Notes: generated from the sequence alone by a model not told the origin. A stretch of DNA of 64,000 nt from Chloroflexota bacterium (GCA_030447245.1 JAUJPG010000021.1:16842-80841), one strand, 5' to 3'. Positions 1 through 64,000 are shown, counted from the stretch's first letter. A program made the numbers and translations.

Positions 1-966
1 CCCGGAGCCCGCGTCGTCGACGATGACCTCGAGGCTTCCGTCAGGCAGGCGGCGGATGCCTCGCACGGTGGAGATGTCCCGGATGACTCCGAGCGCCCTT
101 CGGCCGAGCTCAGGTCCGACAACCCTCACCAACTCGCCCCCCATCGCCTTGCGCCGGACCTCGTCCGGCGTGCCGTTCGCCACTAAACGACCCTCCTTGA
201 GCACGACAATCGCGTCACAGTACTCGGCTTCCGTGACATATTGGGTGGTGACGATGAGCGTGCGGCCCTCGTCGCGAAGCTCGCGGAACCGCTCCCAGAA
301 CTTTGCGCGCAAGACCGGGTCGATCCCGGCGGTCGGCTCGTCTAGGAAAATGATCTCCGGGCTGTGGATCAGCGTCGCGGCAAGCCCCAGGCGGCGCTGC
401 ATGCCACCACTGAGCTCGCTGGCGGTCCGCTTGCGCGCGTCCCACAGTTCGACGAAGTCCAACGCGGTGCGCACGCGACGGCCGCGCTTGAACCAGTTCA
501 TCCCATAGACCGAGGCCGCGAAATTCAAGTTCTCCAGGACTGACAGCTCGGGAAACAGCGCGAAGAGCTGCGGGAGGTAACCCATTCCCTCACGATCACG
601 GCGGCGGAACTTGTGCGGCTCGCGGCCGAGGACGCGCATCTCGCCGCTCGTCGGGCGAATGACGCCGAGCATCATCCGCATCGCCGTGGTCTTGCCGCTG
701 CCGCTTGGGCCGATGACCCCGAATATCGACCCACGCGGGATGTCGAACGTCACCTCGCTCACGACGTCCTTGTCCCCGAACTGCTTGCCGACGCCGCGCG
801 CGGTCACCGCCGCGTCGCCATCCAGCGCCACGGCCGGCGCCTGCCGCGGCTTCCCTGGCTGGTCGACCGCATCCGCGATCTCGGCGGTTGCTGCCCGCTC
901 GACAATCTCCACGGTCGCGCGATCTGACGGATGGGAGGTCGCCGATGGCCTGTTCTCGAGGGACAT
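1..966 (-). CDS. ABC transporter ATP-binding protein (3' end runs off the left window edge)
   Basis: Not in the ORF track because there is no stop inside the window. Reverse-strand translation from ATG (964-966) reads MSLENRPS... and stays open to position 1. It contains GVIGPSGSGKTTAMRMM (Walker A), LSGGMQRRLGLAA (ABC signature), IIFLDEPTAGID (Walker B) and TLIVTTQY (H-loop region). Confidence 0.85.
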   Translation of the reverse strand, partial: MSLENRPSATSHPSDRATVEIVERAATAEIADAVDQPGKPRQAPAVALDGDAAVTARGVGKQFGDKDVVSEVTFDIPRGSIFGVIGPSGSGKTTAMRMMLGVIRPTSGEMRVLGREPHKFRRRDREGMGYLPQLFALFPELSVLENLNFAASVYGMNWFKRGRRVRTALDFVELWDARKRTASELSGGMQRRLGLAATLIHSPEIIFLDEPTAGIDPVLRAKFWERFRELRDEGRTLIVTTQYVTEAEYCDAIVVLKEGRLVANGTPDEVRRKAMGGELVRVVGPELGRRALGVIRDISTVRGIRRLPDGSLEVIVDDAGSG

Positions 967-1308
967 GGTCAACTTTCTCCGGACGCTTCGTTGACCCGCC
1001 CTGGCTAGGAGAGCGGCGAGGCTTATCGGCGGGAACGCTGTCGCGGGGGAAGCAAGAGACGTGCCACTCGGGGCGAGTCGAGGAGGCTGGGGGACCACGG
1101 CCACCGGCGTCGACCGGCGCCGTGAAGCTGCTCGGTATAATCCGCGCCGGCATGCGCCCTCTGGGTTCACTTGTGACGGGGCGCCGAGAGGCCCTCGAAC
1201 CCGGACGAATGATGGTCTGACGCGCCATGTGGCGCGTTCGGGGAAGGCCCTGTTGAGAGCGTCGGTGGTGCCGACGCGACGCACTGCGCTGAGGAGCGAG
1301 GAGATCCC

Positions 1309-4300
1309 ATGGCGGAAACCGCGGCGGCCATCGACACTCTCGATCAGCGCCAGCTGCTCACGGCGCTGCGGGCAGCGCGCAAGGGCGACTTCAGCGTCCG
1401 CCTGCCGACAAGCCTGACCGGCATGGCCGGTGAGATCGCCGAGACGTTCAACGACGTCGTCGAGCTCAATCAACGGACCTCCGTTGAGCTCAAACGCATC
1501 AGCGCCGCTGTCGGCCGTGACGGCCGGATCGGCCAGCGCGCAACCCTTGGTGCCGTCAGCGGCTCCTGGGCCGGCAACGTCGACTGCGTCAACCTGATGA
1601 TCGACGACCTCACACAGCCAACGGCCGAGGTCAGCCGGGTCCTCGGAGCCGTAGCCAAGGGCGACCTCAACCAGCGTATGACGCTAGACATCGATGGCCG
1701 CCCGCTCAAGGGTGAGTTCCTGCGTTCGAGCAAGATCGTCAACACCATGGTCGACCAGTTGAACGGGTTCGCATCGGAAGTCACCCGAGTGGCTCGTGAG
1801 GTCGGGACCGACGGCAAGCTTGGCGGCCAGGCCGACGTGAAGGGCGTATCCGGCACCTGGAAGGACCTGACCGACAGCGTCAACTCCATGGCGCGCAACC
1901 TGACCGAGCAGGTCCGCAACATCGCCGATGTGACCACGGCCGTGGCAAACGGCGACCTGTCACGCAAGATCACCGCTGACGCACGCGGGGAGATCCTGGA
2001 GCTGAAGAACACTATCAATATCATGGTCGACCAGCTCAACGGGTTCGCCTCCGAGGTCACCAGAGTCGCGCGCGAAGTGGGTACCGAAGGCAAGCTCGGT
2101 GGTCAGGCCGACGTGCAGGGGGTGTCCGGCACCTGGAAGGACCTGACCGACAGCGTCAACTTCATGGCGAGCAACCTGACCGGCCAGGTGCGGAACATCG
2201 CCGACGTGACGACGGCCGTGGCCAACGGCGACCTGTCCAGGAAGATCACCGCCGATGCTCAAGGCGAGATCCTGGAGCTCAAGAGCACGATCAACGTCAT
2301 GGTCGACCAGCTCAATGCGTTCGCGTCGGAGGTGACCCGCGTAGCCCGTGAGGTGGGCACGGAAGGCAAGCTGGGTGGCCAGGCTGACGTCCGCGACGTC
2401 TCGGGCACCTGGAAGGACCTGACCGACAGCGTCAACTCGATGGCCGGCAACCTGACCGGTCAGGTGCGCAACATCGCCGAGGTCACGACCGCGGTCGCCA
2501 ACGGCGACCTGTCGCGCAAGATCACCGCCGATGCTCAAGGCGAGATCCTCGAGCTCAAGAGCACGGTCAACACCATGGTCGACCAGCTCAACGGATTCGC
2601 TTCTGAGGTCACCCGCGTAGCTCGTGAGGTCGGCACCGAAGGCAAGCTGGGTGGCCAGGCCGCGGTCCGCGGGGTGGCCGGAACGTGGAAGGACCTGACC
2701 GACAGCGTCAACTTCATGGCCAGCAACCTGACCGGTCAGGTCCGCAACATCGCCACGGTCACGACGGCCGTCGCCAATGGCGACCTGTCCAGGAAGATCA
2801 CCGCCGACGCCCAGGGCGAGATCCTCGAGCTCAAGGACACCATCAACATCATGGTCGACCAGCTCAACGCGTTCGCTTCGGAGGTCACCAGGGTGGCCCG
2901 CGAGGTGGGGACGGAGGGCAAGCTGGGAGGCCAGGCCCAGGTGCGGGGTGTCGGCGGGACCTGGAAGGACCTGACCGACAGCGTCAACTCGATGGCTGGC
3001 AACCTGACCGAGCAGGTGCGCGGCATTGCGCGCGTCGTGACGGCCGTCGCCAACGGTCAGTTGAACCGCAAGCTGACCGTCGAGGCCAAGGGCGAAATCG
3101 CCGAGCTGGCCGAGACGATCAACAGCATGATCGACACCCTGGCAACGTTCGCCGAGCAGGTTACCGGCGTGGCCCGCGAGGTGGGCATCGAGGGGAAGCT
3201 TGGCGGTCAGGCCAGCGTGCCGGGCGCGGCTGGCACCTGGCGCGACTTGACCGACAACGTCAACCAGCTGGCGGCGAACCTGACCACGCAGGTGCGCGCC
3301 ATCGGCGAGGTGGCCACGGCAGTCACTCAGGGCGACCTGTCGCGGACGATCCAGGTGGACGCCCAGGGCGAGCTGGAGGAGCTCAAGGACAACGTCAACG
3401 AGATGATCCGCAACCTGCGGGACACCACCCAGCGGAACACCGAGCAGGATTGGCTGAAGACGAACCTGGCCCGCTTCACCGGCATGCTCCAGGGGCAGAA
3501 GGATCTCCAGACCGTCGGCCGGCTGATCCTGTCCGAGCTGGCGCCGCTCGTCGGCGTCCAGCACGGCGTTTTCTACTTGAACGAGCCGGCCAACGGCGAA
3601 CCATTGCTGAAGCTGCTGGCAAGCTACGCCTACCGGGAGCGCAAGCACCTGGCGAAAGAGTTCCGGATCGGCGAGGGGCTGGTCGGCCAGTGTGCGTACG
3701 AGAAGGAGCGGATCCTGCTGGCTAACGTCCCGGATGACTACGTCCAGGTCAACTCCGGACTGGGCGAGGCCACGCCGCGCAACGTCGTCGTCCTGCCGGT
3801 CCTGTTCGAGGGCGAGATCATGGCGGTTGTCGAGCTGGCCTCGCTGGACCGCTTCAACCCGATCCACCTGTCGTTCCTGGATCAGCTCACCGAGAGCATC
3901 GGCATCGTGCTCAACACCGTGGGCGCGAACATCCGCACCGAAGAGCTGCTCAAGCAATCACAGGCGCTAACCTCGGAGCTTCAGGAGCAGCAGGAGGAGC
4001 TGCAGCAGACGAACGAGGAGCTCGAGGAGAAGGCCCGCCTCTTGTCCGAGCAGAACGCCGAGGTCGAGCGCCGCCGGCGCGAGATCGACGATGCCCGCCT
4101 GGCGCTCGAGCAGAAGGCGGAGCAGCTGGCGCTCACGTCGACCTACAAGTCCCAGTTCCTGGCGAACATGTCTCACGAGCTCCGCACGCCGCTGAACAGC
4201 CTGCTGATCCTGTCTCAGCAGCTGGCCGACAACCCGGACGGCAATCTGACCGGCAAGCAGGTCGAGTTTGCACGGACGATCCGCGAAGCCGGCGACGACC

Positions 4301-6327
4301 TGCTGACCTTGATCAACGACATCCTGGACCTGTCCAAGATCGAGTCGGGCACGACGTCCATCGACATCGGCCAGGTCCAGTTCGCCGACATCGCCGAGGA
4401 CCAGGACCGGCTGTTCCGCCAGCTGGCGATTCAGAAGGCGCTGGACTTCAGGATCGACCTGGATCCAAACCTGCCGCGCGTGATCAGCACAGACGCAACG
4501 CGGCTGCAGCAGGTGCTCAAGAATCTCTTGTCGAACGCCTTCAAGTTCACCGACACCGGGGGTGTCACGCTCCGCATCGCGCCGGCCCTGCGTGGCTGGA
4601 GCGCCGAGCACGAAGTGCTCAACCGCGCTCGAATGGTCGTTGCTTTCGCGGTCGCCGACAGCGGCGTCGGCATTCCGCCGGATAAGCAGGCGGTGATCTT
4701 CGAAGCGTTCCAGCAGGCCGACATGCAGACCAGCCGCCGCTTCGGGGGTACCGGCCTCGGGCTGTCGATCAGCCGCGAGATCGCTCGCCTGCTCGGCGGT
4801 GAGATCACGCTGACGAGTCGACCCGGGGAAGGCAGCACCTTCACCCTGTACCTGCCGATCACCTACGCCGCGATTGGCGGACGGAACGGCCAGCGCAGCG
4901 CGTCGATCGGCGCGGCCGACGCCTGGCCGAGCGACGACCCGAGGCGCAGTAGTGACAGCGAACGCTGGCGCGCTGGCCTTGGCTATGCCTCGCGCGGCCC
5001 AAGCGTGACGCATGAGCCGAATGTCATGACCAGCACGGGAACCACCAACGTCGGCGCCGAACTGGCCGCCCCCGACTCCCCAGACGCGGCCGAACGTGCC
5101 ACCGCGCCGGCCACGAGTGAAGTGGAGGACGACCGCGCCGCGATCAAGGAGCGCGACCGAGTGATGCTGGTCGTGGAGGACGACGTCGCCTTCGCTCGAA
5201 TCCTGCTGGAAACCGCCCGCGAGCGGGGCTTCAAGGGCATCGTCGCCCTGGACGGCAATGAGGCCCTCACCCTGGCTCGGCGGCATAAGCCCGACGCCAT
5301 TACGCTGGACATGCAGCTACCGGAGCTCGACGGCTGGAAGGTGCTGGATCGTCTCAAGCACGATCCGCTCACCCGCCACGTGCCGGTCCATGTCATCTCG
5401 GCCGGCGACCAGCGCCAGCGCGCGCTCGAGATCGGCGCGATCGCCCACCTCCGCAAGCCGGTCAGCAAGGAAGCCCTCGTCGAGGCGTTTGACAGCTTGT
5501 CGAGCTTCGTCGACCGTCGTTCGAAGAAGCTGCTGGTCGTTGAGGACGATGACGCTCAACGGGCGGCGATCGTCGAGCTGATCGGCAACGGCGACGTCGA
5601 GACGACGGCGGTCCGTAATGGCGTTGAGGCGTTGTCCGCGCTGGAACGGGAGCGGTTCGATTGCGTGGTGATCGACCTCGGGTTGTCCGACATGACCGGG
5701 TTGGAGCTGATCCGCAAGATCAAGGACGGCGACGCCCTCTCGCCCTGCCCGATCATCGTCTACACCGGCAAAGACCTGACTCGGCAGGAGGACGCTGAGC
5801 TTCGCAAACTCGCCCAGACGATCATCGTCAAGGACGCCAGATCACCGGAGCGTCTGCTCGACGAGACGGCGCTGTTCCTGCACCGGGTCGAGGCGCGGCT
5901 GCCGGAAGCCAAGCAGCGGATCCTGCGCGAGCTGCACCGGTCCGACCCGATTCTCGAGGGCAAGAAGGTGTTGATCGTCGACGACGACATGCGCAACATC
6001 TTCGCGCTGACCAGCGCCCTGGAGCGATACAAGATGGAGGTGTCGTACGCCGAGAACGGGCGCGACGGCATCGAGGCGCTGCGTACCGGCGCCGGGGCCG
6101 AGGTCGTCCTCATGGATGTGATGATGCCGGAGATGGATGGGTTCGAGTCCATCCGCGCCATCCGCGCCATCCCGCGTTTCGCCGACTTGCCGATCATCGC
6201 GCTGACCGCGAAGGCGATGAAGGGCGATCGGGAGAAATGCATCGAGGCTGGAGCGTCCGACTACATCACCAAGCCAGTCAACGTCGACCAGCTGCTGTCG
6301 CTAATGCGTGTCTGGCTGTACCGGTAG
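1309..6327 (+). CDS. Hybrid sensor histidine kinase: poly-HAMP array, GAF, coiled coil, HisKA, HATPase_c and three receiver domains
   Basis: 1672-aa ORF in the track. Seven 92-aa di-HAMP-like units are followed by a GAF-like segment ([19 protein letters not shown]) and a Q/E-rich coiled coil. The kinase core has H-box [14 protein letters not shown] plus [16 protein letters not shown] and GGTGLGLSI. Three REC domains follow ([18 protein letters not shown]; [18 protein letters not shown]; [19 protein letters not shown]). Confidence 0.9.
1471..3418 (+). repeat. In-frame tandem array, 7 units of about 276 bp (92 aa), encoding the poly-HAMP region
   Basis: The unit start codon (NGF/NAF/ATF) recurs at 1762, 2038, 2314, 2590, 2866 and 3142, an exact 276-bp period. 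A more diverged first unit starts near 1471. Consensus: [83 protein letters not shown]. Confidence 0.9.
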
Positions 6328-6372
6328 CGGTGCGCACCGGACCCCGATCGCCGATCGGCGAGAAGGCAGGCT

Positions 6373-7209
6373 GTGACTACACCGACGCGGGACAATGCGC
6401 TCGAGGACATGGAGATCGAGCTGCTGCTCGAGGGGATCCACCGCCACTACGGCTACGACTTTCGCAACTACGCCCTGTCGTCGCTGCGGCGCCGAATCCG
6501 CGACCGAGTGCAGGCGGAGCAGCTTCGCACGGTCTCTGGCCTCAAGGAGAAGGTCCTCCACGACCCGGCGTGCATGGAGCGACTGCTGCTCAGCTTGTCG
6601 GTCAACGTCAGCGCCATGTTCCGCGACCCCGGCCTCTACCGTGCGATCCGGTCCGCCGTCGTGCCGCTACTTCGGACGTATCCGTTCATCCGAATCTGGC
6701 ACGCCGGCTGCTCGACCGGCGAGGAAGTCTATTCGATGGCGATCGTGCTCCAGGAGGAGGGGCTGTACGACCGCTGCCGGCTGTACGCGACAGACATGAA
6801 CGAGGCGGTCCTCCGCACGGCACGCGCGGGCCTGTTCCCACTGGCAGCCATGAAGGCCTACACCGCCAACTACCTCCAGGCGGCCGGTACTGCCGAGTTC
6901 TCGCGCTACTACACCGTCAGTCACGACCGTGCCATGTTCAATCCAGCGCTCAAGAAGAACGTGGTCTTCGCTCAGCACAACCTGGCAATGGACGGCCCGT
7001 TCAACGACTTCCACCTCATCGTGTGTCGAAACGTGATGATCTACTTCGACAAGACGCTGCGGGCGCGAGTCCACGCTTTGTTCCTGGAGAGCCTCGTCCG
7101 GTTTGGCTTCCTCTGTCTCGGCAGCAAGGAGACAATCAGGCACACGCACGTTGAGACTGAGTACGCCGCGTTCGACGCGCGCGAAAAGATTTACCGAAGA
7201 ATCCGGTAG
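6373..7209 (+). CDS. cheR: CheR-type protein-glutamate O-methyltransferase
   Basis: 278 aa with a GTG start. It has the CheR N-terminal helical part (ELLLEGIHRHYGYDFRNYALSSLRRRI) and a SAM-methyltransferase core (IRIWHAGCSTGEEVYSMAI, LIVCRNVMIYFD). Confidence 0.9.
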   Translation: MTTPTRDNALEDMEIELLLEGIHRHYGYDFRNYALSSLRRRIRDRVQAEQLRTVSGLKEKVLHDPACMERLLLSLSVNVSAMFRDPGLYRAIRSAVVPLLRTYPFIRIWHAGCSTGEEVYSMAIVLQEEGLYDRCRLYATDMNEAVLRTARAGLFPLAAMKAYTANYLQAAGTAEFSRYYTVSHDRAMFNPALKKNVVFAQHNLAMDGPFNDFHLIVCRNVMIYFDKTLRARVHALFLESLVRFGFLCLGSKETIRHTHVETEYAAFDAREKIYRRIR

Positions 7210-7241
7210 TCGCGTGCTGGCGCGGCAGGGACAGAACGCTG

Positions 7242-7847
7242 ATGGCCTACCAACTGGTCGTGGTCGGTACGTCTCTGGGCGGTTTCGAGGCGCTCACGGT
7301 CCTCCTGGGCGGGCTACCGGCGAATTTTCCCTTGCCGTTGGCGGTCGTTCAGCACCGCGGCTCGAGCGTCGAAGAGCCGAGCTCTGGGGTCGACCTCCCG
7401 CTCCTGCTCCAGCGTCACGCCGAGCTGACGATCGCCGACGCTGAGGACAAGGATGCATTGCTGCCCGGCCGGGTCTACCTCGCGCCGGTCGGCTACCATC
7501 TCCTCGTCGAGGAGGGCAGCGTGGCACTGTCCACGGATCGGCCGGTCTGGCACGCGCGTCCGTCGATCGACGTCCTTTTCGAGTCGGCCGCGGATGTCTA
7601 CGGCGCAGCAACGATCGGTCTGGCGTTGACCGGGTCGAGCCAGGACGGGGCCGCTGGCCTGGCGCGGATCAAGCGCCAGGGCGGGCTGGCCATCGTGCAG
7701 CAGCCGGCGACCTCCGCTAGCCGCGTATTGCCAGACGCCGCGCTCAAGGGCACCGAAGTGGATTGGACCGTCCCACTGGGCGAGATCGCGCCACTGCTCC
7801 GTAGACTGCTTGGAAGCCCCGCGAGCGAGAGCCCAACGGGGTTGTGA
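7242..7847 (+). CDS. cheB: CheB-type protein-glutamate methylesterase, catalytic domain only (no receiver domain)
   Basis: 201 aa. Motifs seen: LVVVGTSLGGFEAL, LAVVQHRG, LTGSSQDGAAGL. The length leaves no room for the N-terminal REC domain of canonical CheB. Confidence 0.85.
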   Translation: MAYQLVVVGTSLGGFEALTVLLGGLPANFPLPLAVVQHRGSSVEEPSSGVDLPLLLQRHAELTIADAEDKDALLPGRVYLAPVGYHLLVEEGSVALSTDRPVWHARPSIDVLFESAADVYGAATIGLALTGSSQDGAAGLARIKRQGGLAIVQQPATSASRVLPDAALKGTEVDWTVPLGEIAPLLRRLLGSPASESPTGL

Positions 7848-9453
7848 GGTGCTAGACGCGCTGCCCCCGACCGAGATCCGCTCCGTTTCCTTGCCGCCGG
7901 TCAACATCCTGCTCGTCGACGACGAGCCAAAGAACCTGACGGCGCTCGACGCCGTGCTGGCCGCGCCAGATCGTAACCTGGTCAACGCCACCGGAGGCGC
8001 GGAAGCGCTCAGACACCTGCTCCATGACGATTTTGCTGTCATCCTGCTCGACGTCCACATGCCGGGCATGGACGGCTTTGAGACGGCCGAGCTCATTCGC
8101 GGCCGCGAGCGGTCGCGGGACACTCCGATCATCTTTCTGACCGCCGCCACGCGCGGCGAGCCCTTCATCTCGCGCGGCTACTCGGTGGGCGCCGTCGACT
8201 ACATCGTCAAGCCGTTCGACCCGGACATCCTGCGTTCGAAGGTCGCCGTGTTCGTCGAGCTGTTCAGCAAGACCGAGCAGGTCAAACGTCACGCCGAGGA
8301 GCAGGCGCGCTTCCTAGAGGAGCGAGCGCGTTTCCTGGAGGAGCGGGCTGCACGTACCGAGGCTGAGGCCGCCCGCGACCGTTTGCAGCAAGTCGTCGAC
8401 GTCTTCCCGGAGGCGATCACGATCGCCGACGCCGACGGCCGGATCGTGTTGAGCAATGCGACCGCCGGCGAGATCATGGGGCGTTTGCCGGGGCAAGTCG
8501 ACCACGCCGCGACGGACGGCGTCGACCTGCTGAAGCTGGACGGCTCGCCCTACCCGCCGGATGAGGTGCCGCTGGCGCGCGTGGTGCTGCGCGGTAAGGT
8601 CGTGCGGGGCGAACAGCTCCTGATCGTCAACGCGCTCACCGGCGAGCACCGCCCGGTCCTGGTCAACGGCGCCCCGCTTCGCGACGTCGGTGGGGCCGTT
8701 GTCGGCGCGGTGCTGGTCTTCCAGGACATCTCGCCGATCAAGGATCTGGAGCGGCAGAAAGACGAGTTCCTGGCCGCCACGTCGCACGACCTCAAGAGTC
8801 CGCTCACGGCGATCAAGATGCGCGCCCAGCTCCTCCAGCGACGGGCCGCCGGTCTCGAGTCCCCCGAGGCTGAAGCGATCGCCGAAGGACTCGTCGCAAT
8901 CGACAAGGCCACGTCGCGGCTGACGTCGACGATCGACGCGCTGCTCGACGTCGCATGCCTCCAGATGGACCGCCCGCTCGATCTCGATCGGGGGCCGACG
9001 AACCTGGGGGAGGTTGCACGCCAGGTGGCGGCCGACCTACAAGCGGGGACCGAGCGCCACGAGATCCGCGTCGTCGGTGAGGATCAGCTCGTCGGCAACT
9101 GGGACCGCGCGCGGCTCGAGCGGGTCATCACCAACCTGATCGGGAACGCCATCAAGTACAGTCCGAACGGCGGGCCGGTCACGCTCACGCTGGAGCGTGA
9201 CGGTGAAGACTGGGGCACCCTCCACGTGTGCGATGAGGGTCTTGGCATTCCATCCACTGAGCTGCCGCGAATCTTCGAGCGATTCTACCGCGGCAGCAAC
9301 GTCGCGACGAAGATCGAGGGCACCGGTATCGGCCTGGCGGGCGCCTATCAGATCGTCGCGCAGCACGGCGGAACTCTCACCGCCGAGAGCCGAGAGGGCG
9401 AGGGCAGCACCTTCACCCTGCGCCTCCCGCTGGAGCCCACTGACACAACGTAG
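7810..9453 (+). CDS. Response-regulator receiver / PAS / histidine kinase fusion
   Basis: The track ORF starts at TTG 7810. GTG at 7849, just after the cheB stop, is an equally plausible start. Domains: REC (ILLVDDEPKNL..ILLDVHMPGMDG), a coiled coil with duplicated ARFLEER, PAS-like (FPEAITIADADGRIVLSNATAGEIMG), H-box FLAATSHDLKSPLTAI, and HATPase (NLIGNAIKYSPNGG, GTGIGLAGA). Confidence 0.85.
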   Translation: MEAPRARAQRGCEVLDALPPTEIRSVSLPPVNILLVDDEPKNLTALDAVLAAPDRNLVNATGGAEALRHLLHDDFAVILLDVHMPGMDGFETAELIRGRERSRDTPIIFLTAATRGEPFISRGYSVGAVDYIVKPFDPDILRSKVAVFVELFSKTEQVKRHAEEQARFLEERARFLEERAARTEAEAARDRLQQVVDVFPEAITIADADGRIVLSNATAGEIMGRLPGQVDHAATDGVDLLKLDGSPYPPDEVPLARVVLRGKVVRGEQLLIVNALTGEHRPVLVNGAPLRDVGGAVVGAVLVFQDISPIKDLERQKDEFLAATSHDLKSPLTAIKMRAQLLQRRAAGLESPEAEAIAEGLVAIDKATSRLTSTIDALLDVACLQMDRPLDLDRGPTNLGEVARQVAADLQAGTERHEIRVVGEDQLVGNWDRARLERVITNLIGNAIKYSPNGGPVTLTLERDGEDWGTLHVCDEGLGIPSTELPRIFERFYRGSNVATKIEGTGIGLAGAYQIVAQHGGTLTAESREGEGSTFTLRLPLEPTDTT

Positions 9454-9629
9454 CTACCCGAGCTGTCGACGCCCACTGATAGCGGCGTGAGTTTGACGCA
9501 ACGTGACGGTGATGCCCGGCACGAAGCTCGTCGGGCATGCTTCCATCGTCGGGCGTCGGTCAAGCGTGGACGGGTATCCTGCCTTGCGTACTGATTGGAT
9601 CGCGGCGGGCCGAGAACCCGGGGGATGTT

Positions 9630-10559
9630 ATGACTGACAGCACCTTCGACCGCGCGGCGCTGGCCGGACTGGGGGTGATCGACGTCCACGTCCACGTCGG
9701 CCCGGAGCTGGTCCGGCGCAAGTACGACGTGCTGACCCTCGCCGCCGAGCTGCGGGCGGCGAATCTGGGCGCGGTCCTCAAGAACCACTTCATTCCGACG
9801 ACGGCCTGGACGTCCCTCGCTCGCGCCCGCGGCGCGGTCGACCTATACGGCAGCGTGGTGCTCAATCACAGCGTCGGCGGGCTGAACCCAGCTGCCATCC
9901 GCGCCGCCATCGGCGCCAACAAGGCCGACCCGGCCAGTGTCGCGCCCGATCACCAGCGGATCATGGTCTGGATGCCCTCGATCCATGCCGCCGCCCATCT
10001 CGCCTACGTTGGCCGTGACCTGCTACCTGAGTGGGGCTGCGCCGAACAGTACTCCCTGCCGGCTGACCAGATCGACGGAATCAGAGTCCTCGAACGCGGC
10101 GAGCTATCCGAGGCAGCCGTGGCAATCCTCGAGGCCGTCCGCGACGAGGATCTCGCGCTGGCTACCTGCCACGTTTCCCGTGACGAGGTCTTCGCTCTGG
10201 TCGAGCGCGCCTCAGCCATGGGCATCCAGCGAATCGTAGTCACCCACCCGTTCTACCAGGTGACCGACCTCTCGATCGACGAGCAGTGCCAGCTTGCGCG
10301 CTACCCCGGCGTCTACCTGGAGCACAGCTACGCCGTCCACGTCATGGATCATATCGTCCTCGACCGCTACCTCCAGGCAATCGAGGCCGTCGGCCCAGAG
10401 CACACGATCTTGTCTACCGACCTCGGCCAGGTTGCCAACCCGTCCATCGCCGACGGCTGGTGCATCTTCATCAACCTGCTGATCCAGGCCGGCCTCCCGC
10501 TCGAGCATATCCGCACGATGGCCGCGACGAATCCGAGGCGGGTGCTGGGCGACCGCTAG
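9630..10559 (+). CDS. Metal-dependent hydrolase, amidohydrolase/TIM-barrel-like (function unknown)
   Basis: The track ORF 9537-10559 has an internal ATG at 9630 preceded by GGGGGA, which is the likelier start (MTDSTFDRAAL). It carries the N-terminal HxH motif VIDVHVHVGP typical of amidohydrolase-fold enzymes. The family name was not verified. Confidence 0.55.
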   Translation: MTDSTFDRAALAGLGVIDVHVHVGPELVRRKYDVLTLAAELRAANLGAVLKNHFIPTTAWTSLARARGAVDLYGSVVLNHSVGGLNPAAIRAAIGANKADPASVAPDHQRIMVWMPSIHAAAHLAYVGRDLLPEWGCAEQYSLPADQIDGIRVLERGELSEAAVAILEAVRDEDLALATCHVSRDEVFALVERASAMGIQRIVVTHPFYQVTDLSIDEQCQLARYPGVYLEHSYAVHVMDHIVLDRYLQAIEAVGPEHTILSTDLGQVANPSIADGWCIFINLLIQAGLPLEHIRTMAATNPRRVLGDR

Positions 10560-11109
10560 CCCGGGTCGCGGAGAGCTGAGTAGACGCTGGTGACTTTTGT
10601 CGAGTCTCGTGCCCGGTCCGAAGGAGAGGCCAGCGATAGCAGAGTCGGCGTGGAGCTCGCCGGAGATCGCGGACGCGCAGCAGGGCACCGTGGAGAGGAT
10701 GCCGGTGGCGTCGGGTCCTGGCGCCCCGCGTGCGCGGGCGGTTGGAGATGGTCAAGGCCGCCAGCCTGAGCCGTGACCTGACGGGGATCCCCCGCTCCAG
10801 CGGGCGTTCGCCGCGGACGATCCGGTTCTGACTCGCTCGCTTCGCCGCGGCGGCCATCACCGGCCGGGTGGATGCGCCCCAGTGTTGGCGCCCGACACGA
10901 GCGGACGCGGCCTCCCGCCCGGCGTCAGAACCGACGGCCGAAACGCCGCCGCGCAAACTCGGCCGCCGTCGAGCAGGTAGTCGTGGTCTCGGGGGCAGCG
11001 AAGATGCCGGTCAGGCTGCCCGAGGCTCCGCGCCCCGTCTGGGCGGACGCCGCTCATACCCTTGTTCGCGTTGCCGGATGAGAGTCCGCGTCTCGGTCCC
11101 CTTCGCGGA

Positions 11110-12543
11110 TCACCCCGCCACGGGCGGCTTGCGATCGAACCATCGACGCGCCGCTTCGAGTTGGCCGCCGAGTCGGAACAGGGTTGCTTCGTCGGCGAAG
11201 GGAGCGACGAGCTGAACCGCGATCGGGAAGCCTGCCGCGGAGCGGCCGATCGGCAGCATGACCGCCGGTTGTCCGGTGATGTTGAACCACACGGTGAACG
11301 GCGAAAACGTGAACACGCGCCGCCAGTACTCGTGCACGTCCTCCATCATCATGTCGATCCAGCCGAGCCGCGGCGGCAGTGTTCCGAGGCCCGGCGTGAG
11401 CAGCACGTCCCAGTTCGCGTGAAACGCGGCCATCTGGCGGCCGAGTCGATGCGCCGTCTGCGTGGCCCGCACGTAGTCGGAGGCCGTGACCTGTTCGCCG
11501 AGCTTCCCGGTCGCGTAGGTGACGTTCTCGACCTCGCCGGGGTGAGGCGGCCGTCCCTTCGTCGGATGGCTGCCGAGGTTCACGACCGTGTTGACGGATG
11601 CCAGGGTCAGGAACGTCGGGACCACCTGATCGCCGTCGACGGCGGGATCCACTTCCTCAACCTGGTGGCCGAGATCCATGCAAAGCCGCGCGGTCTCGTG
11701 CAAGGTCTCGAGATAGTCCGGCGCGACCGGCGCGCCGTTCGGCGCCTTCGTCGTGAACGCGATGCGGAGCCGGCCGGGATCGGTACCGACCTCGGCGAGG
11801 AACGGGCGCGCGGGAGGCGCTACGCCGTAGGGATCCCCAGGTCCGGGGCCCGCCGTCGCGTCGAGCAGCGCCGCGGTGTCGCGGATCGACAGCGTGACGG
11901 CGTGCTCGGTGGAGAGCCCGCCGAGACCTTCGCCCGCGTACGGCGCTTGGGTGTTGCGGGCGCGCGTCGGCTTCAGACCGACAAGCCCGCAGCACGCGGC
12001 CGGCGCGCGGATCGAGCCGAAGCCGTCGGACGCATGGGCCATCGGCACCACGCGCGCGCCGACGGCCGCGGCGGCGCCGCCGGATGAACCGCCGGAGATT
12101 CGCTGCGTGTCCCACGGGCTCCGCGTCGGACCGTAGAGCTGTGGCTCACAGGTCAGGGAAAGCCCCAGCTCGCACGAGTTCGTCCGGCCGAAGATCACGA
12201 GGCCCGCCGCCTTCAACCGATTGACGTGCTCGCTGTCCGCCGTGACTGGCGGTGTGTCCGCGAAGAAGCGGGAGCCGCGCGTGACGCGATCGCCTGCGAG
12301 CCAGCCGCCGAGGTCCTTCAAGAGATAGGGCACGCCTCGGAACGGACCGTCCGGGAGCCCCGACGCAATCGCCTGCCGTCCATGATCGTAGAGACGGGAG
12401 ATGACCGCGTTGACGGCGCCGTTGCGCGCCTCGACGCGCTCGATGGCCGCCTCGAGCAGCTCTTCCGGCGTGACCTCGCCCTGGCGCACGAGCCCAGCCA
12501 GCCCAAGTCCATCGTAGGTCTCGTACTCTGCGAAGCCTTTCAC
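11110..12543 (-). CDS. Amidase (amidase-signature family)
   Basis: 477 aa. GTG start with GGGAGGG 5-6 nt upstream. It contains the AS-family Gly/Ser-rich signature ISGGSSGGAAAAVGA. Confidence 0.85.
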   Translation of the reverse strand: MKGFAEYETYDGLGLAGLVRQGEVTPEELLEAAIERVEARNGAVNAVISRLYDHGRQAIASGLPDGPFRGVPYLLKDLGGWLAGDRVTRGSRFFADTPPVTADSEHVNRLKAAGLVIFGRTNSCELGLSLTCEPQLYGPTRSPWDTQRISGGSSGGAAAAVGARVVPMAHASDGFGSIRAPAACCGLVGLKPTRARNTQAPYAGEGLGGLSTEHAVTLSIRDTAALLDATAGPGPGDPYGVAPPARPFLAEVGTDPGRLRIAFTTKAPNGAPVAPDYLETLHETARLCMDLGHQVEEVDPAVDGDQVVPTFLTLASVNTVVNLGSHPTKGRPPHPGEVENVTYATGKLGEQVTASDYVRATQTAHRLGRQMAAFHANWDVLLTPGLGTLPPRLGWIDMMMEDVHEYWRRVFTFSPFTVWFNITGQPAVMLPIGRSAAGFPIAVQLVAPFADEATLFRLGGQLEAARRWFDRKPPVAG

Positions 12544-12710
12544 CGTCGCCCTCCCTGCTGGACGCTCGCCGCCCGATCATAGCCATGTCCGATGCGCCGG
12601 CCCAGTCCAGCGCGGCACGCCGGAGCGCCCCGGCGCGGGCCGCCCGTCGTGGAGTCAGCCGCCGACTGCTCGGGAAGGCTCGCGCCCACGGTCCCTCACG
12701 CGCCGAGCGC

Positions 12711-13760
12711 TCAGTAGCCTCGTTCCCAGTCGACCCGGTTCAGGAGCGGCCGACCGTCAAGGCAACGGCGCAGGTTCTCGCGGAAGATCTCCAGCGGCCC
12801 CGTGGTGGGGTGCTCGGTCTGGCCCGACGTGTGGGGCGTCAGGATCACATTGTCGAAGCCGAGCAGCTCGGCCGGGGGCTGGTGGTCGAATTCACCATCG
12901 TACACGTCGGCGGCGAAGCCGCCCAGGTGCCCTGAACGCAGTGCCGCGCCCAGCGCCGCTTCGTTGATCAGCTCGCCGCGCGCGACGTTGATCAGGAAGG
13001 CGCCAGGTTTCATGGCGGCGATCGCGGCCTCGTCCAGCAGATGGTGCGTCTCGGCCGTAAGCTGGGCGGACACCACCACCACGTCGCTCCGGCCGAGCAT
13101 CGCGTGCAGCCCGGCCGGTGGGTAGAGCTGCTCCACGTGCTCGACCGGCTCCGACGACCGTCGCATGCCGATCACAGCCAGGCCCAGCCCACGTGCCAGT
13201 CGGGCGACCTCTCGGCCGATGCCGCCCAGGCCGACGATGCCCATCGTCATACCCGCCACCTGCCGCCCTCGAAAGGCCGCCCGTTCGAGGTGTCCGCTCG
13301 ACCGCTGGGCGAAAGCACGTGGGAACTCCTTGGAGAGCGCCAGGGCGGCCGCCAGCGCCCATTCGGCAATCGGCAGGACGCTGCCCGCGCCGCGCCCACT
13401 GGTGACTGGGACGATGCTCTGCCACAGATCGCCGCGCATCAAGTTGGATACACCGGCCGGAAGCTGGTGCACGAAGCGCAGGCGCGGGGCGCGCGCCACC
13501 AGGCGCGTGGGGAAGGGGAACGTGATGCAGATCACCTCGGCGCTCGACAGCAGGCCGTCGCGGCGCTCACGTTGGTCGGCGCTGTCGACAATCTCCCAGA
13601 ATCGCCGCGGCAGGTACCACTCGACCGTGTGGGCCGGCCAGTCGGCCACCAGCTCGGGACCGAACAGCTCCCACGCGTCTTCGACCCGTAGATGCGGATC
13701 TACCGCCGCGATCTCGGCGACGTGCTCCGGCGACACCGGCGCGATCAGGACCACCTGCAT
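12711..13760 (-). CDS. D-isomer-specific 2-hydroxyacid dehydrogenase (NAD-binding)
   Basis: The track ORF extends to 14114, but the upstream 118 aa are Arg/Trp-rich junk. The ATG at 13760 gives MQVVLIAPVS.... NAD fold GIVGLGGIGREVARLARGLGLAVIG is present, with catalytic-region motifs INVARGELI and LTPHTSG. Confidence 0.85.
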   Translation of the reverse strand: MQVVLIAPVSPEHVAEIAAVDPHLRVEDAWELFGPELVADWPAHTVEWYLPRRFWEIVDSADQRERRDGLLSSAEVICITFPFPTRLVARAPRLRFVHQLPAGVSNLMRGDLWQSIVPVTSGRGAGSVLPIAEWALAAALALSKEFPRAFAQRSSGHLERAAFRGRQVAGMTMGIVGLGGIGREVARLARGLGLAVIGMRRSSEPVEHVEQLYPPAGLHAMLGRSDVVVVSAQLTAETHHLLDEAAIAAMKPGAFLINVARGELINEAALGAALRSGHLGGFAADVYDGEFDHQPPAELLGFDNVILTPHTSGQTEHPTTGPLEIFRENLRRCLDGRPLLNRVDWERGY

Positions 13761-14201
13761 CGTTCGCTCAGTCGTACGCTCGATGACCACGAGGCAGTGG
13801 TGAACGGCCTCGGCCCAGCGGTCCGACGAGGGCCATCGCCGGCGATCCGAGCTCTCTGAGAGGGACCACACCCACCACCCGTTCAGCTCCGCCGTGCCCG
13901 CGCTGAGGCCGACAGCTTCATCATACAGGGGTTCTCGCGGACACCTACCAGCAAGCCAGCCGCCTGCTCTACGCAGAGCCCACCCCCAGGGCGCCGCCCA
14001 CCGCGATTGGCCCGACCGGTCGCGGCCGGCGCTCACCCGGCCGCGATCACATCGAGAGCGACTGGCGAGACTGCCTGACCCGCGCCGTGCCCGCGCCTGT
14101 GTAGTCCGGCACAATGTTCTCTCTTTTCAGCGGGAACGGGCAGCCGACTGCAAGCCCCGGCACGGGTCGTGCAACGCCCCGCCGCCCGGGAGGTAGCATC
14201 A

Positions 14202-16601
<2,400 letters not shown>

Positions 16602-16697
16602 CCCGAACTGGTGGTGGGTGGGTCGTCGGCGTCATACCACGTCTGCACGGCGCCAGAGAGAGACGACACCCCAGCCCGCGGCGAGGAGGTCACATCC

Positions 16698-16799
16698 ATG
16701 AAGAAGCCTCCGGCGCTCTTCGCCGGCGTTGTCCTGCTGCTGTTCCTGCTGATGCTCATTGCGCTCTCGACCAACTTGCTCGCGCGCCTCTTCTCCTGA
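16698..16799 (+). CDS. Small hydrophobic protein, 33 aa, single TM helix
   Basis: The ATG is preceded by GAGGAGG 7 nt upstream. Sequence: MKKPPALFAGVVLLLFLLMLIALSTNLLARLFS. G/C-ending codons match the neighbours. Confidence 0.55.
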   Translation: MKKPPALFAGVVLLLFLLMLIALSTNLLARLFS

Positions 16800-16807
16800 C
16801 CTGTGTC

Positions 16808-16828
16808 GGGGCGGCAGGCGACCGCCCC
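16808..16828 (+). terminator. GC hairpin downstream of the small ORF (no U-tract)
   Basis: GGGGCGG-caggcga-CCGCCCC lies 9 nt after the stop, in a convergent intergenic region. Confidence 0.3.
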
Positions 16829-16914
16829 TACACCGCCTCGACTCAGGGCGACGGGTCATGGGGCGACGCTCTCCGACCGCGAGCGCTTTTGACCGCGGCA
16901 GCGGCTCGCCGCGA

Positions 16915-17628
16915 TCAGCCGAGCAGGTGAGGGAGAAAGCAGCGCCGGATCTCGGACGCACCGATCAGGCTTGGCTCGATCGTCCGGGTAAGCCACGCGG
17001 GCGTGCCGGTCAGAAAGTGGGCGTGCAGGTCGACCAGTGCGCCATAGCGGGTCGCGGCGTCGGCGAGCGCGGCGTTGACCCGACGGTGGTTCGCGCGCGC
17101 GATCGACGGGTCGACGCCGAGAAAGTTGTTGGCGTCATTGCCGAACGATGGATCGTAGACATTACCTACCAGGACCGGACGAATCGGCAGGCGTCCCAGA
17201 AAGTCGTCGAGGGCCTGCGCGAAGCGATCCAGGCCCGGCCCGCGGTCCGTCGCCAGCCCGACGATCAGGTCGTTGCCCCCGATGGTGAGCAGGGCGACCG
17301 CGTGCCCTTCCACCGCCAGGCTCTGGGCCTGTGATGGTAGGCTCTGGATCGTCGCGCCGTCGCGCGCTCGGTGCTCCAGACGGGTCGGCCCGCGTGCAGT
17401 GAGATCCTGACCTTGGAACTCCGGGAACAGTCGATCGTCGTTGCGCACCAGAAGCTGCCCTGGCGTCACCCCGAGATCGTTGTAGCGGCCACAGTCCAGA
17501 ATCGAGTCGCCGAAGGTAACAACGAGCATGTCTCTGTCGCGGTTGACGGTGCGGCACGCCGCACTGCCCCAGACGAGCGCCCCGCCCGCACCAAGGAGCG
17601 TTCGCCGAGTGAGCCGTCGCGCCGACAT
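16915..17628 (-). CDS. Secreted SGNH/GDSL hydrolase with twin-arginine signal
   Basis: N-terminus MSARRLTRRTLLGAGGALVWGSAAC. Block I reads VVTFGDSILDCG. The length is typical of the family. Confidence 0.8.
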   Translation of the reverse strand: MSARRLTRRTLLGAGGALVWGSAACRTVNRDRDMLVVTFGDSILDCGRYNDLGVTPGQLLVRNDDRLFPEFQGQDLTARGPTRLEHRARDGATIQSLPSQAQSLAVEGHAVALLTIGGNDLIVGLATDRGPGLDRFAQALDDFLGRLPIRPVLVGNVYDPSFGNDANNFLGVDPSIARANHRRVNAALADAATRYGALVDLHAHFLTGTPAWLTRTIEPSLIGASEIRRCFLPHLLG

Positions 17629-17812
17629 GCTGTTCTCTCGAGGCTAGTCAGCGGGCTGCCCATCCAGTACAGCTACGGCACGACGAAGGACATCGGCCAG
17701 GGGTATCCACATGATATCAGCGTGTACTCGCCCGCCGCTCCCCACGCGCAGGCCGTACCTGTTCGATGAGCGTACCACCTACCTGGCGATGGGCTGACCC
17801 AGATTGCTCACC

Positions 17813-18691
17813 TCAGCCGAGTAGCGCCTCCGCCAGCTCGCGCCACTCGCGGCGCGGCAGGCCCGCCGGGTCGGACGGCAGCACCTGGACGCAGACGTGA
17901 TCCGCGCCGACGTCGAGATGGGCCCGCACGCGGGCGACGACGTCGTCCAGGCTGCCCCAGCCGACAATCGCGTCGACGAGTCGGTCGCTGCCGCCGTTGG
18001 CCAGATCGTCGTCGCCATAGCCGAGGCGGCGGAGATTATTGGTGTAATTCTCCAGTTCAAGATACCGCGCCATGTGGCCGCGGGCGATCTCGCGCGCCGG
18101 CTCAGGGTCGCGCTCCAGCACGATCGCCTGCTCCGGTGCCAGCAGCGGCCCCGGCCCGAGGACCTGGCGCGCCTGCCTGGTGTGCTCGACCGGCACGAAG
18201 TACGGGTGGGCGCCGGCCGCGCGGTCGCGGGACAGCTCGAGCATCTTCGGCCCGAGCGCCGCCAGCACGCGCGGCGCGTCGGCCGCACGCGGCGGCGCGT
18301 ACGGCGCCGCGTCCATGGCGTCCAGGTAGGCGCGCATCGTGGCGAGCGGCGGGCCGTAGGAGTGGCCGCGAATCCCCTCGACCGCGGGTCGGTGGCTGAC
18401 GCCGATCCCGAGCAGGAACCGACCCGGGAACGCCTCGCAGAGCGTCCGCTGGCCGGCCGCCATGGCCACCGCGTCGCGGGCGTAGATGTTGGCGATGCCC
18501 GGGGCGACGGCGATCCGCCGCGTGGCGCTCAGGAGCAGCCCCGCCTGGGCGAACGCCTCGCGCCCGCGCGACTCGGGAAACCAGAGGGCACCATAGCCCA
18601 GATCGTCAAGCTCGGCCGCCGCCTCGGCGACGGCATTCCATGGCTGCAGCTCGAGCTGAAAGGTCCAGATGCCGATCCGACCGATGTCCAC
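17813..18691 (-). CDS. LLM-class (luciferase-like) F420-dependent oxidoreductase
   Basis: The track ORF extends to 18757. GTG at 18691 has GGAGG 6 nt upstream and gives (M)DIGRIGIWTFQLE, a typical N-terminus for this family. The rest is a TIM-barrel LLM pattern (GYGALWFPES..GIGVSH). Confidence 0.8.
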   Translation of the reverse strand: MDIGRIGIWTFQLELQPWNAVAEAAAELDDLGYGALWFPESRGREAFAQAGLLLSATRRIAVAPGIANIYARDAVAMAAGQRTLCEAFPGRFLLGIGVSHRPAVEGIRGHSYGPPLATMRAYLDAMDAAPYAPPRAADAPRVLAALGPKMLELSRDRAAGAHPYFVPVEHTRQARQVLGPGPLLAPEQAIVLERDPEPAREIARGHMARYLELENYTNNLRRLGYGDDDLANGGSDRLVDAIVGWGSLDDVVARVRAHLDVGADHVCVQVLPSDPAGLPRREWRELAEALLG

Positions 18692-19041
18692 GCTCGCCTC
18701 CACTGATTCCAGGCGTTTCACGACATGCCCACCAGGCATGCTCCGTGACGATCTCAACGAACGCGGCCGCGGGATCCTATATTCCGGCCGACACTAGCCC
18801 CCAGCTCCTCAGGGCCACCAGGTGACCATGTCAACCCGAGTGCGGGCGAGCTGCGCCGAGGCGCTGGAGGCGACAGACCCACTGGTGGGCGCGGGCGAGC
18901 TGGAGAGGGCCAGGGGAGTTCTCGGCAGTATCAGCATGCCGCGCTCCAGCCACCACGATCTCAGACCGCTGTAGGACGACAAAATGCCGCGGCCTTGCCT
19001 GAACCTGACCTCGACCGAGAGGCCACCTCGACGACCGCGCC

Positions 19042-20214
19042 TCAGGGCTGGTCATCGTCGGGGCGCGGGCGGGAGACCCAGAGGACGAGGACCGCGGCGG
19101 CGGCGAAGATCGGGATTCCGAGCCCGAGCGCCGAATAGCCGCCGGTCGCCAGCAGGAGCCCGCCGACCGCGCCGCCGACGGCCGTGCCGAGGCTGTTCGC
19201 CGACTGGTTCGCCGTCATCGTCGTCGCGCGGCCGGCCGGCGACTCGGGAATCAAGAGCGTCATGGCGGCCGCCTCGACCAACCCCAGCAGCCTCGTTCCT
19301 CCAGCGGCGAGCCCGATCGCCACGATCGGTCCGAACGGCGCGACCAGCGCCGCGGTGAACCCCAGCGCGGCGAGCGGCATCAGGCCGCCGATCAACGGCC
19401 GGAGCGGAAGCGTCCCCAGGCGACGCCCGGCCAGCAGGCTGCCCAGGAAGTGGCCGGACCCGAGCGCGGTGTACCCGAAGCCGGCCTGTTGACTGCTCAG
19501 CCCGTACTGCTCGATCAGAAACGCTCCCAGGTAGGTGGTCAGGATCCAGATGAAGGTGCTCCGCAGGAACGCCGCACCGATCACGCCGAGCGTGGGGCGG
19601 TGACGAATGAGCGGACCGTAGGCGCCGAGCAGGGTCGAGGACGCCGCCCGGCCCTCGGACTCGCCACCCGCCGGGAGCAGGCGCGTTGCGAGGAGCAGGG
19701 TCAGCAGCGCCACGGCCCCGAGTGCACCGAAGGCCGCGCGCCAGGTGTCGGCGAGCGCTGCAACCGTGGTCAGGGCAGGAATGCCGACGATCGCGGAGCC
19801 GGACAGCGCCGCCACGACGTAGCTCATCGCGCGCATCCGGGCCGCGCCCGAGAACTGGCCGCCGACGATCGCGAGCGCGACGGGCGCGACGACCGCCCGT
19901 CCGAGGGCGCCGAAGATCGCCGCCAGCAGCAGGAGCTCGAAGGTTGGCGCCAGTCCGGTCGCGAGCGCGCCGACGGCAGTGGCGGCCGTTCCGGCGAGCA
20001 GCATCAGGCGGTTGCCGAAGCGATCGGCGATCGGTCCCATTGCGAGGCCGAGCACGGCCGCCGTGGCGTTCAACAACGCCGGGACCTGGCCGAGGAGCGC
20101 GACGCTGGTGCCCAGCTCGCTCGCCACCTGGGGGAAGAACGGCCCCAGCGCGTACGAGTTCAGGACCGCGATGAACGCCGCCGGGCAAACCGCCAGCAGA
20201 ATCAGGCTGCTCAT
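19042..20214 (-). CDS. MFS transporter
   Basis: 390 aa with about 12 hydrophobic segments. MFS-like loop GPIADRFGNRL is present. Confidence 0.85.
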   Translation of the reverse strand: MSSLILLAVCPAAFIAVLNSYALGPFFPQVASELGTSVALLGQVPALLNATAAVLGLAMGPIADRFGNRLMLLAGTAATAVGALATGLAPTFELLLLAAIFGALGRAVVAPVALAIVGGQFSGAARMRAMSYVVAALSGSAIVGIPALTTVAALADTWRAAFGALGAVALLTLLLATRLLPAGGESEGRAASSTLLGAYGPLIRHRPTLGVIGAAFLRSTFIWILTTYLGAFLIEQYGLSSQQAGFGYTALGSGHFLGSLLAGRRLGTLPLRPLIGGLMPLAALGFTAALVAPFGPIVAIGLAAGGTRLLGLVEAAAMTLLIPESPAGRATTMTANQSANSLGTAVGGAVGGLLLATGGYSALGLGIPIFAAAAVLVLWVSRPRPDDDQP

Positions 20215-20866
20215 GCTACGCCCGCGCAGGCGCTCGTCCCGGCTCCCGCGCGCGCGCTATCGGCCCCGCAAAGGGCCGCGGTCCAGGGTATTCAGCTCGG
20301 CGGCAGTCCGGCGCGCCGCTGCGCCCGTCACCGAAGCACCCGTACTCGTCGGCATGTCTGCCCAGATTCCGCTCATCCACCGGACATCTCCCACGGTCAG
20401 GACCGCGCCTGGGTGCAGCCCTGTGAGCGTGGGAAACCGGAGATGGCGTACATGAATCGATGCCCCGAGCGCGCGAAGACGTCGATCGAAGGAGGGGGCG
20501 CGCACCACGTCACCACCCCCACGGTAGACGCCGAGACACCTACGTGCGAGGCATCATCTCGCGCTGCGCCCCTCGCACCGCGATATGCGGGGCGCGCACG
20601 CCATCCTGGAACCGCCGCGTCACCTGGCATCCTGGCGGACACCTCAGCCTGGGTCGAGCAGCGACTGGCTAGCAATCACGTGCGATCCGTGGTACCCTGC
20701 GTGCCGATATCCTGTCGCGCGAATCGGACTGCCACGATGCACCTCACCGGGTGGCACGGGAGGACGCGCAGCGATCCCGGAGCCTTCCCATCGAGGTCAT
20801 CGGAACGAGATCGGGTGCCCGTGAGCGACGGCGCCGTCGCTCGTTCCCGCGGATGGGAGGGTGGCC

Positions 20867-21367
20867 ATGTTTGAGCTCAAGCTGCTGTCGAGCGAGAGCG
20901 TCCCCGGGGCGCTCGCGAAGGCGGAACGCTACCGCCTGCTCAACCAGCCCTGGGAGGCCGAATGCATCTATAACGATGTGCTTCAGGTTGACCCGGACAA
21001 CCAGGACGCGGCAGTCGGCCTGCTGCTGGCGATCACGGACCAGTTCGAGGACGGGTTGCGGGACAGCATGCAGAAGGCCCGGGCAGTCTTGCCGCGCATT
21101 CGCGACGAGTATCAGAGGACGTACCACGCCGGAATCATCTGCGAGCGGCGGGCCAAGACGATCCTGCACCAGGCCAGGCCCGGTTCAGGCGTGATGGCCT
21201 ACGAGCTGCTGCGCGAGGCGAAGGGCTGGTACGAGCGGGCCGAAGCGCTCCGCCCGGCCGGCAACGATGACGTGCTGCTACGCTGGAACGCCTGCGCGCG
21301 TCTCCTGATGAGCCATCCCCAGGCGCTCGCGGCGGCCGCTGAGAGCTTCGTGCCGTATTCGGACTGA
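20867..21367 (+). CDS. Hypothetical helical (TPR-like) protein upstream of the sdh operon
   Basis: Track ORF 20861-21367. The ATG at 20867 has GGGAGG 6 nt upstream (MFELKLLSSESVPGALAKAERYRLL...). Codon bias is coding-like. No family was recognised. Confidence 0.6.
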   Translation: MFELKLLSSESVPGALAKAERYRLLNQPWEAECIYNDVLQVDPDNQDAAVGLLLAITDQFEDGLRDSMQKARAVLPRIRDEYQRTYHAGIICERRAKTILHQARPGSGVMAYELLREAKGWYERAEALRPAGNDDVLLRWNACARLLMSHPQALAAAAESFVPYSD

Positions 21368-21469
21368 CGAGCGGCAGATGGACGCCGGCGTGACCTTGCT
21401 CGAGCGCCGGGACCATCTCGACGAGAAGGTGCGCGGGACCACCAGCTGAACACTCGCGGAGGGACAACG

Positions 21470-22255
21470 ATGACCGCGGTGCCCCAGGAGATCAGAGCAG
21501 AGCCGCTTCCGATGGCTGCCGAGTCCAGGCGTCGCGACGCCTGGTGGGCCGAGCCGCTCGCGGTGGTCGTGGTCCTGACGAGCTTCGGCCTGTACGCGCT
21601 GTGGGCGGCGCTGCAGAACGGGAACTACTACGCCGCGCCGTACCTGTCGCCGTTCTACTCGCCCTGCATCTCGGTCAACTGCGTGCACGTCACCCTCCCC
21701 CTCATCGGCTCCTGGTGGACTCTGTCGCCGGCCTTGCTCATCCTGGGGATCCCGCTCGGCTTCCGGGTGACCTGCTACTACTACCGCAAGGCCTACTACC
21801 GGGCCTTTTTCTGGTCGCCGCCAGCCTGCGCCATCCCGGACGCGCGCCGGGGCTACTCCGGCGAGACGCGCTTCCCGTTCGTCCTCCAGAACTCCCACCG
21901 CTACTTCTTTTGGCTCTCGCTGGTGGTGCTGGCCTTTCTCTGGTGGGATGCGCTGCTGGCGTTCCGCTTTCCAACGGGCGTCGGCATCGGCCTGGGCACG
22001 GTCGTGCTCGTTGTGAACGCGACGTTGCTCACGCTGTACTCGTTGTCGTGCCATTCCTGCCGCTACCTGTGCGGCGGCTACCTCGACTCCTTCAAGGACG
22101 CGCCCATCCGCTACCGCCTGTGGCGGTGGACGAACCGCCTGAACGCGCGCCACCCCCACTTTGCCTGGATCAGCCTGTTCGGGGTGGCGCTGGCCGACCT
22201 GTACGTTCGGCTGGTCGCGATGGGCGTGATCACGGACCCCAGGATCGTGTTCTGA
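21470..22255 (+). CDS. Succinate dehydrogenase/fumarate reductase membrane-anchor subunit (assigned by position and topology)
   Basis: 261 aa with about 5-6 hydrophobic helices. Its stop overlaps the sdhA start (TGATG). The order anchor-flavoprotein-FeS resembles actinobacterial Sdh1-type operons. Confidence 0.65.
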   Translation: MTAVPQEIRAEPLPMAAESRRRDAWWAEPLAVVVVLTSFGLYALWAALQNGNYYAAPYLSPFYSPCISVNCVHVTLPLIGSWWTLSPALLILGIPLGFRVTCYYYRKAYYRAFFWSPPACAIPDARRGYSGETRFPFVLQNSHRYFFWLSLVVLAFLWWDALLAFRFPTGVGIGLGTVVLVVNATLLTLYSLSCHSCRYLCGGYLDSFKDAPIRYRLWRWTNRLNARHPHFAWISLFGVALADLYVRLVAMGVITDPRIVF

Positions 22256-24124
22256 TGTCCGTCGAGGATCGATTCGAGACCCACGAGTACGACGTCATTG
22301 TGGTCGGCGCCGGCGGAGCCGGCCTGCGCGCCGCGATCGAGGCCTCGGCCCAGGGCGCGAAGACGGCGCTCGTCTGCAAATCGCTGCTGGGCAAGGCGCA
22401 TACCGTCATGGCCGAGGGCGGCATCGCCGCCGCTCTGCGCAACGTCTGGAAGGAGGACGGTTGGGATGTCCACTTCCGCGATACGATGCGCGGCGGCAAG
22501 CTGCTGAACAACTGGCGGATGGCCCAGATCCACGCCCAGGAGGCGCCGGATCGCGTCCTCGAGCTCGAAGAGTGGGGGGCGCTCTTCGACCGCACGAAGG
22601 AGGGGCTGATCCTGCAGCGCGACTTCGGCGGCCACCGCTACGCTCGCCTGGCGCACGTTGGCGACCGGACCGGCCTGGAGATGATCCGCACCCTCCAGCA
22701 GCACGCCGTCCACAAGGGCATCGACGTCTACATGGAGTGCACGATCCAGCGGCTGCTGACCGACGACGGGCGGGTCAGCGGGGCCTGCGGCTACTGGCGG
22801 GAGAGCGGCAAGCTCATCCTGTTCAAGTCGAGAGCGGTCGTGCTCGCGACGGGCGGGATTGGGAAGATCTACCAGATCACGTCGAACTCCTGGGAATACA
22901 CCGGCGATGGCATGGCGATGGGGCTCGACGTGGGCGCCGACCTGATCGACATGGAGATGGTCCAGTTCCACCCGACCGGGATGGTTTGGCCGCCCAGCGT
23001 GCGCGGCATCCTGGTGACCGAGGGCGTGCGCGGCGACGGCGGCACGCTGAAGAACTCCGAGGGCCGACGGTTCATGTTCGATTACGTGCCGGACTTCTTC
23101 CGGGCGGAGACGGCGGAGACCGAGGAGGAGGCAGACGCCTGGTACGCTGACAAGACCAAGCGCCGCACGCCCGACCTGCTCCCGCGCGACGAGGTCGCCC
23201 GCGCGATCAACACTGAGGTGAAGGCCGGCCGCGGCAGTCCCCACGGCGGAGTCTTCCTCGACATCGCCTCGCGGCGCGACCCGGAGTACATCCGGCGGCG
23301 CCTGCCGTCGATGTACCAGCAGTTCAGGGAGCTGGCCGACGTCGACATCACCAAGGAGGCGATGGAGGTCGGCCCAACCTGCCACTACCAGATGGGCGGC
23401 CTGCGCGTGGAGGCCGACACGGCGGCGACGACCGTGCCGGGCCTGTTCGCGGCCGGCGAGGTCGCGGCCGGGCTGCACGGCGCGAACCGCCTCGGCGGGA
23501 ACTCGCTCTCAGATCTGGTGGTCTTCGGGCGGCGGGCCGGGCTTCACGCCGCCGAGTACGCCCTGGCGCAGTCGGTAGTGCCGGCCGTGGACGACGGACA
23601 AGTCAAGGCGACGACGAGCGCGATGCTCGCGCCGTTCGAGACCGTCGGCGGGCAGAACCCGTACACGCTCCACGCCGACCTCGAGGCGTGCATGCAAAAT
23701 CTGGTCGGGATCATCCGCACCGAATCGGAGCTGGAGCAGGCGCTGGACGAGATAGGACAGCTCAGGGAGCGTCTGGCGCGCGTCTCCGTCCAGGGCAACC
23801 GCCAGTACAACCCGGGCTGGCACCTCACCCTCGACCTGCACTGCGCGCGTATCCGTCCGGGGGAATCGCCAGTACAACCCGGGCTGGCAACTCACCCACG
23901 ACCTGCACTCGATGCTGACCGTCGCCGAGGCTGTCACTCGCTCGGCGATCGAGCGCAAGGAGAGTCGCGGCGGGCACACCCGCGACGACTACCCGGGCCC
24001 CGATCCTGCCTTCGGCCGCGTGAACGTCGTGACGCGCCGCGCCGGCGGCGAGATGCGCGTCTCCCAGGAGCCCCTGCCTGAGATGCCCGAGGAGCTGAAG
24101 CGAATTGTCGAGGAGAAGGTCTGA
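22255..24124 (+). pseudogene. sdhA: Succinate dehydrogenase/fumarate reductase flavoprotein subunit, reading frame broken by a 67-nt imperfect tandem duplication
   Basis: The N-terminal frame reads MSVEDRFETHEYDVIVVGAGGAGLRAAIEA..HPTG..GNRQYNPGWHLTLDLH up to about 23841. The conserved C-terminus (SMLTVAEAVTRSAIERKESRGGHTRDDYP..) continues in the +1 frame and ends at 24124. Removing 23841-23907 restores one frame. Confidence 0.85.
23773..23907 (+). repeat. Head-to-tail tandem duplication inside sdhA (68-nt unit A + 67-nt unit B, about 10 percent diverged)
   Basis: Unit A (23773-23840): ctggcgcgcgtctccgtccagggcaaccgccagtacaacccgggctggcacctcaccctcgacctgca. Unit B (23841-23907): ctgcgcgcgtatccgtccgggggaatcgccagtacaacccgggctggcaactcacccacgacctgca. 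Each encodes ARVSV(Q/R)GNRQYNPGW(H/Q)LT(L/H)DLH in its own frame. Confidence 0.9.
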
Positions 24125-24909
24125 TGCCAGAGTCCGGAGCCCAGGTCACGATGCGGGTGTGGCGCGGCGACGCCGACGGGGGCACTTTCGAGGACTACCA
24201 GATCCCAGCCGCGGAGGGCATGGTGGTGCTCGACGTCATCCACCGCATCCAGGCCACCCAGGCGCCCGACCTGGCGGTACGCTGGAACTGCAAGGCCGGG
24301 CGGTGCGGGTCGTGCAGCGCCGAGGTCAACGGGAAGCCCAGGCTGATGTGCATGACGCGCATGAACCACTTCGCGCCGGGCGAGCCGATCACGGTCGCGC
24401 CGCTGCGGACGTTCCCGCCGATCAAGGACCTGGTGACCGATCTCTCGTACAACTACCAGAAGGCGAAGTCGGTGCCGGCCTTCAAGCCCGGGCCGAAGGA
24501 GGCCGACGGTACTCGCCGGATGTACCAGGAGGACGTCGACCGCGTCCAGGAGTTCCACAAGTGCATCGAGTGCTTCCTCTGCCAGACCGTCTGCCACGTC
24601 ATCCGCGACCACGAGGAGAACAAGCCAGCCTTCGCCGGGCCGCGCCTGTTCGTGCGGCTGGCCGCGCTGGAGATGCACCCGCTCGATACGAACGACCGCC
24701 TGGGGCTGATCAACCAGCAGAGCGGGCTGGGCTACTGCAACATCACCAAGTGCTGCACCGACGTCTGCCCCGAGTCGATCAAGATCACCGACAACGCGAT
24801 CATCCCGCTCAAGGAGCGCGTCGTCACCGAGTTCCACGATCCAGTGGTCTGGGCGTGGCGCAAGCTGACCGGCCGAAAGAAGGTTGAGCTACCGGTGACC
24901 TCCGGGTAG
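24124..24909 (+). CDS. sdhB: Succinate dehydrogenase/fumarate reductase iron-sulfur subunit
   Basis: The ATG overlaps the sdhA stop (ATGA-type). Cys clusters present: CKAGRCGSCSAEVNG, CIECFLCQTVC, CNITKCCTDVCP. Confidence 0.9.
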   Translation: MPESGAQVTMRVWRGDADGGTFEDYQIPAAEGMVVLDVIHRIQATQAPDLAVRWNCKAGRCGSCSAEVNGKPRLMCMTRMNHFAPGEPITVAPLRTFPPIKDLVTDLSYNYQKAKSVPAFKPGPKEADGTRRMYQEDVDRVQEFHKCIECFLCQTVCHVIRDHEENKPAFAGPRLFVRLAALEMHPLDTNDRLGLINQQSGLGYCNITKCCTDVCPESIKITDNAIIPLKERVVTEFHDPVVWAWRKLTGRKKVELPVTSG

Positions 24910-25059
24910 GCGGCGGGGGCCTGTAACCGTCGCGCAGGGGCCCACGCTCGAATGCATCCGGCAACGTGCCCCGGGATCCGGACCACTTCCACGGCGGCCG
25001 TCCGGCAGCGGACTCTCCACCTCCCATCATTCATCGAAGTCCCAGTGCGCGCATGCACG

Positions 25060-25179
25060 GCCGTGGCCGACTGGCTAGACCGAGCCGACGAGCAGCAACG
25101 CAGGACGATTCTGGAGGCGCTTCAGCTGTCGGTAACGGCGACGCCAGCCTCCGCGACGATCATGGGCGTGCTGCCAATC
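25060..25179 (+). pseudogene. Possible relic of a serine-recombinase C-terminus (about 40 aa only)
   Basis: The frame of track ORF 24952-25251 reads AVADWLDRADEQQRRTILEALQLSVTATPASATIMGVLPI. This resembles the C-terminal tail pattern of large serine recombinases. No catalytic domain lies upstream. The match is from memory only. Confidence 0.25.
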
Positions 25180-25195
25180 GTGCCGCCCCCGTTTA

Positions 25196-26911
25196 TCACT
25201 GAGCAGCCGTCATCTCGGCCACGATCAGGCGGTAGTCGGCGCGCGGCTTGAAGCTGACGCGTTTGGTTGCGCCGTACACCACGACCTCCTGGAACAGCTC
25301 GAGCCACGGCTTCTCGTCGTGGATGATCTGGGTCGCCTCGGCATACAGCTGCTTACGCTGCTCCTGGTCCAGGCTGAAGCGCGCCTGCTCCATCAGCTCG
25401 TAGAAGCGCTGGCCCGGCTGGGAGCCCGACCAGTACTTGCCGCCGAAGCCGTTTGGGTGGAAGAGTCGCCAGAGCGAGCCGTCGGCGTCGAGCAGGGTGC
25501 TCTGCGGGTTGATCAGCAGCAGCCCGTTCGGCGGCGTCGTCCGCTCGTTGTTGATCTTCTGGCGCTGGGCCATCTCCATCATCTCGACCTTGGCCCGGAT
25601 GCCCACCTTCGACCACATGTCGGCGATCGTCTCGAGGAGCTGCTTGTCGTTGACCATCGTCCCGCTGCCGGCCAGCAGCGTCAGGTCGATCCCGCCGGCG
25701 ACGCCGGCCTCGGCCAACAGCGCCTTCGCCTTCTCCGGATCGTACGGGTACGGCTTGAGGTTCGGGTTGTAGCCAAAGTCGGTGTCGGCAAGGCCCCCGC
25801 TGAACGGCTTGCCCTGGCCGGCGTACAGGTTGTTGACGATCGAGTCGAGGTCCAGCGCGTAGTGCATCGCCTGGCGCACCCGCTTGTCGGAGGTCGGCTC
25901 CTGGGTGGCATTGATCCAGAACGTGACGGTGCGCGTGGCCGGCACGGTTAACACCTGGGTCGTCCGCCCCTCCTGGATCGCCTTGAGCTGGTCCGGAGGG
26001 ACGTTCGTGACGACGTCGAGCTCGCCCTTCTGGAGGGCGCTGATCCGGGCGAAGTCGTCCGGGATCGGCTTCCAGGTCACCCGCTCCACGCCCGGAGCAC
26101 CGCCTTCCCAGCCCCACCACTCACGGTTCGCCTCCATGACCAGGCGGTCGTCCTTGACCCACTCGACGAACTTGTACGCGCCGGACCCGATCGGCTTGCG
26201 GGCCAGCTCGTTGTTGCCGTCTTCGGTGCTGGCGAGCCGCGCCGGGTAGATCTGCGATCCCATCTGTGCCATCCGCACGGGGATGAGCGGGTCGGGCTTC
26301 TCGGTCGTCAGGCGAATCGTCTGCGGATCGGCGATCTCGACCGACTTGATCGTGGCGAACCCTGACTGTACGACGGTCTTGCCGGGCTCGAGCAGGCGAT
26401 CGAGTGTCGCCTTGACGTCCTCGGCGGTCAGGGGCGAGCCGTCGTGGAACCTGACGCCCTGACGAAGCGTCAGCTCCCAGGTCGTCTCGTTCGTGTTCTT
26501 CCAGGCGGTCGCCAGGCCGGGCACGAGCTTGAGATCGGTGTCCCAGCGGGTCAGCGTGTCGAAGATGTTGAAGAAGTAGTTGACGTTGAGGACCTGGGTG
26601 CTCTTGCCTGGGTCCATCGTGACCGCGTCAGCCGGCTGAGAGATCACGATCTGCGCGCCGCTGCCCTTGGCGACCGGCTTGGCGTCGTCCTTGGCGGCCG
26701 GCTTGCTCTCTGCCGGCTTGGCCTCGGCGGCCGGCTTGGTGTCGGCCGGCTTCGCATCGCCAGCCGGCTTGGTGTCGGCCGGCTTCGCATCGCCAGCCGG
26801 CTTGGTGTCGGCCGGCTTCGCCGGCGCCTGGGCCGCCGGCTGGCACGCCGCCAGCAGCAACCCGAAGACGGTCAGGAGCGTCCAGAGTGTCCGTGCCGAG
26901 TGCCTTGTCAT
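25196..26911 (-). CDS. ABC transporter substrate-binding lipoprotein, family 5 (peptide/nickel type) with repetitive K/P/A/D linker
   Basis: The track ORF extends to 27025. The ATG at 26911 has GGGAGG upstream and gives MTRHSARTLWTLLTVFGLLLAAC (lipobox). The linker reads KPADTKPAGDAKPADTKPAGDAKPADTKPAAEAKPAESKPAAKDDAKP, followed by an SBP_bac_5-like body. Confidence 0.85.
   Translation of the reverse strand: MTRHSARTLWTLLTVFGLLLAACQPAAQAPAKPADTKPAGDAKPADTKPAGDAKPADTKPAAEAKPAESKPAAKDDAKPVAKGSGAQIVISQPADAVTMDPGKSTQVLNVNYFFNIFDTLTRWDTDLKLVPGLATAWKNTNETTWELTLRQGVRFHDGSPLTAEDVKATLDRLLEPGKTVVQSGFATIKSVEIADPQTIRLTTEKPDPLIPVRMAQMGSQIYPARLASTEDGNNELARKPIGSGAYKFVEWVKDDRLVMEANREWWGWEGGAPGVERVTWKPIPDDFARISALQKGELDVVTNVPPDQLKAIQEGRTTQVLTVPATRTVTFWINATQEPTSDKRVRQAMHYALDLDSIVNNLYAGQGKPFSGGLADTDFGYNPNLKPYPYDPEKAKALLAEAGVAGGIDLTLLAGSGTMVNDKQLLETIADMWSKVGIRAKVEMMEMAQRQKINNERTTPPNGLLLINPQSTLLDADGSLWRLFHPNGFGGKYWSGSQPGQRFYELMEQARFSLDQEQRKQLYAEATQIIHDEKPWLELFQEVVVYGATKRVSFKPRADYRLIVAEMTAAQ
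26731..26823. repeat. 33-bp tandem repeat (about 2.8 copies, degenerate copies to the left) encoding the SBP linker
   Basis: ccggcttggtgtcggccggcttcgcatcgccag starts at 26731, 26764 and 26797. Confidence 0.9.
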
Positions 26912-26936
26912 GCTGCCTCCCAGGTCTTCCTTCTTC

Positions 26937-27896
26937 TCACGGCGCACCGGGTGTGCCGCGGATAGAGCGCGGGTCGAGCCAATCGCGCAGCGCGTCGCCG
27001 AGTAAGTTGACGCCCAGCACGACAATCATAATCGCCAGCCCCGGGAACGTCGCCGTCCACCACGCAAGCTGGATGTAGCTGGCCGCGTCCCTGAGATCTG
27101 ACCCCCAGCTCGGCGTCGGCGGCTGCACGCCAAGCCCCAGGAAACTGAGGGTCGCTTCCAGGATGATAGCCCGGCCAATGTCAAAGGTGGCCAGGACGAG
27201 GATTACCGACAGGACGTTCGGGAGCAAGTGCTTCAGCAGGATTCGCGGGCCGCCCGCCCCGAGCGCTCTGGCTGCCTGGATGTACTCCCGCTCGCGCAGA
27301 CCCAGCGCGAGGCCGCGCATGATCCGCGCGTGCCCCACCCAGCTCCCAATCGCCAGCACCACCACGAGCACGCCGAAGCTCGGCCCGGCCACGGCGATCA
27401 CCGAGATAGCGAACAGCACGAACGGGAACGCAAGCTGGACGTCGATCAGCTTGGTGACTACGCCGTCGACGGGCCCGCGGTAGTAGCCCGAGATCAGGCC
27501 GAGCGTCGAGCCGACCGTCGCCCCCAGCACGGTGGCCGCGATGGCGATCGGCAGCGAGACCTGGGCGCCCCAGAGCAGGCGGCTGAGCACGTCTCGCCCG
27601 GTACGGTCGCTCCCAAGCAGCCGCGTCGGTCCGCCGCCGGCTTCCCAGACGGGTGGTCTCAGCCGCGCCCCGAGCTCGGTCTCGGAGGGCGAGTGCGGTG
27701 CGATCCATGGCGCGGCGAGCGCGACAACTAGGGCCAGGAGCACTGGGATCGCCGGCAGGATCAGCTTCCACGGCACCCGTCGTGCCCGGCGTCGAGGGGC
27801 CACAGCCGGCTGCGGCAGCGCAGCCGTGCCCTCCAGTGTGGTGCTCACCCGAAGCCCCGCCAGCGGACCAAACCGGGATGATCGAGAACGAAGCAT
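26937..27896 (-). CDS. ABC transporter permease (DppC/OppC-like)
   Basis: 319 aa with 6 hydrophobic segments. The binding-protein-dependent transport signature region reads YIQAARALGAGGPRILLKHLLPN. Confidence 0.85.
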   Translation of the reverse strand: MLRSRSSRFGPLAGLRVSTTLEGTAALPQPAVAPRRRARRVPWKLILPAIPVLLALVVALAAPWIAPHSPSETELGARLRPPVWEAGGGPTRLLGSDRTGRDVLSRLLWGAQVSLPIAIAATVLGATVGSTLGLISGYYRGPVDGVVTKLIDVQLAFPFVLFAISVIAVAGPSFGVLVVVLAIGSWVGHARIMRGLALGLREREYIQAARALGAGGPRILLKHLLPNVLSVILVLATFDIGRAIILEATLSFLGLGVQPPTPSWGSDLRDAASYIQLAWWTATFPGLAIMIVVLGVNLLGDALRDWLDPRSIRGTPGAP

Positions 27897-27944
27897 TCCT
27901 CTAAAGATCGTCCAACGCTCGTCATGCGCCCTCCACCGTGTGAC

Positions 27945-28862
27945 TCAGGCATGTCGGATGCGCGGATCGAGACGGCCGTAGAGCAGGTCGACGAGGAGGT
28001 TGATCAGGACGAACGTCAGCGCCAGCACGAAGACGCCGGCCTGGACCACCGGATAGTCGCGGGTGAAGATCGACTGGACGGCCAAACGGCCGACGCCGGG
28101 CCAGGCAAAGATCGTCTCGGTCACGACCGCCCCGCCGAGCAGTGTGCCAAACTGGAGGCCAGCCAGGGTGATGACCGGGACGGCCGCGTTTTTCAACGCG
28201 TGGCGCAAGACCACGGTCCCCTCGCGTAGCCCCTTCGCCCGAGCCGTCGTCAGGAAGTCCTGGCCGAGCACTTCGAGCATGCTCGTCCGAGTGAGTCGAG
28301 CGAGCAGCGCGGCGAACTGCGCGCCGAGCGTGATCGCCGGCAGGATCAGGTGCTCCGGTCCGCCTCGTCCTGACGTCGGCAGCCAGTTCAGCCAGACGGA
28401 GACGAGCAGGATGAGCATGATGCCCAGCCAGAAGGACGGCGTCGACTGCCCCACCACCGCGAACCCCATCGCCAGGAAGTCGGTCAGCCGCCCACGATGG
28501 ATCGCCGCCAGGATGCCCATCGGCAAGGCGACGACGGCTGCCAGGATCAGGGCGACGAACGCCAGCTCGAGCGTCGCCGGCAGGCGCTCTAGGACCAGGT
28601 CCATCGCCGGTTGGCCGTGGCGGAAGCTCGTGCCGAAGTCGCCGCGCAGGGCGTCGAACAGAAACTGCCCGTACTGGACGTAGATGGGGCGGTCCAGTCC
28701 GAGCGCGTGGCGCAAGGCCTGCAGCTCCTCGACTGATGCATCGCCAGGCAGCATCGTCGATGCCGGGTCCCCCGACATCCGCAGCGCGGCGAACGCCAGG
28801 GTCACTACGCCCAGGGCCACAAAGGCCGTGTGGAACAGCTTTTGGACGGTGTATCGCAGCAT
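27945..28862 (-). CDS. ABC transporter permease (DppB/OppB-like)
   Basis: The ATG at 28862 gives MLRYTVQKLFHTAFVALGVVTLAF, the typical DppB N-terminus. The EAA-type loop reads FLTTARAKGLREGTVVLRHALKNA. Confidence 0.85.
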   Translation of the reverse strand: MLRYTVQKLFHTAFVALGVVTLAFAALRMSGDPASTMLPGDASVEELQALRHALGLDRPIYVQYGQFLFDALRGDFGTSFRHGQPAMDLVLERLPATLELAFVALILAAVVALPMGILAAIHRGRLTDFLAMGFAVVGQSTPSFWLGIMLILLVSVWLNWLPTSGRGGPEHLILPAITLGAQFAALLARLTRTSMLEVLGQDFLTTARAKGLREGTVVLRHALKNAAVPVITLAGLQFGTLLGGAVVTETIFAWPGVGRLAVQSIFTRDYPVVQAGVFVLALTFVLINLLVDLLYGRLDPRIRHA

Positions 28863-28965
28863 TGCGCGAGACCCAGATCCCCGTCGATCCCGACGTGCCA
28901 ATCGGGCGGCTGTCGGCAGTATGCGTCACGAGATCGATCCTGGCAAGCAAAGCCGGCGGCGCTCG

Positions 28966-30249
28966 TCAGGAAGGGCGCAGGACCACCAACGAGCAGAGGT
29001 CCGGATCCAGGTAGGCGCCCGCCGCGCGAGCGACGTCCTCGACCGTCACGGCGCTCACCCGGCGCAGGTACTCCTGGAGCGGTGGCTCGACGCCGAGCAC
29101 CTCTCGATCCGACAGGTACTGCGCGTAGGAGATTCCCGTCTGGAGCGTGAGGACGGCCCGACCCTCGATGTAGCTCTTGGCGTCGGCCAGCTCCGCCGGC
29201 GCGAGCGGCTGCTCGCGTAGCCTGCGCAGCTCCTGGACGATCAGCTCGAGGACCGTGTCGACGTTCTCTGGCGAGGTCCCGACGAACGCCCACCAGGCCC
29301 CAATGTCAGTCAGGGTGCTATACGACGAGCCGACAGCCGGGGCCAGCCCGCGCTTGTCACGGATCTCGCGGATCAGCCGACGCCCTACCTCGCCGAGCGT
29401 CGCGCTGATGATGTCGAGCGCGTAGGTGTCAGGGTGATCGGCGCCCGGCGTGGGTAACCCGAAGGCGATCTGAGCCTGACTGCCGACGGTACTTTCCTCG
29501 ACGCGGCGCGGCGACGGCGCCGGGAGCGGGGCCGCCTCGAAGCGCGGACCCGGGCCGCTCGGCATCCGCGCGAACGCGGACTCCACCTTGGCGACGACGT
29601 CCTCGTGGCGCTGGTTGCCGACCACCGTGGTGACCATGTTGCTGGTCCGGAAGTAGCTGTCTCGAAACTGGGATAGCACCCGGCGGTCGGAGTTATCCAG
29701 CGTCTCGCGGCTGCCGATTGGCAGGTTGCGGGCCGGATGATCGGCGAAGGCGGTCCGAAAGAACAGCTCCACGGCGTATCGGCGCGGTTCGTTCTTGCCG
29801 CGGATCAGCTCCTCGAGAACGACCTGCCGCTCCTTGTCGATCTTCTCCTCGGCGAACAGGGAGTTGACCAGCATGTCAGCCAGTATGTCGAGCGCCAGGT
29901 CGAAGTGATGGTTCTCGATGACCGCCTGGAAGTTGATGTTCTCGAATGACGTGTAGGCGTTCATCCAGCCGCCGACTGCGCTGATCGGCCCGAAGATCGC
30001 GTCCGGTCCGTTCCGCGTGGGCGTGCCCTGGAAGAACATGTGCTCCATGAAGTGGGCCGCGCCGACCGTCTCGTCGCGCTCGTCACGCGAGCCGCCCCGG
30101 ACGCTAATGCTGACGGCCGTCACGTCGGCGCCTGGCCGCTCGCGGGTCAGCACCGCCATCCCGCTGGGGAGGTCGGCCCGCGTCGCGTCACTGCCGGTTG
30201 GCGCGGTCGCCAGCGGCTCACCCGCCGGGTCCGTGGCGCGGCCGATCAT
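28966..30249 (-). CDS. M16 (pitrilysin/insulinase) family zinc peptidase, catalytic-type subunit
   Basis: 427 aa with an inverted zinc motif HxxEH in AAHFMEHMFFQGT. There is a 4-nt overlap with the upstream M16 gene. Confidence 0.85.
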   Translation of the reverse strand: MIGRATDPAGEPLATAPTGSDATRADLPSGMAVLTRERPGADVTAVSISVRGGSRDERDETVGAAHFMEHMFFQGTPTRNGPDAIFGPISAVGGWMNAYTSFENINFQAVIENHHFDLALDILADMLVNSLFAEEKIDKERQVVLEELIRGKNEPRRYAVELFFRTAFADHPARNLPIGSRETLDNSDRRVLSQFRDSYFRTSNMVTTVVGNQRHEDVVAKVESAFARMPSGPGPRFEAAPLPAPSPRRVEESTVGSQAQIAFGLPTPGADHPDTYALDIISATLGEVGRRLIREIRDKRGLAPAVGSSYSTLTDIGAWWAFVGTSPENVDTVLELIVQELRRLREQPLAPAELADAKSYIEGRAVLTLQTGISYAQYLSDREVLGVEPPLQEYLRRVSAVTVEDVARAAGAYLDPDLCSLVVLRPS

Positions 30250-31562
30250 GGCTGCACCACGACCAGCGTCGCATCTTCTGGCCTCAAGTAGGCCGCGGCG
30301 ATCCGCCGCACGTCGTCCGCCTGCACCGCGCGAATCCCCTGCCGGTACTCGTCCGACAAAACCGGCGAGCCGAACGCCTCGTCGCGGATCATCTGGGCGC
30401 TTTGGGCACTCGGCGACTCCAGCCCGACGACAAGGCTGCCCACCAGGTAGTTCTGTGCATTCGCAAGCTCCTCGTTGGACAACGGCTCGTCACGCAGGCG
30501 CGTGAACTGCGCGCAAAGCAGGTCGATCACTGCGTCGACGTTGTTCGGGTCGGTGCCGGCCGCGCCGAGCCAGATGCCGGCGTCCGGGAACAGCGATTGG
30601 CCGGCCGCGGGATCGTATGACAGGCCGCGCAAGTCGCGGATCTCGCGAAACAGGCGCAAGCCTGAAGGACCGAGAACAGCCACCGCCACCGCGATCGGGA
30701 ATCGATCGTCGCTGCGCAGTCCGGGGAGCGGCCCGCCCAGAATGATTCGCGCCTGGGACGTGCCGGCCTTCTCGTCTACGCGTTGCGCGACGGCGGGTGG
30801 CGGCGGGACGTTCGACGGCGGCGCCGCCTCACCCCGGACCATCGGCTCGAACGTCGCTTCCAGACGACTGAGGGCGTCGCCCGGCTGCAGGTTCCCGGCC
30901 AGGGCCACCACGGTGTTCCGCCCGACGAAGTGGCGGTCGCGGTAGGCCACCAGCTCGGTGCGGCCCAGGCGAGGCGTGTTCTCCAGGTCGCCGGCTGCCG
31001 AGCGGGCCAGCGGGTGCTCCCCGAAGACGGTCTTGGAAAAGAGATCTGATGCGAGGACGTTCGGGTTCGCCCTACGAGCGTTCAGCTCCTCGAGGATCAC
31101 CCGCGCTTCGTTCTCCACACGGTCCTGGGCGAACGTTGAGTTGAGGAGGATGTCGCCCAGCAGGTCGAGCATGACGTCGATGTCTGCCGAACGCACCTGG
31201 GCGCTGAGGATGACCAGCTCCGAGCCGCTCTGGGCCGATAGCGATCCGCCACGGACGGTGATCGGCCGCTGGACTTCGTCGGGCGAGGGACGGCGCTCGG
31301 TTCCCTGGAGGAAGAGCTTCTCCATGAACTTGGCCGCGCCAGCAGTCGCGTCGTCCTCGAAGCGAGCGCCGCCGCGGACGCCGATGCTGACGGCGACGAT
31401 GTCAGGATCAGGGATGTGGCGTGCCAGGGCGGTGACCCCGTTTGGGAATGCCTGCCTGACGATGCCGTACCCGTGCGCTGCCTCGACCGACCCGCCGGCC
31501 GCGCCATCGTCGACGATCTCCACGCCGGCCGCGGCAACGGCCTGCCGAGCCGTGTCAGGCAT
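30246..31562 (-). CDS. M16 family peptidase-like protein, non-catalytic-type subunit (HxxEH replaced by KFMEK)
   Basis: The track ORF extends to 31901 through Arg/Pro-rich junk. The ATG at 31562 gives MPDTARQAVAAAGVEIV.... The motif position reads AAKFMEKLFLQGT. Confidence 0.8.
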   Translation of the reverse strand: MPDTARQAVAAAGVEIVDDGAAGGSVEAAHGYGIVRQAFPNGVTALARHIPDPDIVAVSIGVRGGARFEDDATAGAAKFMEKLFLQGTERRPSPDEVQRPITVRGGSLSAQSGSELVILSAQVRSADIDVMLDLLGDILLNSTFAQDRVENEARVILEELNARRANPNVLASDLFSKTVFGEHPLARSAAGDLENTPRLGRTELVAYRDRHFVGRNTVVALAGNLQPGDALSRLEATFEPMVRGEAAPPSNVPPPPAVAQRVDEKAGTSQARIILGGPLPGLRSDDRFPIAVAVAVLGPSGLRLFREIRDLRGLSYDPAAGQSLFPDAGIWLGAAGTDPNNVDAVIDLLCAQFTRLRDEPLSNEELANAQNYLVGSLVVGLESPSAQSAQMIRDEAFGSPVLSDEYRQGIRAVQADDVRRIAAAYLRPEDATLVVVQP

Positions 31563-31692
31563 CAGCAGCGGGAACCATCTATTTCGACGCTCGGTTGCTC
31601 GTGCACGGCATCCACCCGGGCTGGGTCGTTCGGTTCCCCAAGCATAGGTCGTGCCAAACCCGGCGGGCAACATTCGGCGCCGTGTGACGTCG

Positions 31693-32814
31693 CTACTTCC
31701 GACTCCAGAGCAGAGCGTACAGGTCGCGCAGCTCCTGTTCGGTGGGGGCGTCCGGCGACAGCGTAACGTGCGGTCGGAGCCGCCGGACCGGCGCCGCCAC
31801 CTCGGCGTCGAGGTCGTGCCGGGTGGGGACCCGGCCGAGGGCGGCGAGCGTGGCCTGGGCGCTCGCCGAGAGCAGAGCATTTGCCACCAGGCGGGCGCCA
31901 CTCGCGTGAGCAGCCTCGGCGGCGACCACCACGACAGTCGGCTGGGCGATCAGCGGATCCAGCGCTACCCAGGCGGTCTTGGCGCCCGATTGCCGGTCGC
32001 GCTCCACGGCCTCGAGACGGTTCGCGATCGCCAGGGCGTATCGACCGCTCGCGACAGCCTGAGACAGCGATTCCGCCCCGCGCCGTGGCGTAACGCCCTG
32101 AGTCGCTAACGACTCGAGCAGCTGCCCCGTCTCGGTGCGCCCGAGCCGCTCGACCAGTCCGGCAAGCCAGGTAAGTGGCTCCTGTTCGGCGGCAAGGCGG
32201 TGTGCAAATCGCGAATCGCCCAGATCCTCATAACGGGCTGGTCGCGCCGAAGGCGGTACCAGCTCGGTGTGGTACTGCAGCACGTAGTAGGTGGCCGCCA
32301 TCGCGTGCCACCCACCACCCGGGTCGGCGTACTCGTGCCGAAGGGCGCCGGCCTCGGGTGGAGTCCAGCGCGCGGTCAGTCCGGCCCGGGCGAGCCTGGT
32401 GCCGGCATCGCCGACGTACACGTCCCAACCAGGGCGTCCGTCGTCGGTGTGCTTGAGCGCCAGGTCAAGCAGCTCGGCGTCGGGGCCGTAGGTCCACTCG
32501 ACGCTCACGCCCGGGTGCGCCGACCCGATCACGGCCTGCAGGGCTTCGATCTCGGCTAGCGTGAGCTCGGCGTACACCTGGACGCTGCCCTCGGACCGGG
32601 CACGCTCTTCCCAGGCCGCGATCCGCGGCGCCGGCGAGGGACTTGGCCGCGCGGCGGGGCTCGGAGCGGCCGGGTCCGCCCCTGGAGTCAGGAGGGCGCA
32701 GCCGAGACTCGCCGACCCCGCGGTGACGACCAGGGCGGCGATCAGGCGTCGACGTGACCGTCGACCGGCGCGGGCATCTCGGGCTGACTGGTGGTGTGAC
32801 GGAGAGTCCGACAT
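31693..32814 (-). CDS. Extracellular solute-binding protein (family 1, iron(III)-type-like) with Tat/lipoprotein-like signal
   Basis: The ATG at 32814 gives MSDSPSHHQSARDARAGRRSRRRLIAALVVTAGSASLGCALL. The body has a periplasmic binding-protein pattern. Substrate is not determinable. Confidence 0.6.
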   Translation of the reverse strand: MSDSPSHHQSARDARAGRRSRRRLIAALVVTAGSASLGCALLTPGADPAAPSPAARPSPSPAPRIAAWEERARSEGSVQVYAELTLAEIEALQAVIGSAHPGVSVEWTYGPDAELLDLALKHTDDGRPGWDVYVGDAGTRLARAGLTARWTPPEAGALRHEYADPGGGWHAMAATYYVLQYHTELVPPSARPARYEDLGDSRFAHRLAAEQEPLTWLAGLVERLGRTETGQLLESLATQGVTPRRGAESLSQAVASGRYALAIANRLEAVERDRQSGAKTAWVALDPLIAQPTVVVVAAEAAHASGARLVANALLSASAQATLAALGRVPTRHDLDAEVAAPVRRLRPHVTLSPDAPTEQELRDLYALLWSRK

Positions 32815-33022
32815 CCGGCAAGCGCCTCTCGCCGGCGGATGATCCGCCACCAGGGCGCATCCTGACAACTTGGAGGCGGCGCCGGGTTGCGGGGCCTTGC
32901 GCGCCGCGCTCACCGGCGATGTCGCAAACATGCCCGCTCTCAGCAGGGCGTGCTATGGTCAGGACGAGTGCTGAGATGGGCCGCACCCGGCTCGTACGCG
33001 GCCGTCGAGACGAAGGTACCCG

Positions 33023-33892
33023 ATGAACGATCGAGCTCTGCTCCTGATGGCCCACGGTAGTCGGAACGCCGAGGCCCGCGCGGAGTACGTCCGCATTCGC
33101 GATGCGCTTGCCCAGCGTTTGCCGGGCGAGACCATCGTCTTCTCGGTACTCGAGTTCCCGGACAGCGGCTATCTGCCGTCGATCGAAGAGGGCTGGCGAC
33201 GCTGTCGCGAGGCGGGAGCGACGCGAGTCGCGGCCCTGCCGTTTTTTCTCTTCCCGGCCGGTCACGTTCGCGAGGACTTGCCGGGCAAACTGGAGCAGGC
33301 CCGCGACAGGGTTGGTCCTGCCGAGCTTGACGCGCTTCCGCCGCTCGGGCCTGCCGACGAGCTGCTGGACGTGCTGGAGGACCGCGCGACCGACGTGCTC
33401 GCGGAACATGGGGGAGCGGCCGACGCGGCCGTGGTTCTTGTCGGCGCCGGAACCAGCGATCCGGACGCCAACGGCGATCTCTGCAAGGCCGCACGCCTGC
33501 TCTGGGAGCGTCGCTCGTTCCCGCTCGTCGAGGTTGCCTGGGTGAGCCTCACGCAGCCGACCGTCCCCATGGGTGTCGAGCGGTGCCTCAGACTCGGAGC
33601 GAAGAGGATCGCCGTCGTACCCTACTTCCTGAATACCGGCGTCTTGCTGCGGCGGATCGACCAGCAGCTCCGGCCGGTTCGCGAGCAGCATTCCACGATC
33701 CCGATGCCGCTGGCGCCCCATATGGGGCTCCACCCGCGCCTGCTCGACCTGCTCGAGCGTCGCGCCCGCGGCGGGCTCGACGGCGAATGCGCACGCGAGG
33801 GCCTGCTCGCCGTCTGCGGTCGCCCGTCCTGCACCGACGTGGCGCTGAGCCGCGCCCGGCTGCTCCGCGCGGCCACGCTGGTCGGAGGATGA
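33023..33892 (+). CDS. cbiX: Sirohydrochlorin chelatase, two-domain CbiX/SirB type
   Basis: MNDRALLLMAHGSRNAEA marks the first half and AVVLVGAGTSDPDANGD the second. The C-terminal tail is Cys-rich (CAREGLLAVCGRPSC). Confidence 0.8.
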   Translation: MNDRALLLMAHGSRNAEARAEYVRIRDALAQRLPGETIVFSVLEFPDSGYLPSIEEGWRRCREAGATRVAALPFFLFPAGHVREDLPGKLEQARDRVGPAELDALPPLGPADELLDVLEDRATDVLAEHGGAADAAVVLVGAGTSDPDANGDLCKAARLLWERRSFPLVEVAWVSLTQPTVPMGVERCLRLGAKRIAVVPYFLNTGVLLRRIDQQLRPVREQHSTIPMPLAPHMGLHPRLLDLLERRARGGLDGECAREGLLAVCGRPSCTDVALSRARLLRAATLVGG

Positions 33893-33924
33893 TCCCGTCC
33901 GCGACTTCGAGAGGGGCGCGCGGC

Positions 33925-33959
33925 GAAGCGGCCCCGAAGATGCTCCGGGGCCGCTTCTT
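33925..33959. terminator. Bidirectional intrinsic-terminator-like hairpin between cbiX and clpC
   Basis: A perfect 12-bp stem, GAAGCGGCCCCG (33925-33936) pairing with CGGGGCCGCTTC (33946-33957), encloses a 9-nt loop and is followed by TT. It sits between convergent gene ends. Confidence 0.6.
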
Positions 33960-33980
33960 GGGTGGGCGTACGCCTGGACG

Positions 33981-36428
33981 TCAGGCTGCTACGCGGAGAG
34001 GCTCGCTGACCTTCTGAGCGGACTTGACGAACGTCAAGCTGTCGTTCTCGACGTCCACCCGAATCTCGTCCCCGGCCGCGTACTCATCGCCGAGCACCTG
34101 CTTGGCCAGCACATTCTCGACCTGCCGCTGGATCAAGCGACGGAGCGGGCGCGCGCCGTACTCCTCGTCGTAGCCGTTCTTGACCAGCCAGTCTTTGGCC
34201 GCGTCCGTGAGTGCAAGCTGGAGCTCACGCTCGGCCAGTCGCTTCCGCAGCTCGTCAAGCATCTTGTCGACCACCAGCCGTAGCCGCTCGGGCGCCAGTC
34301 GATGGAAGACGATGATCTCGTCAATGCGGTTCAGGAACTCTGGACGGAACGTGTCTTTCAGAGCGGTCATCAGCCGCTTCTCGATCGCCTGCTCGGCTGC
34401 CACCTCAGCGCTGCCGCCGACCTGGAAGCCGAACGTATCGCGCCGCTTCGAATAGGCGTCCGTCGAGCCGACGTTCGAGGTCATGATGATGATCGTGTTC
34501 CGGAAATCGACCGTTCGGCCGTGACCGTCGGTCAGACGTCCGTCGTCCAGGATCTGCAGCAGCGCGCTCCAGACCTCCGGATGGGCCTTTTCAACCTCGT
34601 CGAACAGGACCACCTGGTAGGGCCGACGCCGAACGGCCTCGGTGAGTTGGCCGCCCTGCTCGTACCCGACATAGCCAGGTGGCGACCCGAACAACCGCGA
34701 AACGGTGTGCGGCTCGCGATACTCGCTCATGTCGATGCGTAGCAATGCGTCCTCGTCGTCAAACAGGAAGTCCGCCAACGTCTTCGCCAGCTCCGTCTTC
34801 CCCACACCGGTCGGCCCGAGGAACAGAAACGAGCCGATCGGTCGACGAGGATCGCCCAGACCCGACCGCGACCGGCGAAGCGCGTCCGATACGGCCACGA
34901 TCGCCTGGTCCTGGTCGATGACACGCAGATGCAGTGCGTCTTCGAGCCTGAGCAGCTTGTCGGCCTCATCTGAGAAGATGTTGCGCACCGGAATGCCTGT
35001 CCACTGGGCGACGACCTCGGCGATCTCGGAAGATCCGACCACCCGCTGCTCCGGTTCGACCGCGACCGCCTCGGGATGCTCGCCTTCCAGCTTGAGCCGC
35101 TCCTGGCGGAGTCGGGCCGCGGCCTCGTAGTCACGATTCTGCCAGGCCTCGTCCTCCTGTGCCGTCAGACGAGCGATCTGCGCGGCCGGGCTGTCGGCCT
35201 GTTCGCGCGCGGCGCGCAGCCGCACCTTGGACGCGGCCTCGTCGACGAGGTCGATGGCCTTGTCCGGAAGCGAGCGATCCTGGATGTAGCGGTCCGAAAG
35301 ATGCGCCGCGGCGTCGAGCGCCTCGTCGGCGATCTCGAGGCCATGATGGTCCTGGTAGCGCGGCCGCAGACCGCGAAGAATCTGGACGGTTTCGTCGACC
35401 GTCGGCTGATCGACAAAGATCGGCGCGAAGCGGCGCTCCAGGGCTGAGTCCTTCTCGATGCCCTGCCGATAGTCGTCCAACGTGGTGGCACCGATGCAGT
35501 GCAGCTCGCCACGCGCGAGCGCAGGCTTTAGCAGATTCGCCGCGTCTAGCGCGCCCTCGGCGCCGCCGGTGCCCACGAGCGTGTGCAGCTCGTCGATGAA
35601 CAGGATGATCTGACCGTTGGACGCCTTGACTTCTTCGACGACGCCCTTGAGCCGTTCCTCGAACTCGCCGCGGAACTTTGAGCCTGCCAACAGCGCGCCC
35701 ATGTCCAGCGAGACCAGCCGCTTGTCGCGCAGCGGCTCGGGCACGTCGTTGCCGACGATGGCGCGTGCCAACCCCTCCACGACCGCCGTCTTGCCAACCC
35801 CGGGGTCGCCGATAAGGACTGGGTTGTTCTTGGTGCGGCGAACGAGGATTTCCATCAGCCGGAGAATCTCGTCGTCGCGGCCGATCACCGGATCGAGCTT
35901 GTCCTGCCTGGCGAGCGCGGTCAAGTCGACGCCGTACTTCTCGAGCGCCTGATATCGGGCCTCGGCGTTCGCGTCGCCGACTGGTCGGCCGCCTCGGACG
36001 CTCTCGAACGCGGCCTCGAGCGTAGCTCGGTCAAGCCCGTGCTCCGCGAACAGCCGACTCGCCGCGTCGTTCGGCTCAGCCACGGCGGCGAGCATCAGGT
36101 GCTCGGTGCCGACGAAGCTGTCGCCGCGCCGTTCGGCGTCGGCAAGGGCGCGTTGCAGCACCGCGGTGGCCCGGTTCGTCACGTACAGGGTGTTCCCCTG
36201 CGCGGCAGCGGGGCGCCGTGCGAGATCACGCTGGAGCGCATCCAGCAGCGGCGCGGGTGAAGTCTGCAGATGCTTGAGCGCGAGTGGCACAAGGCCGTCG
36301 CGCTGACCAAGCAAAATGAGGAGCAGGTGCTCGGTGTCGAGCGCGTTGTGGCGCAGCTTGATCAACAGCTCCTGGGAACGAGCCAGCGCCTGGCGCGCCT
36401 GCTCGGTGAGCTTGTCCACGGGAATCAC
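33981..36428 (-). CDS. clpC: ATP-dependent Clp protease ATP-binding subunit ClpC-type (two AAA+ modules, UVR-like middle motif)
   Basis: GTG at 36428 with AGGAGG 8 nt upstream is likelier than the track start at 36476. Clp_N repeats are present. Walker A motifs are GDPGVGKT and GPTGVGKT. The UVR-like segment reads [24 protein letters not shown]. Confidence 0.9.
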
Positions 36429-36668
36429 GGTGGTCGCCTCCTGGCGAAAACTGTGCGTCTGCTCGCCCGGAGCCAACCCCCGAACTTGCTAATACCATTG
36501 TAAAGCTTTATGCGGTGGTGCCCACACTATTCCTGGCCGGACCGCGTCCGGCATCGGTCGGAAACAATGCTAGGATCGGCATCTAGTTCAACAGACGGAT
36601 GCAGCGGCGTATTCCGCTGGCTCGCCCCGGCGCGACGTCCCACCGGTGGGTCGGCTACGCTCTGGGCG

Positions 36669-37622
36669 ATGGCCGCGCCCGACCCCGAGTCCAGACTGGC
36701 ACGTCGGCAGCGTTTGGCCGATCTGGCCCTGCTCGCCGTGGCCGTGGCCTGGGGCATCACCTTCGTCGTGGTGAAAGAGGCTCTGAATGCGGTAGGACCG
36801 TTCACCTTCGTCGCGCTCCGATTTGCCTGGGGCGCTGCCGCGATGGCTCCGCTCGTCCTGCTCGGGCGAGGTGTGATGTCCAGAGGAGACATCCTCCGTC
36901 CGAATGGGACCGTGTCGCTGGCGAGGGCGGGCAGCCTGACCGGTGCGTGTCTGTTCGCGGGCTACGCGTTCCAGACTGCCGGGCTCCAGGTGACGAGCGC
37001 GGGACGGGCTGCGTTTATCACCGGTCTATCGGTGGTGATCGTGCCGATCCTCGTCGCCCTGGTGGCTCACCAGCCCGTCGGGCGGGCGGCGGGCGCGGGC
37101 GTTGGCCTGGCAACGCTCGGGCTGGCGCTCCTATCCGCCGAGGCGCTGTCGATCGACCTCGAGACCACGGGCATCGGCGATCTCCTGGTATTGGGCTGCG
37201 CCTTCGCCTTTGCGCTCCACATTTTCCTCCTGGGGCGGTTCGCGCCGAGGCACGATGTTGTGCGCCTAACCACGGTGCAGATCATCACCGTAGCCGCGCT
37301 GAGTGGGATCGCGGTTGCGATCTGGGAAGCGCCAGCCTGGGAGGGTCTGGTTGCCGCCTGGCCAGCCGCCGCGTTCACCGGCGTGCTCTGCACGGCGCTG
37401 GCATTCGCCGTCCAGACGGAGGCCCAGCGGTTCACCACGCCCACCCACACGGCCTTGATCTTTTCGACCGAGCCGGTCTTCGGGGCGCTGTTCGCCGCTG
37501 CCTTCGCCGGAGAGCGGTTCGGCGGGACGGAGCTGGCAGGCTGCGGGTTGATCCTGCTCGGGATGCTCGTGGTCCAGCTCTTCCCGGCGCGTCAGCGTCC
37601 CGCGGCCGTACGCGACCAGTAG
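36669..37622 (+). CDS. DMT-superfamily (EamA-type) transporter
   Basis: The ATG at 36669 gives MAAPDPESRLARRQRLADLALLAVAVAWGITFVV. There are ten hydrophobic segments arranged as two EamA-like halves. Confidence 0.85.
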   Translation: MAAPDPESRLARRQRLADLALLAVAVAWGITFVVVKEALNAVGPFTFVALRFAWGAAAMAPLVLLGRGVMSRGDILRPNGTVSLARAGSLTGACLFAGYAFQTAGLQVTSAGRAAFITGLSVVIVPILVALVAHQPVGRAAGAGVGLATLGLALLSAEALSIDLETTGIGDLLVLGCAFAFALHIFLLGRFAPRHDVVRLTTVQIITVAALSGIAVAIWEAPAWEGLVAAWPAAAFTGVLCTALAFAVQTEAQRFTTPTHTALIFSTEPVFGALFAAAFAGERFGGTELAGCGLILLGMLVVQLFPARQRPAAVRDQ

Positions 37623-37964
37623 TGACTCGGCTAACGCACGACCCAACGCGGGCCTGCCAGCCGCGTGCTTGCCGTGCGCGCCGCCCCGGGATGGTCATGC
37701 AGGGTGGCAGGCTCACCCCTAGCCAAGGTCGCGGTTGGACGCTTGGCAGACCTGTTCGTCGCGAGCTGGGAACGCGAGCGGTCGAGACAGAGCGCTCAGG
37801 ATCACCCCGCCGACTTGGGAGACAGGGCCTGGGCCGGTGCACCGATTGGCTGGCGACAGCTGCCAGGAGCGTCGGCATTGTCCCGGTGCGGGGTCGCACG
37901 CGACAATGCCGGACGGAACGCCAAGCTTGGTGGCCGCTCCTCCGGGTGCGGCTCAGGAGTTGCC

Positions 37965-38366
37965 GTGGATCTCCTCGTCACCATTCACAGTCTCTGGCGC
38001 TGGGCGGTGCTCATCGCCGCGGTCGTCGCGCTGGTCGCCGCGACCGCTGGCTGGCTCGGCGCCTTACCGCCGCTGCTGGCTGCGCGGCGGGCAGGCTCGC
38101 TGTACGCGCTCGCCCTGTCGGTCCAGTTCCTCATCGGCGTCGTCGTGTGGGTGGGCAAGGGATGGTATGCCGCTCCAGGCTACTTTCGCTTCGAGCACCC
38201 CACGATCATGCTCCTGGCGCTGGCGGTCGCCCACGGCGGCATGGCCTGGGCGAGGCGGGCTGGACGCTCCGCGCCCGAGCTTGCCGCGCGAAACGTCGCG
38301 ATTGCAACCTTGGTCAGCCTCGTCCTGGTGATCGTCGGAATCCCCGGCGTCGTTCGCGGGATGTAG
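37965..38366 (+). CDS. Hypothetical membrane protein (about 133 aa, 4 TM)
   Basis: Only the last part of track ORF 37665-38366 looks coding. GTG at 37965 follows CAGGAG and gives (M)DLLVTIHSLWRWAVLIAAVVALVAA.... Confidence 0.45.
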   Translation: MDLLVTIHSLWRWAVLIAAVVALVAATAGWLGALPPLLAARRAGSLYALALSVQFLIGVVVWVGKGWYAAPGYFRFEHPTIMLLALAVAHGGMAWARRAGRSAPELAARNVAIATLVSLVLVIVGIPGVVRGM

Positions 38367-38372
38367 CGGTTG

Positions 38373-39065
38373 ATGGTCATCCTGCCGGCGGCGTCGCTGC
38401 TCGTCAGCCTCGCGCTTAGCGCGGTAGCGCTGCGCCGCTACCTGACTCGTCGGCGACCGCACGAGCTCGTCTGGTCGGCCACCTTTTGCTCCTTCGCGCT
38501 GGCCGCCGGCTGCGAGGTCGCCGGTGCCGCCTGGGGCTGGACTCCCTTCCTGGCCCGCCTCTACTACGTCACGGGCGCCACCATGTCGGTCGGCTACCTG
38601 GCGGTCGGGACGCTGTACTTGCTGGCCCCGCGCCCGATCGCCTTCGCGGGGCTGCTGGTGGTCCTGGTCCAGAGCACCGCCGCGCTGCTGCTGGTCTGGC
38701 GGGCGCCGGTTGATCCGGACCTTCTCGCGGTGGCTGGCTGGTCCGCGCTGCAACGGCGCGGCGAATTGATCGCGCTGGCGATCACGATCAACTCGCTCGG
38801 GACCGCGATCGTCGTCGGCGGTGCGCTCGGCTCCGCCTGGCTGCTCTGGCGCGGACGTGCGCCGGCGGGACGGGCGGGTGGTCTCGCCCTGATCGGCCTC
38901 GGAACCCTGGTAGTCGCGATGGGCGGGACCCTGACCCGCTTCGGTCGGCACGAGTACCTGTACGCGGCGATGGCACCCGGCCTGCTGCTCATCTTCGCCG
39001 GCTATCTGCTGGCGAACAGGGGACCACGGCCGGAGGGGGCGCCAAAGGAACCCTTGAGCGTCTGA
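38373..39065 (+). CDS. Hypothetical polytopic membrane protein
   Basis: MVILPAASLLVSLALSAVALRRYL... with 6-7 hydrophobic segments. It starts 7 nt after the previous stop. No family was recognised. Confidence 0.55.
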   Translation: MVILPAASLLVSLALSAVALRRYLTRRRPHELVWSATFCSFALAAGCEVAGAAWGWTPFLARLYYVTGATMSVGYLAVGTLYLLAPRPIAFAGLLVVLVQSTAALLLVWRAPVDPDLLAVAGWSALQRRGELIALAITINSLGTAIVVGGALGSAWLLWRGRAPAGRAGGLALIGLGTLVVAMGGTLTRFGRHEYLYAAMAPGLLLIFAGYLLANRGPRPEGAPKEPLSV

Positions 39066-39181
39066 GTGTTCTGCCCGCACCCTTCGTGTAAGTCGCGTGG
39101 ACACCCGAATCCTTTCGCCGTCGTCCAGGTGCTCTCAGGGGTCGAGCACATTCCGACTGGTGCGCAGGTGCAACCAGGGTG

Positions 39182-39868
39182 CTACGGGGTGCTCCGGCCG
39201 GGTTCGGCGTGGCCCAAGCCAGCGGCCGCTGACTCCGCTTTCGCCGCGCGCACGGTCCACCAGCACGAAAATGCCAGCGTCGCGCCGTTGACGACCATGT
39301 TGAACACCGTCACGGCGGCGAGGAACGCTTCCAGGCTGAGCGCTTCGAGCAGCCAGACTCGAGCCGCTGCCTTCGCCAGGGCAACCACGGCCCACGCCAG
39401 CGTGACGTGACCAAGCGCGCGGTGTACGCCGGGTGAGTTGACGTAACGGTCCGGGACCAACGCCAGCTCGCGGGCGAGCATCGGTACGAGCGGGCGGCGA
39501 AGCAGCAACGAGCCGAGCAAGCCGATCGCCCAGCAGACGTTCTCGACCGCCGGGGCGAGCAAGTAGGTCTCGACCGAGTCGAACGCGATCGCCAGCGACC
39601 CCTGGACCAGGATCACGGCCATCGGGACGAGGACGACCGGATCGAGCCTTCCAAGTCGACGAGCCTGGACCACGAGCGCGGCAAGCGAGACGGCCATGCC
39701 GCCGGCGATGCCGGCCGACGGACCGAACAGCCGATACAGCGCGTAGAACGTGAAGATCGGCGCGACGCCTCCGAGGGCGAAGCGGTTGCCCGCGGCCTGG
39801 AGTCTCGGCAATAGCTCGGAGAGACGTGGCTGATCCGGCAGGGCTGGCGGCGCGGTGGGCTCGGTCAC
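39182..39868 (-). CDS. Hypothetical membrane protein (possibly septation-protein-A/DUF3159-like; name unverified)
   Basis: 228 aa. The GTG start overlaps the uvrD stop. It has 5-6 hydrophobic segments. Confidence 0.55.
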   Translation of the reverse strand: MTEPTAPPALPDQPRLSELLPRLQAAGNRFALGGVAPIFTFYALYRLFGPSAGIAGGMAVSLAALVVQARRLGRLDPVVLVPMAVILVQGSLAIAFDSVETYLLAPAVENVCWAIGLLGSLLLRRPLVPMLARELALVPDRYVNSPGVHRALGHVTLAWAVVALAKAAARVWLLEALSLEAFLAAVTVFNMVVNGATLAFSCWWTVRAAKAESAAAGLGHAEPGRSTP

Positions 39869-42345
39869 GCGGGCTCGAGTCGGTGGATGGCCAGCGACAG
39901 GTTCTTCGGCTTGTCCGGCCGCACGTCGAACCGCACCAGGATCAGCTCCTCGGAACCGGCAAAACTGCTGACGAGGACGCTGCCCTCGCCGTATTCAGCG
40001 TGGTGGACCCGCTGGCCCCGCGCGAAGCTTGCCTGGCGCGTCGCGTTCGGATGCGCGGCACCAACCGCGCCGCCTTGCATCTGCGTCTTTGCTGGGTTCA
40101 GACGGGTGGGGCGCTCGGCGTCGCCATCGCGCGTCAACGGCGCGAAGAGCGGTCCTTCGTCGCCCCCAACTGGCCGGCTCTTGGGTCGCGAGACGCCACC
40201 ATCTGGCTCGCCGATCCCGCTGGCCCGCCATGGCAACACGGGCCGGGGCCCGGCGCGGAAGCTGGCCTGACCGGTTCGCGCCGCGGCCACGCCGCGAAGG
40301 CCGCCGAGCGTGCCAACAGCTCGCCGCCCGCCACCGCCGGCGGCGCGGCCGAAACTGGTCTCGATCAGCGTGGGCGGGATGTCGGCCAGGAAGCGCGAGG
40401 GCGGATTGCTGCCCTCGGTGCCGAAGGTCGTCCGGCGGAAGGCGTGGAGCAGGTAAAGGCTGCGCATGGCGCGCGTCACGCCGACGTAGAAGAGACGGCG
40501 CTCCTCCTCCATCTGCTCGGCGCTCTCCTGCGAGCGCATGTGGGGGATGATCCCCTCCTCGACGCCCAGGATGAAGACGTCCGCAAACTCCAGGCCCTTG
40601 GCCGCGTGCAGCGTGATCAGCGTCACGGCGTCGGTCGCGCCCGACTGCAGGCTGTCGACGTCCTGAACCAGCGCGACTTCTTCCAGGAACGTGGCCAGCC
40701 CCGTTCCCGGCTCCAGGTCATCGTAGTCGCGAGCCTTGGTCCGTAGCTCCAGGACGTTCTGCCAGCGCTCCTCGCCCTCTTCAGACCCGTCGCGCACGAA
40801 GGCCTCGTAGCCGATCTTGCGAATGAGGTCGTCGAGCAGGTCGGAGAGGGAGCTGTCCGCACGCCGCGCCCGCGAACCTTCAAGCCGCTCGACGAACTCG
40901 TGCAGCGCCCGCCGCGCTCGGGACGCCAGCGGCGTCGCCGGCGGTGGACTCGTGGTGTTGGCGTCGTCGTAGCCCGAAGCCAGCTTGACCGCGTCGTAGA
41001 GTGGGATGCCGCGCCTATGGGCCAGACGGTTCACTTCGTCCAGCGTCTTCGCGCCGAGTCCGCGTGGCGGGACGTTGATGACGCGCCCGAGGCTGACACC
41101 GTCCGAGGCGTTCTGGAGCAGGCGTAGATAGGCCAGGACGTCCTTGATCTCGCGGCGCTGGTAGAAGCGAGTGCCGCCGATCAGCCGATACGGCATGCCG
41201 TAGCGCACCATCGCGTCTTCGACTGCGCGAGACTGGGCGTTGGTGCGGTACATCATCGTGGCATCGGCGAGGCGCCCGCCCGCCCGGCGCAGCGCTTCGA
41301 TCTGGCGGACCACGAACAGCGCTTCGTCCTGCTCGTTGTACGCCTCGTGGAGTACAACCGGTCGGCCGCGCGGGTTATCGGTCCAGAGTCGCTTCTCCTT
41401 GCGCAGCGTGTTAGCCCCGATCACCGCTCGGGCGACGTCGAGGATCGTGCCGGTCGAGCGATAGTTCTGCTCCAACACGACGACGCGCAGCTCCGGGAAA
41501 TCACGCTCGAAGTTGAAGATGTTCTTGACGTCAGCCTTCCGCCAGCCGTAGATCGACTGGTCCTCATCCCCGACGATGCAGATGTTGCGGTGCCTGGACC
41601 CGAGCAGCTTGACCAGCTGGTACTGGGTGACGTTGGTGTCCTGGAACTCGTCGATCATCTGATGACGGTAGCGGTCCTGGTAGCGCTCCAGGACGTCAGG
41701 GTACTCGCGGAAGAGCTCGACGGCTGTCCCGAGCAGGTCGTCGAAGTCGAGTGCCCGATTGTTGGTCAGCAGCTCCTGGTAGCGGGCGTAGGTTCGCGCC
41801 ACGATCTTTGGCCACAGTCCGTCGGCTTGGTCGGCGTACCGTCGCGGCGAGATCAGCTCGCTCTTCGCGGCTGAGATGGCGCCGAGGACCGCGCGCGCTG
41901 AAGTCCGCTTGTCGTCGATCTCCAGCTCGCGCATCGCCTGCTTGATCAGCTCGAGCTGGTCGGCCTCGTCGAAGATTGCGAAGTGCGGGTCGAGTCCGAG
42001 GCGGTGTCCGTCGATCCTGAGCCAGCGCGCGCAGGTGGCGTGGAACGTGCCGACGGTCAGGTGGCGAGCCGGGCCGGCGCCCACCAGGGCGTCCAAACGG
42101 TCGCGCATTTCGCGAGCGGCCTTGTTGGTGAATGTCACCGCCAGCAGGTTGTACGGCGAGACGCCGAGCTCTTCGAGCAAGTAGGCGACGCGATGGACGA
42201 TCACCCGCGTCTTGCCCGAGCCGGGCCCGGCGACGATCAGCAGCGGTCCCTCGGTGGTCGTTACGGCTTCGCGCTGAGCCTGGTTCAATTCGTCGAGCAG
42301 GCGCACGGAGTCGCAGAACCTCCAACCGCTGGGGACCTCTGCCAA
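39865..42345 (-). CDS. uvrD: UvrD/PcrA-type ATP-dependent DNA helicase
   Basis: 826 aa. Motifs: LNQAQREAV..LLIVAGPGSGKT (Walker A), DEFQDTN, VGDEDQSIYGWR, and a C-terminal Tudor-like RVHHAEYGEGSVL. The exact start (TTG 42345 or a downstream GTG) is uncertain. Confidence 0.9.
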   Translation of the reverse strand: MAEVPSGWRFCDSVRLLDELNQAQREAVTTTEGPLLIVAGPGSGKTRVIVHRVAYLLEELGVSPYNLLAVTFTNKAAREMRDRLDALVGAGPARHLTVGTFHATCARWLRIDGHRLGLDPHFAIFDEADQLELIKQAMRELEIDDKRTSARAVLGAISAAKSELISPRRYADQADGLWPKIVARTYARYQELLTNNRALDFDDLLGTAVELFREYPDVLERYQDRYRHQMIDEFQDTNVTQYQLVKLLGSRHRNICIVGDEDQSIYGWRKADVKNIFNFERDFPELRVVVLEQNYRSTGTILDVARAVIGANTLRKEKRLWTDNPRGRPVVLHEAYNEQDEALFVVRQIEALRRAGGRLADATMMYRTNAQSRAVEDAMVRYGMPYRLIGGTRFYQRREIKDVLAYLRLLQNASDGVSLGRVINVPPRGLGAKTLDEVNRLAHRRGIPLYDAVKLASGYDDANTTSPPPATPLASRARRALHEFVERLEGSRARRADSSLSDLLDDLIRKIGYEAFVRDGSEEGEERWQNVLELRTKARDYDDLEPGTGLATFLEEVALVQDVDSLQSGATDAVTLITLHAAKGLEFADVFILGVEEGIIPHMRSQESAEQMEEERRLFYVGVTRAMRSLYLLHAFRRTTFGTEGSNPPSRFLADIPPTLIETSFGRAAGGGGRRAVGTLGGLRGVAAARTGQASFRAGPRPVLPWRASGIGEPDGGVSRPKSRPVGGDEGPLFAPLTRDGDAERPTRLNPAKTQMQGGAVGAAHPNATRQASFARGQRVHHAEYGEGSVLVSSFAGSEELILVRFDVRPDKPKNLSLAIHRLEPA

Positions 42346-42430
42346 AGTATATCAGCGGGACGGCGCGCTCCTGTCTCGTCCGCGTGTGCTGGCCGCGCAC
42401 GTCGGTGAGCCGCCCGGTGCCCGCGGCTGC

Positions 42431-42461
42431 TTGCCCACCTTCCGGGGCCCTGTGCTATACT
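42431..42461 (+). promoter_or_regulatory. Candidate sigma-70-type promoter of tRNA-Leu
   Basis: TTGCCC (42431-42436), a 19-nt spacer, then TGtGcTATACT with -10 TATACT (42456-42461), about 10 nt before the tRNA 5' end. The spacer is longer than optimal. Confidence 0.4.
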
Positions 42462-42471
42462 CGCCGGGCCG

Positions 42472-42557
42472 GCCGAAGTGGCGGAACTGGTAGACGCGCT
42501 ACGTTCAGGGCGTAGTGGGCGCACGCCCGTCGGGGTTCGAATCCCCGCTTCGGCACC
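42472..42557 (+). tRNA. tRNA-Leu: tRNA-Leu, anticodon CAG, long variable arm
   Basis: Acceptor stem GCCGAAG pairs with CTTCGGC. D arm is GGCGGAACTGGTAGACGC. The anticodon stem-loop is CTACG-TTCAGGG-CGTAG. The variable arm is TGGGCGCACGCCCGT and the T arm is CGGGGTTCGAATCCCCG. Discriminator A is followed by CC. Confidence 0.92.
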
Positions 42558-42610
42558 GAGCCGTTCCGACCACACGGGGCGGCTCTTTTCCTTTCCGCGG
42601 GAGTGGTGTT

Positions 42611-43784
42611 GTGGCGCATGGATCGGCGCTCCTGTCCGCGGGTCCGAGCTTCGAGCTTACGCCGGCGCTACTCGCCCTCCGAGACACGGCCGCGAGCTTC
42701 GTCCGCGAGCACGTCATCCCGAACGAATCGACGCTCCTGGAGCCGGCCGGCGCCTCTCCGGATCTGATTCGCGGGCCTTGATTGGCGCGGGGTGGCGGTC
42801 CTCTTCGAGGAAGTCGGGACGAGCCTGCTCGGCCCGCTGGCGCTGAACGGCGCCGCGCCTGACGAGGGCAATATGCACCTGCTCGAGGTTGTCGCCACGG
42901 CCGAGCAGAAGGCACGCTATCTTGCCCCGCTGGCCGCCGGAGACGTCCGCTCCTGTTTCGCCATGACCGAGCCGGGCGCCCGCGCCGGGCGCGCGATCCG
43001 ACCGCGCTGCGCACCCGCGCGCGCCGCGACGGCGACGGCTGGGTGATCGACGGCGACAAGTGGTACATCGCGGCGCGGACGGCGCGGCGTTCGCGATCGT
43101 CATGGTCCGCACGAGTGACGATCCGGACCCTCGGCGCGGCGCGACGATGTTCCTGGTTGACGCCGGCACGTCAGGGTTCGAGGTCGTCCGCCACATCGGC
43201 AGCCTCGACCGACGTTCACCGGGGCCACTGCGAGGTCCGCTTCGTGGGCTGCCGCGTCCCAGATCGAGCGATTCTCGGCGAGGTTGACGAGGGGTTCCGC
43301 TACGCCCAGGTGCGGCTGGCTCCGGGCCTGGCTAACCCACTGCATGCGCTGGCTCGGCATTGCTCGCCGCTCGCTCGAGATCGCCGGCCGTCGCGCGCTC
43401 GAGCGCCACTCGGATGGAAAGCCCTCGGCGACCATCAATTGGTCCAGGCGATGCTCGCCGACTCGCAGATCGAGCAGTTGCCGCCGCGCGGCTGATGATC
43501 TGGCAGGCAGCATGGCTTCTCGATAGCGGGGCACACGCCCGCGAGGAGACGAGCATGGCCAAGGTGTTCGTCGCCGAGGTCGTCGGTCGGGTCGTCGATC
43601 GCGCCGTGCAAATCTGCGGGTCGCTCGGCGTGTCGGAAGACCTGCCGCTCGCGCTATTCTACCGAGAAGTCCGCCCCTTCCGGATCTATGACGGGCCCTC
43701 CGAAGTCCATCGCGCGGCCATCGCCCGCCGCTTCCTGCGACGACTCGAGCGGGCGCCAGACCGACGCGCGGGCGAGAAGCATGA
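42611..43784 (+). pseudogene. Acyl-CoA dehydrogenase, at least 7 frameshifts
   Basis: Recognisable ACAD segments are spread over all three frames: LRDTAASFVREHVIPNE; LFEEVGTSLLGPLALN..LEVVATAEQKARYLAPLAAGDVRSCFAMTEPG; WVIDGDKWYI; GADGAAFAIVMVRTSDDPDPRRGATMFLVDAGTSGFEVV; HCEVRFVGCRVPDRAILGEVDEGFRYAQVRLAPG; THCMRWLGIARRSLEIAGRRA; LGDHQLVQAMLADSQIE; AARLMIWQAAWLLDSG..MAKVFVAEVVGRVVDRAVQICGSLGVS..YREVRPFRIYDGPSEVHR. An ancestral stop probably overlapped the next ATG (gcATGAag at 43781). Confidence 0.75.
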
Positions 43785-44902
43785 AGATGGACCAGGCAGA
43801 CCCGCGTGCAGCCGCCGCACCTGGCGGTGCCCTGGCGGATGCTGCCAAAACCCAGGAGCTCGTACCGCTTGCGCCGTTGGCCGCCCACCTGGCCGCGGCG
43901 GGGATGGTGGCCTCCGAGGCGCAGGTCCTCGGCGTCCGGCGGGTCGGACTGGGGCAATCAAATCTGACCTTCATGGTCGAGCTAGCTCGCGGGACCGAAG
44001 TCGTCCTGCGCAGGCCGCCGCCCGGTCCGCTGCCGCCGAGTGCCCACGACGTGTTGCGCGAGCACCGCGTGATGTCGGCGCTGGAGCGCGGCCCGGTGCC
44101 GGTCGCCCGTCCGCTGCTGGCCTGCCCCGACCCCGGGGTCATCGGCGCGCCGTTTTTTCTGATGGAGCGCGTACCGGGCGATGCGCTACGCTTCGAGCTG
44201 CCGCCCGCTTTTGTCGACGCCCCGCCGAGTGGGCGGCGCAGGTTTGGCGAGCGAGCGGTGGACGCCCTCGCGGCGCTGTACCGTCTCGACCCGGCCGAGA
44301 TCGGGCTGGCGGACCTGGGCCGGTCGAGCGGGTACCTCGAGCGGCAGCTCCGTCGGTGGCGCGCCCAGCTTGAACATGCGCGCGTCCGTCCGATGCATGC
44401 CCTGGAGCGCGTCGGAGAGTGGCTCGCCGATCACCTGCCCGCCGGGCAGGACGAAGGTAGGTTGGTGCATGGCGACTACAAGCTCGACAACCTGCTCTTC
44501 AGCCCCCGCCCGCCGGCCCGCCTGCTCGCGGTGGCGGACTGGGAGCTGGCGACCCTCGGCGATCCGCTCGCCGACCTGGGTTGGCTGCTGGCCTTCTGGC
44601 GCCAGGCAGGGGACCCGCCCCCCGAGCTGAAGATCATCCCACGGCTGACCGAGCTGCCCGGTTTTCTGACCCGCGAAGAGCTGACTGAGCGCTACGCTGC
44701 GCAGACCGGCCGGCGCCTGCCAGACCTGACGTTCTACGTCGTGTTCGCGATGTGGAAAATGGCCGTGCTGCTGGAGGGCCACTGGGCGCGCCGCGTCCGC
44801 GGGACGGCCGACCACTTCGATTACGATTACCTTGAAGCGGGGAATCCGGCCTTCACCGAGAGGATTCGACAGATTGCCGAGTCGGGGCTAACCGGTTCCT
44901 AG
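43781..44902 (+). CDS. Phosphotransferase (APH/choline-kinase-like) family protein, ACAD-associated type
   Basis: The ATG at 43781 gives MKMDQADP.... Motifs: GQSNLTF, catalytic HGDYKLDNLLF, and DWELATLGDPLADLG. Confidence 0.8.
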   Translation: MKMDQADPRAAAAPGGALADAAKTQELVPLAPLAAHLAAAGMVASEAQVLGVRRVGLGQSNLTFMVELARGTEVVLRRPPPGPLPPSAHDVLREHRVMSALERGPVPVARPLLACPDPGVIGAPFFLMERVPGDALRFELPPAFVDAPPSGRRRFGERAVDALAALYRLDPAEIGLADLGRSSGYLERQLRRWRAQLEHARVRPMHALERVGEWLADHLPAGQDEGRLVHGDYKLDNLLFSPRPPARLLAVADWELATLGDPLADLGWLLAFWRQAGDPPPELKIIPRLTELPGFLTREELTERYAAQTGRRLPDLTFYVVFAMWKMAVLLEGHWARRVRGTADHFDYDYLEAGNPAFTERIRQIAESGLTGS

Positions 44903-44991
44903 CACAACCCCACGGTGAAGACGCAGAGTGTCATCCCGATCAGCTTCAGTTTGGCGCAGTACTAGCCGCGTCCGACGCGCACAGCGGGACG

Positions 44992-47151
44992 CTAGCGCTC
45001 ATTCAACTCCTCGACGCCCCGCAGGAACGCCATGGCCTCGGCCAGCGGCGGATCGGCATCGGTGGCCGGGTGCAAGACGACCGTCTGCGTCCGAGCGCCG
45101 ATGCCGGACAGCAGCTCAGCGAAAAGCTGGGCGCGCTCCGGTGGCTCTCGCTCGGCAAGCGGCCGCCAGGGACAACTCGAGATCGGATCTGTCGCGTCGG
45201 GGATGACGCCGATCCAGAAGGCCACCTGCCGCAGCGCGTCGCGGTTCCAGGGCGCGCCGACGTACTGCTCCAGGTCATACACGCCTGACGGGAACGGAAG
45301 CTCCACCGCCTCGGATCCGGCCTGGATCTCCTGGGCAGGCAGGATGCATGGCGCCGGCCCCGTCGAGGCGATGGCCGAGACGGACTCTGGATAGGCGAGG
45401 GCGAACTGGTGGGCCGCGTGGGCGCCGCGGCCGCTGGCGACGAGCAGCACGCGGTCGCGAAAACGGACCGTGTCGTTATCGCCAATCGCATCCAGGACCG
45501 CTCGCACACGTGGAAGCGTGTGGACGGAGTCGGCGGTCGCCTCCTCTGGAACGGACCAATCGCCGTAGGGGACCGTCGGGGCGATCAGCGCCCAGCCATT
45601 CGCTCGGGCGATGTCGACGAGCGGCGTGGCGAACTGCGGCCCGTTCTGGCCTTCTGGGTGGAGCGCCAGGAGGACCGGTACCTCATCCGCCGAAACCGCC
45701 CCCTCGGGAACGTAGCGCAGGACGTCCGCTTCGGCCACCGCCGTCGCGAGATCGGCCTGACGGGCGCCACGCACCGGCCCTAACAACAAAGTGCCCGCCA
45801 CAGTCAGGAACAGCACCGCCAGGCTGGTCGCGACGACCCAGGCGCCGCGCCGCTCCAGCCGCGCCGGCCTGGCCGGCAGCACCGGCCAGACCGGCATGGC
45901 CGGCCGCCAGGCCACCCCGCGCTCCAGCCGCCTCCACGTCACGACCGTCGCGAACGTGAGCCCGACGGTGACGGCCTGGATGAGCGTGTTGGCGGTGCGC
46001 GAGCGATCGTAGAGGCTGGCCAGCGCATCGACGTTGTAGACGACGACGATCATGATGAGGTGAACGCCGTACGCCCGCAACGAGTTGGTGCCGAGCGGAA
46101 GCAGCAGCCAGCCGAGCGCGCGGCGGATGGGCACCCAGTACGCCGTGACCAATGAGTAGCTGAAGCCGGCCAGGATGACAAACGCGACGAGCCGTCCGAG
46201 CGCCAGGTTCGGCTTGTCGAACAGGAGCAGGTACCACTCGCCGGCCAGGTGGCCGACGATAGGCCAGCCTGCTAGCCGGCCCGTGTTGTGGCCACGCTGG
46301 ACAAGGATCAGGAACGCCATGCCGAGGCCGAACACCGCGAGCACCAGGTGAATCGGGACACGCGCCAGGACGCGGCTCACCGCATCACGGTAATAGCCGA
46401 TGACGAGCCCGTTGACGAAGATGACCTGCCACGCGGACACGGGAAAGTAGTTCACGTTGGTCGCCATCCAGGGCACGGTCGCCTGACTCGGGTACCACTG
46501 GTACGCCAGCCAGAGCAGCCACGAGCCAACCACGACCGGGACGGCATGGCCATCCCGCAGCGCCAGCAGGAGCAGTGGGGCCGTCGCGATCAGGATGGTG
46601 TACATCCACAGGATGTCGGTGCCGTGGTAGGTGTAGTGGAGCGTCAGGGTCCCGATGAGCAGTTCAACCGGATCGGTCAGCCCGAGGCCATAGTCGCGGT
46701 CGAGCCACAACCTGAGGGACGTAAACTGGAACAGGACGACGAACAACAGCGTCAGCCCGACCGTCGCGGCGTACAGCACCACGACGCGCCGAAGAATCGA
46801 CTCGGCGGCGGCGACCCAGCCATCGCGTCGCATTCGGCCGCCGTACACCATCCCGATCACCAGCCCGGCCAGGAAGACGAATGCCTCCGCGGCCGACACG
46901 ACGAAGCGATTGCCGCCGGTGAAGGGCGAGAACCAGGAGATGTTCGCCGCGTGATCGCACAGCATCGCGAACACGGCATAACCGCGAAGCAAGTCGAGCC
47001 GAGCGTCGCGACGTCCGTATTCCCGGTAGCGCCAGCGCCCGGACCCGAAGGCGCGGTCTGAGGGTGCGCGGTCGGGAGGTGCGCTGATCTGACTCGACAT
47101 GCGTCGCCGGCCGTGCTCCTGGAGTTTCGTCGTGAGATCGGCCCCGATCAT
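44992..47151 (-). CDS. Fusion: OpgC/acyltransferase-3-like polytopic membrane domain + C-terminal alpha/beta-hydrolase (esterase-like) domain
   Basis: 719 aa. The N-terminal half reads LDLLRGYAVFAMLCDHAANISWF.. and has about 10 TM segments. The C-terminal 250 aa are soluble (VLLALHPEGQNGPQFATPLV..LLVASGRGAHAAHQFALAYPE). Confidence 0.7.
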   Translation of the reverse strand: MIGADLTTKLQEHGRRRMSSQISAPPDRAPSDRAFGSGRWRYREYGRRDARLDLLRGYAVFAMLCDHAANISWFSPFTGGNRFVVSAAEAFVFLAGLVIGMVYGGRMRRDGWVAAAESILRRVVVLYAATVGLTLLFVVLFQFTSLRLWLDRDYGLGLTDPVELLIGTLTLHYTYHGTDILWMYTILIATAPLLLLALRDGHAVPVVVGSWLLWLAYQWYPSQATVPWMATNVNYFPVSAWQVIFVNGLVIGYYRDAVSRVLARVPIHLVLAVFGLGMAFLILVQRGHNTGRLAGWPIVGHLAGEWYLLLFDKPNLALGRLVAFVILAGFSYSLVTAYWVPIRRALGWLLLPLGTNSLRAYGVHLIMIVVVYNVDALASLYDRSRTANTLIQAVTVGLTFATVVTWRRLERGVAWRPAMPVWPVLPARPARLERRGAWVVATSLAVLFLTVAGTLLLGPVRGARQADLATAVAEADVLRYVPEGAVSADEVPVLLALHPEGQNGPQFATPLVDIARANGWALIAPTVPYGDWSVPEEATADSVHTLPRVRAVLDAIGDNDTVRFRDRVLLVASGRGAHAAHQFALAYPESVSAIASTGPAPCILPAQEIQAGSEAVELPFPSGVYDLEQYVGAPWNRDALRQVAFWIGVIPDATDPISSCPWRPLAEREPPERAQLFAELLSGIGARTQTVVLHPATDADPPLAEAMAFLRGVEELNER

Positions 47152-47171
47152 CCCAAGGGCAAGACCCAGTA

Positions 47172-47344
47172 TGTCATGCCGAGCGCAGCGTCCCTGTCAT
47201 TCCGAGCGCCACCCCCAGTCTGTCATGCCGAGCGCAGCGTCCCTGTCATCCCGAGCCCCACCCCCAGTCTGTCATCCCGAGCGGAGCGGATCTCATGCTG
47301 ACGGGAGCGTGAACATGAGATCCCTCGCTCCGCTCGGGATGACA
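47172..47344. repeat. REP/MITE-like element: three 49-bp direct units carrying six copies of TGTCAT(N)CCGAGC, the last unit forming a long hairpin
   Basis: Core copies start at 47172, 47195, 47221, 47244 and 47270. An inverted copy lies at 47332-47344. Hairpin arms 47270-47297 and 47314-47344 pair as 19 bp + a 3-nt bulge + 9 bp, with a 16-nt loop. The element lies in the divergent intergenic region. Confidence 0.85.
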
Positions 47345-47434
47345 TAGAGGCTGCTGATCCAGCATGACGAGGTAGGCTCGACATGCGGCAATTCCTGATC
47401 CGACGCTCGCTGACAAGGCACCTTAGCGATCCGC

Positions 47435-47464
47435 TTGGTCGCGCCCGGCGCCGCCCGGTATACT
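47435..47464 (+). promoter_or_regulatory. Candidate sigma-70-type promoter for the SGNH-like gene
   Basis: TTGGTC (47435-47440), an 18-nt spacer, then TATACT (47459-47464), 37 nt before the ATG at 47501. The 12-mer TATACTCGCCGG is identical to the tRNA-Leu -10 region (42456-42467). Confidence 0.35.
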
Positions 47465-47500
47465 CGCCGGCCCTGACGACCTCACCGCGCGACTGGAGCG

Positions 47501-48703
47501 ATGGCCGATCTCGCGAGCACCGCGCCCGCCGCGCCGCCTCGGTCCGATCGGCGTCCGAGACCGACCTGGATCTCGCGGCTGGCCCTGGTCCTGCTTGGCC
47601 TGCTTGCGCCGCTGTTGCTCGCCGAGGGCGCGCTCCGCATCGCCGGCGCGCTCCTGCCAGGCGAGTACCAGACGGCGAGCTTTCTCGAAGCGCATCCGGA
47701 GTTCGGGCGTCGCAATCGGCCCGGCCAGGGCTGGAAGCGGACACCCGAGTTCACGAGCTGGATCGAGATCAACTCCAGGGGCCTGCGCGGCCCGGAAATC
47801 GAGTATGCCAAGCCGCCCGGCGAGAAGCGCGTGCTGGTGCTCGGCGACTCGTTCACCTTCGCCGAGCAAGTCAGTCAGCACGAGACGTTTGTCCAGCTCG
47901 TCGAAGATCGCCTGAACGCGGGCGGTGGGCCGCCGCGGTATCGGACGCTCAACGCCGGCTCGAACGGCTGGGCCACCGCCAACCAGCTTGCCTTCCTGGC
48001 CAAGGAGGGGGTTCGCTATGAGCCCGACGTCGTGGTGCTCGCCTTCTACGTCGGGAATGACGTCTCCGACAATTACCGCCGGGTAGCCGGCGCGCGCGAA
48101 GCGGAGCGCGCCGACCTTGCCCTGCGCGGCGCCGACGCCTTCGAAGGTCCGCGCCGAATTCTGCGACGCTCCCAGCTGTACACGGTCGTCGAAACTGGCG
48201 TGCTGGCCAAGCTGCCGTGGTTCGCGCCCGAGGGCGCATCGGACGCCTCGGCGCGGCGGGCGCCGCGGACGCTCGACGAGGCGCGCGAAGCCTGGGCGAT
48301 CACCGAGCGCCTGCTGGATCGCATGCGCGACCTGGCCGAGAGCCGAGGCGCAAGATTCCTACTGGTGGCGGTTCCGGCCGCCGATCGCGTCGCGGCCGGA
48401 CCGCGCGCCAAAGAGCCCGATTCGGAACACGAGGAGGATGAGGACGACGCGCCCGTTCCAGGCTTCGAAGACCCGCACGGCTCGCTTGCCATGCTTGCCG
48501 ATCGCCTGCATCTTCCGATGCTAGACCTGCTGCCGCCTTTTCGGCGCGAGGCCGCACGCTCACGCCAGCGGCTGTACTATCGGGTCAACGCCCACTGGAC
48601 GCCGGCCGGCCATGCCCTGGCTGCGCGTGAGCTCGCCGAGCACCTGGCTCGCTCGGGGCAGCTCGGGGCAGCGGCCGCGGCCCACCTGCCTCCGACGAGC
48701 TAA
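47501..48703 (+). CDS. Membrane-anchored SGNH/GDSL-like hydrolase (AlgX/AlgJ-like acyl-esterase fold suspected)
   Basis: 400 aa with an N-terminal TM segment (WISRLALVLLGLLAPLLL). Block I is VLVLGDSFTFAEQV. The C-terminal motif is VNAHWTPAGHALAA. Confidence 0.65.
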   Translation: MADLASTAPAAPPRSDRRPRPTWISRLALVLLGLLAPLLLAEGALRIAGALLPGEYQTASFLEAHPEFGRRNRPGQGWKRTPEFTSWIEINSRGLRGPEIEYAKPPGEKRVLVLGDSFTFAEQVSQHETFVQLVEDRLNAGGGPPRYRTLNAGSNGWATANQLAFLAKEGVRYEPDVVVLAFYVGNDVSDNYRRVAGAREAERADLALRGADAFEGPRRILRRSQLYTVVETGVLAKLPWFAPEGASDASARRAPRTLDEAREAWAITERLLDRMRDLAESRGARFLLVAVPAADRVAAGPRAKEPDSEHEEDEDDAPVPGFEDPHGSLAMLADRLHLPMLDLLPPFRREAARSRQRLYYRVNAHWTPAGHALAARELAEHLARSGQLGAAAAAHLPPTS

Positions 48704-48762
48704 ACCTCAAGAGCCATCCGACGCGTCGCGCGGACGGCTCCCCCGAGGCCAGCGCGGTGGCT

Positions 48763-48792
48763 GGCCCGGACCGGCCCGCAATGGTCCGGGCC
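48763..48792. terminator. Bidirectional GC hairpin between convergent genes
   Basis: GGCCCGGACC (48763-48772) pairs perfectly with GGTCCGGGCC (48783-48792) as a 10-bp stem around a 10-nt loop. Confidence 0.5.
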
Positions 48793-48809
48793 GGTGCGCG
48801 GGGCGTGGG

Positions 48810-49346
48810 TCAGCTACCATGCCCGGGGACCAGGCCGGCCAGTGGCTGAGGCTCGGCGCCACCGGCCAGAAGCTGGCCGTTCATCCCGCGGTCGGCGTGG
48901 AGCTTGCAGAAGAAGCGGAGCGCCCCCGACTCCGGGAAGGTGACCTCCAGGCGCACCCGCTCGCCGCCGGTCGGAATGTCCCGGTCCACCTGCTGGGAAG
49001 GCAGGCTGAAGTTGTGCAGACTCTGGGCGACGTTCCGGATCGCTAGCGTCAGCTTCTGGCCGGGGTTGCCGCGCAGAAACGTTCCCTTGAAGTAGTAGTC
49101 GCCGGCGTCCACGTCCTGGCTGCTCCTGCCCTGGGTCTCCCTGAAGCCGTAGTCGCTGTAGGCCCACTCGCCGAGCCTGATCTGCGCGGCGACCGGCGAG
49201 GCGCCCGGCGAGGCACCTGGTGAGGCGGCCGACTTGGACGGGGCCGCGGTTTTCGGCTGGGCGGTCGGGCGAGCCGGCGATGGCGAACAGGCGGCCGTGA
49301 CTACGGCGAGCGCGCCCAGCACGGCCACGCGATGAATGAGCGTCAT
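48810..49346 (-). CDS. Cupredoxin (plastocyanin/azurin-like) lipoprotein
   Basis: The ATG at 49346 has AGGAGGAG upstream and gives MTLIHRVAVLGALAVVTAAC (lipobox). Type-1 copper ligand pattern: SLHNFSL and FFCKLHADRGMNG (C-x2-H-x4-M). Confidence 0.8.
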   Translation of the reverse strand: MTLIHRVAVLGALAVVTAACSPSPARPTAQPKTAAPSKSAASPGASPGASPVAAQIRLGEWAYSDYGFRETQGRSSQDVDAGDYYFKGTFLRGNPGQKLTLAIRNVAQSLHNFSLPSQQVDRDIPTGGERVRLEVTFPESGALRFFCKLHADRGMNGQLLAGGAEPQPLAGLVPGHGS

Positions 49347-49452
49347 CAGTATCTCCTCCTGCCTGGAATGTCGGAGTAAAGCTCCGCCTGATGGCATGAA
49401 CGTGACCTATCATCGCACCCATCCGGGTATTCGCGATCGCGTAGTCGGGCGG

Positions 49453-49554
49453 TCACGGCGAGCAGTCCGGGGTGGTGATGCGTCGCCAGCACCGCTCATT
49501 GGGCTGCGTCCAATCCAGGTCGGCGATGTTCCAGACGAACATCACGCGGATCGG
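49453..49554 (-). pseudogene. Relic of the C-terminus of a glycoside hydrolase paralogous to 61867-62994
   Basis: The relic reads PIRVMFVWNIADLDWTQPNERCWRRITTPDCSP*. The intact gene reads MGVMFIWNIADPNWTQANEQYWWSITEPDGSP. About 100 nt of DNA similarity is visible. It overlaps the last codons of the YfhO-like gene. Confidence 0.55.
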
Positions 49555-52500
49555 TTTCGTGGAACTGGGCTGTGAGAGGCAGACGTCGCACGCCGGCGCC
49601 CGCGCAGTCCGACGGTTGTCAGCATCGCCATAGCTAGCCAGCCGACTACGCTGACCAGGGCTCCCACGTAGACCGTCGTCGGCTGGAAACGAAATTCCAC
49701 CAGGTGCTCGCCTGGTGGCAGCGCAACCGCCCGGAAGAGGTAATTTGCCTGCTCGATCGGTACCTCGCCCCCGTTCAGCCAGGCCCGCCAGCCCGGGTAG
49801 AAGGAGTCGCTCAAGACCAGGTGCCCGCCGCGTACGGACGTGGCACGAACGACGACGTGATCGGTCCCGTACTGCTCGATCGTCGCGCTGTCGGCCACCA
49901 ACGGTCGTGGGGAAGGCACGTACTCCGAGGCGTGCGCGACGCGGACCATCCCGGGCAACGAGGAGTGGGACGCTGGAAGCCCACCAGCGGGGTCCGGACG
50001 TTCCAGCAGCACCTGGCGCCGAAGATCGAACCCGCGACGCAGGAGGTGGACCAGCGCCCACTCATCGGGCGCTACGGTGACAGCCTCGCCCACGACTCGG
50101 GCGCGCGGCATCGCGGCGCGGTTCTCGTAGATCGTCGTATGCGCGTCCTCGTAAACGGGGGTGTACTTCTCACGATGCACGGGCAGCACGGAGTTGGTCC
50201 TCCCAGCGACCTGGTCGCGCATGGCGAGCCCCGCCAGTCGAAACTGGCCGAACGCGGCGACAGTCCGCACCTCGATCCGCTCGATGAGGCGTGGGCCGGC
50301 GAGCTGGAGGTCGGCCAGGTACAGGTTGCGCGGGTAGGTCCGGCCGGCCGGGTCCCGCGGCTCCCAGCGGTAGGCGACCGTGCCGCGGGCGTGCGACGGC
50401 GTGGGCAGCACCGCCGGGTCGTCATAAGCAGACTCAGCGGTCGCCGTACCCAGGGTGACCGTCAGACTTTCCGGGGGAACGCCCCCGCCCGAGACGACGA
50501 TCTCGGCGATCGCGGCTCCATCCGCCAGCTCCGCTGCGCCGGTCGTCGCGGACAGCACGCGCACGGCATCAGCGCTGGTCGGCGCCAGTCGGAAGGCTTC
50601 CTGACCGAGCGAATTTTCGGCCGGTCCATCCAGCAGTGGGCGGGCGGGGTCGAACAGGACGTCCGCGGCTGCGATTCGACCTGGCGGCTGCCTTGGCTCG
50701 ACGACGTACCGGCTATTCCAGAGGTCGAGCAGCTCATCGTCCACCTCGTTGACCCGAGTCCAGTAGCGTTCCATCCGTGCCGTGGGCAGCGAGCTGTAGC
50801 CGTACGGCTGGGCGATCCCAAATAGGGCCGGACGGCTGGTGATCGCGCTGTCCAGCCGGCCGACGATGAAGCTGCGCCCGAGACCATCCTGGGCGCCGAG
50901 GAAGCGCATCAACCCCGAGCTCTCGCGGAGTGAGCCAATCGGGGCCGTCGGATGGAAGGCGTGGGCGACCAGGAGCAGCTCCGCGGCCGCAACCGTGATC
51001 ATCGCCACCTGGCAGCGTTGCCCTGTGCCTGGCCAGCGCTGCCAGATCGCGATGATCACCATCGTTCCCAGGGCAGCCGCTATGGAGAGGAGCGTCCACA
51101 GATTCGCGGAGTCGAGCGTAGCCATCAATCCGCGGCGGGCCTGCTCGGCCGACAGTGTCGCGCGGTCATGGGGCAGCGCGATGTACACGGACCGAATCCA
51201 GTCGAGTGAACCGAGGCGGTCAGCGTCGACCCACAGGCGCAGTCCGAGCAGGATCACGATCGCGGTAAGGGCGGCAGCGCCGACAGCCCCGACGGCCCGC
51301 GCGACGCGTCGGGAGCCGGAGTCCGCCAGCAGCCGATCCAGCCCAATGCCCGCCAGGACCGCCAACGCCAGCTCGATCACCACGCCGTACCGTCCTGGCA
51401 TCCGCATCGACGAGAAGCCGGGCAGCGTCGCGACCCAGCCATACACGTCGACTGGGAAGTACCCGGCCATCCCGAGCGCCAGTCCGACGAGGGCCAGGCC
51501 GGCCAGCGGCAGCACAACTCGCCGTCGCCCGAGGCTCAGGCCAATCGGTGCCAGCACCGTCCCGACGAGGCCGACGTAGAGGGTGGTTTCCCAGTATGGA
51601 TACAGTGACCAGGCATTGTGAGCGTCAGCGCGGAACAGGTACGGCAGCACGAGCGTGGCAAGATCGAAGGGCGAGAGCGCCCCGGCGGTCGCATCCGCAT
51701 AGGGAACGTCGTCGCCCCGCGAGGAGAGCGCGCCCAGCTCATACGTCGGCACCACCTGGACCGCCGCGCCGGCGAGCCCGATCAGGGTCGTCCCGCCGAG
51801 GACGAGCGCCAGCCGTGGCAGCGTGCCTCGCAAACCTTGCGCGAGCGCACGCATCGGCAGGTAGCTCCAGAGAGCCACAAGGTCGACGAGCAGCACCTGC
51901 GGGTGGAGCCCAAGGCCGGCGAGGGCGAGCGCGGCGGCACCCAGCCCGGTCCAGGCCAGGGCTCGGCGACGGCCGGCGCGCAGCGCGAGGTCGGCGGAGG
52001 CTAGCAGCGCCGGCAGCCAGGCCGCGCTGCGCAGGATGTTGCCGTGGTCGAGGTGCCCAATCATGAAGGCACCAAGCGCGAAGGCCACCCCCGAGTAACC
52101 AGCCGCCAGGCAGCCGACCCCCAGCACCCGTGCGAGCCCGTAGGACCCGAGTCCGGCCACAAAGTAGTGGGCGGCCTGCATCAGGACGAACGCGATGTCC
52201 GGTGGAAAAACTAACAGCGCGAGGATGTTGGGAGGGTAAAGCATGCCGATCTCGCCGTCGGCCAGCAACGGGTAGCCGCCGAAGATCAATGGGCACCAGA
52301 GGGGGAAATTGCCGGCCTGCAGCTCGCGGGCGAACCAGGCCGTAAGCGGGTAGTAGAACGCGCCGGTATCGCGCTGGAGGCCGATCACACCAGGAACGAC
52401 GAAACGACCGAACAGACCGAGCAGCACCACGCTGACGAGCCCGACGCTGAGGATCTCCCGGATGTGCCCTCGTGACATCAAGCCCGCGTCACGTTGGCGC

Positions 52501-52565
52501 GGCCGCCCATCGGCCTGGCGGATGCTAAGCACCAACGTGGGTCGGCGGGCTCTTCGCGGATCCAC
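49542..52565 (-). CDS. YfhO-family polytopic membrane protein (putative glycosyl/glycan transferase)
   Basis: 1007 aa with more than 12 TM segments in the N-terminal two thirds. The C-terminal tail is characteristic: VLSDSFYPGWRAWLNGGEVPIEQANYLFRAVALPPGEHLVEFRFQP plus a final TM. The start is GTG 52565 or ATG 52478. Confidence 0.75.
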   Translation of the reverse strand: MDPRRARRPTLVLSIRQADGRPRQRDAGLMSRGHIREILSVGLVSVVLLGLFGRFVVPGVIGLQRDTGAFYYPLTAWFARELQAGNFPLWCPLIFGGYPLLADGEIGMLYPPNILALLVFPPDIAFVLMQAAHYFVAGLGSYGLARVLGVGCLAAGYSGVAFALGAFMIGHLDHGNILRSAAWLPALLASADLALRAGRRRALAWTGLGAAALALAGLGLHPQVLLVDLVALWSYLPMRALAQGLRGTLPRLALVLGGTTLIGLAGAAVQVVPTYELGALSSRGDDVPYADATAGALSPFDLATLVLPYLFRADAHNAWSLYPYWETTLYVGLVGTVLAPIGLSLGRRRVVLPLAGLALVGLALGMAGYFPVDVYGWVATLPGFSSMRMPGRYGVVIELALAVLAGIGLDRLLADSGSRRVARAVGAVGAAALTAIVILLGLRLWVDADRLGSLDWIRSVYIALPHDRATLSAEQARRGLMATLDSANLWTLLSIAAALGTMVIIAIWQRWPGTGQRCQVAMITVAAAELLLVAHAFHPTAPIGSLRESSGLMRFLGAQDGLGRSFIVGRLDSAITSRPALFGIAQPYGYSSLPTARMERYWTRVNEVDDELLDLWNSRYVVEPRQPPGRIAAADVLFDPARPLLDGPAENSLGQEAFRLAPTSADAVRVLSATTGAAELADGAAIAEIVVSGGGVPPESLTVTLGTATAESAYDDPAVLPTPSHARGTVAYRWEPRDPAGRTYPRNLYLADLQLAGPRLIERIEVRTVAAFGQFRLAGLAMRDQVAGRTNSVLPVHREKYTPVYEDAHTTIYENRAAMPRARVVGEAVTVAPDEWALVHLLRRGFDLRRQVLLERPDPAGGLPASHSSLPGMVRVAHASEYVPSPRPLVADSATIEQYGTDHVVVRATSVRGGHLVLSDSFYPGWRAWLNGGEVPIEQANYLFRAVALPPGEHLVEFRFQPTTVYVGALVSVVGWLAMAMLTTVGLRGRRRATSASHSPVPRNRSA

Positions 52566-52574
52566 CAGCCCGCA

Positions 52575-52805
52575 TCAACCGAGCAGCCCAGGTTCGCTCG
52601 GAGACCACAGCTCTCCTGCCACGCACCACCCGAGCGTCACGAAGCTGACGAGGATGGACAGCATCACCAGCGCGTGCACTCCCAGCGTGGCAGTGCCGGA
52701 GCTCGCGGCGACCACCACCGCGGCCAGCACCCCGGCGTTCACAAACATGAAAAGCCAGAGCAGCGATTTGACCACGAGGAGTGGCCAATCGGTCTTGTAG
52801 TGCAT
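52575..52805 (-). CDS. Small membrane protein, 76 aa, two TM helices
   Basis: ATG with GGAG 4 nt upstream. The codons are strongly G/C-ending. It ends 9 nt before the YfhO ORF. Sequence begins MHYKTDWPLLVVKSLLWLFMFVNAGVLAAVVVAA... Confidence 0.55.
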   Translation of the reverse strand: MHYKTDWPLLVVKSLLWLFMFVNAGVLAAVVVAASSGTATLGVHALVMLSILVSFVTLGWCVAGELWSPSEPGLLG

Positions 52806-53420
52806 ACATCTCCACGGCGTCGGCGCCTCAGGCGCGGTCGGTGGCGTGATCCTGGGTGGCGCGCAGCGATGATCCGGAGCCGGTCATGCCGAGGTGCACG
52901 GGCGGCGGATTGAGGTCGCTCGATCTCCGCCGAGCCCGGTTCGAAATCGGGCCTCGCGCTAGGATTCTCGATGGCGGTGTGACATTGAAATGTTAAGTTC
53001 TCCCGGGTTCGCTTAATCTTTCGTGGATGCTACTGACAACGGCTGAGTCGACGCAAGGTTCCTCGGCGGCGCGGTCACGGCCTCTCGATCGGTGCCTGAC
53101 CCGGTCGAACAGGAGCCGCGGAGGGCGACTCGGCGACCGGTCCGGCGCGAACGATCGATGCCTGAGCAGGCGTGCCCCACGCCGCGATCTCCCTTGCCCA
53201 GCCGCGTAGCAGTCGCGGGATGGAGCGTCCGAACCTAGCCGCGCGCGTCAGGCTCACGGCGAACCCGACGGCGTGGAACTACTGGATGCGATCGCCGTCG
53301 GGCTCAGGGTCGCTCAGGAACGTCTGCGTCATGCGAGGCGCTCACCCGACCGATCATGTCGTGACGGCGGATGTCCGGGCGGAACGGTGACCGGCCACCA
53401 TCGCATCAGGTGGCCAACAG

Positions 53421-53459
53421 CCAGACGGGCTTGGTGGCACTGCCACCAGGCCCGTCTGG
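53421..53459 (-). terminator. Long GC hairpin 25 nt downstream of the secreted-protein gene
   Basis: CCAGACGGGCtTGGTGGCActGCCACCAgGCCCGTCTGG forms a near-perfect 17-18-bp stem. No U-tract follows. Confidence 0.45.
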
Positions 53460-53484
53460 CTGATCGACTACCGTGAATGAACGC

Positions 53485-54072
53485 TTAGTCGTCCGAGACG
53501 CCGCAGGAGAACTTACCGACGAACCGCGTCTCGTCAGCCACGAACATCCGACCGGTCGGCGTGTCGCGGACCTCGCCCAGGTAGACGTAGAAGTGGTAGT
53601 CGCCCGCGGTGAGGCCGCCACCAAGCTGCGGGCTACCAGCGGTGCCACCTTGACGGCCATGCCCTCGATTGGAGACGGTGAGCCCCGTCGCTCCCCTAAA
53701 GCGGGTTACGCCACCACCCTGGGCCTCGGGCGAGATGTTCGCCCGGAGCGCACTGGCGAATGTGCCGGTCGCATTCGCGGCCGCGAATGCGACCGGATTA
53801 CCGACCTGGCTCTCGAGCTCATCGTTGTAGCGGACGATGATGCCGGCGGTCGATCCGGCGGGAACATTCTGGTAATTGACCTGGTAGAACAAGCCGGTCA
53901 CCGTGTCACCGCCGCCCGGGAACATCTCATCGCTCACATTGGTCAGACCGTACATGGCTTGCGCTGGGCCGCACGAGCCGGTGAGCGTGCCGACGTGGCT
54001 CGCTTCGGCCGGTGTTACCAGGACGCTCGCCGCCAGCAAGGCGGCACCGGCAATTGAGAAAACCTTGCGCAT
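53485..54072 (-). CDS. Secreted hypothetical protein
   Basis: The ATG at 54072 has GGAGGA upstream and gives the signal peptide MRKVFSIAGAALLAASVLVTPAEA. The mature part is Gly/Thr/Ala-rich with one Cys near each end. No family was recognised. Confidence 0.6.
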   Translation of the reverse strand: MRKVFSIAGAALLAASVLVTPAEASHVGTLTGSCGPAQAMYGLTNVSDEMFPGGGDTVTGLFYQVNYQNVPAGSTAGIIVRYNDELESQVGNPVAFAAANATGTFASALRANISPEAQGGGVTRFRGATGLTVSNRGHGRQGGTAGSPQLGGGLTAGDYHFYVYLGEVRDTPTGRMFVADETRFVGKFSCGVSDD

Positions 54073-54349
54073 CGTTCCTCCGAACAGAGTCTGCGTGAAT
54101 GGCACCGCGCCGTGCGCGGACGATCAATGTTTCGTGGCTCCCAACAAGGTTCACAGTGGGTGACGTGCCCGTGACCACCTCCCGTGTCCCCACGTCCGAT
54201 TCGGCCCCGCGGCGCTCCACGCCAGAGCGCGACAACACCGCGCCCTTGCGGTGCTCGAGCAAGACTGGGGGGACTGGCACATGTCGCCACCGAGTGGCGA
54301 CACCGCAGACTACCTGTTCGGGACCTTCTTGTCAAGCGCCATGTAGTTA

Positions 54350-55615
54350 GCCAGCAAGAATGTCCGCTTGGGTCCGCCCTGGGGAGGCGGGCAGATGCGT
54401 CACAGCAGCGATGGTTGGACGGCGCGTTGCGGTGGTCAGGCTGGTTCGGGAGGGCTGCTGAGCCAAGGGGCATCCCGAGTGGAGTTGGGCCTGCCGGCGA
54501 GGTCCGTCGATTGGTGCCGCCTGGCGGTCGGCGAGAGGAAGGGCGCGATGGCGGCGGCATCCGGCGCCGAATCGGAGACGATGGTGCGGGCGGCGGCGCG
54601 GCGGTCCAGGCGGCGACCCGCGCTGGAGCGCGCAAGATCTGCGCTGGAGACTGGGCGCCGCTGCCGAGGGGCCGCTGGCTCGGACGTTGGCCGACGCATG
54701 TCGCGGCGGCGCGGCGGTTCGAGGCCGCGGGCCGCTGGAGCTGGTCCAGTGGACACCACCAGCTGCTGGCTCGCGGGCCGTCGGATGGCCTACGTGATCG
54801 TGCTGCTGGACGACGACTCGCGGGCGATCCTGGCCGGGCGTCACGGCCGACTCGGCTGGCAGAACCAAGGTGCTGGAGCAAGGCGTGGGGCGGTGCCGCC
54901 GCGGGTGGCCGACAAGCTCGCACGGGCGGACGCGTCTATCGTCCCGGCTGGCCGGCAGCGCCGACCCAGCGGGCGCGCGCTCGGCGAGCTGGGTGTGCTG
55001 CGGCCGTGGCAACCCCGCGCCAGAGGGCAAGCTGGGCCTGGAACCGCTGGAGCGTGCTCGCCGACGACGCTCGCGGCGTCGACGCCGCCCTGGGCCTGGG
55101 TCGCGCGGCCATCGCCAGCGCCGGCTGCGCGCGGCACGCCTGGGTGCACGTCCTGGCCTCGGGGCCGCTCGGCGACGTGTGCGCCCTGCGCGAGACCCGC
55201 AAGGTCGCCAAGGACCACACCATCTCGCCGACGGCGTGACCTGGCCCCGCGCTGGTCGACCGGTCCTGGAGCTGGGGGCCGAGACGATCCGCGTCGCCAC
55301 ACCGAGGACGCGGGCGCGGCGCTGCGGGCGGCCGACGACCTGCTCGGTCGGTCGCGCACGTCGAGGCCGCGCGGAGCCGGCTCGAGCCGCCGCCCCAGTG
55401 GACGTCAAGCAGGACGAACGTGCTGGTGGCCGAGGCCGACGGGTGCATGGTCCGACATTCTACGTGGGACGGCTCACCGTTCCATTGGAGGCGCAGGTGG
55501 CTACCTCCGTTGTACCGAATCCACCCCGGCGCCGACCGACGGCGTCTGGTGAAAGTGGCCCTGGTGGCAGCGCCGAGCTACGTCGCGACCCGCCGCTCGG
55601 CCGAGGGGTGTTGAG
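54350..55615 (+). mobile_element. Probable decayed DDE/rve (TniA/TnsB/Mu-like) transposase remnant
   Basis: No intact sensible ORF is present. Across shifted plus-strand frames one reads FEAAG(P)LELVQ, VDTTSCWLAGRRMAYVIVLLDDDSRAILAG (like the PLE.VQ.DHT...W.T...DD.SR.I.G pattern) and a later YRIHPGADRRRLVKV-type tail. This is a motif-level match from memory only. Confidence 0.35.
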
Positions 55616-56552
55616 GCTGGTTGGTCATCGTCGCCGTCGTCGGGCCTGCCGAGGCGGCGCGGCGGGGAGCGCTGGAGGTCGAGCCGCTGGGAGGGCGGCG
55701 TGGTCGGCCGCGGCGTTGGCGGTGATCTGCGCGAGGCGGTTGGTCGCTGGGGGATGGGGCGGCGTGGATCTGGGCGCTGGCCGACGAGGCGGTCGAAGGG
55801 CGCGGGTCGAGGTCCTTGACTTCTCCACCAGGTGCAGGGCCGTCGAACGGGTTGCACCTCCACATCTGCTCGTACAGCGCGCAGCCATGTTCGGCGAGGG
55901 CCCGACGTGGCCGCGACGACCTGGCGGTTGTCGCGGCGCGCAAGGCGGCGAGCTGCTGATCGCCGGCCCCAGAAGCGCACGAGTGGGCGGTCCTGGCGGC
56001 AGCTCGAGGATCGGGCGGCCACCGCGCCAGCACCCCGAAGCCGCCCATCGGTGCTGCGGGTCGAGCGGGTCGCGACTCGACCAGCTGCAACAGTCGCCGA
56101 GCGCCTGGACTACCTCGAAGTGGAGCTCGGCCTGTCCCAGGATCCCGCTGCATCAGGACGATCGTCGGCCGATCGGCTCCTTGCGGGCGATCGTGTCCTG
56201 CCCCAGCAGGTCAGCCGCCGCTGGTCCAGCGTGCTGATGCGGCCGAGTTGGGCGACCAGCTCGTCGGTCAGGACCAGTTCGCCGTGCGCGGTCCGCCGCC
56301 GTCGGCGATGCTCTGCTCGCCTTGCGCGAACGTCATCGAGCCTCCCGCTCGCACCGCCTCGTCGAGCTGCCCGGGTCCAGCCCGCCGACGTCCCGGCGCG
56401 CCACGCGCGTGCTGCCGGACCAGGACTACAAAAGCCGTCCCGCTGAGTCAGACCCAAGTAGCTCGCCTGCATTGATGCACTTGCGCGCTCGGCGATCTAT
56501 CTCTTCGCTGTCGAATCCACCTCTACACTCGCCGATCCGCACGTCGCAAGCC

Positions 56553-56582
56553 TTGACCGAAATCGGGCACCTGCGCTATTCT
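56553..56582 (+). promoter_or_regulatory. Candidate sigma-70-type promoter
   Basis: TTGACC (56553-56558), an 18-nt spacer, then TATTCT (56577-56582), in a locally less GC-rich stretch upstream of the acidic small ORF. Confidence 0.35.
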
Positions 56583-56673
56583 GTGACCATCCCGAGCCCT
56601 GACGCGATGGTGCGTTTGGCGGCGAAGGAATCTGTAGAGGGTGCCGTAGGCGCCCATCGAAAGGAGCGGGGAC

Positions 56674-56775
56674 ATGGAAGAAGGTTCGGAGGGCATGGAG
56701 AGCGAGACTGTGGTGATGGACGAGGGGTTGGACTCAGAATCCGTCGACGTGGATACCACGCAGGAGCCTGAGTAG
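56674..56775 (+). CDS. Candidate small acidic protein, 33 aa
   Basis: AAAGGAG lies 7 nt upstream of the ATG. Sequence: MEEGSEGMESETVVMDEGLDSESVDVDTTQEPE. It is below the ORF-track size cut-off. Codon bias is only moderately coding-like. Confidence 0.3.
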   Translation: MEEGSEGMESETVVMDEGLDSESVDVDTTQEPE

Positions 56776-56899
56776 TCACCGACCATCCCCTGATCTAAAA
56801 TCCTGGATAACGTCGAACGCAAGATGGCCGCGGCAACACGCCGCGGCCAGCTTGCGTCGCGCTGCAGGCCGCACGCTGGCGCAGCCTGATTCAACTCCC

Positions 56900-57889
56900 G
56901 ACAAATGGGTCGCGCGGGGCTGGCTCCCACAGCCCCGCGCACCGCGGGGTTCGGCATCCTCGCCAGGAGCTCTCGACTCGCTTCCAGGAATTCCTCGGCG
57001 CGTTCGACGTGCGGCAGCAAGCCGCAACGCTCCAAGACGCGGAGTTCGGCCCGCTCGTTCAACGCCTCGAGCTCGCGTCCACGCTGCACCGGCATGTCCT
57101 GGGCCTCGGCTCCCCAGACCAGCAGCGTCGGCTGGGACAGCCGCGTGAAGTACGGCTTGAGCGGGTGGTTCAGCCGACCGCTGACGAAGGCCGCCGCGGC
57201 ATAGCGGGCGTTCGGCCTGGTGGGCTGTCGCCCAATGCTGCTCCACCAGCTGGTCGGTGATCTGGGATTTGTCCCAGAACAGCCGACGCAAGAAGTGACG
57301 GATACTTGGTCGTGAGACCAGGGCGTTGAACATCGTCTGCCCCAGGACCGGCAGGCGGAACGCCCAGTAGACGCTCTCGAGTGTCGGGTTCGTGGGGTCT
57401 GGTCGCGTCCCCGCTCGGGCAGATCAAGACAAGCCGCTCGACCAGGTCCCGTCTCCGGACTGCCGCGACCACCGCGCGCCGAGCTGAGCGAGCTGGCGAT
57501 GACCGCCGTGGGCCGACCGATCACCTCGGCGAGGAAATCAGTCACCAGGTCGGCGTACAGCTCGCCGGTGTACTCCATCGCCCGCCGTTCCGACGTGCCG
57601 AACCCAGGCAGGTCGGTGCGTAGACGCTGAAGCGTTCGGCGAGCGGCTCGAAGACGTTGCGCATCTCGTACGACGAGGCCGTCGCGTTCGGGCCGTGGAG
57701 CAGCAGCAGCGGCGGGCCTTCGCCGAGCGTCGTGTAGCGGACCCGCCCCACGCTCCAGTTCCAGTCGTGGGTGCGCCCCAGCAGCGTCGGCGGCAGGTCG
57801 TCCAGCGCCAGCGAGCAGTTCAGCGCGGCGAGCGCGCCGGTCACGGCGGCCTTGCCCGCCAGCAGCTTCAGCAGGGTCCCGCCCTTCAC
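56900..57889 (-). pseudogene. Alpha/beta-fold hydrolase, at least 4 frameshifts
   Basis: GTG at 57889 overlaps the crtI stop (GTGA). Segments lie in different frames: VKGGTLLKLL..RVRYTTLGEGPPLLLLHGPNATASSYEMRNVFEPLAERFSVYAP; DLPGFGTSERRAMEYTGELYADLVTDFLAEVIGRPTAVIASSLSSA; AVRRRDLVERLVLICPSG; MFNALVSRPSIRHFLRRLFWDKSQITDQLVEQHW; FVSGRLNHPLKPYFTRLSQPTLLVWGAEAQDMPV..LERCGLLPHVERAEEF. The 3' end is approximate. Confidence 0.6.
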
Positions 57890-59386
57890 GCGACGACCCT
57901 TCGATCCTGGCCGGCGCTGATGCCCAGGTCCTCGGCGACCAGCCGGCCGGAAATCTTGGCCGAGAGGAGTGTGCCCGGGCAGCCCCGCGCGGGTGGGTGC
58001 GGCGCCGACGAAGTAGAGTCGCTCGACGTCCTCCGAGCGGTTGTGTGGTCAAGTAGGCCGACTGGGTCAGTGTCGGCTCGACCGAAAAGGCGCTCCCAAG
58101 GTGGGCGTTCAGCTCCCTACGGAAGTCGAGCGGCGTGAAGCTGCGCTCGACGCGGATGCTGTCCTGGAAGCCCGCCAGGCGGAAGTCATCTTCGAGGAAG
58201 CGAATGATCTTGTCGCGGAACGGCTTCGCCTCGCGCCTCCAGTCCACCTTCGCGCCAAGGTGGGGGACCGGCGCCAGGACGTACAGGCTCGTGCCGCCGG
58301 GGTGGGGCCATGCTCGGGTCGGTCGTATTCGGCGCGTGGAGGTACAGCGAGAAGTCGTCGGCGAGCACCTTGCGGTCGAAGATGTCGCCGATCAGTCCCC
58401 GTACCGCTCAGACATGATGATCGTGTGGTGGAGTAGCTTGTCGTACTGGCGGTCCAGGCCGAGATAGAGCAGGAAGCACGACATCGAGTGCTTCCGTCGG
58501 CGGACCCGCCGATCGGTGTTCTTGCGCCCGGTGACGCGGTGCAATGAGCCTGGTGTAGGTCCAGACGACGTCGGCATTGCTCACCACGCCGTCGGCCGGG
58601 CCAGCGGCGTCCGTCGACCGCGCGGACGGCGACCGCTCGACCGCCCTCCACCTCGATCTCGGCGGCCTCGGTGCCGCACTCCAGCGTGCCGCCGAGCTCC
58701 TGGAAGCGGCGCACCATCCCTCGATCAGCGCATACGTGCCACCCATCGCGAAGTGGACGCCCCCGAGCCGTTCCAGGTACGGGACGATGCTGTAGATCGC
58801 CGAGGCACGGAACGGATTGCCGCCGATGAACAGCGGGTGGAAGCTGTAGGCCATCCGGAGCGCTTCTTCCTCGAAGAAGCGGCTGACGAAGCCTGTAGAC
58901 CGAACGGTCCGCCCGCAGCGGGCCGGTTCGGGAACGACCTTGAGGAAGTCCGCCCAGCGTAGGAATGGCTGGTGGGCCAGGTCGGAGAACGCCCGCTGAT
59001 AGATCCGACCGCTCGCGGCCATGAAACGCCCGGTAGCCGTCTACGGCCGCGGGGTCAAACTTGGTCAGCTCGCGCCACCATGTGTCGGGATTGCCGCTGT
59101 AGTCGTAGAAACGCCCATCGGCAAAGAAGATCCGATAGAACGGCTCGAGTGGAACCAGGTCGAGGTACTCGCCGCTCCGCCGGCCCGACGCCGCGAACAC
59201 GTCGTCGATCAAGTCGGGCGCGGTGACGATCGATGGTCCCATGTCGAAGGTGAAGCCGCCCTCCTTGAGCTGGTAGGCGCGACCGCCCGGCAGGGTCGTT
59301 TCTCCAGCAGCGTCGTCCATCCCGCGCGCCGCCTGCAAGCGGACCGCCGCGGCCAGGCCGCCGAAGCCGCTGCCGATGATCACCAT
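57886..59386 (-). pseudogene. crtI: Phytoene desaturase (CrtI family), at least 8 frameshifts
   Basis: Fragments lie in three frames: MVIIGSGFGGLAAAVRLQAARG; PGGRAYQLKEGGFTFDMGPSIVTAPDLIDDVF; AASGRIYQRAFSDLAHQPFLRWADFLKVVPE; RMAYSFHPLFIGGNPFRASAIYSIVPYLERLGGVHFAMGGTYALIEG; MVRRFQELGGTLECGTEAAEIEVEGGRAVAVR; ADGVVSNADVVWTY; MSCFLLYLGLDRQYDKLLHHTII; LADDFSLYLHAPNTTDPSMAP; VDWRREAKPFRDKIIRFLED..LGSAFSVEPTLTQSAY; LYFVGAA..TLLSAKISGRLVAEDL. Confidence 0.75.
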
Positions 59387-59516
59387 CGGGTCATGTCTGC
59401 ACGCCTCGTCGCGGCATCCCAGACGCCGAGTCTTTGGCGCAGCTTGCGACCAGGGGTTCGGTCGTCGCCTCACCCCGTCAACCGGGCGGTCTCGAATCCC
59501 GGTACGCCACAGGCGA

Positions 59517-60517
59517 TCAGTTCCGCGAGCGCGGCCGTGCCCAACGCCGACGTGGTATCCAGCTGATCCGCCTGGCGGGCCGTCGCGGGACCGCTCCACC
59601 GATTCGCTGGAGCTGCAATCCGAACGCCACGCGGCCCGCGAGCGTTACCTTCTCGCGGCGCCCGACCATCGCCGGCGCGAGAATACGTTGTAGTCCTGGA
59701 TCTCGATCTTGTCGAGGATACGTCCATGCAGCGTCGCGGCGAGGGCTATCGGGTAGCGTGCCTCTGGCGTGAGCTCGCCCAGCCCAATCGCCCGGCGCGT
59801 AGTACCGACGGGCTCGCTCAATCTGGAAGCGGAGCAGCCCCCGCAGGCAGTCGTCGACGGCGCCCAGAGCGAGCGCGCTCGGAGCAGCCGAAACGCTCCA
59901 ACTCATCGGCGGCAGGTAGAGCCGTCCACGATCTAGGTCATCGGCCACGTCACGAAGGATGTTGGTGAGCTGCATCGCAATCCCGAGCGCCGCCGCCGCG
60001 GCCAACGCGTGGCGTGGTGGCTCCCAGGACGGCACATCGCCCAGGCCGACCGTCGATGCGACGCGGAACGAGTAGCGCTCCAGGTCGGCAAACGTGGCGA
60101 TCGGTCGGCCGGTCAGGTCGTCGCGCAATCCAAGCAGCAGTGCGCGGAGGTAGTTCGGCGGAATTGCGTAGGCGGCCATCGTCTCGGCCAGCGCGGCTCG
60201 CAAGGGTCTGGGTCGTCGCAAGACGAAGCGCCAGGTCGGTCCGCCGCCGCGAGCCAGCCGTCCCACGCATCCAGCGCGGCCGCGACCTCGGCGACGTCGG
60301 ACCCTGGCCCTCGCTCGTCGACCAGGTCGTCGACCGTTCGGAAGAAGGCGTACAGCACCTGCGTCGCGCGCCGCCGCTCCCGGATCGAGGAATCGGGCGG
60401 CGAAGGCGAAACTACGCGCCTTGGTGTTGATAACTCAGCGAACGAGCCTCGGCCGACGCGCGTCGTGGCCGACCGACCGCCAGGCGCATTATCCAGACGC
60501 TCGTGGCGGTCGCTCAT
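59517..60517 (-). pseudogene. crtB: Phytoene synthase (CrtB family), at least 4 frameshifts
   Basis: Fragments: INTKARSFAFAARFLDP; RRRATQVLYAFFRTVDDLVDE; LAETMAAYAIPPNYLRALLLGLRDDLTGRPIATFADLERYSFRVASTVG; ALGIAMQLTNILRDVADDLDRGRLYLP; LRGLLRFQIERARRYY; LHGRILDKIEIQDYNVFSRR. Both ends are approximate. Confidence 0.7.
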
Positions 60518-60699
60518 CACGAGCGCGAACGATCTCCGTCGCCAGAGGTACACGACGGCCGCTCAGCATCCGCGGGCAATCTCCGTCGCGGGGCGGCAAT
60601 CGGCTCGAGGCCTGCGCGCGGCCCGGCGGCGCAGCGGTAGCTGTTGATTCCGCAAGGTAAAGCCTATATCGTACCCTGACCGAGCACGACCGTGTCGCC

Positions 60700-60912
60700 G
60701 CCTGCACACGCCGGCGGACCGATCGAATGGGACAGCGCAGCGCAGCTCGCGTGGCCCAACCGCGAAGAAGCGTGGCCGTCCGTAAGGCGCGACGAGCACG
60801 TCAGGCCGCGACCTGGCCCGTTGCGCCGTCGCGAGCTTGTCCGCACCGCGGCGGCCCGTCGGCCGACCCCGGCTCCGATCACCAGCACGTCATGCACGTC
60901 CCGCGGCACCAT
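60700..60912 (-). pseudogene. N-terminal stub of an FAD-dependent oxidoreductase (Rossmann dinucleotide-binding motif only)
   Basis: The ATG at 60912 gives MVPRDVHDVLVIGAGVG(G)RAAAVR, then the frame is lost. Only about 350 bp remain before crtB, too short for a full enzyme. Confidence 0.35.
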
Positions 60913-61361
60913 TCGCCGTCGCGTTCGGGATCGAGAAGCGCGCCCAGCGCGGTGCCGAAGGCGGCGTGACGCAGGACAGCCTGCAGAAAGTACGCTCGTC
61001 GATGCAGCGGCGCGAGCACTCCCATCCTGACCGCCGGGTGGACCCGGTCCAGCAGGAGCACGAGCGGCCATAAGGCCACGTTCTCCACCTGGGCCGCGAG
61101 CAGGCCGCGGAACCAGTACGGGCCGGGCAAGCGCGCGCCGAGGCCGCGGTCGAAGATGATGCCGAATGTCGCGCCCGCGCCGAGATGCATGATGAATCCG
61201 AGCGGGCGCCAGCATTGACGATTACGGGTGAGCATCCCGCCGAGCAGATCCAGGTCATGTGAACGAGGATTCCACAGCCGCCGGTCAATTTCTTGCTCGG
61301 CCAGGTAGGCGAGCGCCGCCACGACTCCGGCCACGGCCGCGCCAGCGAGGGGCCGCATCAT
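60879..61361 (-). CDS. Hypothetical membrane protein, 160 aa
   Basis: MMRPLAGAAVAGVVAALAYLAEQEIDRRLW.. has 4 hydrophobic segments. Its start overlaps the stop of the upstream Cys-rich ORF (ATGA). Confidence 0.55.
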   Translation of the reverse strand: MMRPLAGAAVAGVVAALAYLAEQEIDRRLWNPRSHDLDLLGGMLTRNRQCWRPLGFIMHLGAGATFGIIFDRGLGARLPGPYWFRGLLAAQVENVALWPLVLLLDRVHPAVRMGVLAPLHRRAYFLQAVLRHAAFGTALGALLDPERDGEWCRGTCMTCW

Positions 61362-61654
61362 CGCCCCCCGACGTCACGACGCCCGCCGCGCGGTGGCCGG
61401 CCCCGCCGCTCGCGAGGAAATTCCTTCTGGGTCTCACGGATCTCCTCGCAGCTTGCGTCGAGGTACAGCGAACCGCCGCAACAGTAGCAGACCATCTGCC
61501 GGCCGTTGAACCGTGGTCCCGACTCGCAGGCTGGGGCGGGCTCGAACACCGGCCGCGCGGCGCGCGGTGCGTCGGCCCGGCGGAGCAAGCGGCCGGACAC
61601 AGCCCCGCAGAGGTAACACTTGATGTCGCGCGCCAGGATGACCACGACGACCAC
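61358..61654 (-). CDS. Small Cys-rich (zinc-ribbon-like) protein, about 98 aa
   Basis: GTG at 61654 has GGAG 6 nt upstream. Two CxxC pairs are present: KCYLCG ... VCYCCGG. The tail is basic. It appears translationally coupled to the next gene. Confidence 0.4.
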   Translation of the reverse strand: MVVVVILARDIKCYLCGAVSGRLLRRADAPRAARPVFEPAPACESGPRFNGRQMVCYCCGGSLYLDASCEEIRETQKEFPRERRGRPPRGGRRDVGGR

Positions 61655-61785
61655 GCTCGCCTCCGACGTGCGAGATTGTGCGGGCCTTGCACAGACGCGC
61701 CAGGCCTTCCGGAGTGTCAAACTGGTCCCGCGGTTCGAGGGTATGACGCTCCCCTGCCAGCAGCGACAGCGCGTCGCATGAGAGC

Positions 61786-61810
61786 GGGCCCGGAGCATTG
61801 CTCCGGGCCC
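61786..61810. repeat. Perfect 25-nt palindrome GGGCCCGGAGCATTGCTCCGGGCCC
   Basis: It was read directly from the sequence. It lies between the glycoside-hydrolase stop and the Cys-rich ORF start, and could be a terminator stem or an operator. Confidence 0.8.
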
Positions 61811-61824
61811 GCGGCCGTTCACAA

Positions 61825-61842
61825 GGCGCGGCGTGCCGCGCC
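61825..61842 (-). terminator. Short GC hairpin after the glycoside-hydrolase gene
   Basis: GGCGCGG-cacg-CCGCGCC on the minus strand is followed by TTGTG, 25 nt downstream of the stop. Confidence 0.4.
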
Positions 61843-61866
61843 CAAATCTACCTACTGGTCACTCGC

Positions 61867-62994
61867 TCAGGGGAGCGTTCCGTTCGAGCGGGCGGCGGCC
61901 AGAGCATTGTAGGCTGGCCGAGGCGAGCCGTCCGGTTCGGTGATGCTCCACCAGTATTGCTCGTTGGCCTGGGTCCAATTCGGGTCGGCGATGTTCCAGA
62001 TGAACATGACGCCCATCCACGGAGACCAGTTCTGCCTGGCGTACTGGTACGCTCGTACGATGTAGTCCGCCTGCTGCTCCTGGGACACCGCGTACCAGGA
62101 GTACTCGGGGTTGATCTGGTCCGTCGTCCAACCAAACTCGAGCAGCCAGGCCTGCTTGCCTCCGTCCCCATACGCCTCCATGATCCCCCGCAGCTGCTCG
62201 ACCCGTCGGAAATAGAAGGAGGGATGCGGGAAGCGCGGATCGGAGTTCAAGGCGGCCTCGGGCGCCGAACCGTACCCTGGTCCGTGCATGCCGATCACAT
62301 CGGAGAAGCTCGCGAGGCCGTCCTCATACAGCCAACTCAGGTAGACGTCGTCGGGCTGGGCCGACCCGTCGTTGGTGCCGGTCGGCGAGAGGCCGGCGCT
62401 GACGACGATCATCGCCGGATCGACCAGCTTGATCATCTGATGGCTCTCGCTCAGCATGTACATGTACTGGGACGCCTGGTTTCGATCGATCACTGCCCCG
62501 CCCCACTCGCGGGTTAGGTTCGGCTCGTTCCAGACCTGGATGGCGTGGATCGTGCCCCGCCCCCTCAACGAGCTTGGACCGTAGCGGCCCGCCATCACCG
62601 ACAAGAAGTCGGCGTAGTCCTCAATGTTGTCCGGCGGTCCATTCTGCGCCGGGACCATCCGGGACCACTCCGGCGAGTGATCGACGCGCGCCATGACCCG
62701 AATGCCGGCCGCGTTGGCGGCCTGGACCGCGATGTCAAGCGAGCTCCAGTCGATGCAGTTCTTGCAGCTTGGCTCGATGCTGCGCCAGGGAATGTCCAGC
62801 CGGAGCCAGCCGAGGCCGGCGCCCTGCATCAGCGCGAGCTGCGTCGGGGCGGACTCCGGATTTCCGAGGACGAATGCCGCGGCTCCGTATTCTGGGCTGC
62901 CAGTGTACAACTGGGCCGACGTACTCGGGGTGCTCGCCGGGAGCAGCCCGGTGACGAGCAGAGCTAGTGCCAGGATCGGCGTGAATCTCCTCAA
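61867..62994 (-). CDS. Secreted glycoside hydrolase, (beta/alpha)8 clan GH-A-like (family not resolved)
   Basis: The track ORF extends to 63102. TTG at 62994 has GGAGG 7 nt upstream and gives the signal peptide (M)RRFTPILALALLVTGLLPASTPSTSAQ. Motifs: WLRLDIPWRSIEP and IHAIQVWNEPNLTREWGG (the NEP acid/base motif typical of clan GH-A). Confidence 0.75.
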   Translation of the reverse strand: MRRFTPILALALLVTGLLPASTPSTSAQLYTGSPEYGAAAFVLGNPESAPTQLALMQGAGLGWLRLDIPWRSIEPSCKNCIDWSSLDIAVQAANAAGIRVMARVDHSPEWSRMVPAQNGPPDNIEDYADFLSVMAGRYGPSSLRGRGTIHAIQVWNEPNLTREWGGAVIDRNQASQYMYMLSESHQMIKLVDPAMIVVSAGLSPTGTNDGSAQPDDVYLSWLYEDGLASFSDVIGMHGPGYGSAPEAALNSDPRFPHPSFYFRRVEQLRGIMEAYGDGGKQAWLLEFGWTTDQINPEYSWYAVSQEQQADYIVRAYQYARQNWSPWMGVMFIWNIADPNWTQANEQYWWSITEPDGSPRPAYNALAAARSNGTLP

Positions 62995-63584
62995 ACCATG
63001 ACCTCCATGCGGGGATGTTCCAGCGTTCTGTACAACGCTTGGGCCCGTACCCGGTTCCGTGACGCTGCTCTCCTCGGTCGCATCGGACGGCACCGAGTCC
63101 ACAACCGCCGCGCCGATCCAACCAGGAAGGCCTGGAGCGGGCGATCAACCCCCGCCGCTGGACGCCAGCCCGCGGATATACTGCCGCGAGGGTGTGCGCG
63201 TCCCGTGGGCCCGCGGCGGACCGCGCCGGCCGCCTCGTGGACGTCGCGCCGGGCAGTGCATCCCTGGTGCTGCTCGTCCGTGGCGGCACCGTCGCGAACG
63301 TGTTCACCGCGAAGCTGCTGCGTCGGGCCGACGTGGCGATGAAGCGAGGGACGGGTCGCCTACATCGGGGCACACGAAGGCCGCGGGACCGATCGGCGTG
63401 CGCTGTACGATCTTGGCTGTACGTCGGGGATCCCCATCCTGAAGACCGACCTGATGATGAGCGCGGCCGTTCCGCACGTGCGGATCACCGACCGCGGCTA
63501 CCTCCGCCTCCGCAACGGAGTGACGTCTAGCCCGTTCGATACGTGTGCGAGCATGGAACTCGACCGTTCAGAAGAGGCAGCTCG

Positions 63585-64000
63585 GTGACCACGCTCCGTG
63601 CGGGTCTCTCAGCGCACCCGGATCGCGCGGCTGTCACGCTCATCATCGCGGTGGCCGCGGCAATACGCCTCGCCTTTGCAACCAGCGCACCGCCGTTTTT
63701 GAACGCGGACAGCAGCTCCTATTACCTGCCCGCTCGCGACCTGGCAGCGGGCCGACCTCTCGATCTGGACTTCCATCGGACGCCGACGTACCCCCTCGTC
63801 ATCGCCGCCGTGATCGGCCTGGTTGGCGAGGACCTCCAACGGCTGGTCACACTCCAGCACGTCGTGTTCGGGCCGTCCACCGCGCTGCTCACGTACGCGC
63901 TCGGGCGCCTGCTGACCAGCCGAGCCGTCGCCCTGACGACCGCCCTGCTGGCCGCCGTGTCTGGACCCAAGCTCCTGTACGAGCACTACGTCATGAGCGA
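63585..64000 (+). CDS. GT39/ArnT-like (PMT-type) polytopic glycosyltransferase, N-terminal part (runs off the right edge)
   Basis: Not in the ORF track because there is no stop in the window. GTG at 63585 gives VTTLRAGLSAHPDRAAVTLIIAVAAAIRLAFATSAPPFLNADSSSYYLPARDLAAGRPLDLDFHRTPTYPLVIAAV.., the typical first TM + loop of GT-C enzymes. Confidence 0.6.
   Translation, partial: MTTLRAGLSAHPDRAAVTLIIAVAAAIRLAFATSAPPFLNADSSSYYLPARDLAAGRPLDLDFHRTPTYPLVIAAVIGLVGEDLQRLVTLQHVVFGPSTALLTYALGRLLTSRAVALTTALLAAVSGPKLLYEHYVMS

Follow-up and report, generated by a model that had tools for sequence, protein, structure and literature searches.

A Chloroflexota operon of a poly-HAMP hybrid kinase, CheR and a receiver-less CheB, a probable member of the RsbK/RsbM and CfcABCD family

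In Bacillus cereus, the CheR-type enzyme RsbM methylates the kinase RsbK on its signaling helix (S-helix), between the GAF domain and the phospho-accepting His, as demonstrated in vitro with 14C-SAM (PMC4574943; PMC9912610). Methylation of the S-helix represses RsbK, and RsbM has been called an orphan methyltransferase, σB activation being thought not to need demethylation (PMC4574943). Related clusters, cfcABCDE of Pseudomonas putida and BmsA of P. alkylphenolica, have also been described (PMC4951495; PMC8175716). CfcB and CfcC of P. putida (CheR3/CheB3) were reported to be excluded from chemotaxis (PMC4951495), beyond which we found no role for CfcB, CfcC or CfcD in the literature, including a 2025 preprint. 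Therefore, the view in the original prediction for the locus studied here, that the substrate and logic of such CheB/CheR-kinase associations were uncharacterized, does not hold, given the RsbK/RsbM work of 2012–2015 and the descriptions of the Pseudomonas clusters.

The locus lies in a 64-kb stretch of DNA from a Chloroflexota bacterium (the window), in which four genes on the same strand, encoding a hybrid kinase (kinase 1), CheR, CheB and a REC-PAS kinase (kinase 2), span positions 1309–9453 (Table 1). The coordinates, common direction and spacing predicted for them were reproduced exactly, with 45 nt between kinase 1 and CheR and 32 nt between CheR and CheB, while kinase 2 starts either at GTG 7849, 1 nt after CheB, or at TTG 7810, which creates a 38-nt overlap. 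Pfam searches on the four proteins also bore out that kinase 1 carries three receivers, that kinase 2 begins with one, and that CheB is devoid of its regulatory receiver, since CheB_methylest is its only domain and the short gap upstream leaves no room for a receiver ahead of it.

Table 1. Positions of the four genes and of the domains of kinase 1 in the 64-kb window.
Feature	Position (nt)	Strand	Residues or length	Description	Source
Hybrid histidine kinase (kinase 1)	1309-6327	+	1672 aa	poly-HAMP, GAF, signaling helix, HisKA, HATPase_c, REC x3	Pfam
Poly-HAMP array	1426-3408	+		seven 92-aa (di-HAMP) repeats; G[ST]W landmarks	
GAF domain	3499-3912	+	aa 731-868		Pfam
Signaling helix	3934-4143	+	aa 876-945	E- and Q-rich, heptad register; predicted methyl-accepting region	
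Kinase core	4147-4860	+	aa 947-1014 + aa 1062-1184	HisKA + HATPase_c	Pfam
Three receiver domains	5158-6324	+	starts ~aa 1284, 1406, 1552		Pfam
CheR-type protein-glutamate O-methyltransferase	6373-7209	+	278 aa	GTG start	Pfam CheR_N + CheR
Receiver-less CheB-type methylesterase/deamidase	7242-7847	+	201 aa		Pfam CheB_methylest only
Kinase 2	7849-9453	+	534 aa from GTG 7849	REC, PAS, HisKA, HATPase_c	Pfam

Kinase 1, taken to be cytoplasmic, begins directly with HAMP units, and over its whole length Pfam matched HAMP (six times), HAMP_2 (seven times), GAF, HisKA, HATPase_c and three Response_reg domains, with no match to MCPsignal, Hpt, CHASE3 or any other membrane-sensor domain; an MCPsignal domain hidden in this protein, which would have contradicted the prediction, was thus not found. 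The array comprises about 14 HAMP units, with one G[ST]W landmark per repeat (aa 85, 182, 274, 366, 458, 550, and 642), and is visible in the DNA as a tandem repeat at 1739–3341 (period 276 nt, 5.8 copies, 80% matches). The NCBIfam Aer2 model matched seven stretches of it. HAMP repeats of about 90 amino acids also occur in fungal group III hybrid kinases. Downstream of the array, the phospho-accepting His is H956 (nt 4174–4176), which is invariant in all 66 orthologs aligned, and the phospho-acceptor Asp residues of the receivers are D1334, D1456, and D1603. The third receiver (REC3) ends in an SLMRVWL motif common to the single receiver of Bacillales RsbK-like kinases and appears to correspond to the single inhibitory receiver of RsbK. 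By sequence, kinase 1 would be an RsbK/CfcA-type core equipped with a poly-HAMP input.

In the comparison of gene neighborhoods of CheR orthologs, a hybrid kinase was found immediately upstream of CheR in 73 of 81 CheR-centered loci from about a dozen phyla, with a receiver-less CheB downstream in 60 and a subsequent receiver-first gene in 57. This arrangement is far beyond chance, the same order being kept in most of the 81 loci across many phyla. Among the upstream kinases, 66 show GAF, 62 have three receivers, and 14 have a poly-HAMP input; their input is variable (CHASE3, 4HB_MCP, PAS, or poly-HAMP), whereas the GAF, helix, kinase and receiver core is constant. The fourth gene also varies, encoding REC-HK, REC-PAS-HK, REC-HK-REC, or an apparent REC-GGDEF. 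A profile of the window CheR also finds loci in Neobacillus and Paenibacillus encoding a REC-SpoIIE(PP2C) protein, a CHASE3/4HB-HAMP-GAF-HK-REC kinase and CheR, which is the RsbY/RsbK/RsbM arrangement; Table S3 of PMC4574943 lists RsbK homologs from Paenibacillus and Bacillus. The module is therefore not a new kind of system, but belongs to a widespread and already described operon type, with a CheR from a very large subfamily, whose named members are P. putida cfcABCDE, P. alkylphenolica BmsA, and B. cereus RsbK/RsbM.

Neither enzyme has lost its catalytic residues when aligned to 5FTW, 3SFT, and 6YMZ: the SAM-binding motifs of CheR (IWHAGCSTGEEVYS, ATDMN, and CRNVMIYF) are present, and the catalytic triad of CheB (S11, H38, and D135) is intact. 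The window CheR shares 52–60% identity with CheRs of RsbY/RsbK-like/CheR clusters (Neobacillus, Paenibacillus, and Bacillus) and about 30% with solved chemotaxis CheRs. These values, which were obtained with the CheRs of those clusters, place it by similarity in the RsbM/CheR3 subfamily rather than among chemotaxis CheRs.

With normal catalytic residues, CheR and CheB might instead be the adaptation enzymes for a regular set of MCP, CheA and CheW encoded at another place in the genome, and lie between the two kinases by accident or because of cross-talk alone; the window covers 64 kb of that genome and extends just 1.3 kb upstream of the module. However, seeds for the MCP signaling domain (from E. 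coli Tsr), CheW, CheA-P1 and the CheA dimerization domain, first validated against Pfam, had no match in six-frame translations of the whole window, and Pfam detected no chemotaxis, flagellar or response-regulator genes among 30 other ORFs, so that the predicted absence of MCP, CheA and CheW from the module and its flanks holds across the 64 kb. Likewise, neither CheA nor CheW was found in 164 related loci, and an MCP signaling domain occurs only once in about 80 CheR-centered loci (on the opposite strand, at a distance of 6 kb) and once in 84 kinase-centered loci (several kb away). Further arguments against a chemosensory role are the occurrence of the cluster in Deinococcus, Flavobacterium and cyanobacteria, the coherence of the CheR subfamily (45–65% identity across phyla, versus about 30% to chemotaxis CheRs), the absence from CheB of the receiver that couples to CheA, and the reported exclusion of the P. 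putida orthologs from chemotaxis. We consider such a role very unlikely.

As to output, the window contains no receiver domain outside the two kinases and no CfcR-type REC-GGDEF-EAL regulator, in line with the claim of a module devoid of output domains, which is correct for the 64 kb. Since no SpoIIE/PP2C (RsbY-type REC-PP2C) or sigma-factor genes were present among the ORFs scanned either, the locus is better regarded as a member of the broader family than as a sigma-B module.

The segment that CheR would act on in kinase 1 is the helix between GAF and the kinase core. In an AlphaFold model, a single unbroken helix (aa 851–974) begins where GAF ends and runs past H956; its pLDDT is only 49–76. 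Within it, heptad-spaced Glu pairs provide three candidate residues, E890 (nt 3976–3978), E897 (nt 3997–3999) and E904 (nt 4018–4020), each in the middle of an E/x-E-L triplet. E890 is conserved in 58 and E897 in 61 of the 66 orthologs. They stand 66 and 59 residues ahead of the phospho-His, and in all 10 single-receiver Bacillales RsbK-like kinases the same offsets are occupied by the second Glu of successive EEL heptads. RsbK was reportedly found methylated at E439 and E446 by Chen and co-workers in 2012, positions that may share the offsets of E890 and E897. The pattern [EQ]EL..[STAV][NT][EQDT][EQ]L is present in 48 of the 73 kinases upstream of CheR and in only 3 of about 9,200 six-frame segments elsewhere, namely one kinase 1 ortholog missed by the classifier and two kinases right after CheB. 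Several observations weigh against methylation of this helix. The strict MCP methylation consensus [ASTG]2-x2-[EQ]2-x2-[ASTG]2 is absent from both kinase 1 and kinase 2, and 15 related poly-HAMP kinases of the kinase-centered sample that adjoin neither CheR nor CheB keep much of the Glu-pair helix. Glu is about equally frequent at the candidate offsets with and without CheR, and a search for columns that set CheR-linked kinases apart gave 19 scattered positions and no cluster.

Alternatively, the enzymes might act within the module on another target, such as the REC-PAS kinase, a receiver, or the poly-HAMP helices. For example, the kinase after CheB bears a NEEL-type motif in two loci (L009 and L042), heptad-like EE pairs also follow the receiver of kinase 2 (AEEQARFLEERARFLEERAA), and methylation of the response regulator PhoP by CheR has been reported in Salmonella (PMC8546571). 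The helix motif also persists in kinases without CheR. However, the post-receiver linker of kinase 2 showed no conservation among orthologs and the fourth gene is variable, while the poly-HAMP array, present in only 14 of 81 CheR-linked kinases, cannot be a family-wide target, and it is the S-helix to which methylation of RsbK was mapped experimentally (PMC4574943). We thus think it unlikely that the enzymes act on anything in the module but the kinase 1 helix.

It is also conceivable that the kinase is methylated constitutively and irreversibly, as in the static off-lock proposed for RsbK, with CheB serving mainly as a deamidase or on another substrate and no reversible adaptation. Such a lock would agree with the orphan status of RsbM and with σB activation independent of demethylation (PMC4574943), and many relatives have CheR without CheB (47 kinase-centered loci, as well as Bacillales, Deinococcus and a Chloroflexota MAG). 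Yet a receiver-less CheB stands beside CheR in most CheR-centered loci, and its triad in the window is intact. Removal of the receiver activates the esterase of E. coli and Salmonella CheB, which argues that the window CheB is active. Furthermore, Glu already stands at the predicted sites, so that a purely deamidating CheB would have no obvious substrate here. We regard a one-way lock as improbable. The Glu at these sites also weighs against the Gln deamidation that had been predicted together with methylation, and the occurrence of Gln there does not follow that of CheB. By contrast, the other half of that proposal, methylation of the kinase rather than of a chemoreceptor, gains support by homology from the RsbM-type CheR, the RsbK precedent and the conserved Glu helix.

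Taken together, we propose as the probable reading, from sequence comparison and analogy, that the module belongs, with its poly-HAMP input, to the methylatable hybrid-kinase operons of the RsbK/RsbM and CfcABCD family, in which CheR acts on the kinase helix. Kinase 1 would sense with the HAMP array and the GAF domain, and the signal would travel down the single long helix (aa ~851–974) to H956. The adjoining CheR may methylate Glu residues on the exposed face of this helix, the best candidates being E890 and E897, then E904, and thereby alter the packing of helix and kinase core against REC3, which in RsbK would keep the kinase off. With no receiver to inhibit it, CheB should be competent at all times and could take the methyl groups off, so that the modification would be reversible. 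Phosphate might then be passed on, by the receivers, the REC-PAS kinase or both, to a response regulator whose gene lies elsewhere. We infer that CheR methylates kinase 1 and at which residues, that CheB also acts on this kinase, and that the module might have the suggested adaptation or memory function.

As in canonical chemotaxis adaptation, the module uses the same families of enzymes with the same catalytic residues, and its long coiled coil likewise bears Glu pairs at heptad spacing. It has, however, none of the MCP hairpin, CheA, CheW and receiver-bearing CheB, it does not match the MCP site consensus, and its candidate substrate helix feeds the DHp domain directly. The soluble N-terminal region, a chain of alternating HAMP units, resembles that of Aer2-type transducers, whereas here the array feeds a GAF domain, an S-helix and a kinase core linked to CheR/CheB.

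CheB-CheR-PAS-kinase fusions (annotated as "chemotaxis protein CheB," with PAS_10), for which we found no experimental work in the literature, also tie a receiver-less CheB and CheR to a kinase without MCP, CheA or CheW, and their (S/T)-N-E-E-L heptad coiled coil resembles the window helix. In contrast to the separate genes of the window, the enzymes and the kinase are joined in one protein. Moreover, the heptads lie between CheR and PAS_10 (in four fusions NEEL heptads directly follow the CheR domain) instead of between GAF and DHp, and the fusion CheR is only about 28–31% identical to the window CheR.

Like the window, RsbK/RsbM combines GAF, a long signaling helix, HisKA/HATPase and a C-terminal receiver with a CheR-type gene in the operon, involves no MCP, CheA or CheW, and, in the Bacillales RsbK-like kinases, has Glu at equal distances from the phospho-His. 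However, RsbK sits in the membrane and has a CHASE3-HAMP input with a single receiver; the window kinase, by contrast, has some 14 HAMP units, three receivers and no recognized membrane-sensor domain. In place of RsbY (REC-PP2C) and sigma-B, the window has a REC-PAS kinase. RsbM has no paired esterase, and since the B. cereus system works without one, the role of the dedicated receiver-less CheB here has no precedent in it.

The Pseudomonas cfc/BmsA clusters share the gene order of the window: first a GAF-containing hybrid kinase with three receivers, then CheR (about 49–52% identical to the window CheR), a receiver-less CheB and a REC-kinase (PMC4951495; PMC8175716), CfcD, to which kinase 2 is equivalent. 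Gene order was compared at L071 (P. putida), L043, L046, L051, L052, and L075, and P. brassicacearum genes 3082–3079, grouped with cfcABCDE and BmsA, have the order of the window. In P. putida, too, the output regulator (CfcR, REC-GGDEF-EAL) is encoded elsewhere. The differences are that CfcA is membrane-bound with a periplasmic CHASE3 domain (found in L071), for which the poly-HAMP kinase shows no match, and that the Pseudomonas S-helix is 35 aa (5 heptads) longer. The window copy is an unremarkable further member of the type, with a long HAMP-repeat input and a small, predicted demethylating enzyme of its own.

The two enzymes of chemotaxis adaptation known from textbooks, CheR and CheB, were predicted to lie here between two histidine kinases, and this arrangement was confirmed by the ORF listing and Pfam. 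The four genes are co-directional and separated by 45, 32 and 1 nt; if the second kinase starts at its TTG, it instead overlaps cheB by 38 nt. This is exactly the spacing given in the original prediction. GC3 is 0.82–0.88 in all four ORFs, the bias of real genes, in a sequence of 68% G+C. Promoter and terminator scans gave no signal above background.

Coordinates of the module genes, of further features in the window and of features at related loci (L-numbers)
Feature	Position	Strand	Remarks
Kinase 1	1309-6327	+	1672 aa; ORF listing and sequence reading
CheR	6373-7209	+	GTG start, 278 aa; Pfam CheR_N and CheR
CheB	7242-7847	+	201 aa; Pfam CheB_methylest alone
Kinase 2	7849-9453 (GTG start) or from 7810 (TTG start)	+	Pfam REC, PAS, HisKA, HATPase_c
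HAMP array DNA of kinase 1	1739-3341		276-nt tandem repeat
REC3 end of kinase 1	6292-6324		LLSL(M/L)RVWLY(R/K/S)
DUF6282 gene	9537-10559
ORF without Pfam match	23-508	+	just upstream of module
ORF without Pfam match	596-1228	-	just upstream of module
ORF without Pfam match	21470-22255		passes coding-like GC3 filter
ORF without Pfam match	54870-56237
ORF without Pfam match	56523-58247
ORF without Pfam match	61867-63102		passes coding-like GC3 filter
Stand-alone receiver, fifth gene	L094:8886-9329		example from kinase-centred set
CheB-CheR-PAS_10-PAS-kinase(-REC) fusion	L083:4332-8414
CheB-CheR-PAS_10-PAS-kinase(-REC) fusion	L084:4404-8975
CheB-CheR-PAS_10-PAS-kinase(-REC) fusion	L085:4404-7889
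CheB-CheR-PAS_10-PAS-kinase(-REC) fusion	L086:4272-7253

Kinase 1 is HAMP-like from the outset of its N-terminus, its first ~700 residues being seven 92-aa units, each a HAMP pair, which appear in the DNA as 5.8 repeat copies with 80% matches. Pfam recognized HAMP/HAMP_2 (6–7 stretches), GAF (aa 731–868), HisKA (947–1014), HATPase_c (1062–1184) and three Response_reg domains; as had been expected, it found no MCPsignal domain inside the protein, and neither Hpt nor CHASE3. The kinase has the phospho-acceptors H956, D1334, D1456 and D1603, which its orthologues share. The number of HAMP repeats differs widely among relatives (e.g., 14 HAMP hits in L070 vs. 6–7 in the window kinase). Kinase 2 aligns end to end with NCBIfam NF041880, "response regulator EpsF," at 330 bits, a score far under the cut-off of 900, indicating a like architecture rather than an equivalog.

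Judged from their sequences, neither CheR nor CheB looks like a pseudo-enzyme. The catalytic residues on which the proposed chemistry depends are in place, with an intact Ser-His-Asp triad in CheB (S11, H38, and D135, aligned with the solved catalytic domains 3SFT and 6YMZ) and the SAM-binding motifs in CheR (aligned with B. subtilis CheR, 5FTW). CheB was also predicted to lack its receiver; this is borne out by its domain content, and the short gap upstream of cheB leaves no space for a receiver domain. Since removal of the receiver activates the esterase of E. coli and Salmonella CheB, we infer by analogy that the CheB of the module may be a constitutively competent demethylase.

The reported lack of MCP, CheA and CheW held in a search covering 64 kb of the 83.7-kb source contig, including only 1.3 kb upstream of the module. 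Queries for the E. coli Tsr signaling domain, CheW, CheA-P1 and CheA dimerization domain, which were strongly recognized by Pfam as MCPsignal, CheW, Hpt and H-kinase_dim, had no phmmer match among all six-frame segments of this window. CheR and CheB each occur once in the six-frame search, and no receiver domain was found in the window beyond those of the two kinases. Pfam on 30 further ORFs detected exclusively metabolic, transport and housekeeping genes, among them an amidase, an ABC peptide transporter, M16 peptidases, a ClpB/ClpC-type Clp ATPase and a UvrD-type helicase. The two Pfam-less ORFs just upstream of the module are missing from the GC3-filtered list and therefore may not be genes.

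Relatives of the window CheR number more than 8000 at E < 1e-10, the 120th best still being 65% identical. A CheR profile scan, taking one genome per species, provided 80 loci (81 with the window) from Thermoanaerobaculia, Gemmatimonadota, Acidobacteriota, cyanobacteria, Bacillales, Myxococcota, Deinococcus, Chloroflexota, Actinomycetota, Bacteroidota, Verrucomicrobiota, Planctomycetota and many Pseudomonadota including P. putida, and their six-frame segments were annotated with domain queries drawn from the window. This comparison of neighborhoods agrees with the kinase, rather than a chemoreceptor, as the partner: a hybrid kinase lies directly upstream of CheR in 73 of the 81 loci (with GAF in 66, three receivers in 62, and poly-HAMP in 14), CheA and CheW were found in none, and an MCP signaling domain occurs at a single locus (L020), on the opposite strand and 6 kb off. 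A receiver-less CheB follows in 60/81, and the next gene begins with a receiver in 57/81, 44 of these being REC-kinases. The input of the upstream kinase varies, with CHASE3 in P. putida, Flavobacterium, Anabaena, Sphingomonas, and Neobacillus, 4HB_MCP in Paenibacillus and Cytobacillus, PAS in a Desulfatiglandales MAG, and poly-HAMP in Deinococcus and the window, while GAF, long helix, HisKA/HATPase and REC do not. Clusters with kinase and CheR but without CheB are found in Bacillales (L007, L014–L032, L036, and L045) and in Deinococcus (chromosome and 541-kb plasmid) and a Chloroflexota MAG (L031, L035, L082). A separate receiver gene is located between CheR and CheB in Alcanivorax (L041, L059) and between kinase and CheR in Bacteroidota. 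The fourth gene resembles REC-GGDEF by eye (…DGLTGLFNRR…) in Desulfoprunum (L039), Rhodospirillaceae (L044) and Desulfomicrobium (L048), which would appear to tie the module to c-di-GMP, in agreement with the output of CfcA/CfcR in P. putida.

Kinase-centred sampling (84 further loci from four look-ups and a metagenome scan) broadens this view. Window-type poly-HAMP kinases form 8000+ clusters, of which the majority are 2100–2900 aa long, so the window kinase is a short version. For most poly-HAMP homologues (proteins P0121–P0240) the precomputed Pfam assignments include PF26769.1; it did not appear for the window kinase, which was scanned with a Pfam copy lacking this family. The closest relatives are 74–79% identical over GAF to CA; L091, L093, L094, L100, and L101 have the gene order of the window plus a fifth gene encoding a stand-alone receiver (L091, L093, L094 and L100 at 78–79% identity), and some of the closest relatives have the fifth-gene arrangement but no CheB. 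In the window, no stand-alone receiver follows kinase 2 (9454–10559), where the DUF6282 gene is located instead. More distant relatives comprise 47 loci with kinase and CheR only and 15 with kinase and REC-kinase without either enzyme, and poly-HAMP forms are accompanied by CheR far more often than by CheB. The enzymes are therefore an optional accessory of the kinase family.

Among the CheB-less Bacillales, two Neobacillus loci (L026, L029) and one of Paenibacillus (L014) encode a CheR 54–58% identical to that of the window (profile search), preceded by REC-SpoIIE(PP2C) and then a CHASE3-/4HB-HAMP-GAF-HisKA-HATPase-REC kinase, i.e., the RsbY/RsbK/RsbM arrangement. Each of these kinases has one receiver, with …FSLMRVWL at its end, like REC3 of the window kinase. 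RsbK of B. cereus has the order CHASE3, HAMP, GAF, S-helix, HK, CA, REC; its signaling helix is methylated by RsbM, a CheR-type methyltransferase from the same operon, as was demonstrated in vitro with 14C-SAM, and RsbK is kept off by this methylation in combination with its C-terminal receiver (PMC4574943; PMC9912610, PMC12848376). RsbM is an orphan methyltransferase without cognate esterase according to the authors, who counted 127 RsbK-like kinases across 10 phyla (PMC4574943; PMC9912610, PMC12848376); the homologues in their Table S3 include Paenibacillus and several Bacillus species (PMC4574943).

In an alignment of 66 orthologous kinases, the corresponding segment of the window kinase, from GAF to the phospho-His, emerges as a conserved heptad helix rich in E and Q; its consensus is [31 protein letters not shown], in which each seventh residue is Leu immediately preceded by Glu-Glu. 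Its mean top-residue frequency is 0.60, vs. 0.47 for GAF and 0.57–0.58 for REC1/REC2; in the window, a Chloroflexota MAG and Deinococcus it is 35 residues (five heptads) shorter than in most. Of the 73 upstream kinases, 48 carry the pattern [EQ]EL..[STAV][NT][EQDT][EQ]L, and several others are cut off at contig ends; it is otherwise found in just 3 of ~9,200 six-frame segments (1.4 million residues): one kinase-1 orthologue overlooked by the classifier and two kinases directly after CheB. An AlphaFold model of aa 720–1190 (24-sequence alignment, mean pLDDT 76) has one unbroken helix at aa 851–974, from the GAF end through H956; its modest mid-helix confidence (49–76) is no surprise when what would be a dimeric coiled coil is modeled as a monomer.

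The phospho-His of RsbK is H505. Its methylated residues, which we take to be E439 and E446 (Chen et al., 2012), would then lie at H-66 and H-59, i.e., 66 and 59 residues before the phospho-His. In 10/10 single-REC Bacillales kinases of the set, consecutive EEL heptads place their second Glu at these positions, which in the window kinase are E890 and E897; Glu is found there in 58 and 61 of the 66 orthologues. At E904, in the following heptad, 39 orthologues have Glu and 16 have Gln. E890, E897 and E904 are accordingly predicted, by homology, as methylation sites. The strict MCP methylation consensus was of no use as a site predictor, having no match in either kinase, and the post-receiver linker of kinase 2, considered as a substrate, is not conserved among orthologues. 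The proposed deamidation of Gln found no support, since Gln at the pair positions does not follow the presence of CheB and also occurs in CheB-less Bacillales and a Chloroflexota locus. Loss of the Glu pairs without CheR is a weak trend only among 15 CheR-less kinases (~8 lineages) and speaks neither for nor against such a link, Glu frequencies at H-59/H-52 being similar in CheR-linked and CheR-less kinases, and a specificity scan for columns distinguishing the two returned 19, scattered and without a cluster. Because the pairs are kept without an adjacent CheR and no region is CheR-specific, the helix is best regarded as a family trait, used by CheR where present. The end of REC3 is near-invariant across phyla in CheR-linked kinases (73 loci) and eroded in many CheR-less ones (e.g., RLRLAH, RAHLGVAA). 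RVWLY was considered as a CheR tether like the MCP pentapeptide; against this, Pseudomonas, with both CheR and CheB, has RVWLP and the motif lies within the last receiver helix.

A tblastn search of plasmids with the window CheR identified CheB-CheR-PAS fusions on Paraburkholderia, Azospirillum (two) and Sinorhizobium replicons. In 4/4 of these, 3–6 consecutive (S/T)NEEL heptads, similar to those of the window helix, directly follow the CheR domain (e.g., [39 protein letters not shown]), and this stretch may accept methyl groups in cis. Literature searches on CheB-CheR fusions and on the NEEL-type motif found nothing relevant.

Taken together, sequence homology places the module in the RsbK/RsbM and CfcABCD family, as a member with a poly-HAMP input and a CheB. 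Direct methylation of the kinase, as originally predicted, thus gains support from homology to an experimentally studied system, and for the same reason the module does not represent a novel type of system. A further, rather doubtful possibility is that CheR and CheB make methylation reversible and activity-dependent, each enzyme preferring one conformation of the signaling helix. In that case, true sensory adaptation, that is, integral feedback, would arise in a cytoplasmic poly-HAMP phosphorelay that has no chemoreceptor array, and the feedback would be set by an additional layer, the REC-PAS kinase. If true, this would exceed the static "methyl lock" of RsbK, and a demonstration that methylation is reversible and adaptation-like in the form with CheB would be new. 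The window kinase, a putatively soluble variant that should purify more easily than the membrane-bound CHASE3 forms, supplies three concrete candidate sites but reveals no new principle.

Such operons, with thousands of homologues in about a dozen phyla, suggest that CheR/CheB chemistry very widely tunes ordinary two-component kinases, B. cereus RsbK/RsbM being the one studied case, while the form with CheB and a second kinase is by far the commonest in the CheR-centred sample. A 2025 preprint on CfcA/CfcR leaves the methylation genes unmentioned, and our literature search for a role of CfcB, CfcC or CfcD found nothing relevant; the same gene context was described for P. brassicacearum genes 3082–3079 and P. 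alkylphenolica BmsA (PMC8175716). In contrast to RsbK/RsbM, which has no esterase, the window module has its own receiver-less CheB, and in this, as in its second kinase, the equivalent of CfcD, it resembles cfcABCD of Pseudomonas.
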